Part shown: piece after piece, positions 1-31,354 of the stretch | Position numbering within the stretch: position 1 is the first letter of the stretch | Layout of the letters: the number at the start of each line of letters is the position of its first letter | IMG/VR virus record: IMGVR_UViG_2802429225_000007 | Location: 1 to 31,354 of that record | Reading direction: 5' to 3' (one strand) | Length of the DNA stretch: 31,354 nucleotides | From: a virus | Lineage: Duplodnaviria; Heunggongvirae; Uroviricota; Caudoviricetes | Notes under the pieces: generated by a model | The model's input: only the letters and a program-made list of their open reading frames with translations | Told to the model about the DNA's origin: nothing | Database searches by the model: none | Translations under genes and position numbers: made by a program

Positions 1-160
1 GGTCTTTCCTCATTATGTAGCTTATTGCGTCATCTGCCACATGGCAGGCACGGGCAATATCAGACTCGGTCAAAGTCTGTTTCCTGACGCTGGCCGAGAG
101 TCGGCCAATTTTGATATCAAATGCGGAGAGCAGAGTTGCTCCCGGTTGCCATCGCAGCAT
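1..160 (-). CDS. hypothetical early-left-operon protein; N-terminus in window, gene continues past window start
   Basis: ATG at 160-158 (minus) preceded by GGAGG (rc of ~166-170); frame open to position 1; under 60 aa in window so absent from ORF track. Confidence 0.3.
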   Translation of the reverse strand, partial: MLRWQPGATLLSAFDIKIGRLSASVRKQTLTESDIARACHVADDAISYIMRKD

Positions 161-209
161 TGTGATCCTCCGGTGTCTGGTGAATCGCAATGCTAGCGGT
201 GGTGAGTTT

Positions 210-392
210 TTATTTCTGATTAGGCGTAATCAGTTCTGGTGGGGTGAATGCCGATTTCTCCCGCGTGACCTTAATGTTTTCTGGCAGGTGTAGCCCAAGT
301 TCGCAGCGACTCCGTGCTTCAATAATGCCATTGGTACCATCGGCAAGTACCAGGTGAACCGCGTCACCACGCTTTAATGTGAGTTTAAGCAT
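210..392 (-). CDS. small hypothetical protein of the leftward early operon
   Basis: 60-aa ORF; start overlaps stop of the upstream gene (translational coupling); GAGGG-type RBS upstream. Confidence 0.4.
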   Translation of the reverse strand: MLKLTLKRGDAVHLVLADGTNGIIEARSRCELGLHLPENIKVTREKSAFTPPELITPNQK

Positions 393-961
393 TAGCGTAC
401 CCTCAGTGACCGTTCGCCGCGTTCCAGATGTGCGCCTGGTACCGGGTTTAGTAATTCTGCTGGCGGTGTTTCTCCACGCGCCAGTATTTCGGCTGTAACA
501 GCCTCCGCAGATTCAATCACTTCTTTAATGGCTCGTTTGTTTGGTGTAATAACCGTTTCTACATCAACAAGTGACACACCCTCATACTCGTCCGGGATCT
601 TATCTTTGTTATCAATAATTACCCGGATAGCCCCCTGTGCATCAGTAAATGTGTTTTTTGCGGTTTTCAGTTTATCCAGGCCAGCAGCTTGCAGGCAGGC
701 GAGCATATGCTTCCGAATTGCTTTTTCCTTGCCTTCAAAGGACGTCTTACGGGTGGCCAGGCGAGACATTTCTTCAGCGCAGGTACTGGCATTGCCCTGT
801 AAATTGCGGCAGATGACCATCATGGCGTCCAGTTTGTCTCCCAGTTCTCCTTCCATACCTTCAAGCGTGTCGGCGATCATCTCTGGCGTCAGTTCGTCGG
901 AGGTTTCTAACAGGTCAATCAGACTGGCATATTCTTTTGCAATAGCGATAGCTGTGCTCAT
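392..961 (-). CDS. phage Gp157-like protein (recombination-module associated), putative
   Basis: 189-aa acidic protein directly downstream of and overlapping the large recombination-like gene; family assignment from memory of Siphovirus Gp157-type proteins, not verified. Confidence 0.4.
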   Translation of the reverse strand: MSTAIAIAKEYASLIDLLETSDELTPEMIADTLEGMEGELGDKLDAMMVICRNLQGNASTCAEEMSRLATRKTSFEGKEKAIRKHMLACLQAAGLDKLKTAKNTFTDAQGAIRVIIDNKDKIPDEYEGVSLVDVETVITPNKRAIKEVIESAEAVTAEILARGETPPAELLNPVPGAHLERGERSLRVR

Positions 962-3174
962 GCTGTTTGTTCCTGTGCGGCGGTGAGGGCGGTGAGGCGT
1001 TCGGTTTTAATGTCGGTGATACGGCGCAGACGTGATCCCAGATACGATGAATATTCTTTATCGCCTTTGGCTTCCGCTGCTTTCCTGTGTACATCCACTT
1101 CGCGGGCGATGAGGCCAAATACCTTGTTTACTTCGTTGGTGGTTACCGCGGCGGCCAGCGTATTGGCAACGTTGATAAGCTTCTCATCCAGTTCCTTACG
1201 AAGACGGGTAGCATCTTCCGCATTCTCGCTGGCATTCTTGATATCAAATTCAGCTTTATTCCTCTGGCGGTATTCCGGATTGTCGTACAGGCCCATGAAA
1301 ATATCGGCGCTGAAACCGAGAGGGGATAGCGCTTTCTTTACAGCATCCGTCCAGGACTTCTTCGGCGCTTCGCCGTCGCTTGTAGGTCCGTATTTAGTGT
1401 CGTAGATATAAGGTGTGCATCCGTAAGCCTCGGATTCACCGCGCACCCCATTCAACATGTACCAGACTCTAACTTTCATGGTGTGGTGCATTTCACATAG
1501 GTACCCGCCAACACCGTCTTGAATCAGATCCCATTCTATTTTTTCACCAACCTGTTTTTTGCGAACTATCGGTGCGCCTTTATCAAAACGCTCTTCCACC
1601 ACCTCTACACCCCAGCCAATACCAAACGGCCCAAATTCGCGAGTCGCTTTCATCGCTATATAAGTGCCGTTGATGGATGTGCCGCCGCCGTTCTGAGAGA
1701 AAGCTTTGGTGAAGCGCTCATCGGTTTTGAATACGTTCTTCCACAATGCCAGGTTATCCGTGTCGCCGGAGTCCTTTAACTCCGTTTCGATAGCTGAGAT
1801 TGCATTCTGCCGCTTGTGCTCTTCGGTATGGATCCGCTCAACCAGCGCGTCAACGTTCTGCACCAGATCCTTTACCTGCTCGCTAAGTTTTTCTTGTGGA
1901 GGAGTCTCTTCTGCCAGGGTAATTGCTGCAGGTTCCCTCTGTGATACGGCGTTATTTTCAGGTACGTCATACACATGGCGAGGCGTGACAAACTGCTCAC
2001 GCAACTGCTGCAAACTACGTTCTCCAGCATTTGCAGCTTCGCTTTTTTCGCCATGATTTGAGGGTGTTTCTGACATCATCCCATCAATTGAGAATCGTCC
2101 GCCGCCGTGGTTGGTGACTTTTACATCGTCCTTCGGTACTGCTTCCTTTGGTTTCTCTTCAACAGCATTTGCATCACGCTTCCCGTTAGCTTGCAGCCAG
2201 TTGTCGATGTGACTGCGCAGGGATTGCGGGAAGTGGTACGTGTCTTTTGCAGGGGCGCTCTGAACGACACCGAATACGGATGCCCGGTCATAGGAAAGGA
2301 TCTGATCCGTTGTGCGCAAGGCCATTGACCAGCGTTTAAAATCCTCCCGGTCCTGGCTGATTATTTCGTCTGCCGCTTTCAGGACGCTGGGAGTGATTTT
2401 TTCCGGGCCAACAGGTAACAGGGCGCAGGCAATTTCACGATCCAGTGTGGCGTGCGTCTGTTTGTAAGGACGTGCGGATGCTGTTTCTGGTATTACCTCC
2501 GGCAGCATTTCATCGCGTTTACCGGGATTCTCTACCCATTTTTTTATAAATTTGGAGATAGTCCAACTGGTCGGGTTTTGTTCCTGGGTATCGCAACTTG
2601 CCAAAATTGCATGTACCAGATTATTCAATCCAGCAATATGCATGTACTCGATGGGCTTACACGCCACCATGGCATCAAGAACGATGCGGTTAAACGCGTC
2701 AACCTCATCCTGACTGTCAGTATCACTGTTGTCGAGCATCTCCAGGTATTCACGCGTCTGCGCAAGCAATTCACTGTCGACTTCGTTGGCATCGTGGCTG
2801 AACAGCAGGACGGCGGCGAAGCGTTCACGAGCAGGCAGTTTCATCAGGTCGCTAACCTGTGCGATATCTGCTGAACCGCTATCTGAATCAGCGGGGGTGT
2901 TAACTACCCATTTTTCGCCATCAAAACTGTGTTCTGTGGCGAACGTCTCATCAAACTCACCGACGCCTGGGCGCGGTTGGCCCGGGGCATCTTCCCAGAT
3001 TTTAGGTTTGAAATAGTTGTCGCCGTGGTCAGGGTAGGCTTCCCACAATTTGCCGATGATGATGTTCTCGGCAACTTTTTTGTTAGGGGCGTCGATGGCG
3101 ATGGCCAGCGCCGGGATCGCGCCGTTTTTGAGCGCGCCTTTTTTCGCTTCTAACAAGCCGTTAAAAATGGTCAT
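958..3174 (-). CDS. large recombination-module protein with C-terminal Erf/Rad52-like single-strand-annealing-type motifs
   Basis: 738-aa ORF; C-terminal region (GPFGIGWG...YGPTSDGEAPKKSWTDAVKKALSPLGF) resembles SSAP cores; start ATG at 3174 preceded by GAGGAAAGACC. Confidence 0.4.
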   Translation of the reverse strand: MTIFNGLLEAKKGALKNGAIPALAIAIDAPNKKVAENIIIGKLWEAYPDHGDNYFKPKIWEDAPGQPRPGVGEFDETFATEHSFDGEKWVVNTPADSDSGSADIAQVSDLMKLPARERFAAVLLFSHDANEVDSELLAQTREYLEMLDNSDTDSQDEVDAFNRIVLDAMVACKPIEYMHIAGLNNLVHAILASCDTQEQNPTSWTISKFIKKWVENPGKRDEMLPEVIPETASARPYKQTHATLDREIACALLPVGPEKITPSVLKAADEIISQDREDFKRWSMALRTTDQILSYDRASVFGVVQSAPAKDTYHFPQSLRSHIDNWLQANGKRDANAVEEKPKEAVPKDDVKVTNHGGGRFSIDGMMSETPSNHGEKSEAANAGERSLQQLREQFVTPRHVYDVPENNAVSQREPAAITLAEETPPQEKLSEQVKDLVQNVDALVERIHTEEHKRQNAISAIETELKDSGDTDNLALWKNVFKTDERFTKAFSQNGGGTSINGTYIAMKATREFGPFGIGWGVEVVEERFDKGAPIVRKKQVGEKIEWDLIQDGVGGYLCEMHHTMKVRVWYMLNGVRGESEAYGCTPYIYDTKYGPTSDGEAPKKSWTDAVKKALSPLGFSADIFMGLYDNPEYRQRNKAEFDIKNASENAEDATRLRKELDEKLINVANTLAAAVTTNEVNKVFGLIAREVDVHRKAAEAKGDKEYSSYLGSRLRRITDIKTERLTALTAAQEQTA

Positions 3175-3204
3175 TGGTCTTTCCTCATTACAGGTCAGTG
3201 GTCT

Positions 3205-3525
3205 TTAGTAGGGGATTTCAACGGTATCTGGCGTGTATTCGATGCAAAGTAACTGCTGGATTTTGTCATCGATAGCAGCAATACGCTGTTGGGCGTCGGC
3301 GGCTGTTTTCTGTTTTTGCTCACTCAGTTGCTCGACCTGTAAACCGATGATGTCGATTGGCTGAGGCTGGTTGACGGTAATTTCAATTTCGCGGCTTTCC
3401 AGAAGGATGTACCTGTCTGGAAAATTTTTTGACATATCAACAGTCGCAACAAGCAGCTTTTCGTGGCTGAAAGTTGAAGTTGCATAATGAATAAAGAGTG
3501 TTACTGGGATGGTGCGCGCTTCCAT
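3205..3525 (-). CDS. hypothetical early protein, first gene of leftward operon
   Basis: 106-aa ORF with AAGGAG RBS 7 nt upstream of ATG at 3525. Confidence 0.5.
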   Translation of the reverse strand: MEARTIPVTLFIHYATSTFSHEKLLVATVDMSKNFPDRYILLESREIEITVNQPQPIDIIGLQVEQLSEQKQKTAADAQQRIAAIDDKIQQLLCIEYTPDTVEIPY

Positions 3526-3679
3526 AGCGACTCCTTGGTGGGGTATACTCAGAACCGATCAGCGGCTCTGTCGTTGGTCTTTCCTCGGTGTAAGGTTGGT
3601 CCCTTGCACCATATCCGAATGGTTTGGTCGCCGTTCGGGGTAACTGGCCCGCCTTGTGCGGGTCTTTTGCCATCTAAAG

Positions 3680-3702
3680 GGTGCCGTCTTTCCGGCTGTC
3701 AG
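3680..3702. repeat. 23-bp direct repeat GGTGCCGTCTTTCCGGCTGTCAG, copy 1, in leftward leader
   Basis: exact 23/23 identity with 4132-4154. Confidence 0.7.
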
Positions 3703-4131
3703 GGCTGGTCATGCCCGGTCTTTCCTCGTTGCGCCTCTCTGCGAGAGGCTCTGGCTTTCACCAGAGGGTCCCAATAATTACGGTGTAGCGCCCGGAATCG
3801 AACCGGGTAACGGGCAGGGAGTTCCCGTCAAACACCTGTTCACCACAACCGGGAGCGCACTCCGCCATTTCAAAATTTAACGACAAAGCTCAAAGTTGAG
3901 TCGATGAAGTGCGCTCTCGTGTTGTCGCCAGGACTCTTCCCTGGTGGTCACACCGTATCGCCTTGATGGTGAATCAATCGCTCATACCTGGCTGTGGCTT
4001 GCACATTCCGGCTACCTGCTATGGAGACAACGCGTTAAGGCTCCGCTTCCATCCAGACCGCTTCGACACATGTGCCATATGCCGGTGAAGTCTTTCCCTC
4101 TGTCATCGTGTTGGCGCCGACGCGCAAAATT

Positions 4132-4154
4132 TGGTGCCGTCTTTCCGGCTGTCA
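4132..4154. repeat. 23-bp direct repeat GGTGCCGTCTTTCCGGCTGTCAG, copy 2, adjacent to a hairpin at 4155-4171
   Basis: exact 23/23 identity with 3680-3702; followed by TCAGAA-cttgt-TTCTGA hairpin. Confidence 0.7.
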
Positions 4155-4204
4155 GAACTTGTTTCTGAACAACTGCCGCTGGGTAAGCGTTGTTGATGAA
4201 AGTG

Positions 4205-4233
4205 ACTTTACAATTTGTATTTGTAATTGTCAA
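4205..4233 (-). promoter_or_regulatory. candidate leftward early promoter (pL-like)
   Basis: minus strand TTGACA (4233-4228), 17-bp spacer, TAAAGT (4210-4205); overlapped by TTTGTA(A/T)T operator-like repeats. Confidence 0.5.
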
Positions 4234-4352
4234 TGTGTTTTTAAAAAATAATTTGTAGTGAGGGGCAAAAAAATATTCACTGTGTAAAGGTGTTTTTGTG
4301 TTAGGGGGAAAGTTGCATGCCAGCAGCGGCTGGCCTGGAAATTTGAACTGAA

Positions 4353-4781
4353 CTATTTTGTCTGGTTTTTGGCTTCAAGTAGTTCTTTTAGCAGTAGATC
4401 GAAGTGCTCTCTTTTTTCTTTTAGCTCATTGATTAATTTATTTTTTTCGCTCTCAGGCAGTCCTCTGAATAGTTGCAGTAGAGCCTGTTCTTGCGGGGTT
4501 AGTTCTTGATTGTAATTACCCGGGTGTAGCGTGGATTCATCCAAATATTCCCCTTCATTCATGAAGAAAAAATGAACAGGGTATCCGGTCACTTTTGCTA
4601 GTTTGTCTAATTTATCTTTTCTTGGAGTTACCCCATTACACCATGCCTGAACTGATTGAGCCGTAACCCCAATATGGCGAGCTAGCTCAGATTGAGACCA
4701 GCCTAAGTCTTTTAGAATCCGTTGTAGTCGGCTAGCAAAAGCCATGTTTTTCGTTTTTGTGTTCATACCGTAAGGATACAA
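4353..4781 (-). CDS. prophage immunity repressor, XRE-family HTH, no LexA/S24-like autocleavage domain
   Basis: 142 aa; N-terminal HTH (SQSELARHIGVTAQSVQAWCNG); divergent from cro-like gene; C-terminus short and coiled-coil-like, no Ala-Gly / Ser-Lys peptidase region. Confidence 0.7.
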   Translation of the reverse strand: MYPYGMNTKTKNMAFASRLQRILKDLGWSQSELARHIGVTAQSVQAWCNGVTPRKDKLDKLAKVTGYPVHFFFMNEGEYLDESTLHPGNYNQELTPQEQALLQLFRGLPESEKNKLINELKEKREHFDLLLKELLEAKNQTK

Positions 4782-4864
4782 GGTTTAATTGTAGGGAGCA
4801 TTGCAAATATAATTTGTAATTACAGTTATTATTTGTAATGATGACGCGGACACAAGGAGTCCAT
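4782..4864. promoter_or_regulatory. divergent promoter/operator region between repressor and cro-like gene
   Basis: candidate pR TTGTAA (4814-4819), 17 bp, TAATGA (4837-4842); TGTAATTACA palindrome at ~4815-4824; repeated ATTTGTAAT half-sites shared with the pL region. Confidence 0.5.
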
Positions 4865-5095
4865 ATGGATAAACAACTGCAAGACAAAATTCTTTCCGTA
4901 ATGAGTCAATCCGAGTTAGGGCGGCGATTAGGGAAAAAACCACAAACGGTAAGCCTCTGGTTCAAAGGACGGGTTCCCGGTGAAGAGGTTTTGCGCACAT
5001 CTGAAGCTCTTGAATGGCGCGTGACCCCTCATGATCTTAGACCGGATCTTTACCCAAACCCAGATGACAGCTTGCCTAAAACGGAAGCAGCTTAA
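4865..5095 (+). CDS. Cro-like / YdaS-like small HTH regulator
   Basis: AAGGAG RBS 7 nt before ATG at 4865 (track start 4838 is probably too early); HTH SQSELGRRLGKKPQTVSLW; position right of repressor. Confidence 0.6.
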   Translation: MDKQLQDKILSVMSQSELGRRLGKKPQTVSLWFKGRVPGEEVLRTSEALEWRVTPHDLRPDLYPNPDDSLPKTEAA

Positions 5096-5153
5096 CTGTT
5101 GGTGAGCCCCAAATCTGATTAAGCGTAATCAATTTTTAGCGACAGGAGACGCT

Positions 5154-5648
5154 ATGGAAAACCCAGAGGAATTACAAAAAGAGATTTTGACCTGGGCGGC
5201 AAGGGCAGGGCAGGAACTCGTCACGATTGAAATCTGCCGAGCCTGGTTCAGCCAGGGACGCAATGATGAGTTGAGACTACATGAATTTGAGGACACGGAC
5301 GGCAACGTGGACTGGAGAGCCATCAACAACAACCGGCAGAAAATCTTTCGCTGGTTACGTGGCGAGACAACGGCGGCGCGCCGAAAAACTCAGGTGCTGG
5401 CCAGTGTGATGAAAGCCGTGCTACCCGCAGAACGGCGGGCTCGTCTGGAGTCGCCGGGCGAGCCTGTTTTGCTGGCAACGCTGGCGGCAAAAGAAGGGGT
5501 GGAAGCGATTAACGCTGTACATCTCCACTTCGCGCCAGAGTTAACTATCCAGGAAATTGACGAAGCAATAGCGGCGCTGGTAGCGACGCGAGGGGCAGTG
5601 ATAAGCACTGCGCAAGACCACCATGCAGAGCGCCTGACCAGCGTTTAA
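5154..5648 (+). CDS. CII-position regulator (YdaT-like), putative
   Basis: 164-aa ORF immediately downstream of cro-like gene, as in Rac-type immunity regions; family assignment by position and memory only. Confidence 0.35.
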   Translation: MENPEELQKEILTWAARAGQELVTIEICRAWFSQGRNDELRLHEFEDTDGNVDWRAINNNRQKIFRWLRGETTAARRKTQVLASVMKAVLPAERRARLESPGEPVLLATLAAKEGVEAINAVHLHFAPELTIQEIDEAIAALVATRGAVISTAQDHHAERLTSV

Positions 5649-5668
5649 CTTATACCGAGGAAAGACCG

Positions 5669-5893
5669 ATGTTAAGACATATTGACCGTATTACCTGGCG
5701 TAACGGCTGGCACCTGAATGGGCGCCCGGCACATGTTGCAGAGATCCGCCCCATATTCGATGGCCGCGTCGTAGCTGCACGTTCTGTGTGGGAAAAGTAC
5801 GAAGAAGAAAAAGCGAAACTGCGTGAGCAAAATCTCTCTGGCGCTGCCTATGAGGCTGGCTGCCGCGTTCTCTCAGAGGCTTTGGGCATATGA
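5669..5893 (+). CDS. hypothetical protein
   Basis: 74-aa ORF; start preceded by CCGAGGAAAGACC motif; stop overlaps start of the initiator gene. Confidence 0.5.
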   Translation: MLRHIDRITWRNGWHLNGRPAHVAEIRPIFDGRVVAARSVWEKYEEEKAKLREQNLSGAAYEAGCRVLSEALGI

Positions 5894-6900
5894 ACATCCT
5901 CCCGTTACTTGATAGACCCATAGCCTTCCAGAGAAGTTTTATCCGTCTTGAAACGGGCGTGACTGCCGCATTGTTTCTGTCGCAGTTGACGTACTGGACA
6001 AACAGAACAACTGACGACGGCTGGGTATATAAAACCCAGGATGAGTGGGAAGAGGAAACAGGGCTTTCACGATACGAGCAGGAGGGCGTCCGCAAAAAAC
6101 TACGTGGTCTCGGCGTCTTGCTAGAACGTAAACAGGGCTTGCCTGCCAGGCTGTACTACAAAATCGATAATGATGTGTTGTGCCAGCTACTTACGTCCGC
6201 ATACAAGGATGCGGAAAAACCACATACAGGTGAGGGGAAAACCACCAGGCCTGTACGTGGAAAACCAACAAACATTCTTACAGAGAATACAACAGAGAAT
6301 ACTACAGAGATTATAGATCCCCCTAACCCCCAGGGGGGAGACGGCGACGAGACCATTCTCGCTGATGCTCAAAAAGCACTGGCCAGTTACAACGAGCAAA
6401 CCAACACGCGTTGTCGCGACGTTAAACCGTTCGTTACGCTGCTGACTCCGACAAAAACGCGAACCGGTTATACCGTCGCGGAAATCGAACTGGTGATCCG
6501 CTGGGTGTTGGCAACGTGGCACCGTCGTAGCGGTAGTGTGCCCAAAATCGCAAATATTTGCCGTGTAGGACGCTTTGATGGCTACCTGGCTGACGCTGAG
6601 GCCTGGGCTGTCGCTGAGGCTGCTGTAGACCCCTCTGAGGTCGTTAACGGCTACAACGAGATTTTCGCTGATTTACTGCCTGAGGCTGAAATCGACACAG
6701 ACCGCCGCCGGGCGATCATGAAACTACTGGCACACATGCGGTCGCAAACTCTCGGGGCGTTCCTGGGGTATTTCGAAAAATTCCGTGATACCGCACCTAA
6801 ATTTTATTTCGGTGGTGAGGATCGCGACGGCTGGCGGGCAGGGTTTGATTACCTGATGAAACCGGAAACGCTGCGTAAAACCAGGGAGGGGGCATTATGA
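5890..6900 (+). CDS. phage replication initiation protein (O-like / replisome organiser)
   Basis: N-terminal winged-helix-like region typical of phage initiators; internal iteron-like repeats; stop overlaps start of helicase gene. Confidence 0.55.
   Translation: MNILPLLDRPIAFQRSFIRLETGVTAALFLSQLTYWTNRTTDDGWVYKTQDEWEEETGLSRYEQEGVRKKLRGLGVLLERKQGLPARLYYKIDNDVLCQLLTSAYKDAEKPHTGEGKTTRPVRGKPTNILTENTTENTTEIIDPPNPQGGDGDETILADAQKALASYNEQTNTRCRDVKPFVTLLTPTKTRTGYTVAEIELVIRWVLATWHRRSGSVPKIANICRVGRFDGYLADAEAWAVAEAAVDPSEVVNGYNEIFADLLPEAEIDTDRRRAIMKLLAHMRSQTLGAFLGYFEKFRDTAPKFYFGGEDRDGWRAGFDYLMKPETLRKTREGAL
6280..6315 (+). repeat. three tandem ~12-bp iteron-like repeats (ACAGAGAATAC-type) inside the initiator gene, followed by a C5/G6 palindrome at 6318-6340
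   Basis: tacagagaatac / aacagagaatac / tacagagattat in tandem; encodes the ENTTENTTE linker. Confidence 0.4.
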
Positions 6901-8288
6901 ATCCGGAAGAACTGGAAGCGATCGTTCTCGCTGGTCTGATTAACGGTGGCGCGACGCCTGACGCGTTTGATGTGATTGCCACCACTCCGGAGGAAGCTTT
7001 CAGCATTGTGTTTCACCGCCGCGCTTTTAGCGAAATCAAAAAGCAGGCGCTGGCGAACGGCTTCATAGACATGCTGTTTCTCAGTGAATCGCTGGGCGGT
7101 TCCAGCCTTGCGGACCTGTCTCAGATATCCCGAATCCCGGCGACGGTAGCGAATCTGAAAGGCTATGCCGGGAAAATGGTGCAGGCGTGGCGGAGCCGCA
7201 AAATGGCGGCATTGTTGCAATCTGGCGCGGATGGTATCCGTAACGCTGTAAACCAGAGTCAGCGTGATGAGGTTATTGAATCTCATGTTGCTCAGGTGCT
7301 GGATATGAGCGCCGCTACCGGCACAGTCCAGCCGGTACACATCAAAGAGCTGTTACCGCTCTACATTGACACCGTTGATAAACGGATGTCTGGCGACGCG
7401 CAGGAAATGATGCTGAAAACCGGAGTCGAGGATCTGGATGTCGCCCTGGGCGGTATCAACATGACCGACCTTGTTGTGGTTGCCGGTCGTCCAGGCATGG
7501 GGAAAACGGAATTTACCCTGAAGATTATCGATGGCGTTACCGCAGATGGCGGTGGCGCACTGTTTTTCAGCATGGAAATGGGCGCTCAGCAGATTGTTGA
7601 ACGTACCGTTGCCGGGGCTGGGAATATGTCCTCATCGCGTCTGCGTAATCCAAAAGAAATGGACGATGAGGACTGGTCGCGATTAACCGCTGCGCTGGAG
7701 ACCATGCAGGATCGCGATATCTGGATTGTTGATGCCACTGATTTGACGATTGAGCAGATCCGCGCCATTGCAGAGACTCATAAACGCCGTTATCCGCACC
7801 TGAAGTTGATTGGTGTTGATTACATGGGCTTGATCAAAAAACCGAAGGCCGAGCGCCACGATCTCGCTGTGGGGCATATCTCCCGCAACATGAAGACTAT
7901 GGCCATGCGTCTGCATACCCCTGTTTTTGCTCTTAGCCAGCTTTCCCGCCAGGTGGATTCTCGACCTGCTGGCCAGCGTCGCCCGGTGATGTCGGACCTG
8001 CGCGATTCCGGCAGTGTTGAGCAGGACGCTGACAGCATTTTGTTTTTGTACCGCGATGAAGTTTACACACCTGATTCACCTGCAAAGGGTATCGCCGAGG
8101 TGATTATCGGTAAAAACCGTTCTGGCGGGGCAGGTGAAATTATTTATCAGGAATTCAGGAATGGGCATTTCCTGCCAGTTGATCAACACGTAGCACGCGA
8201 AAAATTACGCATCCAGAAGGAGGCAGAACAACCGAGAAAACGTGAAAAACGGTATTCAAACAAAAACTTTAATACGGACCCCTTTTAA
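6897..8288 (+). CDS. replicative DNA helicase, DnaB family
   Basis: Walker A GRPGMGKT, SQLSR and RDSGSVEQDADSILFLYRDEVY motifs typical of the DnaB C-terminal domain. Confidence 0.85.
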   Translation: MNPEELEAIVLAGLINGGATPDAFDVIATTPEEAFSIVFHRRAFSEIKKQALANGFIDMLFLSESLGGSSLADLSQISRIPATVANLKGYAGKMVQAWRSRKMAALLQSGADGIRNAVNQSQRDEVIESHVAQVLDMSAATGTVQPVHIKELLPLYIDTVDKRMSGDAQEMMLKTGVEDLDVALGGINMTDLVVVAGRPGMGKTEFTLKIIDGVTADGGGALFFSMEMGAQQIVERTVAGAGNMSSSRLRNPKEMDDEDWSRLTAALETMQDRDIWIVDATDLTIEQIRAIAETHKRRYPHLKLIGVDYMGLIKKPKAERHDLAVGHISRNMKTMAMRLHTPVFALSQLSRQVDSRPAGQRRPVMSDLRDSGSVEQDADSILFLYRDEVYTPDSPAKGIAEVIIGKNRSGGAGEIIYQEFRNGHFLPVDQHVAREKLRIQKEAEQPRKREKRYSNKNFNTDPF

Positions 8289-8326
8289 CCACGCCTGACC
8301 AGCGTGAAATAACCGAGGAAAGACCA

Positions 8327-8737
8327 ATGACCACCACTCCAGGCAAATTAGAGTACCCGTCGGACAAAGGACACATAGACGACGGTAAAAACTATCTCGA
8401 CGTCATTTTGTGGAATATGAACGTCGGGCCACGTGCGCGCACTCGCGCGGTTTTTGTGCCAAGACCCAAAGCAGGCAATTTTTCAACCCCTGCTCAACCT
8501 GCCTGTCAGGCATCCGTGGCCACAGCGCCAGCAGTGAAACGTAAGGGGAAAACGCACACCGGGATCGCGATTCGCAGAAATGGCGAGCGGCAAGTGAAAC
8601 TCCACGAAACAGCGACAACCTGGTGTGCCTCACCGCATGAAACTTACGACAAGATAACCGGGCAGCGCATTGGCGCGCCTGGTCGCTGTCGCCTGCTGCT
8701 GAGTTCCATCACTCCGATAGCAAAGAAAGGGGCGTGA
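8327..8737 (+). CDS. hypothetical nin-region protein
   Basis: 136-aa ORF; CCGAGGAAAGACC RBS motif before ATG. Confidence 0.45.
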   Translation: MTTTPGKLEYPSDKGHIDDGKNYLDVILWNMNVGPRARTRAVFVPRPKAGNFSTPAQPACQASVATAPAVKRKGKTHTGIAIRRNGERQVKLHETATTWCASPHETYDKITGQRIGAPGRCRLLLSSITPIAKKGA

Positions 8738-8738
8738 T

Positions 8739-8975
8739 ATGGCCGGGCAATCAGATTACCTGCCGCCCGGCTTACCACACAACCGCGCCAAATGGCCCCA
8801 GGAATACCAGCTTAAAGAGCACTACGACATGCGAGCGGCGGCGCTGATCCGCCAGCTCTTTGAGAAACGTATTCCGAGGGGAAGCGTGATTGAGCAAATC
8901 GGAATGACGCCGGATACGTACCGGGAATTTTTCAGAGAGCGTCTGAACTACTGGAGAGGGGTGATGGAGCAATGA
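8739..8975 (+). CDS. hypothetical nin-region protein
   Basis: 78-aa ORF tightly packed with neighbours. Confidence 0.45.
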   Translation: MAGQSDYLPPGLPHNRAKWPQEYQLKEHYDMRAAALIRQLFEKRIPRGSVIEQIGMTPDTYREFFRERLNYWRGVMEQ

Positions 8976-9283
8976 AATACAAACGGTGGGTTCGTGCGGA
9001 AGTCGTAATCATCAAACAATGTGCGGGCAGCATGACAGTTGAACGTATAGGGCAGCTTATTGGCAGAACCGGTGCAGCGGTACGCACAAAAGCGCGCGAG
9101 CTGAAAATCTGTATGTATCTGCGGGGTAATTATCACCAGTCAGCAAAATACTGCCAGGAGGATATCGAGCTGGCAAGGGAATTACATCAGTCGGGTATTA
9201 ATCGCCAGGATATCGCGGAAAAACTCGAAATGCCGATCGGTGCGGTGAATAAGTTTGTTTATTTTGAGCGGAGGATTTCATGA
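8972..9283 (+). CDS. hypothetical protein, possible HTH
   Basis: 103-aa ORF; overlapping start/stop with neighbours. Confidence 0.45.
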   Translation: MKYKRWVRAEVVIIKQCAGSMTVERIGQLIGRTGAAVRTKARELKICMYLRGNYHQSAKYCQEDIELARELHQSGINRQDIAEKLEMPIGAVNKFVYFERRIS

Positions 9284-9504
9284 AAGAACTTTTTCTGGCA
9301 TTTGTGCCCCGGTTTATTAATGACCAGATCGCACTGACTGATAATGGTGAACAATATGAAATTGCCTGCAGCATGGTGGATGTGAATCCGGGCGAACGGT
9401 ATGACGCGATGTGTGATCTGAAAATATTTACCTGGCTGGGTTGGGCCATTCCGTGTGGAGAACCAACCAATATTCGCCCGTTTGAGGGCAGGGAGGCTGT
9501 ATGA
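9280..9504 (+). CDS. hypothetical nin-region protein
   Basis: 74-aa ORF; ATGA overlap with the next ORF. Confidence 0.45.
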   Translation: MKELFLAFVPRFINDQIALTDNGEQYEIACSMVDVNPGERYDAMCDLKIFTWLGWAIPCGEPTNIRPFEGREAV

Positions 9505-9679
9505 GTGAAATTAATTATCAGGCACTTCGCAAATCGACAGAAATGACCAGCAAGATGAAAAATGAGTTAAAAATTTGTGGAACCACATTACTAGTGATAC
9601 AGACGCGCCATTATCCGTGATGGTGGATGAGCTGAAACGGGCGTGTGTTGCCGCTGGCATTCGTATCAAAGAAGAGTGA
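9501..9679 (+). pseudogene. small gene interrupted by a frameshift in an A5 run (9569-9573)
   Basis: ATG 9501 reads 39 codons to TGA 9618-9620; the -1 frame continues ...WNHITSDTDAPLSVMVDELKRACVAAGIRIKEE to 9679; adding one A fuses them into a 59-aa ORF. Confidence 0.35.
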
Positions 9680-9743
9680 GATGGTGATTTGGAATATCGG
9701 TAATTTTCATTGACGTGATTATAACCCTAGGTTACCATCCAAA

Positions 9744-9763
9744 TACTGTATATTTATACAGTA
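9744..9763 (+). promoter_or_regulatory. LexA (SOS) box overlapping the colicin-like gene promoter
   Basis: TACTGTATATTTATACAGTA, 19/20 to the CTGT-N8-ACAG consensus; candidate -35 TTGACG at 9710-9715 and -10 TACCAT at 9733-9738. Confidence 0.7.
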
Positions 9764-9820
9764 TTTGAAGAGGTGATTATCTAATATCTCTGGGAAATAA
9801 TTATTAAAAGGAAAGTTGAT

Positions 9821-10972
9821 ATGGCATGGACTGGATTTGGAGGTCAATGGAATAACGGTGTGCATTCTGGTGGTGATGATTCTGGCAGTATAGGCGGTGG
9901 AGGCATAAAACTCGACGGCAAAGGGAATCCTGTAGGTACTCGTGCGCCGACAGCCGAGGAGATCGCGTCACAATGGAATAGTTTTGGCGGTAGTCAGATT
10001 AAACCCAGTGATGTATCGAACATCAGGCCGGATGGTGGCGGTACTTATCAGGCTAACATTGCAGGTAATTACCATGTTGTAAGTTCTCAGGGTGCGAATA
10101 CCCCATTTGCTTCGGAACGTAGCAACGTTGCGGCAGGTTTTAGTGGCGGTGTGGGGCCAGCGCCTGGCGGGAGTGCTAACAATAGTGCGCCCAGCAATCC
10201 AAAGGCTGAGGCAGAGGCAAAGAAATGGATTGAAACAGTCAAGGCTGTTCGGGCTGGTAATATCCCCTACGGTTATGTTCTTAACGACGGCAAGGTAGGC
10301 GTAAACGTGCCTCAATATGTTGAACGCCGCAAAGGTCGTGGCGACACATATACCGTTCGGGGTAAAGATTTGTTTGTTGTTTCGCCTGAACTGACAAAAG
10401 CGTATCAGGACGGTCTTGCGGAACGTGCTGAGATTCTGGACGCCGTAAAATTTACGTCTGATTTCTATAAAGACCTTGCAGGTAAATTTGGACAGCATAA
10501 CGCGAACATCGCAAAGGAACTGGCGGAGGCTGCAAAAGGCAAGAAGATTCGTAACAGCAGGGATGCACTGGCGGCGGTGGATAAATTTAATAACCGACTG
10601 AGTAAAAAGTATGGTGCCAAAGACCTTGAGGCAGTTGCCAGGGCTTTGGAATCGGTTAACCGGGATGCAATGGCGAAGAATTTGTCTAAATTTGGTAAGG
10701 CATTTGGTGTCGCAAGTTATGCTGTAGATGCTTACAATGTTCTTTACGTTGAATTTCCGAAAGCTATTCGTACTAAAAACTATCGCCCAATGCTTGTTAA
10801 GTTGGAGGCAATTCTTCTTGGTGCTGATGCAGGTATTGTTGCTGCGTGGGCATTTAGTGCGCTTCTGGCAACGCCGATGGGTATTCTGACGTTTGCGCTT
10901 ATAATGGCATTGCTAAGTGCGATGGTTAATGAAAAACGCATTGAGGAACTGAATAAGTTCTTAGGGATTTAA
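9821..10972 (+). CDS. pore-forming colicin-like bacteriocin (channel-forming colicin C-terminal domain)
   Basis: Gly-rich N-terminus; C-terminal domain aligns by eye with colicin E1-type channel domain (AKGKKIRN, AIRTKNYRPMLVKLE, hydrophobic hairpin, ...KFLGI terminus); AAGGA RBS. Confidence 0.8.
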   Translation: MAWTGFGGQWNNGVHSGGDDSGSIGGGGIKLDGKGNPVGTRAPTAEEIASQWNSFGGSQIKPSDVSNIRPDGGGTYQANIAGNYHVVSSQGANTPFASERSNVAAGFSGGVGPAPGGSANNSAPSNPKAEAEAKKWIETVKAVRAGNIPYGYVLNDGKVGVNVPQYVERRKGRGDTYTVRGKDLFVVSPELTKAYQDGLAERAEILDAVKFTSDFYKDLAGKFGQHNANIAKELAEAAKGKKIRNSRDALAAVDKFNNRLSKKYGAKDLEAVARALESVNRDAMAKNLSKFGKAFGVASYAVDAYNVLYVEFPKAIRTKNYRPMLVKLEAILLGADAGIVAAWAFSALLATPMGILTFALIMALLSAMVNEKRIEELNKFLGI

Positions 10973-10999
10973 CCGTTATCAGTAGTAACCAGGGCCACG

Positions 11000-11344
11000 T
11001 CATGTGGCCTTTTTTGACAATTGAATATAAATAATAAACAGAAGGCCAATGGGAATTGAAAAAATAAAAAGCATACCGTGGTATAAACCCATTACCCCGC
11101 TTTTTAAACAGGTGTCTGTCCACGCCCCTGTTATCCATGATTCGTATGTTGTATATTTGAGAACGATATTTTCTACAGCTTTCTTTGCATATGGGAACAA
11201 GAAACAGCTAATAACAGCAAGCATAACCAAATACTCCCATATCCATAAATCACCTTCAGCTATGGCCTGATGCCACCTGAAAACTGTCATGGCGAGAAAT
11301 ACGCATCCGTACAGGATGTTGCTCAAATAATATCGAAATGTCAT
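11000..11344 (-). CDS. pore-forming-colicin immunity protein (E1/Ia-type), putative
   Basis: 114-aa protein with ~3 TM segments encoded convergently just downstream of the toxin gene, the canonical arrangement; AT-rich. Confidence 0.6.
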   Translation of the reverse strand: MTFRYYLSNILYGCVFLAMTVFRWHQAIAEGDLWIWEYLVMLAVISCFLFPYAKKAVENIVLKYTTYESWITGAWTDTCLKSGVMGLYHGMLFIFSIPIGLLFIIYIQLSKKAT

Positions 11345-11730
11345 CTATGTTCCTTAAGTGTAGAACTCGTCTAACTGTTTTAACCATCCAGAACTCTATG
11401 AATAACATAACATACCAGTCGTTACGAGAGTAAAAGAAAACAATTGGTGACGTTTCTGTATCCGAAATATATCAAATAATAGATATTAAGAATTGTTTCC
11501 TAATATCTATTTGAGGTGTTTATGGATAATATCTATGACGACGAATTGTTCGCAGGGTTTATTGCAAGAGGGGAGCTACATAGTGTTGAGTACCCACTGA
11601 ATGTAGAGAATGCGGACACAGGCTGTTTGAAGTTGATTGAATTGACTTAGAAAAAGCCCGGGGCTATAGTTTCCGCGCAGCCGCAAAATCGGTTGCCGGG
11701 ATTGGCGTCCCGGATATCTAAGTGACGCAT

Positions 11731-11751
11731 AGCCGCGTTAGCGGTTTTTTT
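11731..11751 (+). terminator. candidate intrinsic terminator
   Basis: short GC hairpin (GCCGC-gtta-GCGGT) followed by T7 run. Confidence 0.3.
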
Positions 11752-11912
11752 ATGTGTTAGGCACGGCCACATTCGCATTATGGTGGGCTGTGTGGGGGCT
11801 TCTGCGGAAGCGCCGGGTTCACTTAGCCGGTTACGCCAACCCTGCACAGTTCACCACCAGATGATTGGCGTCGCTGGTGGTGATGAAAAAAACACTAAGT
11901 GAGGCCACTGCG

Positions 11913-12701
11913 ATGACAGTCCAAATATCTGCGGAATCCCTTTCTCCGCTACATCATAACCAACTTCCCGTCATCACTACTGAATTGCTTGCCAGTTTGT
12001 ATGGCACGGAAGTAAATGGTATCCAGCAAAACTTCAAGCGCAACATCGCCAGATTTGTCGTAGGAAAGCATTTTTTTAAGCTGGAAGGTAATGAATTACG
12101 CGACTTCAAAAACAGACTGACAGATAGTCAGTCAGTTGCTAAACATACCCGATCCCTCATTCTCTGGACAGAACGCGGCGCAGCTCGCCATGCCAAAATG
12201 CTGGAAACAGAACAGGCCTGGGAAGTTTTCGAAAAGCTGGAAGATTGTTATTTTAGCCAGCGTCCAGAGAGGCGGAGTACAACCACCGATGACCGCACCC
12301 CCTTACGTGATGCCGTTAATATGCTGGTCGGCAAGAAAGGCATGATGTATCCCGATGCTTATACCATGATTCATCAACGCTTCGCCGTCTCTCACATAGA
12401 ACAACTGTCACAGGCGCAAATGTTAGAGGCGATTGAATACATCCACTGCCTGCTGCTCGATGAAAATCAGCCAACTATTCCGGATTTTTCTTTTATCACC
12501 ACTATCAAAAATGGAAAAGTGACCAGGATGCGCCATGTTGCCAAAGGCGAACATCTGATGACTTTTGACGCTTTCAAAGAGATCGCTGAGCGGGCAGGGT
12601 ATCTGGTGATCCACAGCGACAATCTGCGAAGTATGACACTGGATAAATTGATGCTAATGGGGAAAAAGTCGGCTGTATCCTTTGCTGATTCAGCATTTTG
12701 A
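11913..12701 (+). CDS. phage antirepressor (ORF6N-domain, Ant-like), putative
   Basis: GAGG RBS before ATG 11913 (track start 11865 is probably upstream of the true start); N-terminal region resembles antirepressor ORF6N domain. Confidence 0.5.
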   Translation: MTVQISAESLSPLHHNQLPVITTELLASLYGTEVNGIQQNFKRNIARFVVGKHFFKLEGNELRDFKNRLTDSQSVAKHTRSLILWTERGAARHAKMLETEQAWEVFEKLEDCYFSQRPERRSTTTDDRTPLRDAVNMLVGKKGMMYPDAYTMIHQRFAVSHIEQLSQAQMLEAIEYIHCLLLDENQPTIPDFSFITTIKNGKVTRMRHVAKGEHLMTFDAFKEIAERAGYLVIHSDNLRSMTLDKLMLMGKKSAVSFADSAF

Positions 12702-12879
12702 CAGGTTGAATGTTTGGCGCGGTTATACTCTATTTGCGCTTAAAAAGGTATTTGACCACGACCAGCACGAGACCGAATACCTCTGTCAAAGTACCGCCCA
12801 TATAAAACAGTTACATATGCACTTGATGACTAAGCTGGCACCAGGTTAACACCAGGCGCCAGCTTGAAGGAGACTTCAG

Positions 12880-13803
12880 TTATTGGTTTCTGAGGAACGC
12901 GATTCTTGAAAGGGTCATTTGCGTCTGGCAGTCGACCATTTTCTTGACTTCAGCATCTGTTCCCTGCATTGAAACTTTACCGCACATTGCGTCCTTCGTT
13001 TTGATCCACTGGCGCTGAGAAGGCAGCAACTCTTTTTTCTTCGCCGGGGTTAACTTGCTCCAGACGGTACTCAAATCAGAGTCAGCATTCGCAAATGCCA
13101 TTCGGGACTGATCAAGGCTTTCAGATTTTTGCGGCTGAAGTTGTGCCTGTCTCTCTTTTTGCTTCTCCGCCTCATACCTGGCCTGTTCCTGTGCCCTGAG
13201 TTGCACCTGTTGTTCCGCTTCAATTTGGCTCTGTTGGGCATCCTTAGCCTGCTGGATTTTCTGCTGCTCAACGATCGGGGTGATAATGGAAAGCGATGTC
13301 AGTAAAGCGGCGCCCACTGATATCGGATTATCAGTAGAGGTTTTTACAAAAACGTTTTTCTGATCGTCGGTCGCCTGCACGGTGTAGGTGATACGTTTTG
13401 AAAAGGCGTTTGCGTTGTTCTCCAAAAACAGGTTTTCCATTTGCTTGTCGAGATTACGATTAAAATTCTTTCTGTAAGCATCTGAAAGCTGGACGTACTC
13501 GTTCGCAGGTAGAGTCATCGTCACGGTCCCTTCACAAGTTTTCATTGTGCTGCCCGTGTCACTTGATGTTGTGGAGATTTCAGAGACGGCTAGTTTGATC
13601 TTGTCCAGTGTGCTTCGTTTGGTCTGATTAGTGACATCAGGGTATTTATCGACCTGTTCAGATAGTCCTTCATAAGCAGATTTTTTTAATAAATCCATAA
13701 GCGCTGACTGGGTTATTTCCGAAGAACAACCGATCACATCTTTTTTGTTATCACAGCCTGTAAGGGCAATGGCGAGTAAGAGTACTGAGTATTTTAATCT
13801 CAT
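12880..13803 (-). CDS. lipoprotein with Gln/Glu-rich coiled-coil segment (cargo/moron)
   Basis: signal peptide with lipobox LTGC (MRLKYSVLLLAIALTGC); 307 aa. Confidence 0.65.
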   Translation of the reverse strand: MRLKYSVLLLAIALTGCDNKKDVIGCSSEITQSALMDLLKKSAYEGLSEQVDKYPDVTNQTKRSTLDKIKLAVSEISTTSSDTGSTMKTCEGTVTMTLPANEYVQLSDAYRKNFNRNLDKQMENLFLENNANAFSKRITYTVQATDDQKNVFVKTSTDNPISVGAALLTSLSIITPIVEQQKIQQAKDAQQSQIEAEQQVQLRAQEQARYEAEKQKERQAQLQPQKSESLDQSRMAFANADSDLSTVWSKLTPAKKKELLPSQRQWIKTKDAMCGKVSMQGTDAEVKKMVDCQTQMTLSRIAFLRNQ

Positions 13804-14256
13804 GAATTCCCTTTAGAGTAAGGATTGGTTTTTAAGACGCGGTCTGTAATCAGTTCCGAGAGCTACAGTAAACAACGCTGAGCACTGAACGCATCACAGG
13901 CAAGGTAAAAGGTGATATCGGCAAAGGCTGTGAAACCTTTAATTCAACGGATGGGAACGGTATGCACAGGATCCTGTAACGACGCTCCCAAAACCGGAAA
14001 CCTGTAAGGCATGTTTTCGCTGCTGAACTTAATATACGAACCTGCACTATCATGAACATATTTTATATCGTTATAGCCCGAGTGATTGTGCCCGGCAATA
14101 GATAGTGTCCTGGAGGAACTATTTCTACTGTAAAAGGAAGATATTTAATTTCGGTGTGGGATTATTCCCTGTTGTTAATAACCATGGCTGTATATGGCAC
14201 TGAGCAGGCATTGGCTTTTTTAAAATTTAATTGCGTTATTAATATCACTTAATTTT

Positions 14257-14817
14257 TTATTTTAAAGTACAGCCTGCCCGAAAGGCACTGCTAATTTCAA
14301 CATATTCCGCTCTGGCCGCACCTCTAAGTTTCTGAGACTCACGTTCAAAACTCGCCAAATCTTCCTTACATTTTGCCGAAGTAGACTGGAATCCTTTCCC
14401 GCACATCTGAAATGTGACTGTCGGATCCGCAAATCGGGTACGCTGGGTGTAAGCCTGGCAAACAGCGGATGCCCTCGCTTGTTTTTGTCGTGGGCTTAAC
14501 GGGCGTGCTGGTGTGGCCTGTTCTGCCTTCTCCATTTTCAGGTGGTAGCAGCTTAAATTACGAGAGGCGATCACCTTTTTAATAGCTTGGGCGCGGCGAT
14601 AATTTTCATTAAATTCAGGATGAGATGATGGATTAAGGTTGAGCAATGGCTCTATATTATCTTCTGCCTGGCAAAGCTGTGAATCGGTGTACTGCGCAAG
14701 TTTTGCCGCCTCGATTGCAGCCGGATCTGGTTGTGAATTTTTTTGGGTATGGCTTACACATCCGGACAGCGTAAATCCAGCGGTCAGTGCTAAGATGATT
14801 TTTGATATTCCGTTCAT
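14257..14817 (-). CDS. lipoprotein (cargo/moron)
   Basis: signal peptide with lipobox LSGC (MNGISKIILALTAGFTLSGC); 186 aa. Confidence 0.65.
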   Translation of the reverse strand: MNGISKIILALTAGFTLSGCVSHTQKNSQPDPAAIEAAKLAQYTDSQLCQAEDNIEPLLNLNPSSHPEFNENYRRAQAIKKVIASRNLSCYHLKMEKAEQATPARPLSPRQKQARASAVCQAYTQRTRFADPTVTFQMCGKGFQSTSAKCKEDLASFERESQKLRGAARAEYVEISSAFRAGCTLK

Positions 14818-14948
14818 TTTCCATTCCTGTTTCGATGTTTTGGTGGTGCACTTTCCCCACTCGGATAAGATTATGCATTCGGATTCGAGTGATGAGGCAA
14901 CGCCATATAGGCGATGGCAGCCAGCACGATGGTGATTAAAATATTTAA

Positions 14949-16184
14949 TCAGAATTTCCGTTCTTTCCAGCGTTTAACCAACGCGGCCATGTTCAGCGGC
15001 CATAATTTAGGCTCAATCACTTTGCCTTCAAACATCGCGCCGAGCTCAATACCTGGGGCAAAATGTACGGTCATTGTTTCAGGGTTGACGGCCATCAGCT
15101 CTGCGTCTAGTAAGTCGTGTATCGTTGGAGTCAACAACAGGCCATTATCAGCGCTAAAATTGCCTGAGGTAGCTGGCTCAATGTGCGCCGCTTGCAATCG
15201 TTCGCCGTTCTGCCAGCCAGTCACCGCGCAACGGCCAGCAAAATTATTCCATACCCATTCAACAAACTGCATATGCGCCGTCGCGTCGCGCTGCTCAACG
15301 ATGCGCTGCGCGGTTCGGGTACTGTGGAGTTTGACAGGTTGGCCAAGTGCGGGCGCGGGTTTCTCTTCCTCCACGACGACCACTACTTCCTGCGACATGA
15401 TGATTCGATCATCGGCTACCAGTTCCGGAACAACGTCGGCCAGCTTCTCGGCTTCTCGGATGATTTGCTTTTCTTCCTGCTCATCCAGGTACCGCTGCAC
15501 CAGTTCAATGGTCGTGGTGGCTTCATGCTGGTGTTTGTGGATATAAAGCTCAACATCACGACGCTGGCTGGCTGGAATGTGTTTTGCCAGAAAATCCTGT
15601 AGGACGCGATTATCCAGCTTTGTCGTAACTTTTGATGTCATGCTCACAGAATCATACCGTTTCGGTGTTTCCATCTGCGTTGATTGCAGGCCTGGTAATT
15701 CGGTGTTGATTTGAGCGGAAACCTTGCGCGGGATGATTGTCGGCGTAAATGCTGGCGTGCTGGCCTGGGACGTGCCACGGCGACGGGCATTCTCCCAAAG
15801 GGCTTCTGTTTCAGGGTTTTTGCGTGCGCCTGGCTTTTGCATAGGCATAGTGCGAATCAGCGCTTCCCAGCCCATATTGACCTTCTGTTTGGCCTCGCGG
15901 CGTTTATCGGCCAGCGTAGGTTTTGATGGTCGTTTTTTGGAGAGCGCTTTCTCTGGTTTTAACTTGATGCCGCGCGATAAACCATTTATCAGCGTTGGAT
16001 GCACTGATAAGGCTTTGGCCAATTGCAAACCGTTTAAATTGCTGCCATCTGTATAAGCGTACATAAACAAATCCGCCCAGCCATCATGTTGAGGGGTCAT
16101 ACCCACGCTGGTTAAGGCTGCGCGAATCTCTTTTTTGCGAGCTTTGTCCAAGTTAAATTTTTGGGTTTTATTTCGCTTAGTCAT
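14949..16184 (-). CDS. HNH-endonuclease-domain protein with basic N-terminal region
   Basis: C-terminal CAVTGW...AAHIEP...NGLLLTPTIHDLLD resembles an HNH nuclease motif; 411 aa. Confidence 0.55.
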   Translation of the reverse strand: MTKRNKTQKFNLDKARKKEIRAALTSVGMTPQHDGWADLFMYAYTDGSNLNGLQLAKALSVHPTLINGLSRGIKLKPEKALSKKRPSKPTLADKRREAKQKVNMGWEALIRTMPMQKPGARKNPETEALWENARRRGTSQASTPAFTPTIIPRKVSAQINTELPGLQSTQMETPKRYDSVSMTSKVTTKLDNRVLQDFLAKHIPASQRRDVELYIHKHQHEATTTIELVQRYLDEQEEKQIIREAEKLADVVPELVADDRIIMSQEVVVVVEEEKPAPALGQPVKLHSTRTAQRIVEQRDATAHMQFVEWVWNNFAGRCAVTGWQNGERLQAAHIEPATSGNFSADNGLLLTPTIHDLLDAELMAVNPETMTVHFAPGIELGAMFEGKVIEPKLWPLNMAALVKRWKERKF

Positions 16185-16295
16185 TTCAGTTCAGCACACT
16201 AATAATGGTAACCGTGACCGCGGCAAACACGATCCCCGAAATATGCATTACTGCAGTATATTGGCTACGATCTAAAATCCAGTCTCATTCCGAAA

Positions 16296-17120
<825 letters not shown>

Positions 17121-17185
17121 TCAATTGACAACTTATAGTTCCCACTAGTTAGCATTAAGATTTTTACAATGAGGAATAATCAATG

Positions 17186-17242
17186 TCCGCTCCTGGCACA
17201 GAGTGGACGAACAACTGAAGACCCGCTGTGAGCGAGAAACAG
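17186..17242 (+). repeat. ~60-bp palindromic intergenic element, copy A (most diverged)
   Basis: aligns with copies B and C, core CTGAAG-N-CCGCTGTGAGCGAG. Confidence 0.55.
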
Positions 17243-17395
17243 ACATCACAACTCACAAGGATTATACGCAGTTTGTTATCCAAACATACGGGTGCCAAGT
17301 GTTATAATCCGGCACTAACAGCATGATGCTTGGAAGTGCATTTAAATGTAAAATGATAGTGTACTCTGACTGAAGCCTGGTAAAAAGGAACTGAT

Positions 17396-18763
17396 ATGTA
17401 CAACAACCTCTATGCCCTCACAGAAAGCCTTTTCTGGGTTGATCGACTTTTAGATCAGGAATATGAAAATATTGGATTGAATGAATTGCTAATTGAGTTA
17501 GATGAATATAATAAAAGAATAGATTCACTGATTATCGAGCAAGCAAATTCTGTACAGGAGTCTCGGCTAAATGTTTACATGGCGGGAAATCGTAATATTG
17601 AAAGGTATAAGAGTGGACTGTTTTCAATGGACAGAGTCATTCTTGATGATGTTCTGTATTCATTGAGCCTACGATACAGAGTGAGTCTAACAGAAAATGC
17701 ATTTGAAAAAATTATTGTAAGCGATAGAAAAGAGAAGGTTGAACATCTCAGGAAGGAAATTGCTAGATTTATCAGGTTTGCTAAAGAAAACTTTGATCTT
17801 ATCCGTGGTGAGTTTATCGTTTTTGTACGAAGCGAATCTTCTATTAAAGATTCGGAGAGGGGCAATGGAATTTTAGACGATAACTCTGATGCTAATTTTA
17901 TATATCGATATCTCCCTCCTAATATTGCCCGTCTTTATGAAAATAGACTATCCGTAAAGAATATAGAACGTCTAGGTAACACAAATAAAATTCGGTTATT
18001 AAACAAAAATGTTTTATCGAATGAAATTATGTTGGAAATTAAAGACTGTGAAAGTTTATATACAAATGGATATATGTATCAACATATAAAAAATGCCATT
18101 GATAATGATGATGGCTCCATATCTATGGAGCTTGTCATGGGAAATCATAGCGGAAAAAAAAGTTATGAACGGTGGGTGCAGGGAGCAAAAAACCGTACGG
18201 TTCTCTTTCATTATAAAAACCTTATTACTGACCTTAACCAAGCGCATTCATGTAGAGCATCCCTGGGTGCATATTGCCCGTTTCATGGAGAGATTCTTCG
18301 TAAACTTGATCAAAAGAATGAAGTTCAGAGGGTTAAACTCTCTATAGACGTTCCATTCTTAGAGGGACTGACTCCAAGTGAACTCTACAAAATTAGAACT
18401 GACTACGAGCCGAGTTTTAATTCTTTCCGCTCTGTACTACGTGAAGCTGCGTATGATATAGAAGCAGAAAGTGATTCATATAAGAGACAACTAATAAATC
18501 AACATTTTGTCGAGCGGGTGTGGGATGAAGGATTGACAGATATTGAGCAAAAAATACAAGCCTATAAGCGGAAGAGTAAAAAAGAACTTTTTCTTAACAG
18601 TGTGCCTTCATTGATAGGTTTTATTGGTGCACCAAATCCAGTGTCGTTGGCTACAGGAGCTTTTACGATTCTAAAAGATGTCTTTAATATTACAAGCCAT
18701 TCTTCAGAAATAAAGAGCCACCCTTCATATTTCCTTCTCATGATGTCAAAAGCCAAAAAATAA
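17396..18763 (+). CDS. hypothetical protein, AT-rich cargo gene (candidate defence/abortive-infection protein)
   Basis: 455-aa ORF with AAGGA RBS; strongly AT-rich relative to the prophage backbone; no recognised domain, one weak Rx4H motif (NRTVLFH). Confidence 0.6.
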   Translation: MYNNLYALTESLFWVDRLLDQEYENIGLNELLIELDEYNKRIDSLIIEQANSVQESRLNVYMAGNRNIERYKSGLFSMDRVILDDVLYSLSLRYRVSLTENAFEKIIVSDRKEKVEHLRKEIARFIRFAKENFDLIRGEFIVFVRSESSIKDSERGNGILDDNSDANFIYRYLPPNIARLYENRLSVKNIERLGNTNKIRLLNKNVLSNEIMLEIKDCESLYTNGYMYQHIKNAIDNDDGSISMELVMGNHSGKKSYERWVQGAKNRTVLFHYKNLITDLNQAHSCRASLGAYCPFHGEILRKLDQKNEVQRVKLSIDVPFLEGLTPSELYKIRTDYEPSFNSFRSVLREAAYDIEAESDSYKRQLINQHFVERVWDEGLTDIEQKIQAYKRKSKKELFLNSVPSLIGFIGAPNPVSLATGAFTILKDVFNITSHSSEIKSHPSYFLLMMSKAKK

Positions 18764-18890
18764 ACCTTATGACTGAGGCAGTAGAAAATAAAGTGAAAAT
18801 ATATTCACTTAAGAAAAAAAGTTCTAAAGGGACATAATTAGATTAACCCAGTGACCTGTTCCCCTTGAATCAACATAGGCTGTTGTTAGC

Positions 18891-18957
18891 TACTTCCGCT
18901 TCTGACACGAAGCGGACAAAAAACTGAAGGTCCGCTGTGAGCGAGGAGCGGAAGTTG
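18891..18957 (+). repeat. ~60-bp palindromic intergenic element, copy B
   Basis: CTTCCGC...GCGGAAG terminal inverted repeat, internal hairpin CCGCTTC-tgacac-GAAGCGG, 3' core CCGCTGTGAGCGAGGAGCGGAAGTT shared with copy C. Confidence 0.6.
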
Positions 18958-19099
18958 ATTTTATTGAGAGTAAAACAGATCTATAGTAAATGGTCTTGTT
19001 ATGTAGGGGATTTACGATAATTTTACTACCAAGGTCGTTAAAAATTCATATGAAATATCAACGATAGTGACCTATTTTTCATAAGGCCACTATATGAAT

Positions 19100-19762
19100 C
19101 TATTGTTCTATTTTAATTTTATTTAACGTTATAGGGGCTGGGTTATAGCTAGGTATATATAATATCTCACTCCCTAGCTTGCGCTCTTTTATATTCACTT
19201 CTTTAGCGACAAGGTTACCGTCATACAACCTAATAATCACGTAGTCTTTAGATTGATCATGAAAGTAACTAAATTCTTTTTTTAATGACGCTTGTTGTAA
19301 ACCAATTAAGAAACTAAATGTCATTATGGCAATAAGGGGAAGGGTTGCGGACCAAATTAAATAACTTGGATTACGTTTATGATTTTTAACAATTTTGTGT
19401 ATAATATAAGTAACTGTTGCTATCGATAAACTTAAAACGAAAAAACCACCATATTCAGTCTTATGTCTATAAGACTGAACAATAAAAACAATCATGATAA
19501 AAACTGTAACTGCAGTAACTTTAACTGCTTTTACTTTACTTTCAGGCCATGGAGTAAAAAACATCAACATAACACAAATTATATTAAAAAATAAATATGA
19601 CATACCCACGAATAAAAATTTAGAATCTAACGTTATAAACTCCATAGGATAATCAAAATGATATGCATAGCCATATTCAAATGAAATTGCAGACATATAA
19701 GATAGAACAGTTATTGCCAATATTAGCAAGGCTTCCTTGCTTTTTATAAAGTCAATTATCAT
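19100..19762 (-). CDS. polytopic membrane protein, AT-rich cargo gene
   Basis: 220 aa with ~5 hydrophobic helices and a soluble C-terminal tail; very AT-rich; weak RBS. Confidence 0.55.
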   Translation of the reverse strand: MIIDFIKSKEALLILAITVLSYMSAISFEYGYAYHFDYPMEFITLDSKFLFVGMSYLFFNIICVMLMFFTPWPESKVKAVKVTAVTVFIMIVFIVQSYRHKTEYGGFFVLSLSIATVTYIIHKIVKNHKRNPSYLIWSATLPLIAIMTFSFLIGLQQASLKKEFSYFHDQSKDYVIIRLYDGNLVAKEVNIKERKLGSEILYIPSYNPAPITLNKIKIEQ

Positions 19763-20086
19763 GATATTTGTTTTTTAATGAATAAAATAATCACTTACCA
19801 GACAGTTAATCTTCTTAATTGTCATTGTGTTCAGTGAACCCCGAATTTTTCTCAGTTCTTCTGAAGAAGTCCTCATGTATATGATAACAACCAAAAAAAT
19901 TTTTTTCACTAATTATACTAAAATCTATGAAGAATCAGCAGTGTGAAGCAGGGAGAATCTCTAACAAGAGACGCCGTCATTTTGTAAATTTCCCGGCAAA
20001 CCAGATCATCTGCTTTTAGACATAGGATTCAATGTGCTATTACGGCGAGCTGTTCCCACAGATTGATGGAGATAGATGTTAGCAAT

Positions 20087-20157
20087 GCCCGCTTTTGGTA
20101 CGAAGCGGGCAAGCTAACTGAGTTGAAAGTTCGCTGTGAGCGAGGAGCGGAAGTTCG
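20087..20157 (+). repeat. ~60-bp palindromic intergenic element, copy C
   Basis: hairpin GCCCGCTT-ttggtac-GAAGCGGGC plus identical 3' core CGCTGTGAGCGAGGAGCGGAAGTT. Confidence 0.6.
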
Positions 20158-20240
20158 TAATTGTTCTCGCAACTAGGGTAGCTAAAAGACACGGCAGGCA
20201 AATGTCTACATGTAGGATACACTTGCTATTATCAAGAATT

Positions 20241-21019
20241 TTAGTCCTGAAGCATTTTAACTTTCTTCTCATGTTTTTTATATTCGCCATTTATCCATTC
20301 AGGTTCTTCCCGAATAGCTGAGCGCATACAGTATGTTGGGATATCATTCCAGAAAGCTGTAATCGCATCTGCAAACTCTATAAACTGTGTTTCTGTAACC
20401 TCAAGTTGCTCATGACGTAGACTAAATCTGTAGCCTCTTGGAATATTGATATCCTGATAATACTCAGGATGCGCGACGGAAAGCACCCGATGGGCATGGC
20501 CATCACCGTGCTTATAAACATTAACCACTTGGCGACAGGCATCGATTTTTTCGTAATAAGCCTTGCTGGTGATATCCATCCCAATCCATTCTAGAATTTC
20601 AATTAGCCTTGGGAAGCTAATGTCCCAGATCATCGATGTTATGGATTTAGCGTCGAGCCAATGGCTGAATTCTCTGATACACTTCTCTCGAAGTTCCTTG
20701 TCGAACTGATGAAACATTCCTGCTGTCAGAGCAAGGGAAACCGTATTTTTCATATCACTGAGAGCAATCCAATGTGAAATTCCTTCATCATGAGCCTGTT
20801 CACAGATAGCCCCTTCGTCGTCATAATCGGGGTCAAAACGCTTACCGGCGGCCTCATAGTAATCTTGTTCTCTCTGCCTGGCTTCAGCTTCAAGATCAGA
20901 ATCGCTAAACTGCGAAAATAGACGCTTTCTGGCTTCAGCAACATAAAAATTGTGTTTGTCGAGGAAGTAAGACCGATCAATGGTTGCAAAATAAAAAGTG
21001 AAAAATCTTTGTTGCTCAT
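20241..21019 (-). CDS. hypothetical cargo protein (~259 aa if corrected); frame interrupted by a 1-nt deletion in a T5 run near the 5' end
   Basis: ATG 21019 with GAGGGAG RBS; after MSNKD the plausible frame is -1 (…FFTFYFATIDRSYFLDK… continuing in frame into the 170-aa track ORF 20241-20753); A5 run at 21001-21005 on the plus strand. Confidence 0.5.
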
Positions 21020-21424
21020 GGGGATCTCCCTCGTTTTGTCAGTTGTACAAGCCCCTGGAAGTAGGCTACTAATAAAGAAAAAATTACCTTTGAATAACTG
21101 TGCAAGATAGCAGTACGCCTAAAAGTAGTGCAAGTATCCCAACCAGGATAACGATGCGTTTTCAAATATCTGACTTAACGCTTGCGATATCCGCTCTGGC
21201 AACAAAGTGGACTGTCAGATTAAATTTGTCTTCACGCCATAGATGTGTCAGCTCATATCTTATCTAATACACACAAGATTCTCTCATTCTTAGAGAATTA
21301 ATCTTTTAAGGGTGGGTGTTGACGTTAGAACAAAAGAATAGATATTTTTGAAGCATATAATATGAGCTATAACCATAGAACGCATATAAAAGCTTACGGT
21401 GTGGTCTTATAATTTGGCACAAAT

Positions 21425-21449
21425 GATTTACTAACCTGCTTCGGCGGGG
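21425..21449 (+). terminator. candidate intrinsic terminator (UUCG-loop hairpin plus T-run)
   Basis: CCTGC-ttcg-GCGGG followed by GCTTCTTTTTT. Confidence 0.3.
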
Positions 21450-21528
21450 CTTCTTTTTTATAGACTTCACGATGTGAAAACGAATAATAAACTGTGCAAA
21501 TAATGCAGTTTTATTATTCGAGGTAATT

Positions 21529-22170
21529 ATGAAAACCTTCTATGAGGGCTGGCCTGAAACTTTCGTTAGCCGGTTAGATATGTTACGAGCTCTGGATGAT
21601 CGCGGCTCGACCCGGAGGCTCTATCTTGAGCGGACCGGGGCAATATTTGACGCTCTGGCAGAAGAGATACGTACAGCCGTTACCAGTCATCCTGAAATCG
21701 ACGCGAGTGAACTTGATATCGGGCCGCTGTATCGCTATTACAAACATGGTGGAAAGGGGAATCCGCTGGCTGACTTACTTATTGAGTTAGCTCCACCAAC
21801 CTGTGAACGGGTTCGTATATCTTCTGAAGTGTACACAATTCCGTATCTTTTTTTTGCACTGTTGATAGCGCAAGGCGCTGACAACGATGCCCGCGATTTT
21901 TTCAATATGATGATGCGATCGTTGATCATCGCCTACCGTTTCAAACAACTGGCGCGCTACCTTGGCACGAAGGGCGGAGGACGACCACAGCACAGATTAA
22001 AAAGCGAAGCCATTGAACTGGCTGATCGTTTTTTTACTGAAAACCCGACAGCGCCATTATCGCGTGGTGTGCAATACATATCCGGTATTTTTGTGGTGAA
22101 ATACTCTGACCCACCTGCAGCGTCGACGATTAGAAAATGGTTAATTTCAATTTACAGGAATGATAAATAA
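21529..22170 (+). CDS. hypothetical protein
   Basis: 213-aa ORF, backbone-like GC content, no recognised motif. Confidence 0.5.
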   Translation: MKTFYEGWPETFVSRLDMLRALDDRGSTRRLYLERTGAIFDALAEEIRTAVTSHPEIDASELDIGPLYRYYKHGGKGNPLADLLIELAPPTCERVRISSEVYTIPYLFFALLIAQGADNDARDFFNMMMRSLIIAYRFKQLARYLGTKGGGRPQHRLKSEAIELADRFFTENPTAPLSRGVQYISGIFVVKYSDPPAASTIRKWLISIYRNDK

Positions 22171-22281
22171 TGACCATAAACGGTTTAATCCCCTATAAAA
22201 CCGTTTAGTAAAATTCACGACGTGAATATAATTGTTCATTATTCCCTCATTGTATTTGGCGTTATGACAAATGCCATAAAA

Positions 22282-22301
22282 TACTGTATAAATGTACAGG
22301 T
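22282..22301 (+). promoter_or_regulatory. LexA (SOS) box-like operator upstream of a small ORF
   Basis: TACTGTATAAATGTACAGGT: CTGT-N8-ACAG core intact, ~16/20 to consensus; sits ~20 nt upstream of ATG 22322. Confidence 0.55.
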
Positions 22302-22321
22302 AATGGCGTTAGGGGGAAGAC

Positions 22322-22501
22322 ATGAATATTCAAGAATCTATAGGCGAACTACCGGAAACATGCCGGGCTGTTATCAAGCGTAAGGACGGACACATCGTTG
22401 GTGTGCGTGTTCTGACCGATGATGAACGGATTGCCAGCCTGATGGCGTTTCTCGAGTTGGCAGAAATAGCTGGATATACTATTACACCCCCTGACGCGTA
22501 A
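22322..22501 (+). CDS. small SOS-controlled protein, candidate antirepressor
   Basis: 59-aa ORF (MNIQESIGELPETCRAVIKRKDGHIVGVRVLTDDERIASLMAFLELAEIAGYTITPPDA) with GGGGGAAG RBS; below the track's 60-aa cutoff. Confidence 0.45.
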   Translation: MNIQESIGELPETCRAVIKRKDGHIVGVRVLTDDERIASLMAFLELAEIAGYTITPPDA

Positions 22502-22578
22502 AACACGGTATAATACTGGTGCTGGATTGAACACCCGGCACCATTTTCTGAACACTGCCGCGCCACCTGGAGTTAACC

Positions 22579-23175
22579 ATGGCGCAGCATTCATTTATCA
22601 GGGTATCCGGCGGTTCGCTAATACCCGCGACACCAGACACGCAACGCTGGTTGACTGAACGAGTCAAACCAGGTGCTGTTGTGTATGCAGATTTCAAACA
22701 GGCGCGTAATCCCGCGTTTCATCGTAAATTTTTCTCACTTCTCAACTTGGGCTTTGATTACTGGCATCCGTCCGGAGGGGCTATTTCTCCTGCGGAGCGC
22801 GAACTGGTTCACGGCTACGTTAAGTTACTGGCGTATTACGGTGGACACGGTGATGTCATGGCAGAGCTGGCTGATCAGTATCTTCTCGATGAGTCGGAAA
22901 AGCGCGCGGGGAATATCAGTGCGGTGAAGTCGTTCGAGGCGTTTCGCGCCTGGGCGATTATGGAAGCTGGGTTTTATGACGTTCATCAGATGCCAGATGG
23001 CAGTTTGATGCGCGTACCTCGTTCAATCTCGTTTGCTGCGATGGACGATCTTGAGTTCGGTCAACTGTATTCAGCCGTTTTAGATGTGCTGTGGAATTAT
23101 ATTTTGTTCCGCACGTTTGCCTCTCAGGAGGCCGCTGAAAATGCTGCCGCGCAGCTGCTGGATTACACATCATGA
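22579..23175 (+). CDS. conserved lambdoid nin-region protein (DUF-type), putative
   Basis: 198-aa ORF in the block preceding the Q-like gene; family from memory only. Confidence 0.45.
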   Translation: MAQHSFIRVSGGSLIPATPDTQRWLTERVKPGAVVYADFKQARNPAFHRKFFSLLNLGFDYWHPSGGAISPAERELVHGYVKLLAYYGGHGDVMAELADQYLLDESEKRAGNISAVKSFEAFRAWAIMEAGFYDVHQMPDGSLMRVPRSISFAAMDDLEFGQLYSAVLDVLWNYILFRTFASQEAAENAAAQLLDYTS

Positions 23176-23465
23176 AAAAAATCGATCTGAGAAAAGCTGC
23201 ACGTGGTCGCGCTTGTACTGTGCGTATCCCCGGTGTGTGCAATCACAATCCTGAAACCAGCGTACTGGCTCATTATCGTCTCGCCGGAACGTGCGGCACA
23301 GCCATCAAACCTCACGATATGCAGGGTGCTATCGCCTGCAGTGCGTGTCACGATGCCATCGACGGACGTACAAAAACGGATTACGAGCACGACTCATTGT
23401 TGTTGATGCACGCTGAGGGAGTTTTCAGAACACTGGCTATCTGGCGCGATGAGGAGTTTATCTGA
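23172..23465 (+). CDS. small Cys-rich (zinc-binding-like) nin-region protein
   Basis: 97 aa with CxxxxxxC...C...CxxC pattern; overlapping start/stop with neighbours. Confidence 0.45.
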   Translation: MKKIDLRKAARGRACTVRIPGVCNHNPETSVLAHYRLAGTCGTAIKPHDMQGAIACSACHDAIDGRTKTDYEHDSLLLMHAEGVFRTLAIWRDEEFI

Positions 23466-24136
23466 TGAGTAACGAGTATTTATTGGAATATACCCGCACA
23501 AAACTGCGCGCTGCATTGCGGGATTTGTCTGGTGGTTCTAAGGGGCAACTGGAAGCATTGTGTGAGCACCCGCCGGCAGATAAAAACGCATACCCACGCA
23601 AACATATTCATCGTGTGCAACTGGAGGACCGAACCGTTGATGCTCTGGTTACGCCAGTTTATGCTCTGGAAAGTTTCAGCAGACGTCGCCCCGCGCCGCC
23701 GATGAATGATTTTGAATTCGCTGATTCATCGTGGCGCCGCGCCGTGAACTCGCTCGACGTTAGTCAGCAGGCGTGGTTGCGCTATTGCTACGGTGGTAAC
23801 CTGGCGTTCAAACACCAAACAGCTATTTGTGAGGCTGTCTGGAGTCGCTATAAAGGAAACATCCCCGCGTCAACTCAGAGAAAAATAGTCAAGCGCCTGC
23901 TTTCGTTGGTGTGGTTGTCCGTGCAGGCGGTTGCAGCAGCAAATAAACGCGAGGATTTTAAGGAGATGGCCGGATCTGCGCTAGCTGGAATGCTGTCGGT
24001 TTCTCGTTCCACCTGGTGCGAAACATACTCCCCGCACTGGGTAGGAATGAAAGAGGCGGTGAGAGCACTTGATGAAGTGGCACTTCTTGCAACTTTGCAT
24101 CATTATCAGAACCATTTAGACGACGTTTGCGTATAA
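23465..24136 (+). CDS. late-gene antitermination protein Q-like, putative
   Basis: 223-aa ORF immediately upstream of a promoter plus short terminator and the lysis genes; assignment mainly positional. Confidence 0.5.
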   Translation: MSNEYLLEYTRTKLRAALRDLSGGSKGQLEALCEHPPADKNAYPRKHIHRVQLEDRTVDALVTPVYALESFSRRRPAPPMNDFEFADSSWRRAVNSLDVSQQAWLRYCYGGNLAFKHQTAICEAVWSRYKGNIPASTQRKIVKRLLSLVWLSVQAVAAANKREDFKEMAGSALAGMLSVSRSTWCETYSPHWVGMKEAVRALDEVALLATLHHYQNHLDDVCV

Positions 24137-24204
24137 TGCTTGCAAAACCGAACAAAATAGGCCATATTTAACGCTAATTTGGTATGTTGCCAAATATCTA
24201 AGAA

Positions 24205-24231
24205 CCTCGCCACGGCGGGGTTTTGTCGTTT
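24205..24231 (+). terminator. candidate tR'-like terminator downstream of the late promoter
   Basis: GC-rich hairpin CTCGCC...GGCGGG followed by TTTTGTCGTTT; candidate promoter TTGCAA / CATATT at ~24139-24170. Confidence 0.4.
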
Positions 24232-24248
24232 CTGAATCAGGAAAAATC

Positions 24249-24632
24249 ATGTCTGAACCTCTAACCGCTGGCGTTGCTGCTGGCTCGGCGGGGGTGACGT
24301 TTGCTGCGTTATTTCCTGAGGCAACACCTGCAGTGATGATCTGTGCGCTGGCAGGCGCAGCTCTCTATGTGTCGTCGTCCGGGCAGCATCGATTCTGGAA
24401 GCAGGTTATTTTCGCACTCATTTCGTTTGTTGGCGGTGTGTATTGCGCTGAGACAGCATCAGCCATCATTACCGGTATTCTGAATGCGATGCTGAGTCAC
24501 CTGAACCCTCCCGTAACAGTAAAAGTCTCTCCCGCCATTGGTGCACTGGTTGCATCAGTAATCAGCGTTACATCACTGTTGCGGATCATGTCACAAGCTC
24601 GTTTATGGAAATCAGATAAGGGGATGAAATAA
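24249..24632 (+). CDS. holin-like membrane protein
   Basis: 127 aa, multiple hydrophobic helices, charged C-terminus; first gene after the late promoter. Confidence 0.5.
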   Translation: MSEPLTAGVAAGSAGVTFAALFPEATPAVMICALAGAALYVSSSGQHRFWKQVIFALISFVGGVYCAETASAIITGILNAMLSHLNPPVTVKVSPAIGALVASVISVTSLLRIMSQARLWKSDKGMK

Positions 24633-24904
24633 TGACCCTGCACTCTGTCCTCATCAATGCCAATGCAATTATCTGTCTGATGCTGGCACTGCGGTTGATG
24701 TTTTTTCAAAAAACAGGCCGCTATCGTTTTTTTATCTCACTAACTGCTTACCTGGCGATTCTGTCTGCTGCGTGGATAGCCCTACGAATTTTTTACGGGA
24801 AATATACGCAGGTTGATCCCGCAGAGTTCTTTCTCAACCTCACCATCTGTATTGCTGTCTGGCGGGCACGAGGAAATATTTCAAAAATAACAGGAGACAG
24901 GTAA
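24632..24904 (+). CDS. second small membrane protein of the lysis cassette (holin/antiholin-like)
   Basis: 90 aa, ~3 TM helices; ATGA overlap with the upstream gene. Confidence 0.45.
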   Translation: MTLHSVLINANAIICLMLALRLMFFQKTGRYRFFISLTAYLAILSAAWIALRIFYGKYTQVDPAEFFLNLTICIAVWRARGNISKITGDR

Positions 24905-25383
24905 TGACCGATCCTAAATGGCTAATTGAGGCACGAAAAAATCTCGGCATCCGGGAAATGAAAGGGAAGCAACATGCTGCAGAAATTGTGCAGTACTGGA
25001 AAGATATCAAACGCGGCGGCATTAAGGATGACGAAACACCATGGTGCGCCGCCTTCACCGGAGCAATGCTGGAACGTGTTGGTATTCGCTCAACGCGTTT
25101 TGAGTCTGCGAATTCTTATCTCGATTGGGGTAATGAACTGAAGGAACCTGCCTATGGATGCATTGCTATTCTGTCTCGGTCTGGCGGTGGCCACGTTGGT
25201 TTTGTTGTCGGGAAAAATGCCGCCGGGGATTTAATGATTTTGGGGGGCAACCAGGCAGATGAAGTAAATATCAAAGCTTTTCCTCGTTCCCGCGTAACAG
25301 GCTACCGCTGGCCAGCAGGTCAAACGGATGTTCCACAATCACTTCCATTCGTGAATGCTGAGAAATCTATCTCAGAAGCGTAG
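24904..25383 (+). CDS. endolysin, Cys/His peptidase-type peptidoglycan hydrolase (NlpC/P60-CHAP-like), putative
   Basis: conserved Cys (ETPWCAAFTGAM) and His (GGGHVGFVVG) context typical of small phage peptidoglycan hydrolases; position after the holins. Confidence 0.55.
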   Translation: MTDPKWLIEARKNLGIREMKGKQHAAEIVQYWKDIKRGGIKDDETPWCAAFTGAMLERVGIRSTRFESANSYLDWGNELKEPAYGCIAILSRSGGGHVGFVVGKNAAGDLMILGGNQADEVNIKAFPRSRVTGYRWPAGQTDVPQSLPFVNAEKSISEA

Positions 25384-25576
25384 GTAGCACGGAGCTAAGG
25401 GTTATTGTGGGTAATGAAGTAGTTATTTATGAACGTTCCGATTTTAGTCGATGGAATGGATCGCATTATCGCGTTGCAATTGCTGAGGGGCTAGTGGGTT
25501 GATTCCTCAAACGAACGAAGAAATGAATTATCAATCCATCTAAAGCCCCTCCAGCTTTGAAGGTTGCTAGTGGTGA

Positions 25577-25870
25577 CTAGTAGCCCGGATAGAGGTTTTC
25601 GAAAATGTGCAAGGGATGTTTTGTACGAGCATAATCAGCAAGGATTTGGTTTGTTAAAGGCGTCTTGAGTGTTGTGGGTTCTCTTAAGAGATCGATGGCA
25701 TCAAGACGCCTGTGCGCATCGCCTTCCAAGTAATTTATCGTAATGGCCGTGATTAAAAAATCATTGCAAAAACCACCGCAATGAATTTTCCAGCACGTAT
25801 CGTGATTTGTCCACGTGGCATCAGAGCCGCATACAGGGCAATTTTTTGATTCCTGCAAACCAATAACCAT
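25577..25870 (-). CDS. Cys-rich hypothetical protein, opposite strand to late genes
   Basis: 97-aa ORF with CPVCG...C..HCGGFC zinc-finger-like pattern. Confidence 0.35.
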   Translation of the reverse strand: MVIGLQESKNCPVCGSDATWTNHDTCWKIHCGGFCNDFLITAITINYLEGDAHRRLDAIDLLREPTTLKTPLTNQILADYARTKHPLHIFENLYPGY

Positions 25871-25952
25871 AGAGCATTTCTCTTAATTGAATGTTCGAGT
25901 TAAAAGCATAGACGACACCTGTGCACCATGAGAATACAGTAGGATTTAATTA

Positions 25953-26556
25953 TATGAGCAAAGCGGACTGGGAGGCCATCGAGACGGCATACCGGGCCGG
26001 AGTGATGTCCCTTCGAGAAATAGCATCACAAAACGGTATTAGCGAAGGCGCTATTCGTAAGCGGGCCAAGCGTGACGACTGGTCGCGTGACCTGAATGCG
26101 AAGGTGAAAGAACGCGCTGACGATCTGGTACGCAAAGCAGAGGTACGCAAACAGGTACGCAGCGAAGTTACTTTTAACGAACGCGTACTCATCGAGGCTA
26201 CCGCCGAGATAATCGCCAATGTTCGCATGGAACATCGCGGCGACATCAAGCGAGCCAGGCAGATAACCAATGCCCTGTTTGATGAGCTTGGTGCTGAGGG
26301 CGCAGACGTAGCTGCACTGGAGAAGCTCGGAGAGTTGATGCTTGACTCTGACGATAAAGGCCAGGACAAACTCAATGAGATCTACCGCAAGGTTATCAGC
26401 ATGCCGGAGCGTGTTAAGTCGCTAAAAGCACTGAGCGACGCGCTGAAGAACCTGGTCGGACTTGAACGCCAGGCCTACGATATCGACGGGCCAGAAGGCG
26501 ACAACTCTGTTAAGCAACTGTCTGACCTGATGGATTCACTGTCTCAGGGGGCGTAA
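25953..26556 (+). CDS. terminase small subunit
   Basis: HTH-like N-terminus (MSLREIASQNGISEGAIRKRAKRDDW); AGGA RBS before ATG 25953; ATGA overlap with the large-subunit gene. Confidence 0.6.
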
Positions 26557-27940
26557 TGAAACCTGAGCACCTTAAGTTGCTGTCCGATAAAAACTGGCGG
26601 CTGAACAATCTCTACTGGATCACCGACAAAGAGGGTAAGCCGACGCGGTTCAGGATGACACCTGAGCAGCGGGAATACTTCGAGGGGATCCACACCCGCA
26701 ACATCATTCTTAAGGCTCGTCAGCTCGGATTCACGACCGAGGTGTGCATCATCCAGCTCGATGCAGCGCTGTTCGAGTCGGCAAAGTGCGCGCTTATTGC
26801 CCACACGCTGAATGACGCAAAACGCCTGTTCCGTGAAAAGGTGAAGTACGCATACGACAAGCTGCCAGCAGAGATAACGGCGGCCAACCCGGCGAGCAAT
26901 GATTCTTCCGGAGAGCTCGTCTTTAAGAAGGGCGGATCACTCTACGTCAGTACGTCATTTCGTGGCGGTACGCTGCGTTACCTGCACGTTTCCGAGTTCG
27001 GGAAGATATGCGCCAAGTATCCTGACAAAGCCCGTGAAATTGTCACTGGTGCGTTTGAGGCAGTGTCAACCGGATGCTTTGCGACTATTGAGAGCACGGC
27101 GGAAGGGCGGGCGGGGTATTTCTTCGATTACTGCCAGACGGCAGAGAAGGCGCTGCTGCAGGGCAAAGCACAGTCTCCGCTGGACTGGAAGTTTTTCTTC
27201 TTCCCCTGGTGGAAGAACCCACAGTACGCAATCGACCCGGTGGAATCGCTGCCGGTGCGCCTGCTTGAGTATTTCGCTGAAATGGAGGCGAAGCACGGTG
27301 TAGTCGTCAACGAACGTCAGCAAGCTTGGTACTACGCCAAGCAATTCCGCTGGCTCTATACTAACAAGCGTATCGGACATATCCCGGATAACTCACACCT
27401 GCCGGTACACACATTCTGGGATATAGGCGTAGGTGACTCCACGGCTATCTGGTTCGTTCGCGAGGTTGGTGAAGAGTTCCACATCATCGACTACTACGAA
27501 AACTCTGGCGAGGGGCTGAGGCACTAAAGGTGCTAAAAGACCGAGGCTACGAGTATGGCGAGCATTGGGGGCCGCACGATATCGAGAACCGCGAGTTTGC
27601 TGCTGATGCGAAGTCACGTAAGGAGCTGGCGCGCGAGGGTTACGAAATAGACGGTCAGAACTATTCCCTTGAATTCAACGTAGTGCCAAAAACCAGCGTC
27701 GACACTGGTATTGAATCAGTTCGTGAAGTGCTCCTATTTTGCATTTTCGACGAAGAGAAGTGTGCTGTTGGCATATCTCACCTTGAAGGTTACCGCAAAG
27801 AGTGGGACGACAAGCGAGGCTGCTGGAAAGATAAACCGCTTCATGACTTTACATCTCACGGCGCTGATGGCTTTCGTTACTTTGCCGTCGCAAAAAATAA
27901 CAAGATTGCTCATCAGGGCATGCTGGTCCGTTCCCGCTAA
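26556..27940 (+). CDS. terminase large subunit, reading frame interrupted (-1) at a G4 run 27512-27515
   Basis: Walker-A-like KARQLGFTTE; track ORFs 26556-27527 and 27530-27940 are contiguous parts; one extra G restores ...EGAEALKVLKDRGYEYGEHW... Confidence 0.7.
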
Positions 27941-27954
27941 TTTCTGGAGTACCC

Positions 27955-29372
27955 ATGAACAAAGAACAACTGGCGGCAACGCAGCGTCAGGCGCGTTCAA
28001 TGGAATGTGCACGCGCAAACAACCTCGACTTCCGTTTTTACGGAACCAGTAACACTAAGCGCAAAACCCTGTACAGAGAGTTCGGTTACCCCGAAGTATT
28101 AGGGTTTGATGATTTTTATCGCGCATATAAGCGAAATGCAGTTGCGCGTGCTGCTGTCCGTCGTGTCATTGATAACTGTTGGCAGGACAACCCCGAAATA
28201 TTTGAGGGGGGGGGGAGAAAGAGGACGGCGCGAAAAAGGACAGCGCGTGGGATAAGCGCGTTAATAAATTATTTAAAAAGTTGTGGAAACAAATTAAAGG
28301 CGCGGATCGTCGAAACCTCGTAGGCAATTGTTCCGCGCTGCTGATTCAACTAAAAGATGGTGGTAAGTGGCATGCTCCTGTTAATACCACAACGGTAAGG
28401 TCGTTGCAGGAAAAGGCGCTTGTGCGTCTTATCCCAGTATGGGAAGCGCAGCTGGACGTTTCTCAGTGGAATAACGACCCGGACAGTGACACGTTCGGGA
28501 TGCCGAAAATGTACCAGTTCACGGAAATGCCTGTCGGCAGTGAGAGTGGCAGGCCAGGACGCATCATTGATGTTCACCCGGATCGCGTTTTTATTCTGGC
28601 TGAGGGCGCTGATGATGACGGTATGGATGGTGAGTCCATGCTGGAGGCGGGATTCAATAAATTATTGGATATTGAAAAAATCTCCGGTGGCAGCGCCGAA
28701 GGCTTTCTGAAGAATGCCAGCCGCCAGCTTAATTTCAATTTCAGCGCCAAAACCAACTTTTCCCAACTTGCCCGCGCCCTTGGCGTCTCTGAGTCTGAAT
28801 TATCTGATGCTATGGATGAACAGACCCGCAGACTAAATAACAACACGGATAGCGCAGTGATGATGCAAGAGGGTGATACCAGCGTCCTTTCCGTCGCCGC
28901 AGCAGATCCAGAGCCAACATGGCGAACGGCGCTTAATGAGTTTTGCGCCACAATCCCGGTTCCCGTGAAAATTCTTATCGGTATGCAGACAGGTGAACGC
29001 GCCAGTACCGAGGACATGAAAGACTGGGCGAAAACCGGTAATGCACGCCGCGCAGGTTTTCTGACAGATGTCATTGAGGGGGTTGTGCGGTGGTTTATCC
29101 ATCTCGAAATAATTCCCGCCCCCAGCGAAGAAGAGATCACGATCCACTGGAGTGACCTGCTTGCTCCTGGGCAGGTCGAAAAAATCGACAACATGAACAA
29201 AATGGCAGACGTGGCAGTGAAAACCACTAACGCGTTTGGTCGTGCGGCAATAACTGAAAATGAAATTCGTTCTGTTGGTGAGTTCCCGCCACTGAAAGAA
29301 TTTGAAGAGGAAAATGATGACGACCAGCCAAAGCAGACTGATCCTCTGGTCGGTTCAGAGGGAGACGCGTAA
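27955..29372 (+). CDS. portal protein, putative, reading frame interrupted at a G10 run 28206-28215
   Basis: track ORFs 27955-28323 and 28281-29372 are parts of one gene; G11 would give ...EGGGEKEDGAKKDSAWDKRVNKLFKKLWKQ...; position after terminase. Confidence 0.55.
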
Positions 29373-30333
29373 AAGTCCGGTAATACCACGGTCACGCACC
29401 GATCCTACCTTGTCACGAAATGCCGTGAAGAGAATGGCTGGCGATATTGAGAATCGCTATTTCGCCATAAAAAACGCACTGAAAAACCAGCTTGATATGC
29501 TCCTGCAAGGGCATTCTGCTGCGACAAACAGCCAACCATGGCACTTCCTTTGTCATGACGTGGATGATTCTTCAATGCTGTACCGGGTTAACGCGAGCAC
29601 CTACGTTTGCGACATGTCTGGACGGCAGTTGGCAGGCCTGTTACAGATTGTGCAGATGATATTGGATGACTATCTACTGGAGGGGGGCTCGCATAATATC
29701 TGGGCGATGTCGTATGTGGTGGCGGAGTTCAAACGTGGAACTCACCAGGCTTACAACAGCCTTTCTCAGCAGTCCTCTGTTTACGCCAGCCAGACGACCT
29801 TTCCGCAGTTGTTAAGTATGCCTGCATATCAAAACCAGATTGCGGCTGCGTATGTTTCAACTTACAGCGACTGGAAGGGCATTGCTGATACGGCGCGTGT
29901 GGATCTCGCCAGTATTATTGCCAACGGCATAGGTCGGGGTGTTAACCCGAGAGACCTGGCTAGTACTATCAGCAAACGTCTTGATGTATCGAAGGCGAAA
30001 GCAAAATCTATTGCCCAGACGGAACAGGTTGGTGCTCTACGCGAAGCACTGTGGAATGAAGCCGACTGGGCGTCGTCAAGGCTTGGCCTGAATACCGGCC
30101 TGTTGTGGTTGTCTACGCTCAAGCCGACGACTCGTGCCTGGCACGCCGGTCGTCACGGTAAGGGCTATACCACTAAAGATGTGAGGGAATTCTACGCTGA
30201 GAACGGAAATCGGTACAACTGCTACTGTAGTCAGATACCGGTACTGCTCAATGACGACGGCAGTATCTTCAATGAAGGACTGACAGATAAGTTGACAACT
30301 GAACGCAAGCAGTGGAAACATGATTCTAATTAG
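29302..30333 (+). CDS. head morphogenesis protein (Mu F / SPP1 gp7-like), putative
   Basis: 343-aa ORF following the portal gene; alternative starts at 29314/29317. Confidence 0.5.
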   Translation: MKRKMMTTSQSRLILWSVQRETRKSPVIPRSRTDPTLSRNAVKRMAGDIENRYFAIKNALKNQLDMLLQGHSAATNSQPWHFLCHDVDDSSMLYRVNASTYVCDMSGRQLAGLLQIVQMILDDYLLEGGSHNIWAMSYVVAEFKRGTHQAYNSLSQQSSVYASQTTFPQLLSMPAYQNQIAAAYVSTYSDWKGIADTARVDLASIIANGIGRGVNPRDLASTISKRLDVSKAKAKSIAQTEQVGALREALWNEADWASSRLGLNTGLLWLSTLKPTTRAWHAGRHGKGYTTKDVREFYAENGNRYNCYCSQIPVLLNDDGSIFNEGLTDKLTTERKQWKHDSN

Positions 30334-30370
30334 TGCTAAATAACATCATCATAGTTTTCATGGTATTAAG

Positions 30371-30886
30371 TTGATGAGTATTACACCTCAGGAAGTTGGT
30401 TCATATATTCTATCCCTTATTGGTCAGATAACTATTGGGGGGGTGGTGGCTTGGTTTACTGCACGTTTCGCTTTAAGGCGCTTCCACAGTGAAAAGTGGT
30501 GGGAGAAGAAACATAAAGCTTATGGGGATCTTATAGATATCCTTATAGAGATGAAAGCTATATACCTCGCAGCGTCAAACCATCATGAAAGAATACATAT
30601 AGCTGAGCAAAGGTTGTCTGAAGTTCCTGATTATTATTTCGACTGGAGTCAATTTAAGGTTTTAAAGAAGCAATTGAGGCGCTTGTATGTCTTGGCTCCA
30701 ATATCTTTGAGTGAAATAACTAAAGAGCACTTAACTTGGTTTTTTTCATTAGACGCTAATGCTGATGAGATGATACATGAGGAAAATTATCCAGAGCAGG
30801 CTGCTTATAACGATATGGCTCTTGAGGTAGACAACCTGATTGAACTGATTGTGGATGATGCTAAGCATGAGCTTAACTTTAAGTGA
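30371..30886 (+). CDS. AT-rich moron protein with N-terminal TM helix
   Basis: 171 aa; hydrophobic segment IGQITIGGVVAWFTARF; AT-rich; followed by a strong terminator. Confidence 0.55.
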   Translation: MMSITPQEVGSYILSLIGQITIGGVVAWFTARFALRRFHSEKWWEKKHKAYGDLIDILIEMKAIYLAASNHHERIHIAEQRLSEVPDYYFDWSQFKVLKKQLRRLYVLAPISLSEITKEHLTWFFSLDANADEMIHEENYPEQAAYNDMALEVDNLIELIVDDAKHELNFK

Positions 30887-30902
30887 GTCTAATAGAACTA
30901 TG

Positions 30903-30924
30903 AACCCGCTTCGGCGGGTTTTTT
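30903..30924 (+). terminator. rho-independent terminator
   Basis: AACCCGC-ttcg-GCGGGTT followed by TTTTTT. Confidence 0.7.
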
Positions 30925-30955
30925 ATTGACCAAAATCCATCAAAGAGGACCCAGC

Positions 30956-31354
30956 ATGAAACGCAACCGCGTTAACGTGCTGACGGTTATCAACTCCGCT
31001 TCAAATATCACAACTGAAACCATCGACGGACGCGAGCACATTGTCGTGCACGGCGTCGTGCCTATCGTTGACGATATTGTGATGAATCGGCGTTTTTATC
31101 CGTCAGCCGAAATTCAGAAATCCTATAACACTCTCGAACGTAACCCCATGCCACTGGATCACCCGGTGATTGATGGGGAAAACGTATCTGCCAGCGATCC
31201 GCGCGCCGTGAATAACTATCACGTAGGGGCGTGGTTTCAGAATGCTCGCCATGAAAACGGACGCGTCATCGGAGATATGTACGTTGATCGCCGTTATGCG
31301 GAGAACAGCGAGAAGGGTAAGCGCCTGGTTGTGTCAACGACGGATGAAAAGTGA
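30956..31354 (+). CDS. phage head-module protein (possibly protease/scaffold-related)
   Basis: AAAGAGGAC RBS before ATG 30956 (track start 30926 probably too early); stop at window end; function by position only. Confidence 0.35.
   Translation: MKRNRVNVLTVINSASNITTETIDGREHIVVHGVVPIVDDIVMNRRFYPSAEIQKSYNTLERNPMPLDHPVIDGENVSASDPRAVNNYHVGAWFQNARHENGRVIGDMYVDRRYAENSEKGKRLVVSTTDEK

Follow-up and report, generated by a model that had tools for sequence, protein, structure and literature searches.

The window analysed here, a stretch of 31,354 nucleotides from a virus of the Caudoviricetes (IMG/VR record IMGVR_UViG_2802429225_000007), carries a leftward early operon in which about 670 nt separate a pL-like promoter from the first gene (Table 1). 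This promoter, proposed in an earlier note made from the sequence alone, scores well and is the only promoter-like site between 3100 and 5200; we infer that transcription starts near 4198. Its spacer contains ATTACAAAT exactly at 4219-4227 (minus strand) and a one-mismatch copy at 4213-4221, and elsewhere in the 31 kb exact copies occur solely at 4812-4820 and 4831-4839, in the divergent racR/ydaS control region. Since the motif is restricted to these two places, its copies look like shared operator half-sites, and the leader promoter is probably repressor-controlled. At the other end of the leader, the ATG at 3525 indeed opens the first real gene, which is assigned to a protein family and stays intact at 40% identity in homologous loci. 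None of the seven ORFs of the leader, counted over both strands, matches Pfam or PHROGs, and all of them are broken by stops or frameshifts in those loci. A protein gene in the leader was rejected on these grounds, whereas the neighbouring 106-aa gene remains intact. The comparison of homologs thus bears out the earlier description of a leader without a conserved ORF; a conserved protein gene, which the note had set against an RNA element, was looked for and not found.

The repeats and small hairpins of the leader are genuine but of limited bearing on the conserved RNA described below. The 5'-proximal hairpin (UCAGAA-ACAAG-UUCUGA) appears in minimum-free-energy folds, 3 nt away from the position first given for it. 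The exact 23-bp direct repeat CTGACAGCCGGAAAGACGGCACC is equally real and maps to 4155-4133 and 3702-3680, so that its first copy had been placed one base off. Inside it lies a small hairpin, GCCG-GAAAGA-CGGC (4149-4136 in copy 1, 3696-3683 in copy 2), of which the related locus L084 has a covarying version, GCCUG-GAAAGA-CAGGC. Among E. coli prophages the leader differs by insertions and replacements, and in E. coli C41 an insert of about 500 bp starts at repeat copy 1. The enrichment of GGAAAGAC was also confirmed, the window having nine copies where 1.09 are expected and none of 100 shuffles attains nine. Every copy is sense to its own operon; five are in the leader (4146-4139, 4097-4090, 3725-3718, 3693-3686 and 3584-3577), and linkers of the same type are found at true gene starts (3190-3170 and 1-14 on the minus strand, 5635-5672 and 8285-8330 on the plus strand).

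The GGAAAGAC motifs are mostly the phage's standard ribosome-binding and gene-junction linker. Their candidacy as an RNA-element motif or protein-binding repeat is mostly explained in this way, and likenesses to a CsrA sponge or to the RNase P P4 strand, considered by eye only, were dropped. Together with the 23-bp repeat they had served as the basis for an RNA element, a role that they lose since both lie outside the conserved RNA and recur at real gene starts. The three that lie in the leader's 3' half, where they are accompanied by CUGAC(C)AGCC, are orphan gene junctions, and the leader outside the RNA, including these copies and the 23-nt repeat, is probably recombination and junction debris derived from the standard linker. 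The remark that a degraded gene might be present fits such orphan junctions, but not in its N-like form.

Table 1. Features of the early-left leader and its surroundings in the window
Feature	Position	Strand	Remarks
Gp157 gene	392-961	-	after exonuclease gene
Exonuclease gene, 738 aa	958-3174	-	after 106-aa gene
First real early-left gene, 106 aa	3205-3525	-	phrog_2479, no function assigned
Leader 3' part	3526-3780	-	small hairpins, orphan linker copies, no conserved ORF
23-nt junction repeat, copy 2	3680-3702	-	edge of segment replaced in other E. coli prophages
D-armless tRNA-like element	3781-3847	-	not a tRNA gene
Closing helix P6	3846-3924	-	5' strand CAACACGAGAGCGCACUUC at 3924-3906; 3' strand GGAGUGCGCUCCCGGUUG at 3863-3846
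Structured RNA core	3928-4084	-	covariance-model match 155 bits, E 2.5e-48
P5	3944-3928	-	loop GAAGAGU
Pseudoknot	3951-3971	-	P4 loop CACC 3971-3968 pairs with GGUG 3954-3951
P4	3977-3963	-	
Single-stranded 21-mer	3996-4016	-	GGUAGCCGGAAUGUGCAAGCC, near-invariant, joins core helices
P2	4057-4054 with 4018-4015	-	encloses variable hairpin P2a, 4052-4021
P1	4084-4064	-	
23-nt junction repeat, copy 1	4133-4155	-	CUGACAGCCGGAAAGACGGCACC, exact, junction/linker at module boundary
5'-proximal hairpin	4152-4168	-	
Early leftward (pL-like) sigma-70 promoter	4205-4233	-	TTGACA-17-TAAAGT, 10/12 match
Putative operator half-sites	4213-4227	-	ATTACAAAT, in promoter spacer
RacR/CI-like HTH repressor gene	4353-4781	-	upstream of leader, same strand
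YdaS	4838-5095	+	divergent, beyond repressor gene
YdaT	5154-5648	+	divergent, beyond repressor gene

A pseudoknotted core and its closing helix

The leader almost certainly carries one copy of a widespread, unannotated family of structured RNAs, whose pseudoknotted core is closed by the long helix P6. The structured RNA occupies 4084-3846 on the minus strand and comprises five core helices (P1, P2, P2a, P4 and P5), the pseudoknot and P6. Its constant part is about 240 nt long including P6, of which the core takes about 160 nt, and in some loci of the family additional modules bring the length to about 900 nt. The covariance-model hit spans 3886-4100 and the next best in the window scores 6.6 bits, which makes this a single copy. 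In an alignment of 41 sequences, 96.5% of the cells assigned to core pairs can pair, versus 28-53% when the partners are slid, a control that is independent of kinship among the sequences; compensatory changes affect 11 of the 27 core pairs. The observed pairing is reached by none of 500 shuffles, a statistic inflated by kinship among homologs that were all gathered with exact-match seeds within one bacterial family. The pseudoknot helix is paired in 100% of the sequences, and in two of them one of its pairs changes from C-G to A-U (UAACC with GGUU). The 21-mer GGUAGCCGGAAUGUGCAAGCC is invariant in the four phages found by blastn; among the matches listed, which are members obtained from a different anchor, it is exact in 110 of 162 and one or two nucleotides off in the remainder. 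The core is 70-79% identical, with compensatory changes, in unrelated phage genomes whose surroundings are all different. Which strand is transcribed follows from the G-U pairs and from the neighbouring tRNAs, 38 of 38 of which share the orientation of the RNA. The covariation that the earlier note had proposed to look for across relatives is thus strong and backs a folded RNA. Its idea of an unannotated functional RNA in the leader holds in that a covariation-backed structure is present without a conserved protein gene, but not in the families that it named (put and nut).

P6 was analysed by folding its pairs sequence by sequence. The window duplex has a predicted energy of -32.4 kcal/mol versus -22.0 +/- 2.2 for shuffles, the insert between its strands contains CUUUGUCGUUAA, and 20 distinct motif-anchored pairs give folds of 15-19 bp with many compensatory versions. 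RNAalifold returned no structure for the ungapped P6 alignment because of register shifts. In family members P6 often adjoins a tRNA or a tRNA-like element; its 3' end reads GUUGUGG, and true tRNA-Arg genes start at GUU/GUGGCAU (the slash marks the start).

At this place the window has an element that consists of an acceptor-like helix (UGUGGUG/CGCUACA), a hairpin of 7 bp whose loop has 9 nt, a T-arm and the tail CCG. The T-arm, CCCGG-UUCGAUU-CCGGG at 3807-3791 with the loop UUCGAUU, adjoins the 7-bp acceptor-like helix, and the element folded alone is cloverleaf-like, though with a z-score of only -1.24. Both the conserved RNA at 4084-3846 and the T-arm sequence GGUUCGAUUCC at 3804-3794 had escaped the earlier note. 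The likeness to tRNA or tmRNA lies in this GGUUCGAUUCC T-arm beside the acceptor-like helix and in the real tRNA-Arg found there in relatives. Tried as a tRNA, the element was rejected, since 3 bp replace the D-arm, the "anticodon" loop is 9 nt long rather than 7, and CCG stands where a discriminator base and CCA would be; ARAGORN finds no tRNA or tmRNA gene in the window, and the Rfam tRNA-Sec model scores the element at 17.7 bits (E 1.9), far below its gathering threshold of 47. The same geometry occurs in 13 of 32 P6-bearing relatives, three of which are true tRNAs starting inside GUU/GUGG. L125, the commonest E. coli variant, has the acceptor 3' strand replaced and a weak terminator instead, and in the BUCT708-type relative no tRNA-like element is present at all.

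Spread and genomic settings of the family

Relatives were recovered from more than 170 phage contigs of the IMG/VR viral collection, each of two independent anchors leading to at least 120 contigs. The RNA is also present in 679 of 5426 complete E. coli genomes (about one in eight), at 479 chromosomal and 217 plasmid places, and the carriers include an ST131 genome and P1-like plasmids. Family members were identified in phages SPN1S, Tyrion, SopranoGao, D6, SJ46 and BUCT708, of which SPN1S, Tyrion, D6 and SJ46 represent unrelated types, and among phages of Salmonella, Klebsiella, Enterobacter and Citrobacter; Enterobacteriaceae account for 18 of 19 GTDB species matches. Megablast against phages gave no match, and the core surfaced only with the more sensitive blastn. 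The RNA is annotated at none of the E. coli places nor in the other annotations inspected, and spurious "hypothetical proteins" are called across it, for instance in phage BUCT708 and in E. coli C41. Rfam 15, run with its gathering thresholds and with permissive E-values on the window and 12 related loci, returned only tRNAs and one unrelated locus, isrK/C4, and no description of the RNA was found in the literature, either by keyword or by the 21-mer sequence. Two likenesses noticed by eye were dropped with no Rfam hit in their support: the 21-mer had looked like 4.5S RNA, and GGCGAU...GGUG like either the fluoride riboswitch or 5S rRNA.

Typically, an early promoter lies directly upstream of the RNA, or tRNAs of the same strand lie next to it; a same-strand tRNA is within 1.5 kb in 38 of 123 loci and none is near in the other 85. 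Of 41 representatives, 13 have a promoter-like site no more than 250 nt upstream, versus a 7% background, and these promoters are overlapped by operator-like palindromes. No neighbouring ORF family is common across phage backbones except cI/cII-type immunity genes (23 and 20 of 43 clusters, respectively), the cI-like repressor gene lying just upstream on the same strand. The RNA heads the early-left transcript in about half of its contexts, a position that is also compatible with a role in cis. In other settings it appears as a separate unit: in L013, L118, L021 and L090 the RNA is preceded by a promoter of its own, P5 is followed by a terminator or by nothing, and the gene downstream is convergent; in SPN1S the RNA lies between oppositely oriented late genes; and the related long loci L091 and L099 end in a strong terminator. 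L021 has a separate promoter-like site ahead of the downstream genes. The genes 3' of the RNA differ completely among its host phages, and a conserved expression platform of the riboswitch type was not found, since the core may be followed by P6 and a tRNA, or by a terminator, or by a gene in convergent orientation, or by junction debris of 400 nt. In the window, no sense-strand terminator is predicted after the RNA.

Known systems and alternative explanations

The RNA is not a member of the put, nut, C4/CI or tRNA families. HK022 put consists of about 70 nt in two stem-loops and stands behind both pL and pR (PMC9378689). Like putL and putR, the RNA described here is a promoter-proximal structured RNA heading the early-left transcript of a lambdoid prophage without an N-like gene. 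However, in place of two stem-loops of about 35 nt it has the five-helix pseudoknotted core and P6, present once and not on the pR side, and unlike put it also occurs as a stand-alone terminated gene and within tRNA clusters. The core covariance model scores at best 5.4 bits on the HK022 genome, and when the HK022 immunity region was scanned permissively with Rfam, which has no put model, no put family came up. The put type suggested earlier is therefore abandoned (single copy, no HK022 match, different fold), and so is the nut-like site, given that no N-like gene is present and that the boxA-like string is a covarying helix strand replaced in relatives. Between the promoter and 3525 no conserved ORF was found that could be N-like, and the 106-aa product, on reading, has no arginine-rich N-terminus. 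As for boxA (CGCUCUUA / UGCUCUUUAACA), the window has GCGCUCCCGG instead. UGCUCUUU forms the 3' strand of P6 in many relatives, with compensating replacements that include CGCCGUUU and GUGAGCUAC, and this covariation within a helix led us to reject its boxA/nut reading. Two purine-loop hairpins are present, GCCG-GAAAGA-CGGC with a 6-nt loop, which is part of the junction linker, and P5 with its 7-nt loop.

A cis-acting processive antiterminator or RNA-polymerase modifier, put-like without being a put homolog, is unlikely on balance. Bound by the nascent core, the transcribing polymerase would pass terminators and the long untranslated leader and so reach the early-left genes. An untranslated leader of 670 nt is otherwise exposed to Rho, which speaks for such a device, as do the place of the RNA directly after the early promoter, the cI-like repressor gene just upstream in relatives, the absence of an N-like gene, and the start of the RNA a few nucleotides from the inferred transcription start in several phages; besides, terminators follow the RNA in L013, L118 and the L125 type, with same-strand early genes further downstream. 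Yet the leader of the window has no predicted intrinsic terminator, the single copy without a counterpart behind pR and the missing similarity to HK022 fit poorly, L021 serves its downstream genes with a separate promoter-like site, and a terminated stand-alone gene between late genes (SPN1S-type) or a place beside tRNAs in P1-like plasmids is not expected of it. A riboswitch or attenuator for the genes of the 106-aa protein, the exonuclease and Gp157 would likewise account for the 5' leader position, the high conservation and the aptamer-like core; it is very improbable in view of the missing platform, the freely varying downstream element and the wholly different downstream genes. Absence of function would make the leader a gene region in decay, or selfish junk that recent common descent has kept; this describes the 3' half of the leader, which is truly junction debris, and agrees with the insertions and replacements among E. 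coli prophages. For the core it is hardly credible, being contradicted by the covariation and by the identity retained in unrelated phages, and the ORFs across the core are not conserved.

We also consider improbable that a base-pairing regulatory RNA is cut from the leader, either an Hfq/ProQ-type sRNA or a P4 CI/P1 C4-like one, with the 21-mer as a seed for host or phage mRNA. P4 CI and P1 C4 are leader RNAs processed by RNase P. The likeness to the P4 CI/P1-P7 C4 group (Rfam clan CL00128) extends to the place in an early-operon leader, the association with tRNA-like or RNase P-type processing, and direct repeats flanking the RNA as seqA and seqC do around P4 CI; a true C4/isrK locus lies elsewhere in the window, and a long invariant single-stranded stretch is available. 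Nevertheless, the RNA is much larger than CI/C4, pseudoknotted and without a covariance-model match, the Rfam models C4 and c4-a1b1 hitting only 11664-11861 and leaving 3300-4500 empty with E relaxed as far as 10. Nor do the flanking repeats complement the RNA: P4 CI-like targeting by the 23-nt repeat was rejected at -20.9 kcal/mol versus -20.2 +/- 2.6 for shuffles (z -0.27), and the RBS linkers do not exceed shuffles (z +0.8 and +0.8). The conserved single-stranded segments show no significant complementarity to the E. coli 16S, 23S and 5S rRNAs (rrnH) or the rrn leader, with a best z of -2.7 in 20 tests. About 60 near-invariant unpaired nucleotides spread across a pseudoknotted fold are unlike seed-type sRNAs, and neither a Rho-independent terminator nor a poly-U tail is present in the window copy. 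A precedent from the early-left operon is lambda PreS (bioRxiv 10.1101/2024.10.31.621285). This non-coding RNA (LPR1) acts on the host, but it is a short sRNA that depends on Hfq, pairs through a seed and carries a poly-U tail, and its conservation is limited to 92% identity or more, whereas the present RNA is a large fold conserved across unrelated phage types. Quite improbable, finally, is an RNA that cleaves itself or has another catalytic activity, or one that serves the maturation of the tRNA or tRNA-like element joined to it. In its size, its pseudoknot and its many invariant joining nucleotides the RNA would resemble small ribozymes, and the joining to same-strand tRNAs is recurrent and tight; against this, no known ribozyme family of Rfam is matched, a cleavage-site signature is not readable from sequence, and most loci (85 of 123) have no tRNA nearby.

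GOLLD and ROOL are phage-borne, intricately structured RNAs without a known function, often located by same-strand tRNA genes (PMC5737381, PMC12286853). The present RNA shares these traits of phage carriage, intricate folding and frequent nearness to same-strand tRNAs. It differs in its hosts (Enterobacteriaceae, versus Firmicutes and rumen and lake metagenomes), its smaller constant part and its frequent place directly behind an operator-controlled early promoter, and the GOLLD and ROOL models of Rfam match neither the window nor the 12 related loci.

A possible role as an autonomous early RNA

We give an even chance to the reading that the RNA is an autonomous functional module rather than a device for the genes behind it, one that would probably be processed free and act on a conserved host component. 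After infection or induction, it would be made first from the repressor-controlled early promoter, would fold during transcription and would be split from the remaining transcript by processing. In relatives, RNase P may cut at the tRNA or tRNA-like element starting inside the 3' end of P6, with a possible contribution of RNase III or RNase E, and in some phages the RNA would end at its own terminator. Since the window has no sense-strand terminator, the release of its RNA would depend on the predicted processing; the replaced acceptor strand of L125 and the absence of the tRNA-like element from the BUCT708-type relative show that processing by RNase P cannot be universal. The RNA may then be bound, through its conserved unpaired nucleotides, by a partner common to Enterobacteriaceae hosts, for which RNA polymerase, the translation or RNA-processing machinery, and a defence system are candidates. 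Core nucleotides are identical even between phages whose neighbouring protein genes have nothing in common, and the partner is therefore most likely a host-wide component.

More tentatively, and as a possibility that we rate below even, the RNA formed by the core and P6 may be a new functional class, the first product of infection or induction in many unrelated temperate phages of enterobacteria, acting directly on a conserved host machine via its invariant tertiary core. If true, this could mean reprogramming of RNA polymerase, disarming of a defence system or RNA-processing enzyme, or a new ribozyme catalysis.

The first-transcribed position of the RNA, its retention across otherwise unlike phages and its conservation argue for an important early function that is not accounted for in phage biology. 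Describing the family would benefit genome annotation, because spurious "hypothetical proteins" are now called across it. Besides, structural work gains a new fold, and the RNA is a candidate for anti-defence or for transcription control by RNA, as well as a tractable genetic model in E. coli for the puzzling tRNA-associated RNAs of phages.

The leader encodes a member of a structured RNA family with a defined fold and strand

Megablast of the window against phages gave no match, and the more sensitive blastn recovered a ~170-nt piece (window 4084-3917) that is 70-79% identical to unannotated gaps in unrelated phages: SPN1S and its relatives, Tyrion, SopranoGao, the P1-like D6 and SJ46, and Klebsiella phages. 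The entire leader is present at 78% identity in BUCT708 (OM816834.1, 'Stenotrophomonas phage vB_SmeS_BUCT708'), whose immunity region is of enterobacterial type despite the deposited host name, and whose annotated 38-aa 'hypothetical protein' (3585-3698, within the gene-free leader downstream of the core) is probably a spurious call. The core alignment consists of perfectly identical blocks, among them the 21-mer GGTAGCCGGAATGTGCAAGCC, separated by stretches variable in sequence and in length, the length differences not being divisible by three. All homologs were collected by exact-word seeds and all come from one bacterial family. The exact 21-mer occurs in at least 120 IMG/VR contigs and in 19 GTDB species representatives, 18 of them Enterobacteriaceae; the sole other genome match, a 'Bacillota' MAG contig of 1.7 kb (JAIIAN010000430.1, 1753 bp), is short and therefore probably a piece of an enterobacterial phage placed in the wrong bin. 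An anchor independent of the 21-mer, TCACCANNNNGGCGNTNNGGTGTGA, yielded at least 162 matches; among those listed, 110 of 162 contain the exact 21-mer and the others are 1-2 bases off, mostly GCAAGUC. The core is found in 679 of 5426 complete E. coli genomes, at 479 chromosomal places (one listed chromosome being that of an O25b:H4-ST131 strain) and 217 on plasmids of ~90-100 kb, and is never annotated there. In E. coli E24377A (NC_009801.1, 2217032-2217085) the core consists solely of its initial 54 nt, comprising P1 and the beginning of P2, at 100% identity, apparently a truncated relic of the RNA gene.

A hand-derived fold was evaluated on 41 representatives of at most 92% mutual identity. 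Helix P1 pairs CGGCAUAUG with CAUGUGUCG; P2 (UCUG/CAGG) encloses a variable hairpin, P2a, which keeps a CCUU; the 21-nt joiner lies between P2 and a variable P3; P4 (UUGAU/AUCAA) forms a pseudoknot through its CACC loop and a GGUG 14 nt downstream; and P5 (CCAGG/CCUGG) carries the loop GAAGAGU. Pairing is kept in 96.5% of cells; sliding the partners by 1-3 columns lowers this to 28-53%. Both sides have changed in 11 of 27 pairs. None of 500 shuffles equalled the observed values, kinship inflating this statistic and not the slide controls; P2a, P3 and the tRNA-like parts lie outside the formal covariation support.

Immediately 3' of P5, most members have a long closing helix, P6, whose 5' strand begins (Y)AAC and whose 3' strand finishes GUUGUGG. 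Anchored on these end motifs alone, 20 distinct P6 pairs all fold to 15-19 bp, with compensatory replacements such as AAGAGCA/UGCUCUU, GUAGCUCAC/GUGAGCUAC and AAAGGCG/CGCCGUUU, the window version being GAGAGCGCAC/GUGCGCUC. The earlier note had considered a nut-like site. Many P6 3' strands contain the boxA-like UGCUCUUU; because these strands are replaced with full compensation, the boxA reading was rejected and UGCUCUUU is a helix strand. The transcribed strand is fixed by the frequency of G-U pairs, whose counterparts on the opposite strand would be A-C, and by nearby tRNAs, all on the same strand (38/38).

Composition of the leader and its promoter

The leader belongs to the immunity/early region of a prophage of lambdoid, Rac-like type (Table) and takes the place that nutL-N has in lambda. 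The earlier description of a gene-free, repeat-rich leader behind a pL-like promoter holds as a whole, coordinates shifting by 1-3 nt only: the promoter, the 5' hairpin and the exact 23-nt repeat are all real, and GGAAAGAC is enriched (9 copies vs 1.09 expected). No leader ORF matches Pfam or PHROG and all are broken among the homologs, those as close as 98.7% identity included, whereas the 106-aa gene stays intact at 40%. The promoter spacer contains ATTACAAAT, whose remaining exact copies in the 31 kb are confined to the racR/ydaS divergent control region, so the leader promoter probably shares operators with pR/pRM.

Table. Features of the window
Feature	Coordinates	Strand	Remark
RacR/CI-like HTH gene	4781-4353	-	Upstream of promoter
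Promoter TTGACA-17-TAAAGT	4233-4205	-	10/12 score; sole sigma-70-like site in 3100-5200
5' hairpin	4168-4152	-
23-nt direct repeat	4155-4133; 3702-3680	-
GGAAAGAC at 5' edge of core	4097-4090	-
P6	3924-3846	-	Duplex -32.4 kcal/mol vs -22.0 +/- 2.2 for shuffled strands
tRNA-like element	3847-3781	-	Short, D-armless; textbook T-arm
106-aa gene, phrog_2479	3525-3205	-	First gene after gene-free stretch
738-aa exonuclease (phrog_2489), then Gp157 protein		-	Downstream of 106-aa gene
YdaS (Cro-like), YdaT, DnaB helicase		+	Divergent from RacR/CI-like gene
Linker copies at gene starts	5635-5672; 8285-8330	+
Linker copies at gene starts	3190-3170; 1-14	-
c4-a1b1 targets	11664-11716	+	Above Rfam gathering score
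isrK	11677-11751	+	Above Rfam gathering score
C4 RNA	11776-11861	+	Above Rfam gathering score

GGAAAGAC belongs to a linker, ...CGCCUGACCAGCG...ACCGAGGAAAGACCRAUG, that recurs at true gene starts of both operons; the GAGGAAAGACCAAUGAC of the exonuclease gene corresponds to GAGGAAAGACCAACGAC in one of the leader copies. The 23-nt repeat and the GGAAAGAC copies from the leader's 3' half are therefore orphan gene-junction/RBS sequences, which together with the structured RNA explain the repeat-richness of the leader. The linker resembles a boundary/RBS cassette common to both early operons, through which mosaic recombination could proceed. Compared with two E. coli prophages, the leader is itself a mosaic: 206 nt at its 5' end, the core/P6/T-arm block and 180 nt at its 3' end are common, and ~100 nt 3' of the tRNA-like element are exchanged for ~250 unrelated nt. 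In E. coli C41 (NZ_CP127252.1, locus 1746-2250), a ~500-bp insertion beside the first 23-nt repeat separates the 5' hairpin from the core and carries an annotated 74-aa hypothetical gene with its own RBS; the leader thus tolerates gene insertion upstream of the RNA.

Elsewhere in the window, 11664-11861 (+) holds a complete P1/P7-type antisense immunity module, and the prophage therefore has a second, already known RNA-based control locus. A low-GC island (17001-20000; 0.30-0.37 vs ~0.50 elsewhere) is probably foreign cargo or a moron.

Genomic contexts and 3' neighbours

In 23 of 43 clusters, the gene immediately preceding the RNA, in the same orientation, encodes a cI-type repressor, identified by reading its HTH and S24 'GDSM' motif, and a cII-like gene lies beyond that gene; the RNA there occupies the pL position that it has in the window. 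Of 41 representatives, 13 have a promoter-like site in the 250 nt preceding the RNA (background 7%); many promoters bear operator-like palindromes, and P1 starts ~10 nt past the -10 element in several phages. The RNA is not tied to downstream genes: at four homologous loci (L013, L118, L021, L090) a convergent gene comes next, either after a terminator or with nothing in between, in SPN1S it sits among late genes, in P1-like plasmids it comes after tRNA-Met, and no protein family was found travelling with it among the examined contexts. A strong terminator closes two long related loci (L091, L099). At four IMG/VR loci (L084, L087, L099, L122), the core is one module of an RNA locus of up to ~900 nt that begins at an operator-flanked promoter and contains additional long helices. 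The closing strands of these helices resemble those of P6 (CACAAC...GUUGUGG) and their caps are other conserved inserts, some of which include T-arm-like hairpins (GAGCGGUUCGAUUCCGCUU); such a locus may be a large multi-domain RNA.

In SPN1S-type phages, a true tRNA-Arg starts within the P6 end (GUU|GUGGCAUUAGCUCAG). Other relatives place after P6 a tRNA-like module, UGUGGUG ... T-arm-like hairpin ... CACCACA, often with CCA and with a compensatory acceptor variant (UGUAGUG/CACUACA). This tRNA or tRNA-like geometry is seen in 13 of 32 P6-bearing representatives; the window element was not accepted as a tRNA by ARAGORN or Rfam. In the commonest E. coli variant, carried by 444 of 449 matching genomes, another sequence stands in for the 3' acceptor strand, ahead of a weak intrinsic terminator, as in strain SK1144 (NZ_AP018784.2, locus 2100-2170), where GUCCGCACGAUGGGC CAUUUUUU comes after the T-arm. 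BUCT708-type phages are without the module. The constant unit is therefore core plus P6, whereas the tRNA(-like) part, common on the 3' side yet not required, suggests RNase P-type 3'-end formation where it is present.

Affinities and possible role

In its probable mode of working, the RNA most resembles put, P4 CI, C4 and PreS, phage RNAs embedded in leaders or made from early operons; in context, it most resembles GOLLD and ROOL, ornate phage RNAs associated with tRNAs. It failed the membership tests for each of these families, put included, which the earlier note had proposed. Since, in addition, no paper containing the signature sequence was found in the literature, we regard the core-P6 RNA as a new family of structured RNA whose general kind is known.

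A put-like cis-acting antiterminator would suit the position of the RNA and the absence of an N gene, but is unlikely given the single copy in the window, the stand-alone terminated genes of relatives and the tRNA-cluster contexts. An RNA acting by seed pairing, as an sRNA or in immunity, is quite improbable; among the flanking repeats, the RBSs and rRNA, no complementarity to it was found. We consider it very improbable that the RNA is a ribozyme or a tRNA-maturation module. A riboswitch is hardly credible because there is no constant expression platform, and the covariation contradicts junk, whose probability is close to negligible.

The reading that we favour, at roughly even confidence, is an RNA produced early as an autonomous product. 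Processing where P6 meets the tRNA-like part, or else termination, would release it from longer transcripts, and in the commonest E. coli variant termination would yield a discrete RNA of ~430 nt. The RNA would act through its conserved tertiary core on a factor common to enterobacterial hosts, a host-side target being suggested by carriers that share nothing phage-encoded.

What the first reader, a model, noticed from the sequence alone, without database searches (positions are those of the whole stretch)
4205..5095. Immunity region with a non-cleavable repressor and repeated ATTTGTAAT operator-like sites at both early promoters
Seen: the 142-aa repressor has an HTH but no peptidase-like C-terminal domain; ATTTGTAAT-type motifs recur at the pR/pRM region (4811-4840, including palindrome TGTAATTACA) and over the pL-like promoter (4213-4256). 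An Ant-like ORF6N protein (11913-12701) and a LexA-boxed small ORF (22322) are encoded elsewhere. Inference: antirepressor-driven rather than RecA-cleavage-driven induction.
Basis: partly seen in the sequence, partly recalled or inferred. Interest (0 to 1): 0.45.

Follow-up and report, generated by a model that had tools for sequence, protein, structure and literature searches.

The report
Gifsy-type prophage immunity switch with antirepressor
This is the on/off switch of an E. coli prophage whose short repressor cannot cut itself and is most likely switched off, after DNA damage, by a small LexA-controlled antirepressor; the design is already known from the Salmonella Gifsy phages, so this is a well-supported new example, not a new mechanism.

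Summary
Window 4205-5650 is a lambdoid immunity region. It has a leftward repressor (most likely 137 aa, from ATG 4766), a rightward YdaS/Cro-like gene and a YdaT/CII-like gene.

The repeated motif is better described as a 19-bp palindrome, TTACAA-N7-TTGTAA. With at most one mismatch it occurs three times (OL1, OR2, OR1) against 0.10 expected. Weaker OR3 and OL2 sites lie beside them. The sites cover PL, PR and a probable leaderless PRM, and they are kept in Salmonella and Klebsiella relatives.

The repressor has an HTH domain, a linker and two C-terminal helices, with no S24 peptidase. [quoted passage not shown]

The LexA-boxed 59-aa ORF (22322-22501) is homologous to FsoA, the validated antirepressor of GtgR (hhalign 97.8%). 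It sits before an irsA/DUF1367 gene, as gftA does in Gifsy-2.

The ORF6N gene is an AnrP-like antirepressor preceded by IsrK and C4 RNAs. Its C-terminus also holds an FsoA-like domain.

Verdict: a new member of a known kind, of modest interest.

The parts
4353..4766 (-). Prophage repressor gene (CI analogue, GtgR/GfoR family). Most likely 137 aa from ATG 4766.
   Evidence: ORF list. HTH_3 only, no peptidase. 33% identity over the full length to Gifsy-2 GtgR, E 5e-23. All-helical model. Conserved TATCCT-N6-ATG and a conserved N-terminal extension in relatives.
4820..4838 (.). OR1, operator TTACAGTTATTATTTGTAA. Lies in the spacer and over the -10 of PR.
   Evidence: One mismatch to TTACAA-N7-TTGTAA. 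Conserved in L007, L010 and L012.
4801..4819 (.). OR2, operator TTGCAAATATAATTTGTAA. Covers the -35 of PR and abuts the weak -35 of PRM.
4776..4794 (.). OR3, weaker operator ATACAAGGTTTAATTGTAG. Overlaps the putative PRM -10 and spacer.
   Evidence: Two mismatches. The equivalent site is present in all relatives.
4773..4778 (-). Putative PRM -10 (TATCCT on the minus strand), 6 nt before ATG 4766. Predicts a leaderless repressor mRNA.
   Evidence: Coordinates. Invariant in four divergent loci. Analogy to leaderless paaR2 and lambda cI (PMC8630535). Inferred, not shown.
4814..4842 (+). Putative PR: -35 TTGTAA (4814-4819), 17-nt spacer with TGn, -10 AATGAT (4837-4842). The Shine-Dalgarno AAGGAG lies at 4854-4859.
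   Evidence: Relaxed promoter scan and coordinates. Inferred.
4865..5095 (+). Cro analogue (YdaS family), 76 aa.
   Evidence: PF15943 YdaS, E 1e-8. phrog_35, E 3e-24. 36% identity to Rac YdaS.
5115..5132 (.). YdaT-box-like inverted repeat CTGATT-N6-AATCAA between the cro-like and ydaT-like genes. Candidate PRE activator site.
   Evidence: One mismatch to the published YdaT site TTGATT-N6-AATCAA (abstract of PMC9986795, seen). Two hits in the window against 0.15 expected.
5154..5648 (+). CII analogue (YdaT family), 164 aa.
   Evidence: PF06254, E 2e-15. phrog_163 CII-like activator, E 2e-42. PDB 3c4r and 8bt1. 38% identity to Rac YdaT.
4205..4233 (-). PL-like promoter: TTGACA (4233-4228), 17-nt spacer, TAAAGT (4210-4205).
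   Evidence: Promoter scan, 10 of 12 matches. The same layout is seen in relatives.
4208..4226 (.). OL1, perfect operator TTACAATTTGTATTTGTAA. Lies in the PL spacer and over its -10.
   Evidence: Zero mismatches.
4240..4258 (.). OL2, weak operator TTTAAAAAATAATTTGTAG, just upstream of the PL -35.
   Evidence: Three mismatches. Relatives show a similar sequence (e.g. CTACAAATAAAATTTTAAA in L007) just upstream of their TTGAC PL -35.
22282..22301 (.). LexA box TACTGTATAAATGTACAGGT (16 of 20 matches to consensus). Overlaps the -10 (TATAAA) of a promoter whose -35 is ATGACA (22265-22270).
   Evidence: CTGT-N8-ACAG is kept in 7 of 8 E. coli variants while the flanks differ, and in four Klebsiella loci.
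22322..22501 (+). 59-aa candidate SOS-controlled antirepressor (GfoA/FsoA family, phrog_340).
   Evidence: BLASTP against FsoA: 41% identity over 39 aa, E 3e-8. hhalign 97.8%. Profile hit E 2.8e-13. FsoA identity proven by primers. Confident hairpin-plus-helix model, pLDDT 89.8.
22579..23175 (+). irsA homolog (DUF1367), the next gene after the antirepressor, as in Gifsy-2.
   Evidence: 56% identity to Gifsy-2 STM1020, E 9e-83. Gifsy gene order and PMC3121763.
11664..11861 (+). IsrK sRNA, C4 antisense RNA and a1/b1 target elements, directly upstream of the ORF6N gene.
   Evidence: Rfam RF01394 (80 bits), RF01695 (74.5 bits) and RF03163 (53 bits), all above gathering score. The same set lies upstream of anrP in Gifsy-1.
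11913..12701 (+). ORF6N antirepressor-like protein (AnrP-like N-terminus, FsoA-like domain at residues ~197-238). A second candidate antirepressor.
   Evidence: PF10543. phrog_4792. 74% identity to Gifsy-1 STM2616/AnrP over residues 1-116. FsoA-family profile hit E 2e-9 in the C-terminal part.

Best explanation
The region is the immunity switch of a lambdoid E. coli prophage of the Gifsy type.

In the lysogen, a short repressor binds 19-bp palindromic operators (TTACAA-N7-TTGTAA). The repressor is an HTH domain joined by a linker to a helical oligomerisation tail. Binding at OR1 and OR2 shuts PR, the promoter of the YdaS/Cro-like and YdaT/CII-like genes. Binding at OL1 and OL2 shuts PL. Repressor at OR2 probably helps a weak, leaderless PRM, and repressor at OR3 probably limits it.

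The repressor has no S24 peptidase domain, so it cannot autocleave on RecA filaments. The SOS signal enters about 17.5 kb away instead. There, LexA sits on a box that overlaps the promoter of a 59-aa GfoA/FsoA-family protein. When LexA is cleaved, this protein is made. It then binds the repressor and strips it from the operators, which starts the lytic programme.

A second protein carries the same FsoA-like domain fused to an ORF6N domain. It is held in check by a P1-immI-like C4/IsrK antisense-RNA module and may provide a second input that does not depend on SOS.

Shown here in silico: gene identities, operator statistics and conservation, absence of a peptidase fold, homology to GtgR and FsoA, and conservation of the LexA box. 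Inferred: the exact promoters, the leaderless start, and the physical interaction between repressor and antirepressor.
For: - Architecture and families.
- Operators: 3 hits at one mismatch or fewer against 0.10 expected. They sit on PL and on PR/PRM. Half-sites are invariant while the spacers vary in Salmonella and Klebsiella relatives whose repressors are 66-88% identical. The motif is absent from Gifsy-1, Gifsy-2 and the Rac immunity region.
- No peptidase: Pfam and the all-helical model. The top fold match is SinR in its SinI complex, an HTH plus helical tail that is targeted by a small antagonist.
- Full-length homology to GtgR. GtgR is experimentally non-cleaved and controlled by antirepressors (PMC3121763).
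- The small ORF is an FsoA homolog. FsoA's identity is proven from the published primers. The GfoA C-terminus RRLGYRVTPPSDI resembles ours, AEIAGYTITPPDA.
- Synteny LexA box, small ORF, irsA.
- The LexA box is conserved in 7 of 8 E. coli variants and in four Klebsiella prophages, where a 63-aa homolog (40% identity, E 6e-13) accompanies a 67%-identical repressor despite different late genes.
- The immunity region is present in 449 of 5426 complete E. coli genomes and the LexA/small-ORF segment in 445.
Against: - There is no experiment on this phage; everything rests on homology and context.
- Antirepressor specificity in this family is idiosyncratic. GfoA does not act on GtgR, whereas FsoA does (PMC3121763). 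Homology to FsoA therefore does not prove that the 59-aa protein targets the resident repressor.
- The repressor is only 33% identical to GtgR.
- The dinI gene that heads the Gifsy operon is missing here.
- Similarity to GftA itself is not significant (no BLASTP hit; hhalign 7%).
- Co-occurrence within E. coli mostly reflects one prophage lineage and is not independent evidence.
- One E. coli variant (ETEC1738) has a 2-bp deletion in the LexA box yet keeps an identical repressor.
- FsoA-like ORFs also occur beside 229-aa CI repressors in Stx phages, so the family is not exclusive to short repressors.
Confidence: 0.72

Rival explanations
1. The cognate inducer is the ORF6N/AnrP-like antirepressor (11913-12701), released from C4/IsrK antisense-RNA control. 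The LexA-controlled 59-aa protein would act mainly in trans on repressors of other resident prophages (crosstalk) or have another role.
For: The ORF6N protein matches anti-repressor PHROGs over its full length. It carries its own FsoA-like domain. It is preceded by IsrK, C4 and a1b1 RNAs, as in Gifsy-1, where IsrK activates AnrP and then the antQ operon (PMC4825925). Cross-acting antirepressors are documented (PMC3121763).
Against: In the Gifsy phages the SOS-dependent inducer is the small LexA-controlled protein, not AnrP. The Klebsiella relatives keep the LexA box and small ORF with the same repressor family, and no ORF6N gene was called within the 10 kb examined. Some E. coli relatives of this prophage have lost or disrupted the ORF6N gene but keep the small ORF (L015-L018).
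Confidence: 0.13
2. The switch has no SOS input. Like CP-933P (PaaR2/YdaS/YdaT) or Rac (RacR/YdaS/YdaT), it would be a bistable or locked cryptic-prophage switch, and the LexA-controlled ORF would be unrelated to immunity.
For: The Cro and CII analogues are of the YdaS and YdaT families, as in CP-933P and Rac. PaaR2 also lacks a peptidase domain and does not respond to mitomycin C (PMC8630535). Several relatives carry IS insertions or a split terminase gene.
Against: The repressor resembles RacR only in the HTH domain but resembles GtgR over its full length. The LexA box, FsoA homolog and irsA module is conserved and syntenic with the functional Gifsy module. A phage with an identical small ORF was deposited as an isolated phage, vB_EcoM-705R4.
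Confidence: 0.1
3. Classical lambda-type induction: RecA-stimulated autocleavage of the repressor.
For: None beyond the general lambdoid gene order and the 434-like HTH.
Against: There is no S24 match. The protein has only about 70 residues after the HTH, and they are predicted as a linker plus two helices. Its closest characterised homolog is not cleaved.
Confidence: 0.02
4. SOS acts mainly by read-through. The LexA-controlled promoter at about 22265-22295 would transcribe through the small ORF, DUF1367 and YbcO into the Q antiterminator gene (23465-24136). Late genes would then turn on without any need to inactivate the repressor.
For: Same-strand gene order: small ORF, DUF1367, YbcO, Q. No strong terminator was seen between them when reading the sequence.
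Against: In Gifsy-2, expression of gftA alone was sufficient for induction, and frameshifting it abolished induction. Late-gene expression without excision and replication would be abortive for the phage.
Confidence: 0.05

Closest known systems
Salmonella Gifsy-1/-2/-3 repressor-antirepressor induction system (GfoR/GtgR/GfhR with GfoA/GftA/GfhA) and Fels-1 FsoA; Lemire, Figueroa-Bossi & Bossi 2011, PMC3121763
   Same: A short repressor without a peptidase domain that is homologous over its full length to GtgR. A LexA box in front of a small antirepressor gene, placed outside the immunity region and followed by an irsA/DUF1367 gene. The small protein is homologous to FsoA and shares the C-terminal GY-x-(V/I)-TPP motif with GfoA.
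   Different: - No dinI gene heads the LexA operon.
- The Cro and CII analogues are of the YdaS/YdaT type, not the Gifsy types.
- The operator sequence differs; the motif is absent from Gifsy-1 and Gifsy-2.
- The host is E. coli and the virion module is a contractile-tail type.
- The repressor is only 33% identical to GtgR, so antirepressor specificity is unknown.
CP-933P PaaR2/YdaS/YdaT switch (Jurenas et al. 2021, PMC8630535) and Rac RacR/YdaS/YdaT
   Same: A divergent CI-like repressor without a peptidase domain, facing YdaS (Cro-like) and YdaT (CII-like) genes. Multiple palindromic operators over PR/PRM and a distant PL. A likely leaderless repressor mRNA. A YdaT-box between the cro-like and ydaT-like genes.
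   Different: There is no paaA2-parE2 toxin-antitoxin pair downstream of the repressor. The operators differ (GTTTAGTAA-type repeats in CP-933P). Similarity to RacR is limited to the HTH. Unlike those cryptic elements, this one has an SOS-linked antirepressor module.
Phage 186 Tum and N15 AntC (LexA-controlled antirepressors)
   Same: The same logic: LexA represses an antirepressor gene, and the antirepressor protein inactivates a non-cleavable immunity repressor (from PMC3121763).
   Different: No sequence relationship was tested or seen. Tum is 146 aa and contains a DinI-like half.
P1/P7 immI module (c4 antisense RNA, icd, ant) and the Gifsy-1 isrK-orf45-anrP locus (Hershko-Shalev et al. 2016, PMC4825925)
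   Same: Rfam C4, a1b1 and isrK elements lie directly upstream of an antirepressor-like gene. The N-terminal ORF6N domain is 74% identical to Gifsy-1 AnrP/STM2616.
   Different: The C-terminal half differs from AnrP and contains an FsoA-like domain. In Gifsy-1 the module lies downstream of Q; here it lies upstream, next to the replication/nin region.
Bacillus SinR-SinI and the SPbeta-type repressor/small-antirepressor pairs (PDB 1b0n, 9iaq, 9sf2)
   Same: The repressor model's best fold matches are HTH domains with a helical multimerisation tail that are antagonised by small proteins.
   Different: This is only a weak fold-level analogy (Foldseek E about 1e-3, TM 0.42-0.53). There is no sequence homology beyond the HTH domain.

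Membership tests
Gifsy-type non-cleavable prophage repressors (GfoR/GtgR family) | Small size (about 130-150 aa) with an N-terminal Cro/C1-type HTH and no S24 peptidase domain | tested here: met
   130-137 aa. HTH_3 E 1.9e-12 with no peptidase hit. All-helical model.
Gifsy-type non-cleavable prophage repressors (GfoR/GtgR family) | Sequence homology to GtgR or GfoR over the whole length, including the C-terminal helical region | tested here: met
   33% identity and 57% positives over residues 3-130 against GtgR residues 11-137, E 5e-23. The shared motif LLxLFxxLPExEK appears in the alignment.
Gifsy-type non-cleavable prophage repressors (GfoR/GtgR family) | The repressor stays intact during SOS induction and is displaced from DNA by antirepressor binding | not testable with these tools
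   Needs a Western blot after mitomycin C treatment and EMSA with the purified proteins.
LexA-controlled small antirepressors (GfoA/GftA/FsoA family) | Sequence homology to a validated member | tested here: met
   FsoA: BLASTP E 3e-8, hhalign 97.8%, profile E 2.8e-13. FsoA identified through primers le154 and le162. GftA: not significant.
LexA-controlled small antirepressors (GfoA/GftA/FsoA family) | Gene lies outside the immunity region, under a LexA box that overlaps its promoter | tested here: met
   The box at 22282-22301 matches the consensus at 16 of 20 positions and lies 17.5 kb from the repressor. It is conserved in 7 of 8 E. coli and 4 of 4 Klebsiella loci. LexA binding itself was not tested.
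LexA-controlled small antirepressors (GfoA/GftA/FsoA family) | Gifsy operon layout dinI - antirepressor - irsA | tested here: not met
   The irsA homolog follows the small ORF (56% identity), but there is no dinI gene between the LexA box and the small ORF. The layout is only partly conserved.
LexA-controlled small antirepressors (GfoA/GftA/FsoA family) | Binds the cognate repressor and causes prophage induction when expressed alone | not testable with these tools
   Requires genetics or biochemistry.
Lambda CI / LexA-type autocleaving repressors (peptidase S24) | C-terminal S24 domain with a Ser-Lys dyad and an Ala-Gly cleavage site | tested here: not met
   No S24 hit. No Ala-Gly or Cys-Gly dipeptide in the sequence (read). 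The C-terminal part is helical.
YdaS/YdaT-type lambdoid switches (Rac, CP-933P) | YdaS-family Cro analogue followed by a YdaT-family CII analogue, divergent from the repressor gene | tested here: met
   PF15943 E 1e-8 and PF06254 E 2e-15. BLASTP against Rac YdaS and YdaT. PDB 8bt1 YdaT E 1.6e-4.
YdaS/YdaT-type lambdoid switches (Rac, CP-933P) | Repressor homologous to RacR or PaaR2 | tested here: inconclusive
   RacR shares only 33 residues of the HTH (E 4e-5). The PaaR2 sequence could not be obtained.
P1 immI-type antisense-controlled antirepressor module | C4 antisense RNA with a1/b1 target elements upstream of an ant gene | tested here: met
   RF01695 at 74.5 bits, RF03163 at 52.9 bits and RF01394 at 80.4 bits, all above gathering score, at 11664-11861. 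The ant-like gene starts at 11913.

The most novel reading that the evidence does not exclude
The prophage carries two antirepressors built on the same FsoA/GfoA-like repressor-binding domain. One is a free-standing 59-aa protein under LexA control. The other is fused to an ORF6N domain and gated by the C4/IsrK antisense-RNA module. The same non-cleavable repressor could then be switched off by two independent signals: DNA damage, or an RNA-controlled, possibly superinfection- or growth-phase-dependent cue. The swappable C-terminal domain of AnrP-like proteins would set which repressor family they attack.
Probability: 0.25. Interest if true: 0.5.

Novelty: new member of a known kind. Interest (0 to 1): 0.27.

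Why it matters
- Reach in E. coli. The region extends the experimentally established Gifsy induction scheme (a non-cleavable repressor plus a LexA-controlled small antirepressor) to a prophage lineage found in about 8% of complete E. coli genomes. These include many human isolates.
- A testable circuit. The analysis names the operators (TTACAA-N7-TTGTAA), the promoters, the LexA box and the candidate antirepressor, so the circuit can be tested directly.
- Family link. It ties the uncharacterised phrog_340 family to the validated antirepressor FsoA. FsoA-like ORFs are also present in Stx-converting phages. This could matter for understanding cross-induction among co-resident prophages after treatment with antibiotics that trigger the SOS response.
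- Limit. The mechanism itself is not new. Lemire et al. already predicted that gfoR/gtgR homologues are widespread in E. coli.

Tried and rejected
1. Megablast of the immunity region against 50,697 phage records found nothing. Annotation had to come from E. coli chromosomes.
2. The 9-mer ATTTGTAAT with one mismatch is not enriched across the window (11 found, 12 expected). I rejected it as the operator unit in favour of the 19-bp palindrome.
3. The PDB sequence search with the 59-aa ORF and with the ORF6N protein gave no hits. Foldseek of the 59-aa model against the PDB gave nothing significant (best E 0.7).
4. Direct BLASTP of the 59-aa ORF against GftA gave no alignment. hhalign of the family against GftA gave 4% and against the GftA family 7%. 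The link to the validated antirepressors came only through FsoA.
5. Similarity to RacR is limited to the HTH, so the repressor is not filed as RacR-like.
6. I considered ImmA/IrrE-type proteolysis of the repressor, because relatives carry an ImmA/IrrE gene in the moron region. None of the moron-region ORFs scanned with Pfam in the window gave such a hit.
7. Co-occurrence counts in E. coli (449 against 445 genomes) reflect one prophage lineage. I did not treat them as independent evidence. The Klebsiella loci served that purpose instead.
8. NZ_CP057738.1 is not in the collection.
9. PaaR2 could not be compared because no sequence was retrievable.
Full report
WHAT IS THERE

The window is a prophage. 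The stretch 3900-5700 is 95-99% identical to chromosomal prophage DNA in 449 of 5,426 complete E. coli genomes. In strain YZMc3-1 the prophage lies next to tRNA-Ser and mtfA. It carries an integrase, a RecE-like exonuclease, RepO, a DnaB helicase, Q, lysis genes, lambda-like head genes and a contractile tail.

The flagged region holds three genes. A minus-strand HTH gene (4353-4781 as the longest ORF) faces a plus-strand YdaS-family gene (4865-5095), which is followed by a YdaT-family gene (5154-5648). PHROGs label them transcriptional regulator/repressor, repressor (Cro-like) and CII-like activator. This is the layout shown experimentally to be a CI/Cro/CII-type switch in the cryptic prophage CP-933P, and argued to be one in Rac (PMC8630535; PMC5917428).

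THE OPERATORS

It has three exact copies, all in the two intergenic patches, against about 0.35 expected. With one mismatch it is not enriched (11 found, 12 expected).

The repeat finder showed that the copies are arms of 19-22-bp inverted repeats. The unit is TTACAA-N7-TTGTAA:
- OL1 4208-4226, perfect
- OR2 4801-4819, 1 mismatch
- OR1 4820-4838, 1 mismatch

These are the only hits in 31 kb at one mismatch or fewer. The expected number is 0.10, and none of 100 shuffles reached three. Weaker sites lie at 4776-4794 (OR3) and 4240-4258 (OL2).

OL1 fills the spacer and -10 of a strong leftward promoter (TTGACA, 17 nt, TAAAGT). OR1 and OR2 cover a rightward extended -10 promoter (TTGTAA, 17 nt, TGtAATGAT).

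CONSERVATION IN RELATIVES

Relatives with repressors 66-88% identical come from a Salmonella assembly (L012), from loci whose repressor cluster is named Klebsiella pneumoniae (L007), and from a further assembly (L010). They keep the same half-sites at the same positions while the N7 spacers vary. They also keep the same OL2 / -35 / OL1 layout at PL. Gifsy-1 and Gifsy-2 lack the motif, and the one loose match in the Rac locus lies outside its racR-ydaS intergenic region.

The recognition helix (VTAQSVQ) is invariant in the family and resembles that of the 434 repressor. The 434 operator also has ACAA/TTGT half-sites; that last point is from my own knowledge, and the resemblance is only a lead.

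All four loci keep TATCCT followed by six bases and ATG on the repressor strand. That is the spacing expected for a leaderless transcript. Leaderless transcripts were shown for paaR2 and for lambda cI. The likely start is therefore ATG 4766, giving 137 aa. The conserved basic N-terminal extension in relatives agrees with this.

A CTGATT-N6-AATCAA repeat at 5115-5132 matches the published YdaT site with one mismatch. It lies between the cro-like and ydaT-like genes, where the PRE promoter of CP-933P lies.

THE REPRESSOR IS NOT AN AUTOCLEAVING ONE

Pfam finds only HTH families. The AlphaFold model (mean pLDDT 76) shows a five-helix HTH, a disordered linker, and a short and a long helix. The best fold matches are HTH proteins with helical tails, led by SinR in its complex with SinI.

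The decisive comparison is with Gifsy-2 GtgR: 33% identity over the whole length, E 5e-23, including the C-terminal LLxLFxxLPExEK helix region. Lemire et al. showed that GtgR, GfoR and GfhR are not cleaved on induction. [quoted passage not shown] THE CANDIDATE ANTIREPRESSOR

A good LexA box, TACTGTATAAATGTACAGGT (16 of 20 matches to consensus), overlaps a promoter 20 nt upstream of the Shine-Dalgarno sequence and ATG of a 59-aa ORF at 22322-22501. The next gene (22579-23175, DUF1367) is 56% identical to Gifsy-2 STM1020, the irsA homolog that follows gftA. The position is therefore that of gftA, although no dinI gene is present.

The 59-aa protein shows no BLASTP similarity to GftA, and profile comparison gives only 7% probability. 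A profile of its family does hit one Fels-1 ORF, STM0898.2n, at E 2.8e-13. The pairwise BLASTP E-value is 3e-8 and the hhalign probability is 97.8%.

Primer sequences in Table S1 of Lemire et al. settle what that ORF is. The PBAD-fsoA primer encodes MNSQQMM, and the fsoA::3xFLAG primer encodes EAGIRFEEISNVG. These are the N- and C-termini of STM0898.2n. That ORF is therefore FsoA, the antirepressor shown to inactivate GtgR.

Two further links tie the family together. The gfoA::3xFLAG primer encodes a C-terminus RRLGYRVTPPSDI, close to AEIAGYTITPPDA in the window's protein. The GftA profile's best non-self hit is FsoA (E 0.056), which agrees with the paper's statement that the three are related.

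The 59-aa protein gives a confident model: a beta-hairpin plus a helix, pLDDT 89.8. It has no PDB neighbour.

INDEPENDENT SUPPORT FROM CONTEXT

The CTGT-N8-ACAG box is kept upstream of 75-100%-identical variants in 7 of 8 E. coli loci while the flanks diverge. The exception has a 2-bp deletion in the AT run.

In four Klebsiella prophage loci the repressor is 67% identical with the same operators, but the late genes differ (a different head-tail connector family). Each of these has a 63-aa homolog (40% identity, E 6e-13). It sits between a near-consensus LexA box and a DUF1367 gene.

Within E. coli the two modules occur in almost the same number of genomes (449 and 445). That mostly reflects one prophage lineage.

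THE ORF6N GENE

The gene at 11913-12701 is an ORF6N protein. It matches anti-repressor PHROGs over its full length. Directly upstream, Rfam finds the a1/b1 targets, IsrK and the C4 antisense RNA. This is the P1 immI-type arrangement. It is also the arrangement upstream of anrP (STM2616) in Gifsy-1, where IsrK activates AnrP translation and AnrP raises antQ transcription (PMC4825925).

The N-terminal 116 residues are 74% identical to AnrP. The C-terminal half differs and contains an FsoA-like segment at residues about 197-238. This protein is a second candidate antirepressor, controlled by RNA and not by LexA.

FsoA-like ORFs also lie in the PL operons of Stx-converting phages and phi467. There they sit next to 229-aa CI proteins whose HTH domains are 48-53% identical to this repressor. 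That mirrors fsoA in Fels-1.

MECHANISM AND RIVALS

The best-supported reading is the Gifsy scheme. LexA cleavage derepresses the 59-aa FsoA/GfoA-family protein. That protein binds the repressor and releases PR and PL. Confidence is about 0.7.

The main uncertainty is specificity. Family membership does not show that this antirepressor targets this repressor, because the published antirepressors act on only some of the repressors.

Rivals:
- The ORF6N protein is the main inducer.
- The switch is SOS-blind and bistable, like CP-933P.
- Transcription from the LexA promoter reads through into Q.
- Classical autocleavage, which is effectively excluded.

COMPARISON AND VERDICT

This is a new member of the Gifsy-type repressor/antirepressor class. 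It combines that class with a YdaS/YdaT-type Cro/CII pair and has its own operator specificity. Lemire et al. already predicted that such systems are common in E. coli. The finding is sound but not surprising. The small new points are:
- the operator definition;
- the probable leaderless PRM;
- the assignment of phrog_340 to the FsoA/GfoA antirepressor family;
- the FsoA-like domain in an AnrP-like protein.

IN PASSING

A colicin-like cassette lies at about 9700-11400. It has a near-consensus LexA box, a 383-aa protein with a pore-forming colicin domain, and an opposite-strand colicin E1-type immunity gene. It has no megablast match in any complete E. coli genome. The best plasmid-borne colicins are only 44-54% identical over the pore domain. 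This may deserve its own follow-up.

Noticed in passing
window 9744-11344: A prophage-borne colicin-like cassette. It has a near-consensus LexA box (TACTGTATATTTATACAGTA, 9744-9763) and a 383-aa ORF (9821-10972) with a glycine-rich N-terminus and a pore-forming colicin domain (PF01024, E 3.5e-45). An opposite-strand 114-aa ORF (11000-11344) matches the colicin E1 immunity family (PF03526, E 1.5e-8). There is no megablast match in 5,426 complete E. coli genomes, and the best plasmid colicins are only 44-54% identical over the pore domain. It appears to be an insertion relative to the YZMc3-1 prophage.
   Followed up: partly
window 11664-11861: Rfam IsrK sRNA, C4 antisense RNA and a1/b1 target elements lie directly upstream of the ORF6N antirepressor-like gene. 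This is a P1 immI / Gifsy-1 isrK-anrP type module in an E. coli prophage.
   Followed up: partly
window 11913-12701 (residues ~197-238): The ORF6N protein shares its N-terminal 116 residues with Gifsy-1 AnrP (74% identity). Its C-terminal half is different and contains a domain homologous to the small FsoA/GfoA antirepressors. This suggests modular swapping of a repressor-targeting domain.
   Followed up: partly
window 16296-17099 (-) and 14949-16184 (-): The moron region carries a PD-T4-3 anti-phage defence gene (PADLOC E 8e-138; GIY-YIG LEM-3-like) and a neighbouring HNH_2 protein. Several further ORFs between 12.8 and 22.2 kb have no family assignment.
   Followed up: no
window 3526-4204: About 680 nt between the PL promoter and the first convincing leftward ORF (3205-3525) have no annotated gene, either here or in relatives. 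No Rfam family matches. The stretch could hold an N/nut-like or sRNA function.
   Followed up: no
L007, L010, L012 (3410/3431-3904), compared with window 4260-4352: Salmonella and Klebsiella relatives carry a 157-aa gene with no Pfam family between the repressor gene and PL, in the position of rexAB. The window lacks this gene.
   Followed up: no
L016 9960-9985 (E. coli ETEC1738): One variant of the prophage has a 2-bp deletion in the AT run of the LexA box (CTGT-N6-ACAG) while keeping a 100%-identical repressor. This is either a decaying prophage (its terminase gene is split) or an assembly slip.
   Followed up: partly
P0020 (481 aa) and P0025 (680 aa): Two long metagenomic proteins contain 4-5 tandem stretches similar to the 59-aa antirepressor-like domain. 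Pfam gives no convincing assignment for them.
   Followed up: no
L027 1925-2107 (Stx2d phage Stx2_112808), L028 4424-4633 (phi467): FsoA-like small ORFs sit in the PL operons of Stx-converting phages and phi467, next to 229-aa CI proteins whose HTH domains are 48-53% identical to this repressor. The arrangement is the same as fsoA in Fels-1 and hints at antirepressor crosstalk involving Stx phages.
   Followed up: partly

What the first reader, a model, noticed from the sequence alone, without database searches (positions are those of the whole stretch)
17186..20157. Family of ~60-bp palindromic elements marking every intergenic junction of the cargo island
Seen: three direct-orientation copies at 17186-17242, 18891-18957 and 20087-20157. 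Each has a 5' hairpin (CCGCTTC-loop-GAAGCGG type), an AACTGA spacer and a near-identical 3' core CGCTGTGAGCGAGGAGCGGAAGTT (24/24 between B and C; A more diverged). A weaker possible fourth copy lies upstream of the antirepressor gene (~11731-11816). Spacing of 1.2-1.7 kb with one gene between copies is cassette-like, not CRISPR-like. From memory, the 3' core resembles a hairpin-rich stretch of ColE1/pMB1-type plasmid backbones (GTGAGCGAGGAAGCGGAAG); that is unverified. They could be recombination sites for cassette exchange, terminators, or a REP-like element.
Basis: seen in the sequence. Interest (0 to 1): 0.75.

Follow-up and report, generated by a model that had tools for sequence, protein, structure and literature searches.

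The report
Recombination-site pairs bordering prophage gene cassettes
The three ~85-bp palindromic elements are real and most likely mark the points where single-gene cassettes (many of them anti-phage genes) are swapped between phages, plasmids and chromosomes of enterobacteria, probably by a small, previously uncharacterised recombinase encoded elsewhere.

Summary
Three same-strand copies are confirmed at 17176-17255, 18885-18964 and 20078-20163. The proposed fourth copy is instead the isrK/C4 antisense RNA.

Each element is two inverted 24-bp sites, P5 and P3, separated by a 12-20-nt spacer. Each site reads as 8-bp arm, 8-bp centre, 8-bp arm.

- **Distribution.** The family is low-copy (1-4 places per E. 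coli genome) and spread across Enterobacterales chromosomes, large plasmids and phages. In 87 of 90 multi-copy loci all copies share one orientation.
- **Breakpoints.** Homology breakpoints between loci are about 11-fold enriched inside the elements. They map to the invariant centres, TGGCAC in P5 and GAGCGA in P3.
- **Prior art.** Single P5 and P3 sites lie within the 'left/right inverted repeats' annotated in 2003-2004 GenBank records at the phage P2 Z/fun moron locus.
- **Candidate enzyme.** A conserved 202-aa tyrosine recombinase gene sits between P5 and P3 half-sites. It lies on the opposite strand to every full-scoring element in the seven loci where it was first seen.

My best reading (confidence about 0.6) is site-specific cassette exchange by this enzyme acting in trans; the window does not encode it. 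It is not an integron, REP, ERIC, terminator or ColE1 relative.

The parts
17176..17255 (+). Element A. P5 site 17185-17208 (GTCCGCTC-CTGGCACA-GAGTGGAC), spacer 17209-17220, P3 site 17221-17244 with a decayed outer arm (ACCCGCTG-TGAGCGAG-AAACAGAC).
   Evidence: Covariance-model hit of 56.9 bits. Arm scan. Homology with related prophage L006 runs through the element and stops at 17246.
17256..18884 (+). Cassette 1: a 455-aa ORF (17396-18763, +) with no family assignment.
   Evidence: ORF list. No Pfam, PADLOC or PHROG hit. The same gene, at 89% nucleotide identity, starts right after a P3 site in an O157:H7 island next to type I RM and DarTG genes.
18885..18964 (+). Element B. P5 18894-18917 (centre TGACAC, one change from the family's TGGCAC), spacer 18918-18929, P3 18930-18953 (intact).
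   Evidence: Covariance-model hit of 82.4 bits. Inverted repeat I15. Folds better than all 200 shuffles, z=-5.6.
18965..20077 (-). Cassette 2: a 220-aa membrane-type ORF (19100-19762, -).
   Evidence: ORF list. Weak 7TMR-DISM_7TM hit below Pfam's cut-off.
20078..20163 (+). Element C. P5 20087-20110 (centre TGGTAC, one change), spacer 20111-20128, P3 20129-20152 (intact; its core is identical to that of B).
   Evidence: Covariance-model hit of 79.7 bits. Core match.
20164..21188 (-). Cassette 3: ORFs of 170 aa (20241-20753, -) and 89 aa (20750-21019, -).
   Evidence: ORF list. The 170-aa ORF matches phrog_19541, of unknown function. This stretch differs from the related prophage L006.
21189..21260 (+). 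Terminal half-site D. A solo P5 arm (ATCCGCTCTGGCAACAAAGTGGAC, with a 1-nt deletion) followed by the conserved block TGTCAGATTAAATTTG..CACGCCATAGATGTGTCAGCTCA. This is the right border of the cassette array.
   Evidence: Arm scan. Alignment with L006, L021 and L030. Homology with L006 resumes at 21190. The same P5+block forms the border of the phage P2 Z/fun locus.

Best explanation
Each element is a junction between two neighbouring gene cassettes. It consists of two core-type recombination sites in inverted orientation:
- P5: GTCCGCTC-CTGGCACA-GAGCGGAC
- P3: GTCCGCTG-TGAGCGAG-GAGCGGAC

The sites are separated by a 12-20-nt spacer and often extended outward by GTTAGCAA...TTGCTAAC. A cassette is the DNA from the centre of a P3 site to the centre of the next P5 site.

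I infer that a 202-aa tyrosine recombinase, consisting of little more than the catalytic domain, exchanges strands within the central 6-8 bp. Its gene lies in a ~0.7-kb unit between a P5 half-site and a P3 half-site. It is present in about 17% of E. coli genomes but not in this window.

The two centres differ at two fixed positions, so P5 should pair with P5 and P3 with P3. That arrangement would allow two things:
- Excision and integration of a gene together with one element, through two like sites in direct repeat.
- Double-crossover cassette replacement between any two loci that carry a P3...P5 pair. This is the natural counterpart of engineered recombinase-mediated cassette exchange.

In this window the array is A-[455 aa]-B-[220 aa]-C-[170+89 aa]-D. 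It lies in the antirepressor-to-nin cargo region of a lambdoid E. coli prophage. Several sites look partly decayed: the outer P3 arm of A, the P5 centres of B and C, and D.

**Shown:** the site anatomy, the array polarity, breakpoints at the centres, the shared cassette, and the linkage of the recombinase gene to the sites. **Inferred:** that this recombinase acts on these sites, and that the pairing rules are as stated.
For: **Anatomy and conservation**
- An alignment of 24 distinct copies has 75% mean column identity.
- Among 165 distinct full copies, the P5 centre is exactly TGGCAC in 68% and the P3 centre is exactly GAGCGA in 84%. The two centre types are never swapped.

**Distribution**
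- 927 of 5426 E. coli genomes carry the element, at 1-4 places each; every listed hit is unannotated.
- The P3 core pattern occurs in 36 IMG/VR stretches and in 101 stretches from species-representative genomes of many Enterobacterales genera.
- It matches 1521 plasmid records, the listed ones being large (72-575 kb).

**Arrays**
- In 87 of 90 loci with two or more hits, all hits share one orientation.
- The median gap between neighbouring elements is 1.43 kb.
- The 256 proteins encoded inside arrays fall into 201 clusters. They include DarTG, RES, Abi, GNAT, LysR and MFS families.

**Breakpoints**
- 13.0% of 1244 homology breakpoints fall inside elements, against 1.2% for random positions (largest of 200 random sets: 2.0%).
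- Per-position linkage switches from backbone to cassette within GAGCGA of P3 (143 pairs) and within TGGCAC of P5 (223 pairs).
- One 1.17-kb cassette is shared at 96% identity by lambdoid L006 and P2-like L070/L071. Its junctions lie in those two centres.

**Recombinase**
- It matches PF00589 at E=5e-19.
- R53, K81, H150, R153, H176 and Y185 are invariant in 18 homologues running from Escherichia to Idiomarina.
- The gene plus ~45 nt on each side is 86-94% identical at nucleotide level across four genera, and it is flanked by half-sites of rc(P3) and rc(P5).
- It is on the opposite strand to all elements in 7 of 7 element-ascertained loci.
- Starting instead from the recombinase, full elements on the opposite strand lie within ~3.5 kb in 4 of 4 Proteus loci and 2 of 3 E. 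coli loci. One of the Proteus loci also has a same-strand element about 4.4 kb away.
- Internally deleted copies keep only the two ends.
Against: - No recombinase of this family is encoded in the window (tblastn).
- Whether the host strain carries one could not be checked.
- Only about 17% of E. coli genomes carry it. The P5+block border is present in 49%.
- No enzymology exists for this protein. It has no specific NCBIfam model and no PDB relative by sequence.
- The crossover can only be placed to within the invariant 6-8 nt.
- Most backbone-shared pairs come from one lineage, the P2 Z locus, so they are not independent as backbones.
- Only 5 and 8 cassette-shared pairs were available.
- In full elements BLAST end-points also pile up at the outer edges and at the spacer.
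- Four marine ICE loci carry the recombinase with half-sites but no full element nearby.
- The sites in this window carry changes in otherwise conserved positions, so this array may be a fossil.
Confidence: 0.6

Rival explanations
1. The elements are portable homology ('linker' or boundary sequences). They have no dedicated enzyme. RecA- or phage Red/RecT-type homologous recombination between copies in co-resident phages, plasmids and chromosomes swaps whatever lies between them, as proposed for the PeSL sequences of T4-type phages.
For: - Breakpoints are enriched in the elements.
- The window has no cognate recombinase.
- B and C share 24 identical nucleotides, close to the minimal length for efficient homologous recombination.
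- In full elements BLAST end-points fall in three zones, not one.
- The published view of phage hot spots invokes homologous recombination (PMC9122126).
Against: - Linkage switches completely within 6 nt at each centre, although the flanking arms are equally conserved.
- Copies are only about 75-80% identical overall.
- The two fixed differences between the centres and the 8-8-8 dyad layout have no role in this model.
- A conserved recombinase gene is embedded between half-sites.
Confidence: 0.2
2. The elements are miniature, internally deleted derivatives of the ~0.7-kb recombinase-encoding unit (MITE-like). They spread by insertion, and the 'cassettes' are just the DNA between successive insertions.
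For: - The recombinase unit has P5 and P3 outer arms and centres at its two ends, so a full element looks like that unit minus its interior.
- E. coli genomes hold copies that retain only both ends (H210-H214).
- The arms are inverted repeats.
Against: - No target-site duplication is visible at any junction I read.
- Solo P5 and solo P3 sites are common and border a single variable locus in P2-like phages.
- The same cassette moves between backbones carrying only the inner halves of the flanking sites.
- The one-way polarity of arrays (87 of 90) and the one-gene spacing are not expected from independent insertions.
Confidence: 0.1
3. The elements act at the RNA or transcription level, as bidirectional terminators or insulators, or as a structured RNA that travels with cargo genes.
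For: - B and C fold markedly better than shuffled sequence on both strands (z of -4.5 to -5.6).
- B lies between convergent gene ends and is followed by TTGATTTTATT.
Against: - The terminator scan does not call any of the three elements.
- There is no Rfam match, even at E<=10.
- Complementarity is no better within a copy than between random copies: 0.681 versus 0.676 +/- 0.011. The pair-count shuffles give only weak support.
- Genes inside arrays are 132 on the same strand and 124 on the opposite strand relative to the element.
- Loop and mismatch nucleotides are conserved as sequence.
Confidence: 0.05
4. The elements are a REP/BIME-like host repeat bound by a host factor, or a fragile palindrome that breaks during replication, with recombination as a by-product.
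For: - The layout, two inverted palindromic units joined by a short conserved linker, resembles that of BIMEs/REPINs.
- One P5-type copy lies in a core-genome intergenic region next to nanQ.
Against: - There are 1-4 places per genome, not tens to hundreds.
- The copies are confined to accessory and cargo regions.
- No Y1/RAYT family appears among the commonest families in or beside arrays.
- The arms are far shorter than palindromes known to be unstable in E. coli (my own knowledge).
Confidence: 0.05

Closest known systems
Inverted repeats bordering the Z/fun ('Z-region') moron locus of P2-like coliphages. Source: GenBank AJ512676, AJ512679, AJ512681 and AJ512683, described as 'proviral Z-region' records (I attribute them to Nilsson, Karlsson & Haggard-Ljungquist, Mol Biol Evol 2004, from memory).
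   Same: The annotated 'left inverted repeat' contains rc(P5 + conserved block). The right repeat contains rc(conserved block + P3). They border horizontally acquired ORFs. The paper's title proposes site-specific recombination. The window's half-site D and the arms of A-C are homologous to them.
   Different: The window is a lambdoid prophage, and the array lies between the antirepressor and nin/Q genes, not between G and FI. Here the two sites are fused back-to-back into junction elements that form an array. No enzyme is named in any source I could read, and I could not read the paper itself.
Integrons (IntI integrase, attI, attC cassette arrays; CALINs)
   Same: One-orientation arrays of palindromic sites separate mostly single-gene cassettes of very diverse function. 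A tyrosine recombinase is the likely enzyme.
   Different: There is no IntI-type integrase and no attI. The outer boxes read GTTAGCA...TGCTAAC, the mirror order of attC's RYYYAAC...GTTRRRY. The sequence, not just the fold, is conserved, and there is no covariation. Genes point either way. The candidate enzyme is about 200 aa, against about 320 aa for IntI (my own knowledge for the latter).
pdif modules of Acinetobacter plasmids (modules flanked by inversely oriented XerC/XerD sites; my own knowledge)
   Same: Discrete gene modules are each bounded by two recombination sites in inverted orientation. The same module is found in different backbones.
   Different: The sites here are unrelated in sequence to dif (11-6-11). 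The candidate enzyme is a dedicated small recombinase, not XerCD. The hosts are Enterobacterales phages, chromosomes and plasmids.
Engineered recombinase-mediated cassette exchange with heterospecific lox or FRT sites (my own knowledge)
   Same: A cassette is flanked by two sites whose central regions differ, so each site recombines only with its like. Exchange needs no excision step.
   Different: That system is artificial. Here the pairing rule is inferred from two fixed centre differences and has not been tested.
FimB/FimE-type DNA invertases
   Same: They are roughly 200-aa tyrosine recombinases without an arm-binding domain that act on short inverted repeats. The recombinase here gives a weak match to NCBIfam PRK09871, 'tyrosine-type DNA invertase' (E=8e-6, far below the cut-off).
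   Different: There is no family-level match. The sites and genomic setting differ. Cassette content changes here, not only its orientation.
PeSL promoter/stem-loop cassettes of T4-type phages (my own knowledge)
   Same: Short conserved stem-loop sequences flank small accessory genes in hyperplastic regions and are linked to gene shuffling.
   Different: PeSLs act as promoters and as homology for general recombination. Here there is no promoter signal, and the junctions are confined to 6-8 nt.

Membership tests
P2 Z-region border inverted repeats | Sequence homology to the annotated left and right inverted repeats | tested here: met
   A P5+block query hits the 'left inverted repeat' of AJ512676, AJ512679, AJ512681 and AJ512683 at 82-97% identity. 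The sequences were read. The window's D site aligns with these borders.
P2 Z-region border inverted repeats | Borders a locus whose gene content varies between otherwise related genomes | tested here: met
   Comparison of the window with L006. 46 distinct left flanks are joined to one conserved right flank. Breakpoint statistics.
P2 Z-region border inverted repeats | Position between tail-fibre assembly gene G and tail sheath gene FI of a P2-like phage | tested here: not met
   The window is a lambdoid prophage. The array lies between the antirepressor and the nin/Q genes. The P2-type setting is seen in L056.
Integron attC array / CALIN | IntI-type integrase with attI next to the array | tested here: not met
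   The near-identical E24377A prophage annotates only the phage integrase at the prophage end. There is no small-recombinase hit in the window. No recombinase family is common beside 90 flank ORFs.
Integron attC array / CALIN | R''(RYYYAAC)...R'(GTTRRRY) box order | tested here: not met
   The outer boxes read 5'-GTTAGCA...TGCTAAC-3', the mirror arrangement.
Integron attC array / CALIN | Structure conserved while sequence varies, with compensatory changes | tested here: not met
   Mean column identity is 75%. Within-copy complementarity equals that of random copy pairs. Pair counts give only weak support.
Integron attC array / CALIN | Cassette genes co-oriented with the sites | tested here: not met
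   132 genes on the same strand versus 124 on the opposite strand.
REP / BIME / REPIN | Tens to hundreds of copies per genome | tested here: not met
   1-4 places per E. coli genome, in 927 of 5426 genomes.
REP / BIME / REPIN | Association with a RAYT (Y1 HUH) transposase | tested here: inconclusive
   No Y1_Tnp family appears among the 25 commonest Pfam families of 117 array proteins and 90 flank proteins. Rarer hits were not listed by the tool.
MITE | Terminal inverted repeats together with a target-site duplication | tested here: not met
   Inverted arms are present. No duplication is visible at the junctions I read.
MITE | An autonomous parent element with the same ends | tested here: inconclusive
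   A 0.7-kb unit carries the P5 and P3 outer arms and has deletion derivatives. It encodes a tyrosine recombinase, and its boundaries lie at the site centres, not at the outer ends.
Intrinsic terminator | GC-rich stem followed by a T-run, placed at gene 3' ends | tested here: not met
   The scan lists 11 terminator-like sites in 12700-21600, none of them at A, B or C. Element orientation is independent of gene orientation.
ERIC / IRU | Homology to the ERIC consensus | tested here: not met
   An ERIC copy fetched from E. coli shares only GTGAGCGA with P3.
ColE1/pMB1 backbone stretch (possible primosome assembly site) | Homology over the element, not only a short core | tested here: not met
   The model gives no hit over the stretch cagtgagcgaggaagcggaag at L201 336-356. 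PriA dependence cannot be tested with these tools.
Core-type site of a tyrosine recombinase | Two inverted 7-8-bp arms around a 6-8-bp central region | tested here: met
   The sequences of P5 and P3.
Core-type site of a tyrosine recombinase | Crossover inside the central region | tested here: met
   Per-position linkage map and one shared cassette. Resolution is limited to the invariant 6 nt.
Core-type site of a tyrosine recombinase | Binding and cleavage by a cognate recombinase | not testable with these tools
   The only evidence is genetic linkage of a 202-aa recombinase gene to half-sites, with its catalytic residues invariant.

The most novel reading that the evidence does not exclude
A second, integron-independent gene-cassette system may exist in Gammaproteobacteria. 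In it, a highly conserved ~200-aa tyrosine recombinase uses two heterospecific 24-bp core sites (P5 and P3) to excise, integrate and swap single-gene cassettes. The cassettes carry anti-phage defence, virulence 'morons' and small metabolic or regulatory genes. They would move among phage hot spots (the P2 Z/fun locus and the lambdoid antirepressor-nin region), large plasmids and chromosomal arrays. This would be a natural form of recombinase-mediated cassette exchange.
Probability: 0.45. Interest if true: 0.9.

Novelty: new variant of a known kind. Interest (0 to 1): 0.75.

Why it matters
How defence and 'moron' genes are shuffled into and between the fixed hot spots of temperate phages is an open question. 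The published proposals I could read invoke cos ends and homologous recombination, without a tested mechanism (PMC9122126).

If the elements are sites for a dedicated small recombinase, that question becomes directly testable with one cloned gene and short synthetic sites. It would also do the following:
- Explain why the same cassette turns up in unrelated phage families.
- Give a sequence signature (P3...P5) for finding new defence genes.
- Add a compact pair of heterospecific sites and a 200-aa enzyme to the genome-engineering toolbox.

If instead the elements are only portable homology, they still mark cassette boundaries usefully, but the finding is more ordinary.

Tried and rejected
- **Fourth copy at 11731-11816.** Rejected. 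It is isrK/C4, and the model finds nothing there.
- **Known RNA family.** No Rfam match, even at E<=10.
- **Conserved RNA or ssDNA hairpin.** I tested both a long-hairpin and a two-hairpin structure. Both pair about 85-88% of cells, but this is no better than shuffles except for one weak measure. Within-copy complementarity is no better than between random copies.
- **ERIC.** A resemblance recalled from primer sequences did not hold up.
- **ColE1/pMB1 or primosome assembly site.** The resemblance is only about 20 nt and the model gives no hit.
- **Intrinsic terminator.** Not called by the scan.
- **Tn3-type inverted repeats with target duplication.** I considered this from the arm length and the GGTC...CTAAC ends. 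I dropped it because the repeats continue outward into conserved backbone and no duplication is seen.
- **A recombinase next to arrays.** The first test, commonest Pfam families in 90 flank ORFs, found none. The recombinase emerged only from clustering the proteins inside arrays.
- **A border site at the 3.2-kb indel 13001-16203.** None found.
- **Reading Nilsson et al. 2004, Odegrip et al. 2006 and Christie & Calendar 2016.** None is held in the library.
- **Literature searches by keyword and by site sequence.** No description of the junction element or of the recombinase was found.
- **The region in isolated phage genomes.** No match at 85% identity or above. The full element occurs in only 4 phage records.


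Full report
**1. What is in the window**

The window is a lambdoid E. coli prophage. It is 98.6% identical over the queried 4.9 kb to a prophage of strains E24377A, SE11 and four others.

A covariance model built from 24 family members, run without filters, finds exactly three copies of the element, all on the + strand:

| Copy | Coordinates | Score |
|---|---|---|
| A | 17176-17255 | 56.9 bits |
| B | 18885-18964 | 82.4 bits |
| C | 20078-20163 | 79.7 bits |

- The 24-nt core is identical in B and C, and none is expected by chance.
- The suggested fourth copy is a different thing: isrK, the C4 antisense RNA and its a1b1 target, upstream of the antirepressor-like ORF.
- The three copies separate three cassettes: a 455-aa ORF (+), a 220-aa ORF (-), and a 170-aa plus 89-aa pair (-).
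- The gene just left of A is the PD-T4-3 GIY-YIG defence protein (PADLOC 7.9e-138).
- The rest of the cargo stretch (12.8-17.1 kb) has no copy.

**2. Anatomy**

Each element is a pair of 24-nt sites in inverted orientation, separated by 12-20 nt:
- P5, consensus GTCCGCTC-CTGGCACA-GAGCGGAC
- P3, consensus GTCCGCTG-TGAGCGAG-GAGCGGAC

Each site is itself a dyad: an 8-nt arm, an 8-nt centre and an 8-nt arm. P3 is the reverse complement of P5 except for three conserved mismatches. Many copies extend outward by GTTAGCAA on the left and TTGCTAAC or TTCGTAAT on the right.

Among 165 distinct full copies, the P5 centre is TGGCAC in 68% and the P3 centre is GAGCGA in 84%. The two centre types are never interchanged.

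B and C fold well as single strands. The family, however, shows no covariation beyond what its consensus gives. I therefore read it as conserved double-stranded sequence, not as a conserved fold.

**3. The missed border**

Related prophage L006 shares the antirepressor, PD-T4-3 and element A with the window at about 96% identity. It then differs, and matches again from window position 21190.

At 21189-21212 there is a solo P5 arm followed by a conserved ~50-nt block. The same arrangement is seen in L006, L021 and L030. The array is therefore A-B-C plus a terminal half-site D.

**4. The family elsewhere**

- Element B matches 927 of 5426 complete E. coli genomes, at 1-4 places each. Every listed hit is unannotated, and most are about 75-78% identical. 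This rules out a generic REP-type repeat.
- A degenerate P3 core pattern finds 36 stretches in IMG/VR.
- It finds 101 stretches in species-representative genomes of Enterobacter, Citrobacter, Erwinia, Rahnella, Pantoea, Serratia, Yersinia, Klebsiella, Salmonella and others.
- Related sequences are in 1521 plasmid records, mainly Klebsiella; the listed ones are large.
- Of 90 loci with at least two hits, 87 have all hits in one orientation.
- The median gap between neighbours is 1.43 kb.
- Genes between copies point either way relative to the element (132 versus 124).
- The genes are extremely diverse: 256 proteins fall into 201 clusters. In phages and islands they include DarTG, RES, AbiG/AbiT-type and candidate defence proteins. 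In chromosomes they include LysR, GNAT, MFS and SDR families.

**5. Link to phage P2**

The conserved block after the solo P5 site recurs in 65 viral stretches. The left flank differs in 46 distinct ways, while the right flank is a tail-fibre assembly gene.

PHROG searches on L056 give the order tail fibre, assembly protein, variable genes, tail sheath. This is the Z/fun locus of P2-like phages (gene order confirmed in PMC3091744).

The left border of that locus is a conserved block plus a solo P3 site, and it is the inverted counterpart of the right border.

GenBank records AJ512676, AJ512679, AJ512681 and AJ512683 are described as 'proviral Z-region' of P2-like isolates. They annotate exactly these stretches as 'left inverted repeat' and 'right inverted repeat'. 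I attribute them to Nilsson et al. 2004, whose title proposes site-specific recombination. I could not read that paper, so I do not know how far their description goes.

P2-EC48, which has three ORFs, carries an unannotated full element between ORF1 and ORF2.

The P5+block border occurs in 2679 of 5426 E. coli genomes.

**6. The elements coincide with gene-content breakpoints**

In an all-against-all comparison of about 200 loci, 13.0% of 1244 clustered homology end-points fall inside an element. Random positions give 1.2% (maximum 2.0% in 200 trials).

For pairs of sites that share the backbone side but not the cassette side, agreement at variable positions behaves as follows:
- P3 (143 pairs): agreement stays at about 0.9 up to the T/A before GAGCGA, then drops to the all-pairs baseline immediately after it.
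- P5 (223 pairs): the switch lies within TGGCAC.

A single clean case shows the same thing. A 1.17-kb cassette is 96% identical in lambdoid L006 and in P2-like L070/L071. The two backbones diverge to the left of AGCGGACATTTAG in P3 and to the right of TTTTGGCAC in P5.

The mobile unit therefore runs from the centre of a P3 site to the centre of the next P5 site.

**7. A candidate enzyme**

Clustering the proteins encoded inside arrays turned up a recurrent 202-aa protein.
- It has a complete tyrosine-recombinase catalytic domain (PF00589, E=5e-19).
- It has no specific NCBIfam model and no sequence relative in the PDB.
- The gene plus about 45 nt on each side is 86-94% identical at nucleotide level in Escherichia, Enterobacter, Rahnella and Yersinia.
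- Read in element orientation, the unit is: P5 outer arm and centre, the recombinase gene on the opposite strand, then P3 centre and outer arm. The gene thus occupies the place of the spacer of a full element.
- The same flanks are seen in Proteus (87% protein identity) and in a marine ICE (83%).
- The gene is on the strand opposite to all elements in 7 of 7 element-ascertained loci.
- Starting from the recombinase instead, full elements on the opposite strand lie within ~3.5 kb in four Proteus loci and in two of three E. coli loci. One of the E. coli loci is a lambdoid prophage cargo region like the window's. One of the Proteus loci also has a same-strand element about 4.4 kb away.
- The unit is in 904 of 5426 E. 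coli genomes, and some copies are internally deleted and keep only both ends.
- Homologues number at least 8000 clusters across Gammaproteobacteria and are named only generically.
- R53, K81, H150, R153, H176 and Y185 are invariant in 18 diverse members.

**8. Mechanism I consider most likely (confidence about 0.6)**

P5 and P3 are core-type sites for this recombinase, with strand exchange in the central 6-8 bp. Their centres differ at two fixed positions, so like should pair with like.

Two like sites in direct repeat would excise or integrate a gene together with one element. A P3...P5 pair would allow double-crossover replacement of the intervening cassette from any other such pair.

This accounts for the following observations:
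- the junctions at the centres
- the fixed asymmetry between P5 and P3
- the one-way arrays
- the lack of any gene-orientation rule
- the solo sites at P2 locus borders
- the same cassette occurring in unrelated phages

What is shown is the anatomy, the polarity, the breakpoint positions and the gene-to-site linkage. What is inferred is that this protein acts on these sites, and the pairing rule.

The window encodes no such enzyme. Several of its sites carry changes at conserved positions, so this particular array may be inactive.

**9. Rivals**

| Rival | Confidence | Main point for | Main point against |
|---|---|---|---|
| Portable homology for general recombination | 0.2 | Fits the breakpoint enrichment and the absent enzyme | Does not fit the 6-nt sharpness of the switch or the embedded recombinase gene |
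| MITE-like spread of deleted recombinase units | 0.1 | Fits the deletion derivatives | No target duplications; solo sites; the shared cassette |
| Terminator or RNA function | 0.05 | B and C fold well | |
| REP/BIME-like host repeat | 0.05 | Similar layout | Copy number |

**10. Comparison with known systems**

The closest described objects are the P2 Z-region inverted repeats, which are homologous to the arms here.

In working principle the nearest are integrons and the pdif modules of Acinetobacter plasmids. It is not an integron:
- there is no IntI or attI
- the box order is mirrored
- sequence rather than structure is conserved
- genes are not co-oriented

It is not ERIC, and it is not related to the ColE1 stretch beyond about 20 nt.

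I rate it a new variant of a known kind. The border repeats are prior art. The junction elements, their arrays across Enterobacterales, the centre-mapped crossovers and the linked recombinase do not appear in anything I could search. The key 2004 paper was not readable, so this rating carries that caveat.

Noticed in passing
window 11664-11861: isrK (11677-11751), C4 antisense RNA (11776-11861) and the c4 a1b1 target (11664-11716) lie directly upstream of the 278-aa antirepressor-like ORF at 11865-12701. This is P1/P7 immI-type control of an antirepressor in a lambdoid prophage.
   Followed up: partly
window 16296-17099 (-): This ORF is a full-length PD-T4-3 GIY-YIG anti-phage protein (PADLOC E=7.9e-138; Pfam LEM-3_GIY-YIG). 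It sits immediately left of element A and is conserved in that position in related prophage L006.
   Followed up: partly
window 13001-16203: This 3.2-kb stretch (end of the LprI-domain gene, a 186-aa ORF and a 411-aa HNH_2 protein) is absent from related prophage L006. It is not bordered by the palindromic element, so it arose by a different kind of rearrangement.
   Followed up: partly
window 9746-9766 and 22279-22299: There are two near-identical palindromes, CTGTATATTTATACAG, of LexA-box form (CTGT-N8-ACAG). One is upstream of the 383-aa ORF at 9821-10972; the other is in the nin region.
   Followed up: no
window 3168-3186, 3570-3589, 5649-5667, 8315-8333: A translation-initiation block, ACCGAGGAAAGACC(A/G)ATG, is repeated four times at the starts of early-region genes on both strands.
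   Followed up: no
L002 (E. coli O157:H7 17B6-2) 5768-7454: A homologue of the window's 455-aa ORF (89% nucleotide identity) sits in a chromosomal island beside a type I restriction-modification system and DarTG. It is preceded by a diverged full element (45 bits), but no element follows it.
   Followed up: partly
L098 (E. coli LAM_HS) 5000-5084: A P5+block-like copy (77% identity) lies just downstream of nanQ in an otherwise core region. It is next to a 101-aa ORF annotated 'transposase' and a truncated DUF1016 gene.
   Followed up: partly
L003 ~8730-8775 and the equivalent position in L101, L153, L178: A 39-bp palindrome, CATACTCAAATCTCC-N9-GGAGATTTGAGTATG, overlaps the start codon of the 202-aa recombinase. 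It may be an autoregulatory or translational control element.
   Followed up: no
alignment A6 (18 homologues of the 202-aa recombinase): The C-terminal ~50 residues are almost identical from Escherichia to Idiomarina and Pseudoalteromonas. Overall identity is 76-97%, which is unusually high for a recombinase spread across such distant genera.
   Followed up: partly
L203 (P2-EC48 Z-region, AJ512681) 1391-1475 and 3166-3256: An unannotated full element lies between ORF1 and ORF2. The record's 'right inverted repeat' coordinates fall inside ORF3, which suggests a coordinate error in the deposit.
   Followed up: no

What the first reader, a model, noticed from the sequence alone, without database searches (positions are those of the whole stretch)
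22282..22501. LexA box directly upstream of a 59-aa ORF: candidate SOS-controlled antirepressor
Seen: TACTGTATAAATGTACAGGT (CTGT-N8-ACAG) at 22282-22301, followed by a GGGGGAAG RBS and a 59-aa ORF missing from the track. The immunity repressor at 4353-4781 has no recognisable autocleavage domain. Established: prophages with non-cleavable repressors are often induced through small LexA-repressed antirepressors (Gifsy-type, 186 Tum-type). Inference: this small protein may link the SOS response to induction.
Basis: partly seen in the sequence, partly recalled or inferred. Interest (0 to 1): 0.65.

Follow-up and report, generated by a model that had tools for sequence, protein, structure and literature searches.

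The report
SOS-controlled small prophage antirepressor gene
A LexA-binding site sits on the promoter of a 59-residue gene related to the small Salmonella Gifsy/Fels-1 and E. coli Rem antirepressors, so this is most likely the ordinary, already described way a prophage with a non-cleavable repressor senses DNA damage.

Summary
TACTGTATAAATGTACAGGT lies at 22282-22301, followed by GGGGGAAG and a 59-codon ORF at 22322-22501.

- The 59-aa protein matches phrog_340 (E 1.6e-20). So do Fels-1 FsoA and E. coli Rem, both tested antirepressors, and the closest available relative of Gifsy-1 GfoA.
- It occupies the slot that gftA/gfoA occupy in Gifsy-type phages, directly upstream of the DUF1367 (irsA) gene and Q.
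- The resident repressor is a short HTH protein with no S24 domain. It is about 33% identical over its length to Gifsy-2 GtgR and to DicA.
- A CTGT-N8-ACAG box lies within 300 nt upstream of the gene in 8 of 13 independent lineages. The background rate is about 0.009 per 300 nt. The surrounding sequence is otherwise unrelated.
- The box overlaps a -10 hexamer. The -35, the -10 and the box are conserved while the 5'-UTR varies.

It is not related to 186 Tum. It is a new, uncharacterised member of a known kind, present in about 8% of complete E. coli genomes and annotated there as hypothetical.

Side findings: a second phrog_340 domain in an IsrK/C4-controlled ORF6N antirepressor, and a LexA-boxed colicin module.

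The parts
22177..22207 (+). A/T-rich palindrome (TAAACGGTTTA...TAAACCGTTTA) between the upstream 213-aa ORF and the promoter. It may be a weak terminator or insulator.
   Evidence: Inverted repeat I1. The fold of 22165-22260 has z = -2.4. Lemire 2011 report terminator-like palindromes ahead of the Gifsy LexA boxes.
22264..22269 (+). Putative -35 hexamer ATGACA (5 of 6)
   Evidence: Read from the sequence. It is conserved in the P0006 and P0008 lineages while the spacer diverges. The tool's scan did not flag this promoter, because the -10 ends in A.
22287..22292 (+). Putative -10 hexamer TATAAA (5 of 6), 17 nt after the -35 and inside the LexA box
   Evidence: A box overlapping the -10 is also the geometry of phage 186 p95.
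22282..22301 (.). LexA (SOS) box TACTGTATAAATGTACAGGT
   Evidence: It is conserved in E. coli relatives. Equivalent boxes lie upstream of distant homologues, with enrichment P about 6e-14.
22312..22319 (+). Ribosome-binding site GGGGGAAG
   Evidence: The GGGGGA core is conserved in the P0006, P0008 and P0017 lineages.
22322..22501 (+). 59-aa ORF: predicted GfoA/FsoA/Rem-family (phrog_340) small antirepressor
   Evidence: phrog_340 at E 1.6e-20. 38 relatives among 1.8 billion representative proteins. The family profile hits FsoA at 1.4e-15, GfoA-like proteins at about 1e-8 and Rem at 2.5e-7. AF2 model pLDDT 90, helix-hairpin-helix. Against the P0006 lineage, 17 codons differ synonymously and 14 non-synonymously.
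22517..22549 (+). Terminator-like hairpin (9-bp stem, 9-nt loop) followed by TTTTCT, just after the stop codon
   Evidence: The stem appears in both the minimum-energy and centroid structures, but the whole-region z-score is only -0.9, so this is tentative. Phage 186 has a partial terminator, t95a, after tum.
22579..23175 (+). DUF1367 (IrsA/NinB-like) gene, the synteny marker immediately downstream
   Evidence: PF07105 at 2e-78. It is homologous to Gifsy-2 STM1020/irsA. The same neighbour follows the small ORF in most lineages.
4353..4745 (-). Presumed target: a short (130 aa from the ATG) HTH immunity repressor of the GtgR/GfoR/DicA non-cleavable class
   Evidence: Only HTH families in Pfam, no S24 domain. 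33% identity to Gifsy-2 GtgR (E 6e-23) and 32% to DicA (E 1e-17), both over the full length. It shares the C-terminal LPExEK...FxELL module with repressors of other loci that carry a LexA-boxed family member.
11865..12701 (+). Second antirepressor candidate in the same prophage: an ORF6N-domain protein whose residues 211-254 are a phrog_340 module
   Evidence: PF10543 at 1e-21. phrog_4792 'anti-repressor' at 2e-162, and phrog_340 at 3.3e-12 on residues 213-254. A2 profile at 4.7e-10 on residues 211-252. It is preceded by isrK (11677-11751) and C4 RNA (11776-11861).

Best explanation
This is a compact SOS-controlled transcription unit: promoter with LexA box, a 59-aa gene, and a terminator-like hairpin. 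The gene encodes a GfoA/FsoA/Rem-family small antirepressor.

Proposed mechanism:
1. In the lysogen, LexA bound at 22282-22301 covers the -10 hexamer and the predicted start site, and keeps the gene silent.
2. DNA damage activates RecA, LexA cleaves itself, and the 59-aa protein is made.
3. The protein binds the prophage's short, non-cleavable HTH repressor (4353-4745, GtgR/DicA class) and takes it off its operators without degrading it.
4. The early operons are derepressed and the prophage is induced.

Shown here: the sequence features, family membership, synteny, the class of the repressor, and recurrence of LexA boxes across the family.

Inferred: LexA binding, promoter activity, and that the resident repressor is the target.
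For: (1) Family.
- The ORF hits phrog_340 at 1.6e-20.
- The same PHROG is hit by E. coli Rem at 4.4e-21. Rem derepresses DicA-controlled dicBp 165-fold (PMC10448788).
- It is hit by Fels-1 FsoA at 1.1e-26. I fixed the FsoA sequence from primers le154 and le162 of Lemire 2011 Table S1. FsoA inactivates GtgR (PMC3121763).
- It is hit by mEp237 gp49 and SEN34_55 at 1.4e-20. These nearly match the GfoA ends given by primers le163 and le117.
- A profile of the ORF's own relatives (A2) finds FsoA at 1.4e-15, GfoA-like proteins at about 1e-8 and Rem at 2.5e-7. hhalign of A2 against Rem gives probability 93%.
- Precomputed Pfam PF27490 'Rem' hits are on record for homologues P0016, P0012, P0017, P0009 and P0013.

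(2) Synteny.
- Gifsy-2, SEN34 and mEp237 read: LexA box, dinI, small antirepressor, DUF1367/irsA, then Q.
- The window reads: LexA box, 59-aa ORF, DUF1367, YbcO, Q.

(3) Repressor class.

(4) LexA box.
- 8 of 13 independent homologue lineages carry CTGT-N8-ACAG within 300 nt upstream. Background is 3 sites in 98.7 kb of the same loci, giving binomial P about 6e-14.
- A ninth lineage (P0013) has a CTGG variant box.
- The boxes sit 17-169 nt upstream in mutually unalignable DNA.
- The -35, the -10 and the box are conserved in E. coli variants while the 5'-UTR changes.

(5) Real protein: AF2 pLDDT 90, and the RBS is conserved.
Against: - There is no experimental evidence for this element.
- Pairwise BLASTP of the ORF against Rem finds nothing. 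The link rests on profile methods.
- GftA, the Gifsy-2 antirepressor in the exact syntenic slot, is not significantly similar: phrog_340 E 0.23, hhalign probability 4.5%.
- Family membership does not fix the target. FsoA has no apparent role in inducing its own phage and acts on a foreign repressor. Rem has no LexA box. Three other candidates, YpjJ, YeeT and YkfH, did not act on DicA.
- The same prophage encodes an ORF6N antirepressor carrying the same module, which could be the cognate inducer.
- The promoter scan did not flag the -35/-10 pair I propose.
- Four homologue lineages lack a box.
Confidence: 0.7

Rival explanations
1. The 59-aa protein is an SOS-induced antirepressor, but its main target is the repressor of another prophage (crosstalk, as with FsoA). 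The resident repressor is relieved by the IsrK/C4-controlled ORF6N antirepressor at 11865-12701.
For: - FsoA acts on the heterologous GtgR and is dispensable for Fels-1 induction; GfoA and GfhA cross-react (PMC3121763).
- The window has a second phrog_340 module fused to an ORF6N domain, placed behind isrK/C4 RNAs.
- A related prophage (L001) carries a third copy, unannotated.
Against: - The ORF6N gene has no LexA box. The best site near it matches 12 of 20 and lies inside the ORF. It therefore gives no SOS input by itself.
- The LexA-boxed small gene travels with GtgR/DicA-class repressors in each locus where both are visible: window/L001, L014 and L023.
- In Gifsy phages the gene in this slot is the cognate inducer.
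Confidence: 0.15
2. The LexA-controlled promoter mainly serves the downstream DUF1367-YbcO-Q genes, giving SOS-driven late-gene or recombination functions. The small ORF is a leader or accessory peptide.
For: - The box is upstream of the whole nin-like block ending in Q.
- The hairpin after the ORF is only moderately convincing: the region's z-score is -0.9 and the U-tract is short.
- In L014 the small gene is followed directly by Q.
Against: - In Gifsy-2, gftA alone is sufficient to induce.
- The small protein is a conserved, confidently folded family with tested antirepressor members.
- A stem-loop plus TTTTCT follows the stop codon, as t95a follows tum in phage 186.
Confidence: 0.06
3. The box is a non-functional or fortuitous palindrome. 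The ORF is expressed only by read-through from pR after derepression by some other route.
For: - The site matches only 16 of 20 positions.
- A/T-rich promoter regions generate TATA-like palindromes.
- The tool's promoter scan did not call a promoter here.
Against: - Enrichment of boxes upstream of independent homologues, P about 6e-14.
- The majority E. coli variant is closer to consensus, at 17 of 20, while the flanking UTR drifts.
- The P0006 lineage has a 19 of 20 box at the same position.
Confidence: 0.04
4. It is an SOS-induced small protein with another role, for example a RecA/DinI-like modulator, a toxin or a superinfection-exclusion factor.
For: - Gifsy-type loci place dinI behind the same LexA box.
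- PHROG, the local Pfam copy and NCBIfam give the family no function.
Against: - No match to DinI or any Pfam family.
- No similarity to Tum, whose C-terminus is DinI-like.
- There is no hydrophobic segment typical of SOS toxins in the sequence.
- Positive homology to three antirepressors.
Confidence: 0.05

Closest known systems
Gifsy-1/Gifsy-3 antirepressors GfoA/GfhA of Salmonella (Lemire, Figueroa-Bossi & Bossi 2011, PMC3121763), with near-identical genes in phages mEp237 (gp49) and SEN34 (gene 55)
   Same: - Same profile family, phrog_340.
- Same C-terminal motif, GY-x-[VI]-TPP-x-D.
- Same slot immediately upstream of DUF1367/irsA and Q.
- LexA-boxed promoter.
- Partner repressor of the short non-cleavable class.
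   Different: - About 31% identity only.
- 59 aa against about 80, with no N-terminal extension.
- No dinI gene between the box and the antirepressor, so the box is 20 nt from the start codon.
- ATG start rather than a non-canonical one.
- Host is E. coli, and the phage has a contractile tail.
FsoA of Salmonella phage Fels-1 (78 aa)
   Same: It is the strongest hit of the ORF's own family profile among tested proteins: 1.4e-15, 36% identity. It is a small single-domain antirepressor that acts on a GtgR-class repressor.
   Different: FsoA sits in the left operon under a cleavable CI-like repressor, has no LexA box, and is not needed to induce its own phage.
Rem of the E. coli K-12 Qin cryptic prophage (83 aa; Ragunathan & Vanderpool 2023, PMC10448788); Pfam PF27490
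   Same: Same PHROG. hhalign probability 93% over the beta-hairpin plus helix core. It antagonises DicA, which is 32% identical to the window's repressor. It also lies in the nin region upstream of Q.
   Different: Rem appears to contain a partial duplication of the hairpin (two profile stretches). It has no LexA box upstream, and its inducing signal is unknown.
Tum of coliphage 186 (p95-LexA-tum-t95a); N15 AntC by analogy
   Same: Same circuit logic and promoter geometry: the LexA box overlaps the -10, lies about 20 nt ahead of the start codon, and a partial terminator follows the gene.
   Different: No sequence relationship: hhalign probability 0.4%. Tum is 146 aa with a DinI-like C-terminus, and its target is the 186 CI repressor. 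N15 AntC was not tested here.
GftA of Gifsy-2 (73 aa, phrog_4847)
   Same: Exactly the same genomic slot and the same LexA-controlled operon logic.
   Different: Not detectably homologous by the tests run: phrog_340 E 0.23, hhalign probability 4.5%. Lemire et al. report some conserved residues shared with GfoA and FsoA.

Membership tests
GfoA/FsoA/Rem small antirepressors (phrog_340; Pfam PF27490 Rem) | Significant match to the family profile over the beta-hairpin plus helix core | tested here: met
   phrog_340 at E 1.6e-20 over residues 1-58. FsoA, Rem and GfoA-like proteins hit the same PHROG at 1e-26 to 1e-20. The reciprocal A2 profile hits them too. The local Pfam copy lacks PF27490; only precomputed hits on homologues were seen.
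GfoA/FsoA/Rem small antirepressors (phrog_340; Pfam PF27490 Rem) | Small (about 55-85 aa) stand-alone protein | tested here: met
   59 aa. Relatives are mostly 55-66 aa.
GfoA/FsoA/Rem small antirepressors (phrog_340; Pfam PF27490 Rem) | Partner repressor is a short HTH protein without an S24 autocleavage domain (GfoR/GtgR/DicA class) | tested here: met
GfoA/FsoA/Rem small antirepressors (phrog_340; Pfam PF27490 Rem) | Binds the repressor and releases it from DNA without proteolysis | not testable with these tools
   Needs pull-down, EMSA or reporter assays.
Gifsy-type SOS induction module (LexA-controlled antirepressor operon) | LexA box on the promoter of the antirepressor transcription unit | tested here: met
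   Met at sequence level only. Box at 22282-22301 overlapping the -10. It recurs across lineages. LexA binding itself was not tested.
Gifsy-type SOS induction module (LexA-controlled antirepressor operon) | Position between the replication genes and the irsA (DUF1367)-Q block, away from the immunity region | tested here: met
Gifsy-type SOS induction module (LexA-controlled antirepressor operon) | A dinI homologue as first gene of the operon | tested here: not met
   There is no ORF between the box and the 59-aa gene, only 20 nt, and the ORF has no DinI match. This is a variant layout; the feature is not essential to the mechanism.
186 Tum / DinI-like antirepressors | Sequence homology to Tum | tested here: not met
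   hhalign of A2 against Tum: probability 0.4%, E 0.15.
GftA family (phrog_4847) | Sequence homology to GftA | tested here: not met
   hhalign probability 4.5%. GftA hits phrog_340 only at E 0.23.
Large Ant-type antirepressors (ORF6N / Bro-N / KilAC) | N-terminal ORF6N, Bro-N or KilA-N domain | tested here: not met
   No Pfam domain in the 59-aa protein. It matches only the C-terminal module of the window's ORF6N protein.

The most novel reading that the evidence does not exclude
The roughly 45-residue phrog_340 core (beta-hairpin plus helix ending in AGY) may be a portable repressor-binding module that this prophage uses twice under different inputs. One copy stands alone behind a LexA box and reports DNA damage. 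The other is fused to an ORF6N domain behind an IsrK/C4 antisense-RNA switch and reports a second, SOS-independent signal. Both would converge on the conserved C-terminal LPExEK...FxELL module of the GtgR/DicA-class repressor, making a two-input induction switch. The same module also occurs in satellite-like islands with no LexA box (L013, L024), which could use it to sense or hijack helper-phage repressors.
Probability: 0.25. Interest if true: 0.55.

Novelty: new member of a known kind. Interest (0 to 1): 0.35.

Why it matters
This fills an annotation gap rather than revealing a new mechanism. WP_001025459.1 and phrog_340 are labelled 'hypothetical' or 'unknown function', yet the family contains three tested antirepressors. 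The gene is present in about 8% of complete E. coli genomes, many of them from human clinical isolates.

If confirmed, it gives the SOS trigger for a widespread E. coli prophage with a non-cleavable repressor. That bears on induction by DNA-damaging antibiotics, and on cross-induction between co-resident prophages.

Lemire et al. (2011) already predicted that such systems are common in E. coli, so a specialist would not be surprised.

Tried and rejected
- Pairwise BLASTP of the ORF against Rem: no alignment. Profiles were needed.
- Local Pfam-A and NCBIfam: no family for the ORF, Rem, FsoA, GftA or the GfoA-like protein.
- PDB sequence search with the family profile: nothing below E 0.7.
- Foldseek against BFVD: no match at E <= 0.001; the best was an uncharacterised phage protein at E 0.05.
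- AFDB50 library: unavailable.
I used 12 exact-protein context look-ups instead.
- Exact GfoA primer in IMG/VR: no hit. Close GfoA relatives came from the phage collection and from two Citrobacter genomes.
- Tum homology: rejected.
- GftA homology: not supported.
- A LexA box upstream of rem in K-12: none.
- A LexA box for the ORF6N antirepressor: none.
- The tool's sigma-70 scan did not call the promoter I propose, because its rule requires T at -10 position 6. The assignment rests on reading the sequence and on conservation.
- No heterology index was computed for the box. The published matrix was not at hand and I did not want to rebuild it from memory.

Full report
OBSERVATION

- TACTGTATAAATGTACAGGT lies at 22282-22301.
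- GGGGGAAG lies at 22312-22319.
- An ATG ORF of 59 codons runs 22322..22501 on the + strand.

The box matches the 20-nt E. coli LexA consensus at 16 of 20 positions, with both CTGT and ACAG cores intact. CTGT-N8-ACAG occurs three times in the window against 0.46 expected from shuffles. The other two sites are:
- a 19 of 20 box at 9744-9763, ahead of a colicin gene;
- an intragenic site at 15322 that looks fortuitous.

Reading the sequence, ATGACA (22264-22269), a 17-nt spacer and TATAAA (22287-22292) form a 10 of 12 sigma-70 promoter. Its -10 lies inside the box, so bound LexA would cover both the -10 and the predicted start site. The tool's promoter scan did not flag this pair, because it requires T at the last -10 position. 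The assignment therefore rests on conservation. In the P0006 and P0008 lineages the -35, the -10, the box and the GGGGGA Shine-Dalgarno are kept while the spacer and UTR diverge. In the variant carried by about 388 complete E. coli genomes the box is TACTGTATAAATATACAGGT, 17 of 20, and four substitutions fall in the UTR just after it.

A 9-bp stem-loop followed by TTTTCT comes right after the stop codon, at 22517-22549. An A/T-rich palindrome precedes the promoter, at 22177-22207. Both are tentative.

WHAT THE WINDOW IS

It is a lambdoid-type E. coli prophage segment. In order it carries an exonuclease, an immunity region (HTH repressor, YdaS-like Cro, YdaT-like CII), RepO/DnaB, accessory genes, a nin-like block (DUF1367, YbcO, Q), lysis genes and terminase.

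The 431-bp region around the finding occurs in 445 of 5,426 complete E. coli genomes. It is always chromosomal, and the ORF is annotated there as hypothetical protein WP_001025459.1. One phage record, vB_EcoM-705R4, has it at 97% identity.

WHAT THE 59-aa PROTEIN IS

The local Pfam-A copy and NCBIfam give nothing. PHROGs places it in phrog_340, 'unknown function', at E 1.6e-20.

A profile search of 1.8 billion representative proteins found 38 relatives, mostly 55-66 aa. They share the pattern LP-x-x-GR-[VI]-V...NG...S-x-R-x-L-x-x-[DE]-E-H-I-A-[ST]-L-x-x-F-x-E-L-A-x-x-AGY-x-[IV]. AlphaFold2 with this alignment gives a confident model, pLDDT 90, of helix, beta-hairpin, helix. No solved or viral predicted structure resembles it.

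The link to function comes from three experimentally tested proteins.

- Rem. This E. coli K-12 Qin protein relieves DicA repression 165-fold (PMC10448788). It hits phrog_340 at 4.4e-21. It aligns to the ORF's family profile at hhalign probability 93% and HMMER E 2.5e-7.
- FsoA. Lemire et al. 2011 (PMC3121763) mapped this Fels-1 gene between STM0896 and STM0897. Their primers le154 (ATGAACTCACAGCAAATGATGA) and le162 (...EAGIRFEEISNVG, fused to FLAG) identify it as the 78-aa ORF at Fels-1 3494-3730. That ORF is the best hit of the family profile, at 1.4e-15, and hits phrog_340 at 1.1e-26.
- GfoA. The ends given by primers le117 and le163 are MSNSALQK... and ...RRLGYRVTPPSDI. They are nearly matched by mEp237 gp49, by SEN34 gene 55 and by two Citrobacter prophages. 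These proteins hit the family profile at about 1e-8 and phrog_340 at 1.4e-20. Their C-terminus, GYRVTPPSD, mirrors the window's GYTITPPDA.

Precomputed Pfam hits to PF27490 'Rem' are on record for several of the ORF's homologues.

Two proteins do not fit. GftA of Gifsy-2 is not significantly similar. Tum of phage 186 is unrelated.

CONTEXT

Gifsy-2 reads: terminator, LexA box (TACTGTGTTTATATACAGTG), dinI, gftA, irsA, then NinG and Q. Its IrsA protein is a clear homologue of the window's DUF1367 protein. SEN34 and mEp237 read: LexA box, dinI, gfoA-like gene, NinB/DUF1367, then Q.

The window reads: LexA box, 59-aa ORF, DUF1367, YbcO, Q. It is the same slot without dinI, so the box lies 20 nt from the start codon.

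The resident repressor hits only HTH families. It is 33% identical to Gifsy-2 GtgR (E 6e-23) and 32% identical to DicA (E 1e-17), both over the full length. It shares the C-terminal LPExEK...FxELL module with the short repressors of two other loci that carry a LexA-boxed family member, L014 and L023.

COMPARATIVE TEST OF THE BOX

I fetched the genomic context of 12 homologues that are 34-76% identical to the ORF.

Boxes upstream of each lineage:

| Lineage | Box | Match to consensus | Distance from start |
|---|---|---|---|
| window | TACTGTATAAATGTACAGGT | 16/20 | 20 nt |
| P0006 | TACTGTATATATATACAGTG | 19/20 | 18 nt |
| P0008 | TACTGTATAAATATACAGTT | 18/20 | 20 nt |
| P0009 | TGCTGTATATAATTACAGTA | 17/20 | 75 nt |
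| P0012 | TACTGTGTTTATATACAGTA | 18/20 | 102 nt |
| P0016 | TACTGTAGATTTGTACAGTA | 17/20 | 19 nt |
| P0017 | TACTGTATTTTCATACAGTG | 16/20 | 17 nt |
| P0018 | ACCTGTATTAAAGTACAGCT | 12/20, cores intact | 49 nt |
| P0013 | TACTGGTTGGATATACAGTA | 16/20, CTGG variant | 169 nt |

The surrounding intergenic DNA of most of these lineages cannot be aligned with the window's.

Four lineages have no box. P0010 sits on a 2-kb contig next to HTH genes. P0011 has unknown host. P0014 and P0019 lie in AlpA/Bro-N/DUF4222/DUF927 satellite-like islands.

Taking strict CTGT-N8-ACAG only, 8 of 13 lineages have a site within 300 nt upstream. Background in the same loci is 3 sites in 98.7 kb, or 0.009 per 300 nt. 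The binomial P is about 6e-14.

Most of the boxed lineages have the small gene directly upstream of DUF1367. In L014 it is followed directly by Q.

MECHANISM

This is the Gifsy-type induction circuit. LexA represses a small antirepressor gene. SOS relieves that repression. The antirepressor binds a non-cleavable repressor stoichiometrically and removes it from its operators (mechanism as shown for GfoA and GftA in PMC3121763).

For this element, the following are shown: sequence, family, synteny, repressor class and box recurrence. LexA binding, promoter activity and the identity of the target are inferred. I put 0.7 on this reading.

The main rival, at 0.15, is that the protein is a crosstalk antirepressor and that the resident repressor is relieved by a second antirepressor. 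That second candidate is the ORF6N protein at 11865-12701. It matches phrog_4792 'anti-repressor' at 2e-162, and its residues 211-254 are another phrog_340 module. It sits behind isrK and C4 antisense RNA matches, the arrangement described for Gifsy-1 IsrK-AnrP (PMC4825925). It has no LexA box, so it cannot supply the SOS input on its own.

Lesser rivals are that the promoter mainly serves the downstream nin/Q genes, that the box is fortuitous, or that the protein has some other SOS function. These are listed with their evidence in the rivals section.

COMPARISON AND NOVELTY

In circuit logic the element also resembles 186 p95-LexA-tum-t95a: the box overlaps the -10, lies about 20 nt before the start codon, and is followed by a partial terminator. 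It is not a Tum homologue.

It is a member of the GfoA/FsoA/Rem family in a trimmed layout without dinI. Lemire et al. already noted that gfoR/gtgR homologues occur in most E. coli genomes and predicted that antirepressor-mediated induction is widespread. The finding is therefore a new, uncharacterised member of a known kind.

Its practical value is annotation: phrog_340 and WP_001025459.1 can be read as small antirepressors. It also gives a clear experimental handle on induction of a common E. coli prophage.

Interest 0.35.

Noticed in passing
window 9744-11344 (module about 9510-11597): A 19 of 20 LexA box (TACTGTATATTTATACAGTA, 9744-9763) precedes a 383-aa ORF (9821..10972) with a colicin pore-forming domain closest to colicin Ib (PDB hit E 2e-51). 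A colicin E1-type immunity gene lies on the opposite strand (11000..11344). The module replaces about 360 bp of the related prophage L001. It has no megablast match in 5,426 complete E. coli genomes and no tblastn match in 50,697 phage records. Plasmid colicins match at most about 54% identity, mainly over the pore domain, and none covers 80% of the protein, so the N-terminal part looks new. No lysis gene was seen; release by phage lysis is a plausible guess.
   Followed up: partly
window 11664-12701: Rfam matches to isrK (11677-11751, 80 bits), C4 antisense RNA (11776-11861, 74.5 bits) and the c4 a1/b1 targets (11664-11716) lie directly upstream of an ORF6N-domain 'anti-repressor' (11865..12701). 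Residues 211-254 of that protein are a second phrog_340 (Rem-like) module. This is a P1 immI / Gifsy-1 IsrK-AnrP-type RNA-controlled antirepressor in the same prophage as the LexA-controlled one.
   Followed up: partly
window 21466-21478 and 22214-22226: A 13-bp palindrome, TTCACGATGTGAA and TTCACGACGTGAA, occurs twice. Each copy lies in the spacer of a promoter-like element, one ahead of the 213-aa ORF 21529..22170 and one 55 nt upstream of the LexA-box promoter, next to a perfect TATAAT at 22227-22232. It is conserved in L001 and L020 but not in more distant lineages. It may be an operator for an unknown regulator, or a second promoter for the 59-aa gene. It remains unexplained.
   Followed up: partly
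L001 9272-9493 (E. coli CFSAN061769 prophage): An unannotated 73-aa ORF (MFGDKLELPRNGRIVLYISDYKV...) hits phrog_340 at 3.5e-21. It lies in exactly the segment that the colicin module replaces in the window. No LexA box was found upstream. Related prophages can therefore carry three Rem-like modules.
   Followed up: partly
L013 4001-4189; L024 and L025 3001-3198: Family members P0014 and P0019 sit in islands with an integrase, AlpA, Bro-N, DUF4222 and a DUF927 primase. These look like phage satellites. The genes overlap the preceding ORF and have no LexA box. This suggests satellites also use this antirepressor module.
   Followed up: no
window 22546-22578: A 33-nt stretch between the 59-aa ORF and the DUF1367 start (TTCTGAACACTGCCGCGCCACCTGGAGTTAACC) matches at 100% a sequence annotated as CRISPR in E. 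coli strain 48 from deer faeces (NZ_CP166879.1). This is probably a spacer acquired against this phage lineage.
   Followed up: no
proteins P0034 (120 aa) and P0035 (240 aa): Some relatives contain two copies of the phrog_340 module in one polypeptide. Rem itself shows a partial N-terminal repeat of the hairpin. The module therefore duplicates and fuses readily.
   Followed up: no
window 15322-15337: The third CTGT-N8-ACAG site (CTGTGGAGTTTGACAG) lies inside overlapping ORFs (14949..16184 on the - strand, an HNH-type protein in the relative). It has a G/C-rich spacer and is probably fortuitous.
   Followed up: no

What the first reader, a model, noticed from the sequence alone, without database searches (positions are those of the whole stretch)
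26556..27940. Terminase large-subunit gene split by a single-base deletion in a G run
Seen: ORFs 26556-27527 and 27530-27940 are adjacent frames of one terminase; inserting one G in GGGG (27512-27515) gives a continuous ...YYENSGEGAEALKVLKDRGYEYGEHW... Together with three other homopolymer-associated frameshifts in this window, the simplest explanation is indel sequencing error; otherwise the prophage cannot package DNA.
Basis: seen in the sequence. Interest (0 to 1): 0.5.

Follow-up and report, generated by a model that had tools for sequence, protein, structure and literature searches.

The report
Terminase pseudogene in decaying prophage
The phage DNA-packaging (large terminase) gene is split, but by a 4-base deletion (TATG) outside any base run and not by a lost G, and it lies in a prophage carrying three other damaging lesions, so this is ordinary prophage decay and probably not a sequencing error.

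Summary
The proposed lesion is wrong. The GGGG run at 27512-27515 is identical in intact relatives. Sister loci that are nearly identical (1 SNP in 14.8 kb) read CACTA-TATG-AAGG where the window reads CACTA-AAGG. The lesion is therefore a 4-bp TATG deletion between 27526 and 27527. Re-inserting TATG gives a 462-aa protein 100% identical to an Escherichia marmotae terminase.

The deletion is not in a homopolymer. It also appears in a second, independently built assembly (Logan, SRR3987709).

The same prophage copy carries three more lesions:
- An IS100 insertion in a head gene (from 31332).
- A G10-versus-G11 frameshift in the portal gene, shared with other assemblies.
- A 93-bp in-frame deletion between 12-bp direct repeats. 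It removes 31 nearly invariant terminase residues.

The best explanation is a genuine, very recent pseudogenising deletion in an already defective lambdoid prophage. Sequencing error is unlikely but is not formally excluded without the raw reads. Interest is low.

The parts
25954..26556 (+). Small terminase subunit gene (200 aa), immediately upstream. Its stop overlaps the terL start codon.
   Evidence: phrog_1206 'terminase small subunit', E 1.3e-89. Gene call in L003 at 9399-10001.
26556..27527 (+). Large terminase (TerL) 5' fragment, 323 aa. It holds the ATPase domain and the first three predicted strands of the nuclease domain, and ends at a premature TAA (27525-27527) created by the frameshift.
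   Evidence: Identical to residues 1-323 of the intact 462-aa P0003.
27329..27340 (+). Single remaining copy of the 12-bp repeat GTACTACGCCAA. It marks a 93-bp in-frame deletion that removes 31 aa (YYAKEKTLGDDMKREYPTIPAEAFQQSVEGA) found in full-length 490-498 aa homologues.
   Evidence: Alignment with L001 and L002. The segment is nearly invariant in 18 of 18 full-length homologues. Deletion-junction pattern: 0 hits in IMG/VR and 0 in GTDB species representatives. Full-length junction: at least 120 and 66 hits.
27512..27515 (+). It is unchanged from intact relatives and is not the lesion.
27526..27527 (+). Junction of the 4-bp deletion. Sisters read CACTA-TATG-AAGG and the window reads CACTA-AAGG. 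This is the actual frameshift.
   Evidence: Three-way alignment with L005 and L006, sister sequence, and repair test giving 100% identity to P0003. The same junction is in Logan contig L008.
27530..27940 (+). TerL 3' fragment (136-aa ORF from a fortuitous GTG), carrying the remainder of the nuclease domain. It is in the -1 frame relative to the 5' fragment.
   Evidence: Identical to residues 327-462 of P0003.
27955..29372 (+). Portal gene, split into 27955-28323 and 28281-29372.
   Evidence: Pfam Phage_portal_3. phrog_146 'portal protein' for the intact 472-aa L005 version.
28206..28215 (+). G10 tract in the portal gene. G11 gives the intact frame (L005). G10 is found in the window and L006, and a complete E. 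marmotae genome encodes the identical 363-aa portal fragment.
30956..31331 (+). 5' part (about 125 codons) of a head-morphogenesis gene that is 390 aa in the sister loci. Here it is cut off by an insertion sequence.
   Evidence: phrog_760, with a weak match to head maturation protease.
31332..31354 (.). Terminal bases of IS100 (IS21 family). The element continues to the contig end, 89 bases past the window.
   Evidence: L003:14777-14888 is 100% identical to IS100 copies in thousands of E. coli records. The sisters are uninterrupted here.

Best explanation
The window is part of a lambdoid prophage on contig PTSR01000004.1 of assembly GCA_002965345.1, most likely from Escherichia marmotae. Its large-terminase gene (terL) is a genuine pseudogene. 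A 4-bp deletion (TATG, between 27526 and 27527) shifts the frame by -1. It creates a TAA stop after residue 323 and leaves the last 139 codons out of frame.

The break falls inside the RNase-H-like nuclease domain, in the predicted helix that follows the first three strands. Neither fragment could therefore form an active nuclease, and no ATPase-nuclease motor can be made.

The mutation is very recent. A sister copy differs otherwise by a single SNP in 14.8 kb. It arose in a prophage that was already disabled, so nothing selected against it. The earlier lesions are:
- A portal gene frameshifted at a G10/G11 tract.
- A terL allele that already lacked 31 nearly invariant residues, through a 93-bp deletion between 12-bp direct repeats.
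- In this strain only, an IS100 insertion in a head gene.

Shown: the lesions, their distribution among sister copies, and the terminase identity. Inferred: that the deletion is biological and not an artefact, the order of events, and the loss of function.
For: Identity of the gene:
- phrog_2 'terminase large subunit', E 4e-41 for the full-length homologue and 3.8e-32 for ORF1.
- The AlphaFold model of the 490-aa homologue hits T4 gp17 (E 1.9e-12), D6E, T7, Sf6 and P74-26 terminases, and P22, SPP1 and RB49 nuclease domains.
- Synteny: small terminase upstream, portal downstream.

The lesion:
- Window against L006: 1 mismatch plus one 4-bp gap over 14,780 bp. Against L005: 45 mismatches plus the 4-bp and a 1-bp gap.
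- The sister sequence reads ggcactaTATGaaggtg.
- Inserting TATG gives a product 100% identical to the 462-aa P0003, which is named E. marmotae terminase and is found on 8 contigs.
- The G run is identical in all intact relatives.

Reproducibility: the same 323-aa and 136-aa ORFs are on a 32.7-kb Logan contig from SRR3987709. The 611 bp fetched from that contig, which span the junction, are an exact substring of the window.

Decay context:
- IS100 end at 31332, 100% identical to E. coli copies.
- Portal G10 against G11, with the identical 363-aa fragment annotated in a complete 4.7-Mb genome.
- The 93-bp deletion is flanked by GTACTACGCCAA repeats in homologues.
- The deleted segment is nearly invariant.
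- The deletion allele is absent from IMG/VR and from GTDB representatives, while the full-length junction is found at least 120 and 66 times.
- All other listed family members but one (482 aa) are 490-498 aa.
Against: - No raw reads were inspected.
- I could not establish whether SRR3987709 is an independent isolate or the read set behind the GenBank assembly. If it is the same read set, the second assembly rules out an assembler artefact but not a systematic read-level or library artefact.
- The sequencing platform is unknown.
- Loss of function of the 462-aa 'intact' allele is inferred from conservation only. The AlphaFold model is of low confidence in that segment (pLDDT below 50 for residues 261-306).
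- The organism assignment rests on the names of identical or near-identical proteins, not on host genes.
Confidence: 0.85

Rival explanations
1. Sequencing or assembly error. The strain really carries the intact 462-aa terL, and the 4-bp gap is an artefact of reads or consensus.
For: The window does contain one classic error-prone site, the portal G10 tract. The deletion is private to this strain's data: 2 contigs carry the split gene against 8 with the intact allele. The two assemblies may derive from the same reads.
Against: The site is not a homopolymer or a simple repeat, and the loss is 4 bases. An independently built k-mer assembly (Logan) gives the identical junction. The rest of the 14.8 kb differs from the sister copy by one SNP, so the assembly is not generally indel-ridden. 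The portal G10 state is itself reproduced in other runs and in a complete genome. Unambiguous real damage, the IS100 insertion, lies 3.8 kb away.
Confidence: 0.1
2. The split is functional. Full-length TerL would be made by programmed -1 ribosomal frameshifting or transcriptional slippage, or the two fragments would work together as a two-piece terminase.
For: A -1 shift anywhere between 27473 and the stop at 27525 would join the two frames.
Against: All close and distant relatives encode a single uninterrupted ORF. I found no X_XXY_YYZ slippery heptamer in the 27473-27527 overlap by reading the sequence. The break point lies inside the nuclease fold and not at a domain boundary. The split is confined to one strain.
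Confidence: 0.02
3. The codon 323/324 region is a mutational or recombinational hot spot, or truncation there is selected. An unrelated metagenomic contig (L004) also ends its terminase ORF at ...EGLRH*.
For: In L004, TAC is changed to TAG at the same codon, and homology to terL stops about 4 bases later. A Scandinavium prophage has an 11-bp frameshifting deletion about 45 bp upstream.
Against: The three lesions differ in kind and exact position. The Scandinavium case was found through a cluster of similar-length C-terminal ORFs, which is ascertainment bias. L004 is a single metagenomic assembly and could be chimeric. No repeat, palindrome or microhomology flanks the TATG deletion.
Confidence: 0.03

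Closest known systems
Large terminase subunit (TerL) of tailed phages, e.g. T4 gp17, Sf6 gp2, D6E TerL; nearest sequenced relatives are Klebsiella phage 2b LV-2017 / KO-TP1 TerL and E. coli prophage terminase WP_033817226.1
   Same: Same gene position (terS-terL-portal). About 87% nucleotide identity to the Klebsiella and E. coli copies. PHROG terminase match. Terminase fold hits for the 490-aa homologue.
   Different: The window's copy is broken by a 4-bp deletion and lacks 31 conserved residues that all full-length relatives keep. No Pfam family and no PDB sequence match was detected for this TerL lineage.
Cryptic or defective prophages of enterobacteria (e.g. E. coli K-12 DLP12, Rac, Qin), which decay through small deletions, IS insertions and frameshifts
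   Same: Several independent inactivating lesions in morphogenesis genes of one integrated lambdoid element: an IS insertion, a homopolymer frameshift, a direct-repeat deletion and a small deletion.
   Different: This decay is at an early stage. Gene order and most ORFs are still intact, and sister strains carry progressively fewer lesions. That nesting lets the order of events be inferred.
RecA-independent deletion between short direct repeats (replication slippage). This comparison is from general knowledge and was not tested here.
   Same: The 93-bp deletion is bounded in homologues by two copies of the 12-bp repeat GTACTACGCCAA, and one copy remains in the window.
   Different: This applies to the older 93-bp lesion only. 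The TATG deletion that causes the frameshift has no flanking repeat.

Membership tests
Large terminase subunit (TerL) | Significant sequence match to curated terminase-large-subunit profiles | tested here: met
   phrog_2 'terminase large subunit': E 4.3e-41 (490-aa homologue), 3.3e-38 (P0003), 3.8e-32 (window ORF1). ORF2 matches phrog_6672 terminase at E 6.3e-05. Pfam-A gave no hit.
Large terminase subunit (TerL) | Two-domain fold: N-terminal ASCE ATPase plus C-terminal RNase-H-like nuclease | tested here: met
   The AlphaFold model of the 490-aa homologue P0026 (mean pLDDT 64) hits T4 gp17 full length (E 1.9e-12), D6E, T7 and Sf6 terminases, the P74-26 ATPase domain, and P22, RB49 and SPP1 nuclease domains. 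The model is moderate and global TM scores are low (about 0.3).
Large terminase subunit (TerL) | Genomic position between the small terminase and portal genes | tested here: met
   terS (phrog_1206, E 1.3e-89) ends where terL starts. The portal gene (Phage_portal_3 / phrog_146) starts 15 bp after terL.
Large terminase subunit (TerL) | Single uninterrupted ORF encoding both domains, needed for a functional member | tested here: not met
   There is a premature stop at 27525-27527 after residue 323, and the remainder is in the -1 frame. It is therefore filed as a TerL pseudogene, not a functional member.
Homopolymer indel sequencing error | A 1-base length change inside a mononucleotide run, relative to true relatives | tested here: not met
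   The GGGG run is unchanged. The lesion is a 4-bp TATG loss in non-repetitive sequence.
Homopolymer indel sequencing error | Not reproducible in independent data or assemblies | tested here: inconclusive
   The identical junction is in the Logan assembly of SRR3987709. Whether that run is independent of the GenBank assembly's reads could not be determined (searches found no paper).
Programmed -1 ribosomal frameshift | The two-frame arrangement is conserved among homologues | tested here: not met
   All 20 aligned family members and the sister loci have one continuous ORF.
Programmed -1 ribosomal frameshift | Slippery heptamer in the overlap of the two frames | tested here: not met
   I read the overlap 27473-27527 and found no X_XXY_YYZ motif. 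I did not test for a downstream stimulatory structure.

The most novel reading that the evidence does not exclude
Truncation of this TerL exactly after ...EGLRH (residue 323) may not be random. An unrelated metagenomic prophage remnant (L004) ends its terminase ORF at the same codon through a different lesion. Two readings follow. One is a local mutational or recombinational hot spot around CAC-TAY-ATG-A. The other is selection for a retained fragment consisting of the ATPase domain with a partial nuclease domain, for example as a decoy or an interfering protein. A separate possibility is that the 31-aa-deleted 462-aa allele is a still-functional minimal variant.
Probability: 0.04. Interest if true: 0.4.

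Novelty: already known. Interest (0 to 1): 0.1.

Why it matters
This matters mainly as a correction and an annotation call. The gene should be annotated as a terL pseudogene caused by a 4-bp deletion, not 'repaired' by adding a G, which would create a protein that never existed. The prophage should be scored as defective.

The nested series of sister copies gives a small, clean snapshot of early prophage decay, in which indels and IS insertions outpace point mutations (1 SNP in 14.8 kb):
1. All lesions absent except the 93-bp deletion.
2. Plus the portal G10 frameshift.
3. Plus the TATG deletion and the IS100 insertion.

Nothing here challenges current understanding.

Tried and rejected
- Pfam on both fragments, on the intact 462-aa allele and on the 490-aa allele: no family matched.
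- PDB by sequence, with a single protein and with a 20-sequence profile: no hit. Terminase identity therefore rests on PHROGs and the fold search.
- Literature search for the assembly and run accessions (PTSR..., GCA_002965345, SRR3987709, ERR12509513, ERR11019294): nothing found. Strain identity, platform and independence of the runs remain unknown.
- Hot-spot idea. I examined other database ORFs that start at the same Met (MKVLKD...). Scandinavium L009 has an 11-bp deletion about 45 bp upstream. ENA L010 is a scaffold gap of Ns. Neither shares the lesion, and both were found through length-biased clustering. Only L004 remains an unexplained coincidence.
- Different 3' end as a possible third lesion. 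The window's C-terminus...NNKIAHQGMLVRSR, differs from the E. coli and Klebsiella copies. It resembles a natural Morganella variant (...NKKSHSGMLVRKR) and is present in the intact P0003, so it is not a lesion.
- Programmed frameshifting and a two-piece enzyme: rejected for lack of conservation, lack of a slippery site, and a break point inside the fold.
- tRNA scan of the window: none found.

Full report
**Observation**

The window carries two adjacent ORFs, 26556-27527 (323 aa) and 27530-27940 (136 aa, from a GTG). The second is in the -1 frame relative to the first. They are parts of one gene.
- On phrog_2472, ORF1's best stretch covers profile positions 10-91 and ORF2 covers positions 188-312.
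- ORF1 also matches phrog_26724 and phrog_2, 'terminase large subunit', at E 3.8e-32.

The run GGGG is at 27512-27515. Adding a G there does give an open 461-codon frame reading ...EGAEALKVLKDRGY....

**What the lesion really is**

I compared the gene with intact relatives: the E. coli GB089 prophage and Klebsiella phage 2b, both 1473 nt and 490 aa, at about 87% nucleotide identity. GAGGGGCT is unchanged in them, and the window is 88 nt shorter overall, not 1 nt.

An exact-protein look-up placed the window on NCBI assembly GCA_002965345.1, contig PTSR01000004.1. It also recovered sister copies of the same prophage from other sequencing runs.
- L006 (ERR12509513) differs from window 16556-31331 by one mismatch and one 4-bp gap.
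- L005 (ERR11019294) differs by 45 mismatches, the same 4-bp gap and a 1-bp gap.

At the gap the sisters read ggcacta-TATG-aaggtg and the window reads ggcacta-aaggtg. No other 4-base deletion converts the sister sequence into the window sequence.

Inserting TATG between 27526 and 27527 gives a 462-aa product 100% identical to P0003. P0003 is WP_115775271.1, named terminase of Escherichia marmotae, and it is encoded on 8 contigs. The true ancestral reading is ...EGLRHYMKVLKDRGY.... In a 20-member family alignment R, H and Y are invariant, and L and M are conserved in at least 90% of members.

**Is it an error?**

The site is not a homopolymer or a simple repeat, and four bases are missing. The same split pair of ORFs lies on a 32.7-kb contig that Logan built independently from run SRR3987709. 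The 611 bp fetched from that contig, spanning the junction, are an exact substring of the window. The rest of the 14.8 kb is nearly identical to L006, so the assembly is not generally riddled with indels.

I could not find out whether SRR3987709 is the read set behind the GenBank assembly. The second assembly therefore excludes an assembler artefact but not, strictly, a read-level one. I put the probability of a sequencing error at about 0.1.

**Context: a prophage already in decay**

The whole window is lambdoid prophage. It encodes Gp157, a DnaB-like helicase, a colicin-pore-domain protein, antiterminator Q, holins and a lysis enzyme, terS, terL, portal, a Mu-F-like head protein and further head genes. 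Besides the TATG deletion there are three more lesions.

1. **IS100 insertion.** From 31332 the window stops matching its sisters. It continues, with 89 more bases of the contig, as the end of IS100 (IS21 family), 100% identical to thousands of E. coli copies. The insertion interrupts a head gene that is 390 aa in L005 and L006. This is an unambiguous real mutation, private to this strain.

2. **Portal frameshift.** The portal gene is split at a G tract, G10 at 28206-28215. L005 has G11 and an intact 472-aa portal. L006 has the same 1-bp deletion as the window. A complete 4.7-Mb E. marmotae genome encodes the identical 363-aa portal fragment (XSA40533.1) together with the intact 462-aa terminase (XSA40535.1), so it shares the portal frameshift.

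3. **93-bp in-frame deletion in terL.** Even the 'intact' 462-aa allele lacks 93 bp (31 aa, YYAKEKTLGDDMKREYPTIPAEAFQQSVEGA) relative to the family.
   - In homologues the missing block is bounded by two copies of GTACTACGCCAA. One copy remains at 27329-27340.
   - The segment is nearly invariant in 18 of 18 full-length homologues from many genera.
   - Apart from the deletion-allele representative P0002 (460 aa) and one 482-aa entry, all listed family members are 490-498 aa.
   - A degenerate pattern for the deletion junction (AWYYAKQFRW) finds nothing in IMG/VR or in 185,579 species-representative genomes. The full-length junction (AWYYAKEKT) finds at least 120 and 66 loci.

The deletion allele is therefore rare and is probably itself crippled. 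That last step is inference from conservation, because the structure model is unreliable in that segment.

**Structural placement**

An AlphaFold model of the 490-aa homologue P0026 has mean pLDDT 64. Its fold-search hits are T4 gp17 (E 1.9e-12), the PhiV-1, D6E, T7 and Sf6 terminases, the P74-26 ATPase domain, and the P22, RB49 and SPP1 nuclease domains.

In the model the nuclease domain begins with three strands (residues 315-348), followed by a helix (351-362). The frameshift falls at residues 354-356 of that numbering, inside the helix. It separates the strand carrying the first conserved acidic cluster (WDIGVGD) from the rest (…HWGPHD…, …SHGADGFRY). Assigning these as catalytic residues is my reading from general knowledge of TerL nucleases and was not tested. 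Neither fragment should be an active nuclease.

**Most likely history (inferred)**

1. The 93-bp repeat-mediated deletion came first. It is shared by all E. marmotae copies and by a few Enterobacter and metagenomic alleles.
2. The portal G11-to-G10 slip followed. It is shared by L006, the complete genome and the window.
3. The TATG deletion and the IS100 insertion came last, in this strain only.

With packaging already impossible, the TATG deletion was neutral. The lineage accumulated one SNP while gaining an IS and an indel.

**Rivals**

- Programmed -1 frameshifting or a two-piece enzyme is rejected. The split is not conserved, the overlap (27473-27527) has no slippery heptamer, and the break is inside a fold.
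- One loose end remains. A metagenomic contig (L004) ends its terminase ORF at the same codon through a TAC-to-TAG change, and its homology to terL stops about 4 bases later.
- Other same-start C-terminal ORFs turned out to have different causes: an 11-bp deletion 45 bp upstream in Scandinavium, and a scaffold gap.
- I regard the L004 match as coincidence and give about 0.03-0.04 to a hot-spot or selected-truncation reading.

**Verdict**

The split is real, the lesion was mis-located, and the error hypothesis is not supported. This is a terminase pseudogene in a defective prophage, a well-known kind of thing and of low interest.

Noticed in passing
window 28206-28215 (portal gene 27955-29372): A G10 tract splits the portal gene. 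The sister copy L005 has G11 and an intact 472-aa portal, while L006 and a complete E. marmotae genome share the G10 frameshift. Homologues in E. coli GB089 and Klebsiella phage 2b have no long G run here (GGCGACGACGG / GGTGACGAAGC). The tract is therefore lineage-specific and length-variable. It behaves like a slippage-prone on/off tract.
   Followed up: partly
window 31332-31354, continuing in L003:14777-14888: The end of IS100 (IS21 family, 100% identical to E. coli copies) is inserted in a head-morphogenesis gene that is 390 aa in the sister loci. The contig ends inside the IS.
   Followed up: yes
window 27329-27340: There is a 93-bp in-frame deletion of a nearly invariant 31-aa TerL segment, formed between two 12-bp direct repeats (GTACTACGCCAA). 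The same deletion occurs in alleles named Enterobacter hormaechei (460 aa) and in ENA and JGI contigs. Those alleles differ by about 5% in protein sequence. This suggests either recurrent slippage or spread of one allele.
   Followed up: partly
L004:3960-3980 (JGI metagenome 3300048924): An unrelated prophage remnant truncates the same terminase at the identical codon (...EGLRH, TAC changed to TAG). It then switches to unrelated sequence within about 4 bases of the window's deletion site. This coincidence is unexplained.
   Followed up: partly
window 9821-10972 (+) and 11000-11344 (-): A 383-aa protein with a colicin pore-forming domain (Pfam PF01024, E 3.5e-45) is encoded inside the prophage. 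A 114-aa ORF lies on the opposite strand just downstream. That is where pore-forming colicin immunity genes usually lie (from general knowledge). This may be bacteriocin cargo.
   Followed up: no
window 28281-29372 / protein P0022: NCBI names this portal fragment and its full-length relatives 'anti-CBASS protein Acb1 family protein' or DUF1073. Pfam (Phage_portal_3) and PHROGs (phrog_146) identify it as the portal. The name looks misleading.
   Followed up: no
L009:2454 (Scandinavium goeteborgense, SRR8450027): The homologous terminase in another genus is independently frameshifted by an 11-bp deletion. This suggests that terL pseudogenes of this family are not rare in enterobacterial prophages.
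   Followed up: partly
window 14949-16184 (-) and 16296-17099 (-): A 411-aa protein with an HNH_2 endonuclease domain lies next to a GIY-YIG (LEM-3-like) protein, in the middle of the prophage between the early and late regions. They may be defence or homing-nuclease cargo.
   Followed up: no

What the first reader, a model, noticed from the sequence alone, without database searches (positions are those of the whole stretch)
27955..29372. Portal gene interrupted at a poly-G(10) tract
Seen: a run of 10 G at 28206-28215 separates two overlapping frames of one gene; 11 G would restore a single ORF. Long poly-G tracts are both error hotspots and genuine slipped-strand phase-variation sites, so this is either artefact or a switchable head gene.
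Basis: seen in the sequence. Interest (0 to 1): 0.5.

Follow-up and report, generated by a model that had tools for sequence, protein, structure and literature searches.

The report
Prophage portal gene frameshifted at poly-G
A prophage of a non-coli Escherichia has its portal (head-entry) gene knocked out of frame by a real, unstable run of ten G's that reads eleven G's (intact gene) in one near-identical relative; it is an ordinary slippage hot spot in a prophage that is already decaying in this strain.

Summary
G10 lies at 28206-28215 and is the only G/C run of 8 or more in the window. It splits a 472-aa portal gene (27955-29372) into a 122-aa ORF and a downstream -1-frame part, and one extra G restores the gene. 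It is not a sequencing artefact: the exact 10-G product occurs on 9 public contigs from at least 6 samples, including a complete chromosome. The exact 11-G intact portal occurs on one contig that differs from a 10-G copy by 1 SNP in 20.9 kb. The tract is new to this lineage. A 93% relative reads G5-A-G2 in frame, one A>G makes G8, and all other listed homologues have a single Gly there. A small SNP tree nests the 11-G copy among 10-G copies, so tract length has changed very recently. This fits a slipped-strand hot spot with OFF as the usual state. Nothing shows adaptive switching or programmed recoding: there is no stimulatory structure and no conservation of the tract. In this window the prophage also carries a 4-bp deletion in terL and an IS21-family insertion in a head gene, so here the portal frameshift is one of three lesions. 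Interest is low to moderate.

The parts
27955..29372 (+). Portal gene, out of frame in this window; it encodes 472 aa if the tract has 11 G
   Evidence: The repaired ORF matches PHROG 146 portal (8e-104), Pfam PF06381 (3e-20) and PDB 9yin_A Sf11 portal (5e-90). The exact 472-aa protein exists in public data as P0001. Gene order is terS-terL-portal-MuF.
28206..28215 (+). Homopolymeric G10 tract, the frameshift site
   Evidence: It reads 10 G in L002-L005, L009, L019 and L020, and 11 G in L001.
27955..28323 (+). ORF1: the 5' portal fragment of 122 aa (87 native residues plus a 35-aa frameshifted Arg/Lys-rich tail), ending at TAG 28321-28323
   Evidence: The exact protein is WP_236942891.1, 'hypothetical protein [Escherichia]', found on 9 contigs.
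28206..29372 (+). The 3' part of the portal in the -1 frame, open from the first G of the tract. Annotators call it from TTG 28281 (363 aa, WP_236942892.1) or from GTG 28422 (316 aa, P0016).
28203..28205 (+). TGA that closes the downstream frame immediately 5' of the tract. Frame restoration is therefore only possible between 28206 and 28323.
   Evidence: Three-frame translation.
26556..27940 (+). Large terminase gene, split into 323 aa plus 136 aa by a 4-bp deletion (TATG) at about 27527. This second lesion is specific to this strain.
   Evidence: Alignment with L003, where TerL is one 462-aa ORF. The same split is seen in L004 and L020 only.
31332..31354 (+). End of an IS21-family (IS100-like) element inserted in the head-region gene that starts at 30956 (390 aa in sister prophages). 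This is the third lesion.
   Evidence: The window diverges from L001-L003 and L005 after 31331. The 29-nt end sequence occurs in dozens of copies in Y. pestis NCTC5923 next to an IstB gene (PF01695, 7.7e-112).
25921..26556 (+). Small terminase gene (context)
   Evidence: PHROG 1206, 2.7e-90.
29302..30333 (+). Mu F-like head morphogenesis gene (context)
   Evidence: PF04233, 4.7e-10; PHROG 758, 6.6e-118.

Best explanation
The G10 run is a genuine, lineage-specific, slippage-prone homopolymer inside the portal gene of a lambdoid prophage. The prophage is integrated next to the leuZ-cysT-glyW tRNA cluster of a non-coli Escherichia.

Origin (inferred): a single A>G change turned an ancestral in-frame G5-A-G2 (Glu-Gly-Glu-Glu) into G8. 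Replication slippage then lengthened the run.

Effect: at 10 G the reading frame is lost after residue 87. Only a 122-aa N-terminal fragment can be made from the start codon, so no dodecameric portal forms and no DNA-filled heads are made (inferred from the established role of portals). At 11 G the frame is restored with one extra glycine, in a variable acidic loop.

Tract length has changed at least once among almost identical prophages (shown). OFF (10 G) is the common state and ON (11 G) is a rare one.

In this window's strain the frameshift is one of three inactivating lesions, together with the terL 4-bp deletion and the IS21-family insertion. Here it is best described as part of prophage decay at a mutational hot spot, not as a regulatory device.
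For: The tract and frames are as described. The portal identity holds across the tract.

Reproducibility: the exact 10-G ORF1 product is on 9 contigs, including the complete chromosome CP188181.1. The 11-G intact product is on 1 contig. Products expected for 7, 9, 12 or 13 G are absent from the collection. Tract lengths were read directly in the DNA of 8 loci.

Recent change: L001 (11 G) differs from L002 (10 G) by 1 SNP plus the G indel over 20,952 bp. The SNP pattern nests L001 inside 10-G copies: (L003,(L019,(L002,L001))).

Origin: the 93% relative L011 reads GAG GGG GAG GAG AAA at the homologous place. In a 25-sequence alignment the 11-G protein has a one-residue insertion relative to all relatives. 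Of the homologues in which the flanking motif could be located, every one except P0001 has a single Gly followed by D/E/S/N/A at this position.

Loop location: the site aligns to a gapped acidic linker of the Sf11 portal. In the AlphaFold model it is coil between strand 81-84 and helix 98-123, with pLDDT below 50 at residues 90-93.

Other lesions in this strain: terL 4-bp deletion and IS21-family end.

Mutational behaviour of such tracts: in C. jejuni, G8 mutates mainly by insertion; lengthening to G11 raised mutability 10-fold and shifted the pattern to deletions (PMC3401435). This fits growth from G8 and settling near G10.
Against: Between the same two genomes, the packaging/head/tail module carrying G10 differs by only 2 SNPs in 13.4 kb. 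The adjacent chromosome differs by 16 SNPs in 7.8 kb (Fisher p=7e-6). The late module was therefore shared more recently than the host flank. This is unexpected for a prophage whose portal has long been dead, and it suggests recent mobility.

In most 10-G carriers all other late genes in the roughly 20 kb examined are intact.

No read-level data could be inspected, so heterogeneity within a sample is unknown. The single 11-G observation rests on one short-read assembly. The tree rests on single SNPs.
Confidence: 0.68

Rival explanations
1. Adaptive contingency locus. The poly-G tract is used as a reversible ON/OFF switch for virion production. Most lysogens are OFF: induction still lyses the cell and could release the prophage-encoded colicin, but makes no infectious particles. 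A minority of ON cells keeps the phage transmissible.
For: Both OFF (10 G) and ON (11 G) states exist among near-identical prophages, and the ON copy is nested among OFF copies. The late module is far less diverged than the host flank, suggesting recent spread although OFF dominates. The prophage carries a pore-forming colicin and an E1-type immunity pair whose release could depend on phage lysis. Homopolymer contingency loci have been reported in coliphages T2 and T4 across functional gene classes (bioRxiv 10.1101/2025.10.21.683753).
Against: The tract is absent from every other homologue examined, including a 93% relative, so there is no evidence of selection to keep it. The portal is a late gene that is silent in the lysogen, so OFF has no obvious benefit to the cell carrying it. 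Only one ON observation exists. The window strain has accumulated further lesions, as expected for neutral decay.
Confidence: 0.12
2. Leaky recoding. The 10-G allele is not null. A low level of -1 ribosomal slippage of tRNA-Gly on G GGG GGG (or, less likely, RNA polymerase stuttering) yields a full-length portal identical to the 11-G product. This would be enough for the 12 copies needed per virion.
For: The heptamer G GGG GGG is in the correct register twice (28206-28212 and 28209-28215). A -1 shift enters exactly the downstream frame and gives the same protein as 11 G (inference). There is a precedent: low-level compensatory frameshifting on a G run in herpesvirus thymidine kinase (PMC5009743). 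The other late genes are intact in most 10-G carriers, and the late module has very low divergence.
Against: No stimulatory structure lies at the usual 5-9 nt. The only local hairpin starts about 27 nt downstream, and the fold z-score is -1.9. The arrangement is not conserved in any homologue. In E. coli transcriptomes all homopolymer insertions were in A/T runs, and G/C runs were judged not slippage-prone (PMC5574713). The zero-frame stop lies 105 nt downstream of the tract.
Confidence: 0.1
3. Sequencing or assembly artefact. The true tract is 11 G everywhere and 10 G is a homopolymer undercall.
For: Long G runs are error-prone on several platforms, and read data could not be inspected.
Against: The same 10-G length appears in assemblies from different projects and pipelines: Logan assemblies of 4 runs, an ENA metagenome, two NCBI drafts and a complete chromosome. 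The same pipeline (Logan) called 11 G in another sample.
Confidence: 0.05

Closest known systems
Sf11-type phage portal proteins (Pfam PF06381 Phage_portal_3, formerly DUF1073; PDB 9yin 'Sf11 portal')
   Same: The sequence matches along its length (E=5e-90 to 9yin_A; PHROG 146, 8e-104). The gene sits between terL and a Mu F-like gene.
   Different: Here the gene is interrupted after codon 87 by a homopolymer frameshift. The in-frame allele has an extra Gly in a variable acidic linker.
Poly-G/C simple-sequence contingency loci of Campylobacter jejuni (PMC3401435) and of its phages
   Same: An intragenic G run of 8-11 whose length decides ON or OFF. Length differs between close relatives. The reported insertion bias at G8 and deletion bias at G11 would explain settling at G10.
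   Different: The host is an enterobacterium, presumably with mismatch repair (my own knowledge, not tested). This is one isolated tract, not a conserved set. The gene is an essential virion part, not a surface or receptor-binding function. No switching rate has been measured.
Phage contingency loci in T2/T4 and BASEL coliphages (bioRxiv 10.1101/2025.10.21.683753)
   Same: Homopolymer SSRs inside phage ORFs give reversible frameshifts by polymerase slippage, and they are reported in every functional class.
   Different: Those are mostly runs of 6 or more in lytic phages, with minority variants inside a population. Here a 10-G OFF allele is the consensus state of an integrated prophage in most hosts.
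Compensatory low-level frameshifting on G runs (herpesvirus thymidine kinase; review PMC5009743), and transcriptional-slippage rescue of interrupted genes (C. rodentium tssM, PMC4256274)
   Same: A one-base indel in a homopolymer could be partly bypassed during expression.
   Different: No expression data exist here. The bacterial transcriptional examples use A/T runs, and G/C runs were not slippage-prone in E. coli.
Ordinary prophage decay (cryptic lambdoid prophages)
   Same: Frameshifts and IS insertions have accumulated in late genes. This strain has three lesions.
   Different: The first lesion sits in a reversible hot spot, and it has been reversed (or never occurred) in one sampled copy.

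Membership tests
Phage portal protein (PF06381 / Sf11-like) | Sequence match to portal family models along the protein's length and above curated thresholds | tested here: met
   PF06381 scores 72.5 bits against a cut-off of 33.8 (residues 56-421). PHROG 146 gives 8e-104 (residues 16-464). PDB 9yin_A Sf11 portal gives 5e-90.
Phage portal protein (PF06381 / Sf11-like) | Position in the packaging module (terS-terL-portal-head morphogenesis) | tested here: met
Phage portal protein (PF06381 / Sf11-like) | Forms a dodecameric ring at one capsid vertex | not testable with these tools
   The monomer model has only a mean pLDDT of 61. No assembly was modelled.
SSR-mediated phase-variable (contingency) locus | Homopolymer of 7 or more inside the ORF whose length sets the reading frame | tested here: met
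   G10 at 28206-28215. 11 G is in frame and 10 G is out of frame.
SSR-mediated phase-variable (contingency) locus | Tract-length polymorphism, with both ON and OFF alleles, among otherwise near-identical genomes | tested here: met
   10 G on 9 contigs and 11 G on 1 contig. L001 and L002 differ by 1 SNP in 20.9 kb.
SSR-mediated phase-variable (contingency) locus | High-frequency reversible switching within a clonal population | not testable with these tools
   This needs read-level or amplicon data or fluctuation assays.
SSR-mediated phase-variable (contingency) locus | Tract maintained by selection (conserved in related lineages) | tested here: not met
   The 93% relative has G5-A-G2. Every other homologue in which the flanking motif could be located has a single Gly codon there.
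Programmed -1 ribosomal frameshift | X XXY YYZ slippery heptamer in the correct register leading into the downstream frame | tested here: met
   G GGG GGG at 28206-28212 and 28209-28215. The downstream frame is -1.
Programmed -1 ribosomal frameshift | Stimulatory hairpin or pseudoknot about 5-9 nt downstream (or an upstream SD-like element) | tested here: not met
   The only stable local hairpin begins about 27 nt after the tract. The fold z-score is -1.9.
Programmed -1 ribosomal frameshift | Two-ORF arrangement conserved among homologues | tested here: not met
   All relatives encode the portal as one ORF without a tract.
Transcriptional slippage site | Run of about 9 or more A or T, the type used by bacterial RNA polymerase | tested here: not met
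   The run is G. In E. coli, G/C runs showed no transcriptional insertions (PMC5574713).
Pseudogene in a decaying prophage | ORF disrupted relative to intact close homologues, with further inactivating lesions in the same element | tested here: met
   Portal frameshift, terL 4-bp deletion and IS21-family insertion in this strain. Other carriers have only the portal frameshift.

The most novel reading that the evidence does not exclude
The out-of-frame 10-G allele is the working state of a still-mobile temperate phage. Either a minority of 11-G cells or a low level of -1 ribosomal slippage on G GGG GGG supplies enough portal for occasional infectious particles, while most induced cells only lyse and could release the prophage's colicin. 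This would be a homopolymer-throttled essential virion gene in an enterobacterial prophage. It would explain why the late module carrying G10 is about 14-fold less diverged than the flanking chromosome.
Probability: 0.12. Interest if true: 0.6.

Novelty: new member of a known kind. Interest (0 to 1): 0.3.

Why it matters
Practically, the result shows that this split portal is real biology and not an assembly error. NCBI's two separate proteins (WP_236942891.1 'hypothetical' and WP_236942892.1 'anti-CBASS Acb1 family') are the two halves of one frameshifted portal gene.

Biologically, it documents the birth of a hypermutable tract: G5-A-G2 became G8, then G10/G11. It also gives a natural OFF/ON pair in an essential virion gene of an Escherichia prophage. 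This is a convenient system for measuring homopolymer switching and possible leaky decoding.

If the OFF allele turned out to be compatible with spread, it would add a new way in which temperate phages tune virion output. As it stands, it is a well-documented but ordinary example of a homopolymer frameshift during prophage decay.

Tried and rejected
- Megablast of the portal region against complete E. coli genomes and against the phage collection gave no match. The host flank is only 92.5% identical to E. coli, so the host is a non-coli Escherichia.
- Exact-pattern scans for the tract with a variable number of G's in genome contigs, viral contigs and metagenome contigs found nothing. All sister copies came from exact-protein look-ups instead.
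- L006 looked like a contig break near the tract, but its first 23 nt are an Illumina adapter, so it is uninformative.
- A dN/dS test of whether the late genes stayed under selection was abandoned. The 41 SNPs between the two clades are clustered in the nin/Q/lysis region and only 2 lie in the 13.4-kb late module, so there is no power.
- RNA folding downstream of the tract gave no frameshift stimulator.
- The AlphaFold model from a 25-sequence alignment was poor (mean pLDDT 61). It was used only to note that the tract lies in coil, and no fold search was run on it.
- NCBIfam gave no useful hit for the portal.
- One literature search for E. coli G-run frameshift rates gave nothing directly usable.

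Full report
**1. The observation**

Positions 28206-28215 are ten consecutive G. This is the only G or C run of 8 or more in the 31,354-bp window. Dinucleotide-preserving shuffles give 0.01 such runs per window.

An ATG at 27955, preceded by GGAG, opens a 122-codon ORF that ends at TAG 28321-28323. The frame one base behind it is closed by TGA at 28203-28205 and is then open from the first G of the tract to 29372. Adding one G fuses the two parts into a 472-aa ORF.

**2. What the gene is**

The repaired protein matches several portal references:
- PHROG 146 'portal protein': E=8e-104, residues 16-464.
- Pfam PF06381 Phage_portal_3: 72.5 bits against a cut-off of 33.8.
- The solved Sf11 portal, PDB 9yin_A: E=5e-90 for the single sequence and 2.7e-128 for a profile.

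The gene lies in the canonical order:
- small terminase, 25921-26556;
- large terminase, 26556-27940;
- portal;
- Mu F-like head morphogenesis gene, 29302-30333.

The whole window is a lambdoid prophage. It carries a RecE-like gene, a DnaB-type helicase, a Q antiterminator, holins and an endolysin. Sister copies are integrated beside tRNA-Leu(taa)-tRNA-Cys-tRNA-Gly, next to pgsA-uvrC-uvrY-sdiA. That flank is 92.5% identical to E. coli, and NCBI labels the ORF products 'MULTISPECIES [Escherichia]'. The host is therefore a non-coli Escherichia.

**3. Is 10 G real?**

Exact-sequence look-ups gave the following.
- The 122-aa product specific for 10 G is WP_236942891.1 and lies on 9 contigs. These include the complete chromosome CP188181.1 (GCA_049959075.1), drafts GCA_002965345.1 and GCA_900499915.1, Logan assemblies of SRR3987709, SRR27761645 and SRR18551723, and an ENA metagenome.
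- The intact 472-aa product specific for 11 G (P0001) lies on one contig, from ERR11019294.
- Products expected for 7, 9, 12 or 13 G are absent from the collection.
- No 8-G or 14-G protein sits in the relevant 90% clusters.

I read the tract directly in the fetched DNA. It is 11 G in L001, and 10 G in L002-L005, L009, L019 and L020.

The same length appears across different projects and assemblers, and the same pipeline called 11 G elsewhere. This makes an artefact unlikely.

The window itself is 100% identical to the SRR3987709 contig. It shares its peculiarities with GCA_002965345.1.

**4. How the tract arose**

The closest distinct relative is P0002/L011, of the E. marmotae type, with 93% protein identity. 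At the homologous place it reads TTT GAG GGG GAG GAG AAA, which is G5-A-G2 in frame, within otherwise nearly identical flanking DNA. One A>G transition would give G8, still in frame. The window lineage has G10 or G11.

In a 25-sequence alignment the 11-G protein carries a one-residue insertion (EGGGEK against E-GEEK) relative to every relative. Of the homologues in which the flanking motif could be located, every one except P0001 has a single Gly followed by D, E, S, N or A.

The site aligns with a gapped acidic linker of the Sf11 portal. In a low-confidence model (mean pLDDT 61) it is coil between strand 81-84 and helix 98-123. An extra glycine is therefore plausibly tolerated.

The tract is thus a recent accident of one phage lineage, not a conserved feature of the family.

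**5. Evidence that its length changes**

The sister prophages fall into two clades. They differ by about 41 SNPs in 20 kb, almost all in the nin/Q/lysis region.
- Clade B: L003, L005 and the window. All have 10 G.
- Clade A: CP188181.1 (L019, 10 G), SRR27761645 (L002, 10 G) and ERR11019294 (L001, 11 G).

L001 and L002 differ by one SNP plus the G indel over 20,952 bp. They share a derived base that L019 and clade B lack. The tree is therefore (B[10],(L019[10],(L002[10],L001[11]))).

On parsimony the sampled ancestor had 10 G and L001 regained the frame by a +1 slip. The alternative is three independent 11-to-10 losses. Either way the tract has changed on a time scale of 1-3 SNPs per 21 kb, which is what a slippage hot spot predicts.

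Measured behaviour of poly-G tracts in C. jejuni is consistent with growth from G8 and settling near G10. There, G8 mutates mostly by insertion, while G11 is ten-fold more mutable and mutates mostly by deletion (PMC3401435). That organism differs from Escherichia in repair capacity (my own knowledge).

**6. Consequence**

With 10 G, translation from the start codon yields 87 portal residues plus a 35-residue basic tail. The Pfam domain spans residues 56-421, so it is cut. Portals are required to nucleate proheads and to package DNA (established knowledge). The prophage should therefore still lyse on induction but make no infectious particles (inference).

In this window's strain two further lesions exist.
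- A 4-bp deletion (TATG) splits the large terminase into 323 + 136 aa. The gene is a single 462-aa ORF in L002, L003 and L019.
- After 31331 the head-region gene (390 aa in sisters) runs into the end of an IS21-family, IS100-like element. Its 29-nt end sequence occurs dozens of times in Y. pestis NCTC5923 next to an IstB gene (PF01695, 7.7e-112).

Here the portal frameshift is one step in a decaying prophage, and restoring its frame would not restore the phage.

**7. Rivals**

*Programmed recoding.* G GGG GGG is formally a -1 slippery heptamer in the right register, and a -1 slip would give exactly the 11-G protein. Against this:
- There is no stimulatory structure at the usual distance. The only hairpin starts about 27 nt downstream and the fold z-score is -1.9.
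- The arrangement is not conserved in any homologue.
- E. coli RNA polymerase made homopolymer insertions only in A/T runs (PMC5574713).

Low-level, unprogrammed ribosomal slippage on G runs does have a precedent in herpesvirus thymidine kinase (PMC5009743). It cannot be excluded.

*Adaptive phase variation.* This would need conservation of the tract, or a benefit of OFF. Neither is seen.

One observation does not fit a long-dead portal. Between CP188181.1 and the metagenome copy, the 13.4-kb packaging/head/tail module has 2 SNPs, while 7.8 kb of adjacent chromosome has 16 (Fisher p=7e-6). The late module with G10 was therefore shared more recently than the host flank. This could reflect recombination between strains. 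It could also reflect recent phage spread sustained by rare ON variants or by leaky decoding. I leave about 0.2 of probability for these two more interesting readings together.

**8. Comparison with what is known**

The gene is a member of the Sf11-type portal family. The mechanism is that of homopolymer contingency loci, such as the Campylobacter poly-G genes. Homopolymer 'contingency loci' have recently been described in T2, T4 and other coliphages (bioRxiv 10.1101/2025.10.21.683753). It is also the ordinary mechanism of homopolymer frameshifts in decaying prophages.

The site meets the structural criteria of an SSR switch: an in-ORF tract, length polymorphism, and both ON and OFF alleles. 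It fails the conservation criterion, and the switching rate could not be tested.

I file it as a new member of a known kind.

**9. Verdict**

The artefact reading is rejected. 'Switchable' is supported only as mutational instability. In this window the gene is a pseudogene within a multiply damaged prophage. Interest is 0.3.

Noticed in passing
window 9821-10972 (+) and 11000-11344 (-): The prophage carries a 383-aa protein with a C-terminal colicin pore-forming domain (PF01024, 3.5e-45). It is only about 50% identical to plasmid 'colicin-like pore-forming proteins', and only over that domain. A convergent 114-aa ORF matches colicin E1 immunity (PF03526, 1.5e-8). A colicin and immunity pair inside a lambdoid prophage may rely on phage lysis for release.
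   Followed up: partly
window about 27527, within 26556-27940: The large terminase is split into 323 + 136 aa by a 4-bp deletion (TATG) that is not in a repeat tract. It is seen only in this strain (SRR3987709 / GCA_002965345.1). Sister prophages have one 462-aa ORF.
   Followed up: yes
window 31332-31354: The window leaves the prophage sequence and enters the end of an IS21-family (IS100-like) element inserted in a 390-aa head-region gene (start 30956). The short-read contigs end here. The same 29-mer occurs dozens of times in Y. pestis NCTC5923 next to istB.
   Followed up: yes
L003 versus L019 (late module) and L013 versus L014 (host flank): The late module differs by 2 SNPs in 13.4 kb and the chromosomal flank by 16 SNPs in 7.8 kb (p=7e-6). 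The nin/Q/lysis region has 39 clustered SNPs in 6.2 kb, suggesting mosaic recombination and recent sharing of the late module.
   Followed up: partly
window 27955-28323 and 28281-29372 (public annotation): NCBI and UniRef name the two halves separately: WP_236942891.1 'hypothetical protein' and WP_236942892.1 'anti-CBASS protein Acb1 family protein'. Many homologues carry the Acb1 name, although Pfam, PHROGs and PDB 9yin identify the family as portal proteins. This is a likely propagated misnomer.
   Followed up: partly
window 12880-17099 (- strand) and 11865-12701 (+): A block of accessory genes lies between the colicin pair and the nin region. It includes a LprI-domain protein (307 aa), an HNH_2 endonuclease-domain protein (411 aa), a GIY-YIG (LEM-3-like) protein (267 aa) and an ORF6N-domain protein. 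These may be defence or moron cargo.
   Followed up: no
L006 1-23: The Logan contig SRR35966662_171655 starts with an Illumina adapter sequence (TCAGACGTGTGCTCTTCCGATCT) fused to portal DNA 40 nt downstream of the tract. This is an assembly chimera, not a biological junction.
   Followed up: yes

What the first reader, a model, noticed from the sequence alone, without database searches (positions are those of the whole stretch)
30371..30925. AT-rich single-TM moron with its own terminator inserted inside the head-gene module
Seen: a 171-aa AT-rich ORF with an N-terminal hydrophobic helix sits between the head-morphogenesis gene and the next head gene, followed by a textbook terminator (30903-30924). 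Inference: an independently transcribed moron, possibly expressed from the lysogen.
Basis: partly seen in the sequence, partly recalled or inferred. Interest (0 to 1): 0.45.

Follow-up and report, generated by a model that had tools for sequence, protein, structure and literature searches.

The report
Membrane-protein moron in phage head operon
A small AT-rich gene for an uncharacterised membrane protein, with its own terminator and a probable promoter, sits as an add-on cassette in the head-gene operon of a decaying prophage, at a site where related phages carry dozens of different accessory genes; the type of element is well known and the protein's function is unknown.

Summary
The ORF at 30374-30886 (170 aa; 171 from the TTG at 30371) has GC 0.39 against about 0.51 in its flanks. 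It has one N-terminal transmembrane helix. It lies between the Mu-F-like head-morphogenesis gene and the DUF2213 head gene. A strong hairpin with a T-run follows at 30902-30924.

The comparative evidence supports the moron reading. Among 79 relatives chosen only by Mu-F similarity, the slot is empty in 4, holds this family in 8, and holds at least 25 unrelated cargos in 67. These include Rap1a T6SS immunity genes and HNH endonucleases.

Family members also occur after lysis genes, downstream of cI-like repressors, next to Gabija, and as the only intact gene in a 1.15-kb Salmonella prophage remnant. An extended -10-like motif at the Mu-F stop codon accompanies this cargo (7/7 distinct upstream sequences) and rarely other cargos (6/41).

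Independent transcription and lysogen expression remain inferred. The window's own motif is a weak match.

The protein matches no Pfam, NCBIfam, PADLOC or PDB entry; its only match is PHROG 17948, of unknown function. My best guess is a prophage-expressed inner-membrane protective factor (exclusion or abortive infection). This is a new member of a known kind, of moderate interest.

The parts
29317..30333 (+). Left flank: Mu-F-like head-morphogenesis gene. Its stop codon TAG at 30331-30333 is the left junction of the cassette.
   Evidence: Pfam PF04233 E=4.7e-10; phrog_758 E=6.6e-118; gene call in identical contigs.
30334..30342 (+). Candidate extended -10 promoter element (TG-C-TAAATA) directly after the Mu-F stop codon. 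It is a weak match in this window.
   Evidence: The motif TGnTAnnn[TA] occurs in 34/48 distinct upstream sequences, against 5.4+-2.2 in shuffles, and clusters at offsets 0 and +3 from the stop codon. It is specific to this cargo: 7/7, against 6/41 for other cargos, 0/8 for Rap1a and 0/3 for empty slots. L091, in a different context, has the identical TGCTAAATA. The generic scan did not detect it.
30374..30886 (+). Cargo CDS of 170 aa (alternative TTG start at 30371). It encodes an AT-rich single-pass membrane protein with a helical cytoplasmic domain.
   Evidence: The AF2 model has pLDDT 83.5, with helices at 5-80, 91-107, 114-136 and 141-167. It matches phrog_17948 at E=6.9e-22.
30407..30463 (+). 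Codons for the transmembrane segment (residues 12-30). The invariant juxtamembrane motif F37..E40-KWWEKKH47..Y50 follows, encoded at about 30482-30523.
   Evidence: Hydropathy and charge counts; invariant columns.
30902..30924 (+). Intrinsic terminator: 7-8 bp GC-rich stem, UUCG loop and T6 run.
   Evidence: The stem keeps 6/6 pairs in 35/36 distinct relatives, with compensatory changes and 12 loop variants.
30925..30955 (+). Conserved leader with the Shine-Dalgarno sequence GAGGA (30945-30949) for the next head gene. This is the right boundary of the slot and is also present in empty slots.
30956..31331 (+). Right flank: the 5' part of the DUF2213/phrog_760 head gene, truncated at about 31330 by an IS100 (IS21-family) end.
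   Evidence: phrog_760 E=2.6e-61. Identity to intact copies stops at 31331. The sequence beyond matches IS100kyp ends at 100% in about 3,900 E. coli records.
23465..24136 (+). Q-type antiterminator gene of the same prophage. It is the inferred means by which late transcription reads through the cassette terminator.
   Evidence: PF06323 Phage_antiter_Q on the identical gene in L005. The read-through itself is inferred from established lambda biology.

Best explanation
This is a moron cassette, an autonomous accessory unit, lodged in a hypervariable cargo slot between the Mu-F-like gene and the DUF2213 head gene of a lambdoid prophage.

Shown: the cassette is present in some relatives and absent in others, its composition is foreign to its flanks, it ends in a structurally conserved terminator, it is exchanged independently of the backbone, and the same gene family sits at other classic moron positions in unrelated temperate phages.

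Inferred mechanism: in the repressed prophage, RNA polymerase starts at an extended -10 type promoter abutting the Mu-F stop codon. It transcribes the 513-nt ORF and stops at the hairpin, so the head genes stay silent. During lytic growth, Q-modified polymerase from the late promoter reads through the terminator, so the insertion is not polar on the head genes.

Inferred protein role: the product inserts in the inner membrane with a conserved 10-residue N-terminal tail outside and a four-helix bundle in the cytoplasm. It most likely protects the lysogen, with superinfection exclusion or abortive infection against incoming phages as the leading guess.

Confidence splits in two. The moron-cassette reading is about 0.9. 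The anti-phage function is about 0.4.
For: Slot census: this family 8, empty 4, other cargo 67 of 79, with at least 25 unrelated cargo families.

Isolated phages show the same pattern. Erwinia Eho49 has only a 26-nt gap. Klebsiella phi6.1, phi8.1 and 2b carry unrelated ORFs, including an HNH endonuclease.

GC is 0.396 for the cargo against 0.55-0.56 for the flanks in 71 loci.

Cargo identity (31-87%) is uncorrelated with Mu-F identity (52-68%): Spearman -0.03, n=51.

The terminator hairpin is conserved with compensatory changes and has z=-4.5.

The promoter-like motif is specific to this cargo. Both it and a terminator accompany the gene in other contexts.

Other contexts are: after holin/lysozyme/spanin genes and before the small terminase; downstream of and co-oriented with an HTH_3/CI-like repressor; next to Ogr; next to Gabija GajA/GajB (E=1.7e-300 and 1.2e-256); and solitary in a Salmonella chromosome.

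The Salmonella remnant keeps only about 30 nt of the Mu-F end, the intact gene and the hairpin, between 29-nt direct repeats.

In this window the prophage is decaying: a 4-bp deletion in the large terminase, a G10 versus G11 run in the portal gene, and an IS100 insertion in DUF2213. The cargo remains intact.

The commonest alternative cargo is a Rap1a T6SS immunity protein on the opposite strand (PF18602, E=6e-19, 16 loci). This shows the slot hosts independently transcribed host-protective genes.

The N-out/C-in topology follows from the positive-inside rule.

Precedents are HK97 gp15 and JBD26 Tab, both late-operon morons that give prophage-expressed phage resistance (PMC3594210; PMC10884400).
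Against: There are no expression data. The window's -10-like hexamer TAAATA matches the consensus at only 3/6 positions and has no usable -35. The generic scan found no promoter upstream.

The gene is co-oriented with the late operon, so it would be transcribed late regardless of any promoter of its own.

There is no similarity to any known defence or exclusion family: PADLOC 0 hits, Pfam and NCBIfam none, PDB none.

The fold search gives only generic four-helix bundles.

In 61 of 80 viral contigs the family sits in this one slot. That would also fit a head-operon-linked role.

Retention in decayed prophages rests on one Salmonella locus, plus very recent decay in this window.
Confidence: 0.55

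Rival explanations
1. It is a lysogenic-conversion factor not aimed at phages. A membrane-anchored immunity or protection protein would act against interbacterial toxins (T6SS, CDI or bacteriocin effectors that act at or across the inner membrane) or against envelope stress.
For: The most frequent alternative cargo in the same slot is a Rap1a-type T6SS immunity protein (16/79 loci; PF18602, E=6e-19). This shows the slot is used for non-phage protective functions. The protein is small and membrane-anchored with a conserved TM face (G22, T29, A30, A33, L34 invariant). A solitary copy is retained in a Salmonella chromosome.
Against: No effector gene is seen next to any copy. There is no match to any immunity family in Pfam. 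One copy neighbours an anti-phage system, Gabija, and three lie in the repressor-adjacent position typical of exclusion genes.
Confidence: 0.2
2. It is a late-operon accessory gene that works in the lytic cycle, for example a membrane-associated helper of head assembly or packaging, lysis timing, or takeover of the infected cell. It would be transcribed only by Q-antiterminated late transcription. The hairpin would be a stabilising or attenuating element.
For: The gene is co-oriented with the late operon. In 61 of 80 viral contigs the family occupies exactly this head-operon slot. In several others it directly follows the lysis cassette. The window lacks a convincing sigma-70 promoter.
Against: It is dispensable for this phage type: the slot is empty in 4 and holds other cargo in 67 of 79 relatives. 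It is persistently AT-rich. Copies lie beside repressor genes, beside Ogr, and alone in a prophage remnant where no lytic cycle is possible. The upstream motif is specific to this cargo.
Confidence: 0.15
3. It has no selected function. It is either a selfish passenger kept only by linkage and recombination at conserved slot boundaries, or a spurious ORF.
For: No function can be assigned. The slot also collects selfish elements, such as HNH endonucleases and an IS200-type transposase.
Against: Length is held at about 170 aa. There are 29 invariant columns across sequences 46-88% identical. A profile search finds 965 representative clusters. The model is confident (pLDDT 83.5). The gene is intact where neighbouring phage genes are broken or gone.
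Confidence: 0.05

Closest known systems
HK97 gene 15 moron (Juhala et al. 2000; Cumby et al. 2012; summarised in PMC3594210)
   Same: A small gene inserted inside a late structural operon of a lambdoid phage, with deviant GC and promoter/terminator logic. Its product is an inner-membrane protein. It is expressed from the prophage and excludes superinfecting phages.
   Different: gp15 lies in the tail operon and belongs to the YebO family. The protein here is larger (170 aa), has a cytoplasmic four-helix bundle and shows no detectable sequence relationship to gp15. Its function is untested.
Tab of Pseudomonas phage JBD26 (PMC10884400)
   Same: [quoted passage not shown] It has no similarity to known proteins and gives defence when expressed from the prophage.
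   Different: Tab is 83 aa, and the passages I read describe no membrane anchor. It acts by blocking tail assembly of the invader. Nothing here points to that mechanism.
Hotspots of variable anti-phage cargo in P2-like phages and P4-like satellites (Rousset et al. 2022, PMC9122126; title and abstract only)
   Same: A fixed position between conserved phage genes where many unrelated accessory genes alternate among close relatives. Here the census of 79 relatives gives at least 25 cargo families.
   Different: This slot lies inside the head operon of a lambdoid siphovirus lineage. It is bounded by the Mu-F stop codon and a conserved terminator plus leader. Its identified cargos include a T6SS immunity gene and homing endonucleases, and none of the ten cargo representatives tested matched a known defence system.
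Membrane-anchored superinfection-exclusion proteins such as lactococcal Sie2009 and P22 SieA/SieB (from my own knowledge, not checked here)
   Same: Small prophage-encoded proteins with an N-terminal membrane anchor, often placed next to the repressor gene. Three distant homologues here occupy that position.
   Different: There is no sequence match: the Pfam scan, whose library (from my own knowledge) includes SieB and Imm models, gave nothing. The hosts and phage types differ.
PHROG 17948
   Same: The protein matches this phage orthologous group (E=6.9e-22 over residues 15-169).
   Different: The group has no annotated function, so the match names the family and does not explain it.

Membership tests
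Moron (Juhala/Hendrix definition as given in PMC3594210) | Extra DNA relative to otherwise syntenic related phages | tested here: met
   The slot is empty in Erwinia Eho49 (26 nt) and in 4/79 relatives (17-20 nt). Unrelated cargo fills it in 67/79.
Moron (Juhala/Hendrix definition as given in PMC3594210) | GC content different from the surrounding genes | tested here: met
   0.39 against about 0.51 in the window. The mean is 0.396 against 0.558 and 0.550 in 71 loci.
Moron (Juhala/Hendrix definition as given in PMC3594210) | Own terminator | tested here: met
   Hairpin and T-run at 30902-24, z=-4.5. The stem is kept with compensatory changes in 35/36 relatives. A terminator follows the gene in 8/13 other contexts. 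It is also shared with other cargos in the slot. This is in silico evidence only.
Moron (Juhala/Hendrix definition as given in PMC3594210) | Own promoter | tested here: inconclusive
   The extended -10-like motif is specific to this cargo (7/7 against 6/41, 0/8 and 0/3) and enriched over shuffles. However, the window's hexamer is weak and the generic scan found nothing.
Moron (Juhala/Hendrix definition as given in PMC3594210) | Expressed from the repressed prophage | not testable with these tools
   This needs a lysogen transcriptome or a reporter assay.
DUF4760 (label carried by a UniRef cluster of the 88%-identical homologue) | Significant match to the Pfam DUF4760 model | tested here: not met
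   hmmscan of all 27 aligned members at E<=10 lists no DUF4760. Twenty distant members also have no such hit. HMMER's filters may hide very weak matches.
PHROG 17948 | Significant match to the profile over most of its length | tested here: met
   E=6.9e-22; residues 15-169 against profile positions 11-167 of 185.
Known anti-phage defence or exclusion proteins (PADLOC-DB 2.0; Pfam, which from my own knowledge includes SieB, Imm and YebO models) | Sequence match to a catalogued family | tested here: not met
   PADLOC gives 0 hits at E<=1 and 0 for a distant homologue. Pfam gives none.
Superinfection-exclusion or abortive-infection protein (functional class) | Reduces infection by other phages when expressed from the prophage | not testable with these tools
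   Only indirect evidence exists: moron positions, the repressor-adjacent and Gabija-adjacent copies, and the membrane anchor.
Rho-independent terminator | GC-rich stem-loop immediately followed by a U-run, with the stem maintained by covariation | tested here: met

The most novel reading that the evidence does not exclude
The 170-aa protein would be the founder of a large, uncatalogued family of single-gene inner-membrane protective determinants carried by temperate phages (965 representative clusters). The family would act in phage exclusion, abortive infection or toxin immunity. Its members would have a conserved periplasmic N-tail, a conserved TM face and an invariant FxxEKWWEKKHxxY juxtamembrane motif. 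Separately, the Mu-F/DUF2213 junction would be a dedicated cassette-exchange hotspot in the head operon through which a whole phage lineage trades lysogen-protective genes, T6SS immunity among them.
Probability: 0.35. Interest if true: 0.6.

Novelty: new member of a known kind. Interest (0 to 1): 0.4.

Why it matters
Morons in late operons are a known route by which prophages give their hosts new traits. This case adds a well-delimited and testable example.

First, it defines a cargo slot with sharp boundaries and very high turnover, with at least 25 cargo families among 79 close relatives. Most of these cargos are uncharacterised, so the slot is a convenient place to look for new lysogen-protective genes.

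Second, it points to a widespread protein family with no annotation. The positions of its members, next to repressors, next to Gabija and alone in a prophage remnant, make it a reasonable candidate for a new exclusion or defence determinant.

Nothing here overturns current understanding.

Tried and rejected
- **Nucleotide searches.** Megablast of the region against complete E. coli genomes and GenBank phages found nothing. Sensitive blastn finds the gene in only 3 of 5,426 E. coli genomes. tblastn finds only three isolated phages, at about 27% identity.
- **Family and structure libraries.** Pfam, NCBIfam, PADLOC and PDB sequence searches gave no informative hit.
- **DUF4760 label.** The label on a UniRef cluster could not be reproduced. 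The only paper mentioning DUF4760 was not read; by its title it concerns genomic islands in Serratia.
- **Domain fusions.** Longer distant homologues show no fused domains.
- **Terminator as this gene's alone.** I rejected the idea that the terminator belongs only to this gene. Identical hairpin-plus-leader sequences follow unrelated cargos.
- **Conserved structural gene.** I considered and rejected this after the unbiased census.
- **Second promoter candidate.** A second TGnTATTAA at 30361-30369 would place the transcription start on the ATG. I judged it unconvincing because it is not conserved among close relatives.
- **MAFFT alignment of the terminator.** It mis-registers the two stem types, so I counted pairs on ungapped extractions instead.

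Full report
**1. The observation**

The window holds an ORF from 30371 (TTG) or 30374 (ATG) to 30886 on the + strand. The ATG start, giving 170 aa, is preferred. The identical database protein WP_105267649.1 ('MULTISPECIES: hypothetical protein [Escherichia]') is 170 aa, and the homologues begin at the same methionine.

GC falls to 0.385-0.405 over the ORF, from 0.48-0.53 upstream. Residues 12-30 form the only strongly hydrophobic stretch. There is no K/R before it and 7 K/R among the 20 residues after it, so the positive-inside rule predicts the N-terminus outside and the C-terminus inside.

The upstream gene (29317-30333) is a Phage_Mu_F head-morphogenesis protein. The downstream gene (from 30956) belongs to phrog_760 and is annotated as DUF2213 in related phages.

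The hairpin at 30902-30921 with a T-run to 30924 is picked up by the terminator scan. It folds at -18.1 kcal/mol, z=-4.5 against 200 shuffles.

**2. Where the window comes from**

The window is identical to the end of contig PTSR01000004.1 of an Escherichia assembly, GCA_002965345.1. The whole window is a lambdoid prophage. Its left 9 kb carries early genes (RepO, DnaB-type helicase, exonuclease) that are 97% identical to E. coli prophages.

A Q-type antiterminator and the lysis genes lie at 23.4-25.4 kb. The terminase, portal and head genes follow. The head module has no close DNA relative in complete E. coli genomes or in GenBank phages. It is 60-88% identical at protein level to Klebsiella, Enterobacter and Erwinia siphoviruses.

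**3. The slot is a hypervariable cargo site**

In isolated phages the same Mu-F to DUF2213 junction varies as follows.
- It is 26 nt long and has no hairpin in Erwinia phage Eho49.
- It holds an unrelated 74-aa ORF in Klebsiella phi6.1.
- It holds an unrelated 158-aa ORF in phi8.1.
- It holds an HNH/AP2-type endonuclease in Klebsiella 2b.

To avoid bias I fetched 80 viral contigs chosen only by similarity to Mu-F, out of at least 577 relatives. Of the 79 usable loci, 8 carry this gene family, 4 are empty (17-20 nt) and 67 carry something else.

The slot ORFs fall into 43 clusters, at least 25 of which look like real genes. The commonest is a reverse-strand, signal-peptide protein of 114-118 aa found in 16 loci. 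It is a Rap1a-type T6SS immunity protein (PF18602, E=6e-19). Others are HNH endonucleases. Most have no Pfam or PADLOC match.

Some loci stack a second insert behind the first terminator. These inserts include Cys-rich 36-52-aa peptides, 60-66-aa ORFs, an IS200-type transposase and an HNH gene.

**4. This gene family as a mobile unit**

A profile-guided scan found 121 viral contigs with a relative, of which the best 80 were kept. In 61 of these the gene (31-87% identical) sits in exactly this slot.

Its GC is 0.36-0.44 in every case, against 0.51-0.59 for the flanks. Cargo identity does not track backbone identity (Spearman -0.03, n=51). For example, an 87%-identical cargo sits beside a 60%-identical Mu-F, and a 34%-identical cargo sits beside an 88%-identical terminase. 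The cassette is therefore exchanged among backbones.

More distant members (25-51% identity) occupy other classic accessory positions.
- After the holin, lysozyme and spanin genes and before the small terminase (L085, L091, L107, L108, L112, L115).
- Just downstream of, and co-oriented with, an HTH_3/CI-type repressor that diverges from a Cro-like gene (L095, L098, L105).
- Beside Ogr in a P2-like element (L110).
- Beside a Gabija system after tail-fibre genes (L111; GajA E=1.7e-300, GajB E=1.2e-256).
- Alone in a Salmonella chromosome (L014).

The Salmonella copy is instructive. Between two 29-nt direct repeats at the 3' end of ycgN lie about 1.15 kb. This holds a roughly 30-nt relic of the Mu-F 3' end, the intact gene and the hairpin. 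Every other phage gene is gone.

**5. Signals at the cassette ends**

*Right end.* In 35 of 36 distinct sequences the six inner stem pairs are all maintained while the loop takes 12 forms. Stem changes are compensatory: ACCCGC/GCGGGT, GGTCGC/GCGGCC, GGCTGC/GCAGCC and GGCCGC/GCGGCC. A T6-7 run follows, then a conserved leader carrying the Shine-Dalgarno sequence of the next head gene.

The same hairpin plus leader follows unrelated + strand cargos. Empty slots keep only the leader. The terminator thus arrives with cargo, but it is a shared right end and not unique to this gene. A strong terminator also follows the gene in 8 of 13 other contexts, and L113 has the same GGTCGC...GCGGCC-T6-ATTG hairpin.

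*Left end.* An extended -10-like motif TGnTAnnn(T/A) abuts or overlaps the Mu-F stop codon. It occurs in 34 of 48 distinct upstream sequences, against 5.4+-2.2 in mononucleotide shuffles (maximum 14). It clusters at offsets 0 and +3 from the stop codon.

In the unbiased sample it is present in 7/7 distinct upstream sequences with this cargo, 6/41 with other cargo, 0/8 with Rap1a and 0/3 with empty slots. Similar motifs lie 23-71 nt upstream of the gene in 8 of 14 other contexts, and L091 has the identical TGCTAAATA.

These sequences are related to one another, so the counts are not independent events. The window's own hexamer (TAAATA) is a weak -10, and the generic scan reports no promoter upstream. 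I treat the promoter as probable for the family and unproven for this copy.

**6. The protein**

AlphaFold2 with the 27-sequence alignment gives pLDDT 83.5. A long helix (residues 5-80) contains the TM segment, and three further helices pack with its cytoplasmic part into a four-helix bundle.

The best-conserved parts are the 10-residue N-terminal tail, small residues on one TM face (G22, T29, A30, A33, L34), the invariant juxtamembrane motif F37-x2-EKWWEKKH-x2-Y50, and the C-terminal helix. Residues 61-100 and 121-150 are the most variable.

A profile search of 1.84 billion representatives finds 965 clusters at E<=0.001, nearly all 150-200 aa. None of 20 sampled clusters has a credible Pfam domain or fusion.

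There is no match in Pfam, NCBIfam, PADLOC or PDB sequences. The only named family is PHROG 17948, of unknown function. Structure searches return generic helical bundles.

**7. How it most likely works**

*Shown:* the cassette anatomy, the variable presence, the foreign composition, the conserved terminator, the cargo-specific upstream motif, and the multiple moron-type contexts.

*Inferred from established lambda biology:* in the lysogen there is no Q and therefore no late transcription. A weak constitutive promoter at the Mu-F stop codon would express the gene, and the hairpin would stop the polymerase before the head genes. After induction, Q-modified polymerase ignores the terminator, so the insert is harmless to head-gene expression.

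*Inferred for function:* the product is an inner-membrane protein that benefits the lysogen. I favour phage exclusion or abortive infection, at about 0.4. The reasons are the repressor-adjacent and Gabija-adjacent copies, and the precedents of HK97 gp15 and JBD26 Tab.

Immunity to interbacterial toxins is a serious rival, because Rap1a genes use the same slot. A purely lytic-cycle role is less likely, given that the gene is dispensable and survives in a phage-less remnant.

**8. State of this copy**

The prophage in the window is defective. Relative to intact copies (L005):
- it lacks 4 bp in the large terminase gene at 27526;
- it has G10 instead of G11 in the portal gene (28206-28215), a state shared with two other assemblies;
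- its DUF2213 gene is cut at about 31330 by the end of an IS100 (IS21-family) element.

The cargo ORF is intact and identical in protein sequence to the copies in intact prophages. This is compatible with selection for the cargo. The decay is recent (99.6-100% DNA identity), so the evidence is weak.

**9. Verdict**

The finding is real and the moron interpretation holds up. The kind of element is well known. The protein family and the extent of turnover at this slot have not been described in anything I could search. Interest is moderate.

Noticed in passing
window 27500-27560 (deletion at about 27526) and 26556-27940: The large terminase gene is split into 323-aa and 136-aa ORFs by a 4-bp deletion (TATG) relative to three otherwise near-identical contigs. 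The packaging enzyme of this prophage copy is therefore broken.
   Followed up: yes
window 28206-28215 (within portal gene 27955-29372): A run of 10 G splits the portal gene. One near-identical contig has 11 G and an intact 472-aa portal, and two others also have 10 G. This could be a slippage-prone tract or a recurrent sequencing error.
   Followed up: partly
window about 31330-31354 (continues in L007 10959-11070): The DUF2213 head gene is interrupted by the end of an IS21-family IS100 element (100% match to IS100kyp ends in about 3,900 E. coli records). The source contig ends inside the IS.
   Followed up: yes
window 25577-25870 (- strand): A 97-aa reverse-strand ORF between the lysis genes and the small terminase has a weak Lar (restriction alleviation) Pfam hit on record. 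It may be a second moron-like accessory gene in the same prophage.
   Followed up: no
L121, L125, L128, L134, L135, L139-L141, L144, L152, L167, L173, L179, L182, L186, L187 (slot at about 4000-4400): In 16 of 79 related phages the same slot carries a reverse-strand, signal-peptide protein of the Rap1a T6SS-immunity family (PF18602, E=6e-19). This suggests these prophages give their hosts orphan immunity to T6SS amidase effectors.
   Followed up: partly
L014 5349-6557 (Salmonella enterica s1 chromosome, CP191473.1): A 1.15-kb prophage remnant lies between 29-nt direct repeats at the 3' end of ycgN. It retains only a relic of the Mu-F end, an intact homologue of the cargo gene and its hairpin (without the full T-run).
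   Followed up: partly
L111 7382-11391: A complete Gabija system (GajA and GajB) lies next to a distant homologue of the cargo gene, after the tail-fibre genes of a viral contig.
   Followed up: partly
L011 6583-6696, L040, L082, L053/L063, L066/L076/L106 (second inserts behind the first terminator): Small extra ORFs (Cys-rich 36-52-aa peptides; 60-66-aa proteins) each reuse a duplicated copy of the conserved leader and Shine-Dalgarno sequence. They have ordinary GC content, as if they were small in-operon genes and not foreign cargo. L058 carries an IS200-type transposase and L089 an HNH endonuclease at the same place.
   Followed up: partly
window 1-9000 versus 26000-31354: The early region is 97% identical to prophages in many E. 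coli genomes. The head module has no megablast match in 5,426 complete E. coli genomes and resembles Klebsiella, Enterobacter and Erwinia phages. This is a clear mosaic joint somewhere between the two regions.
   Followed up: no
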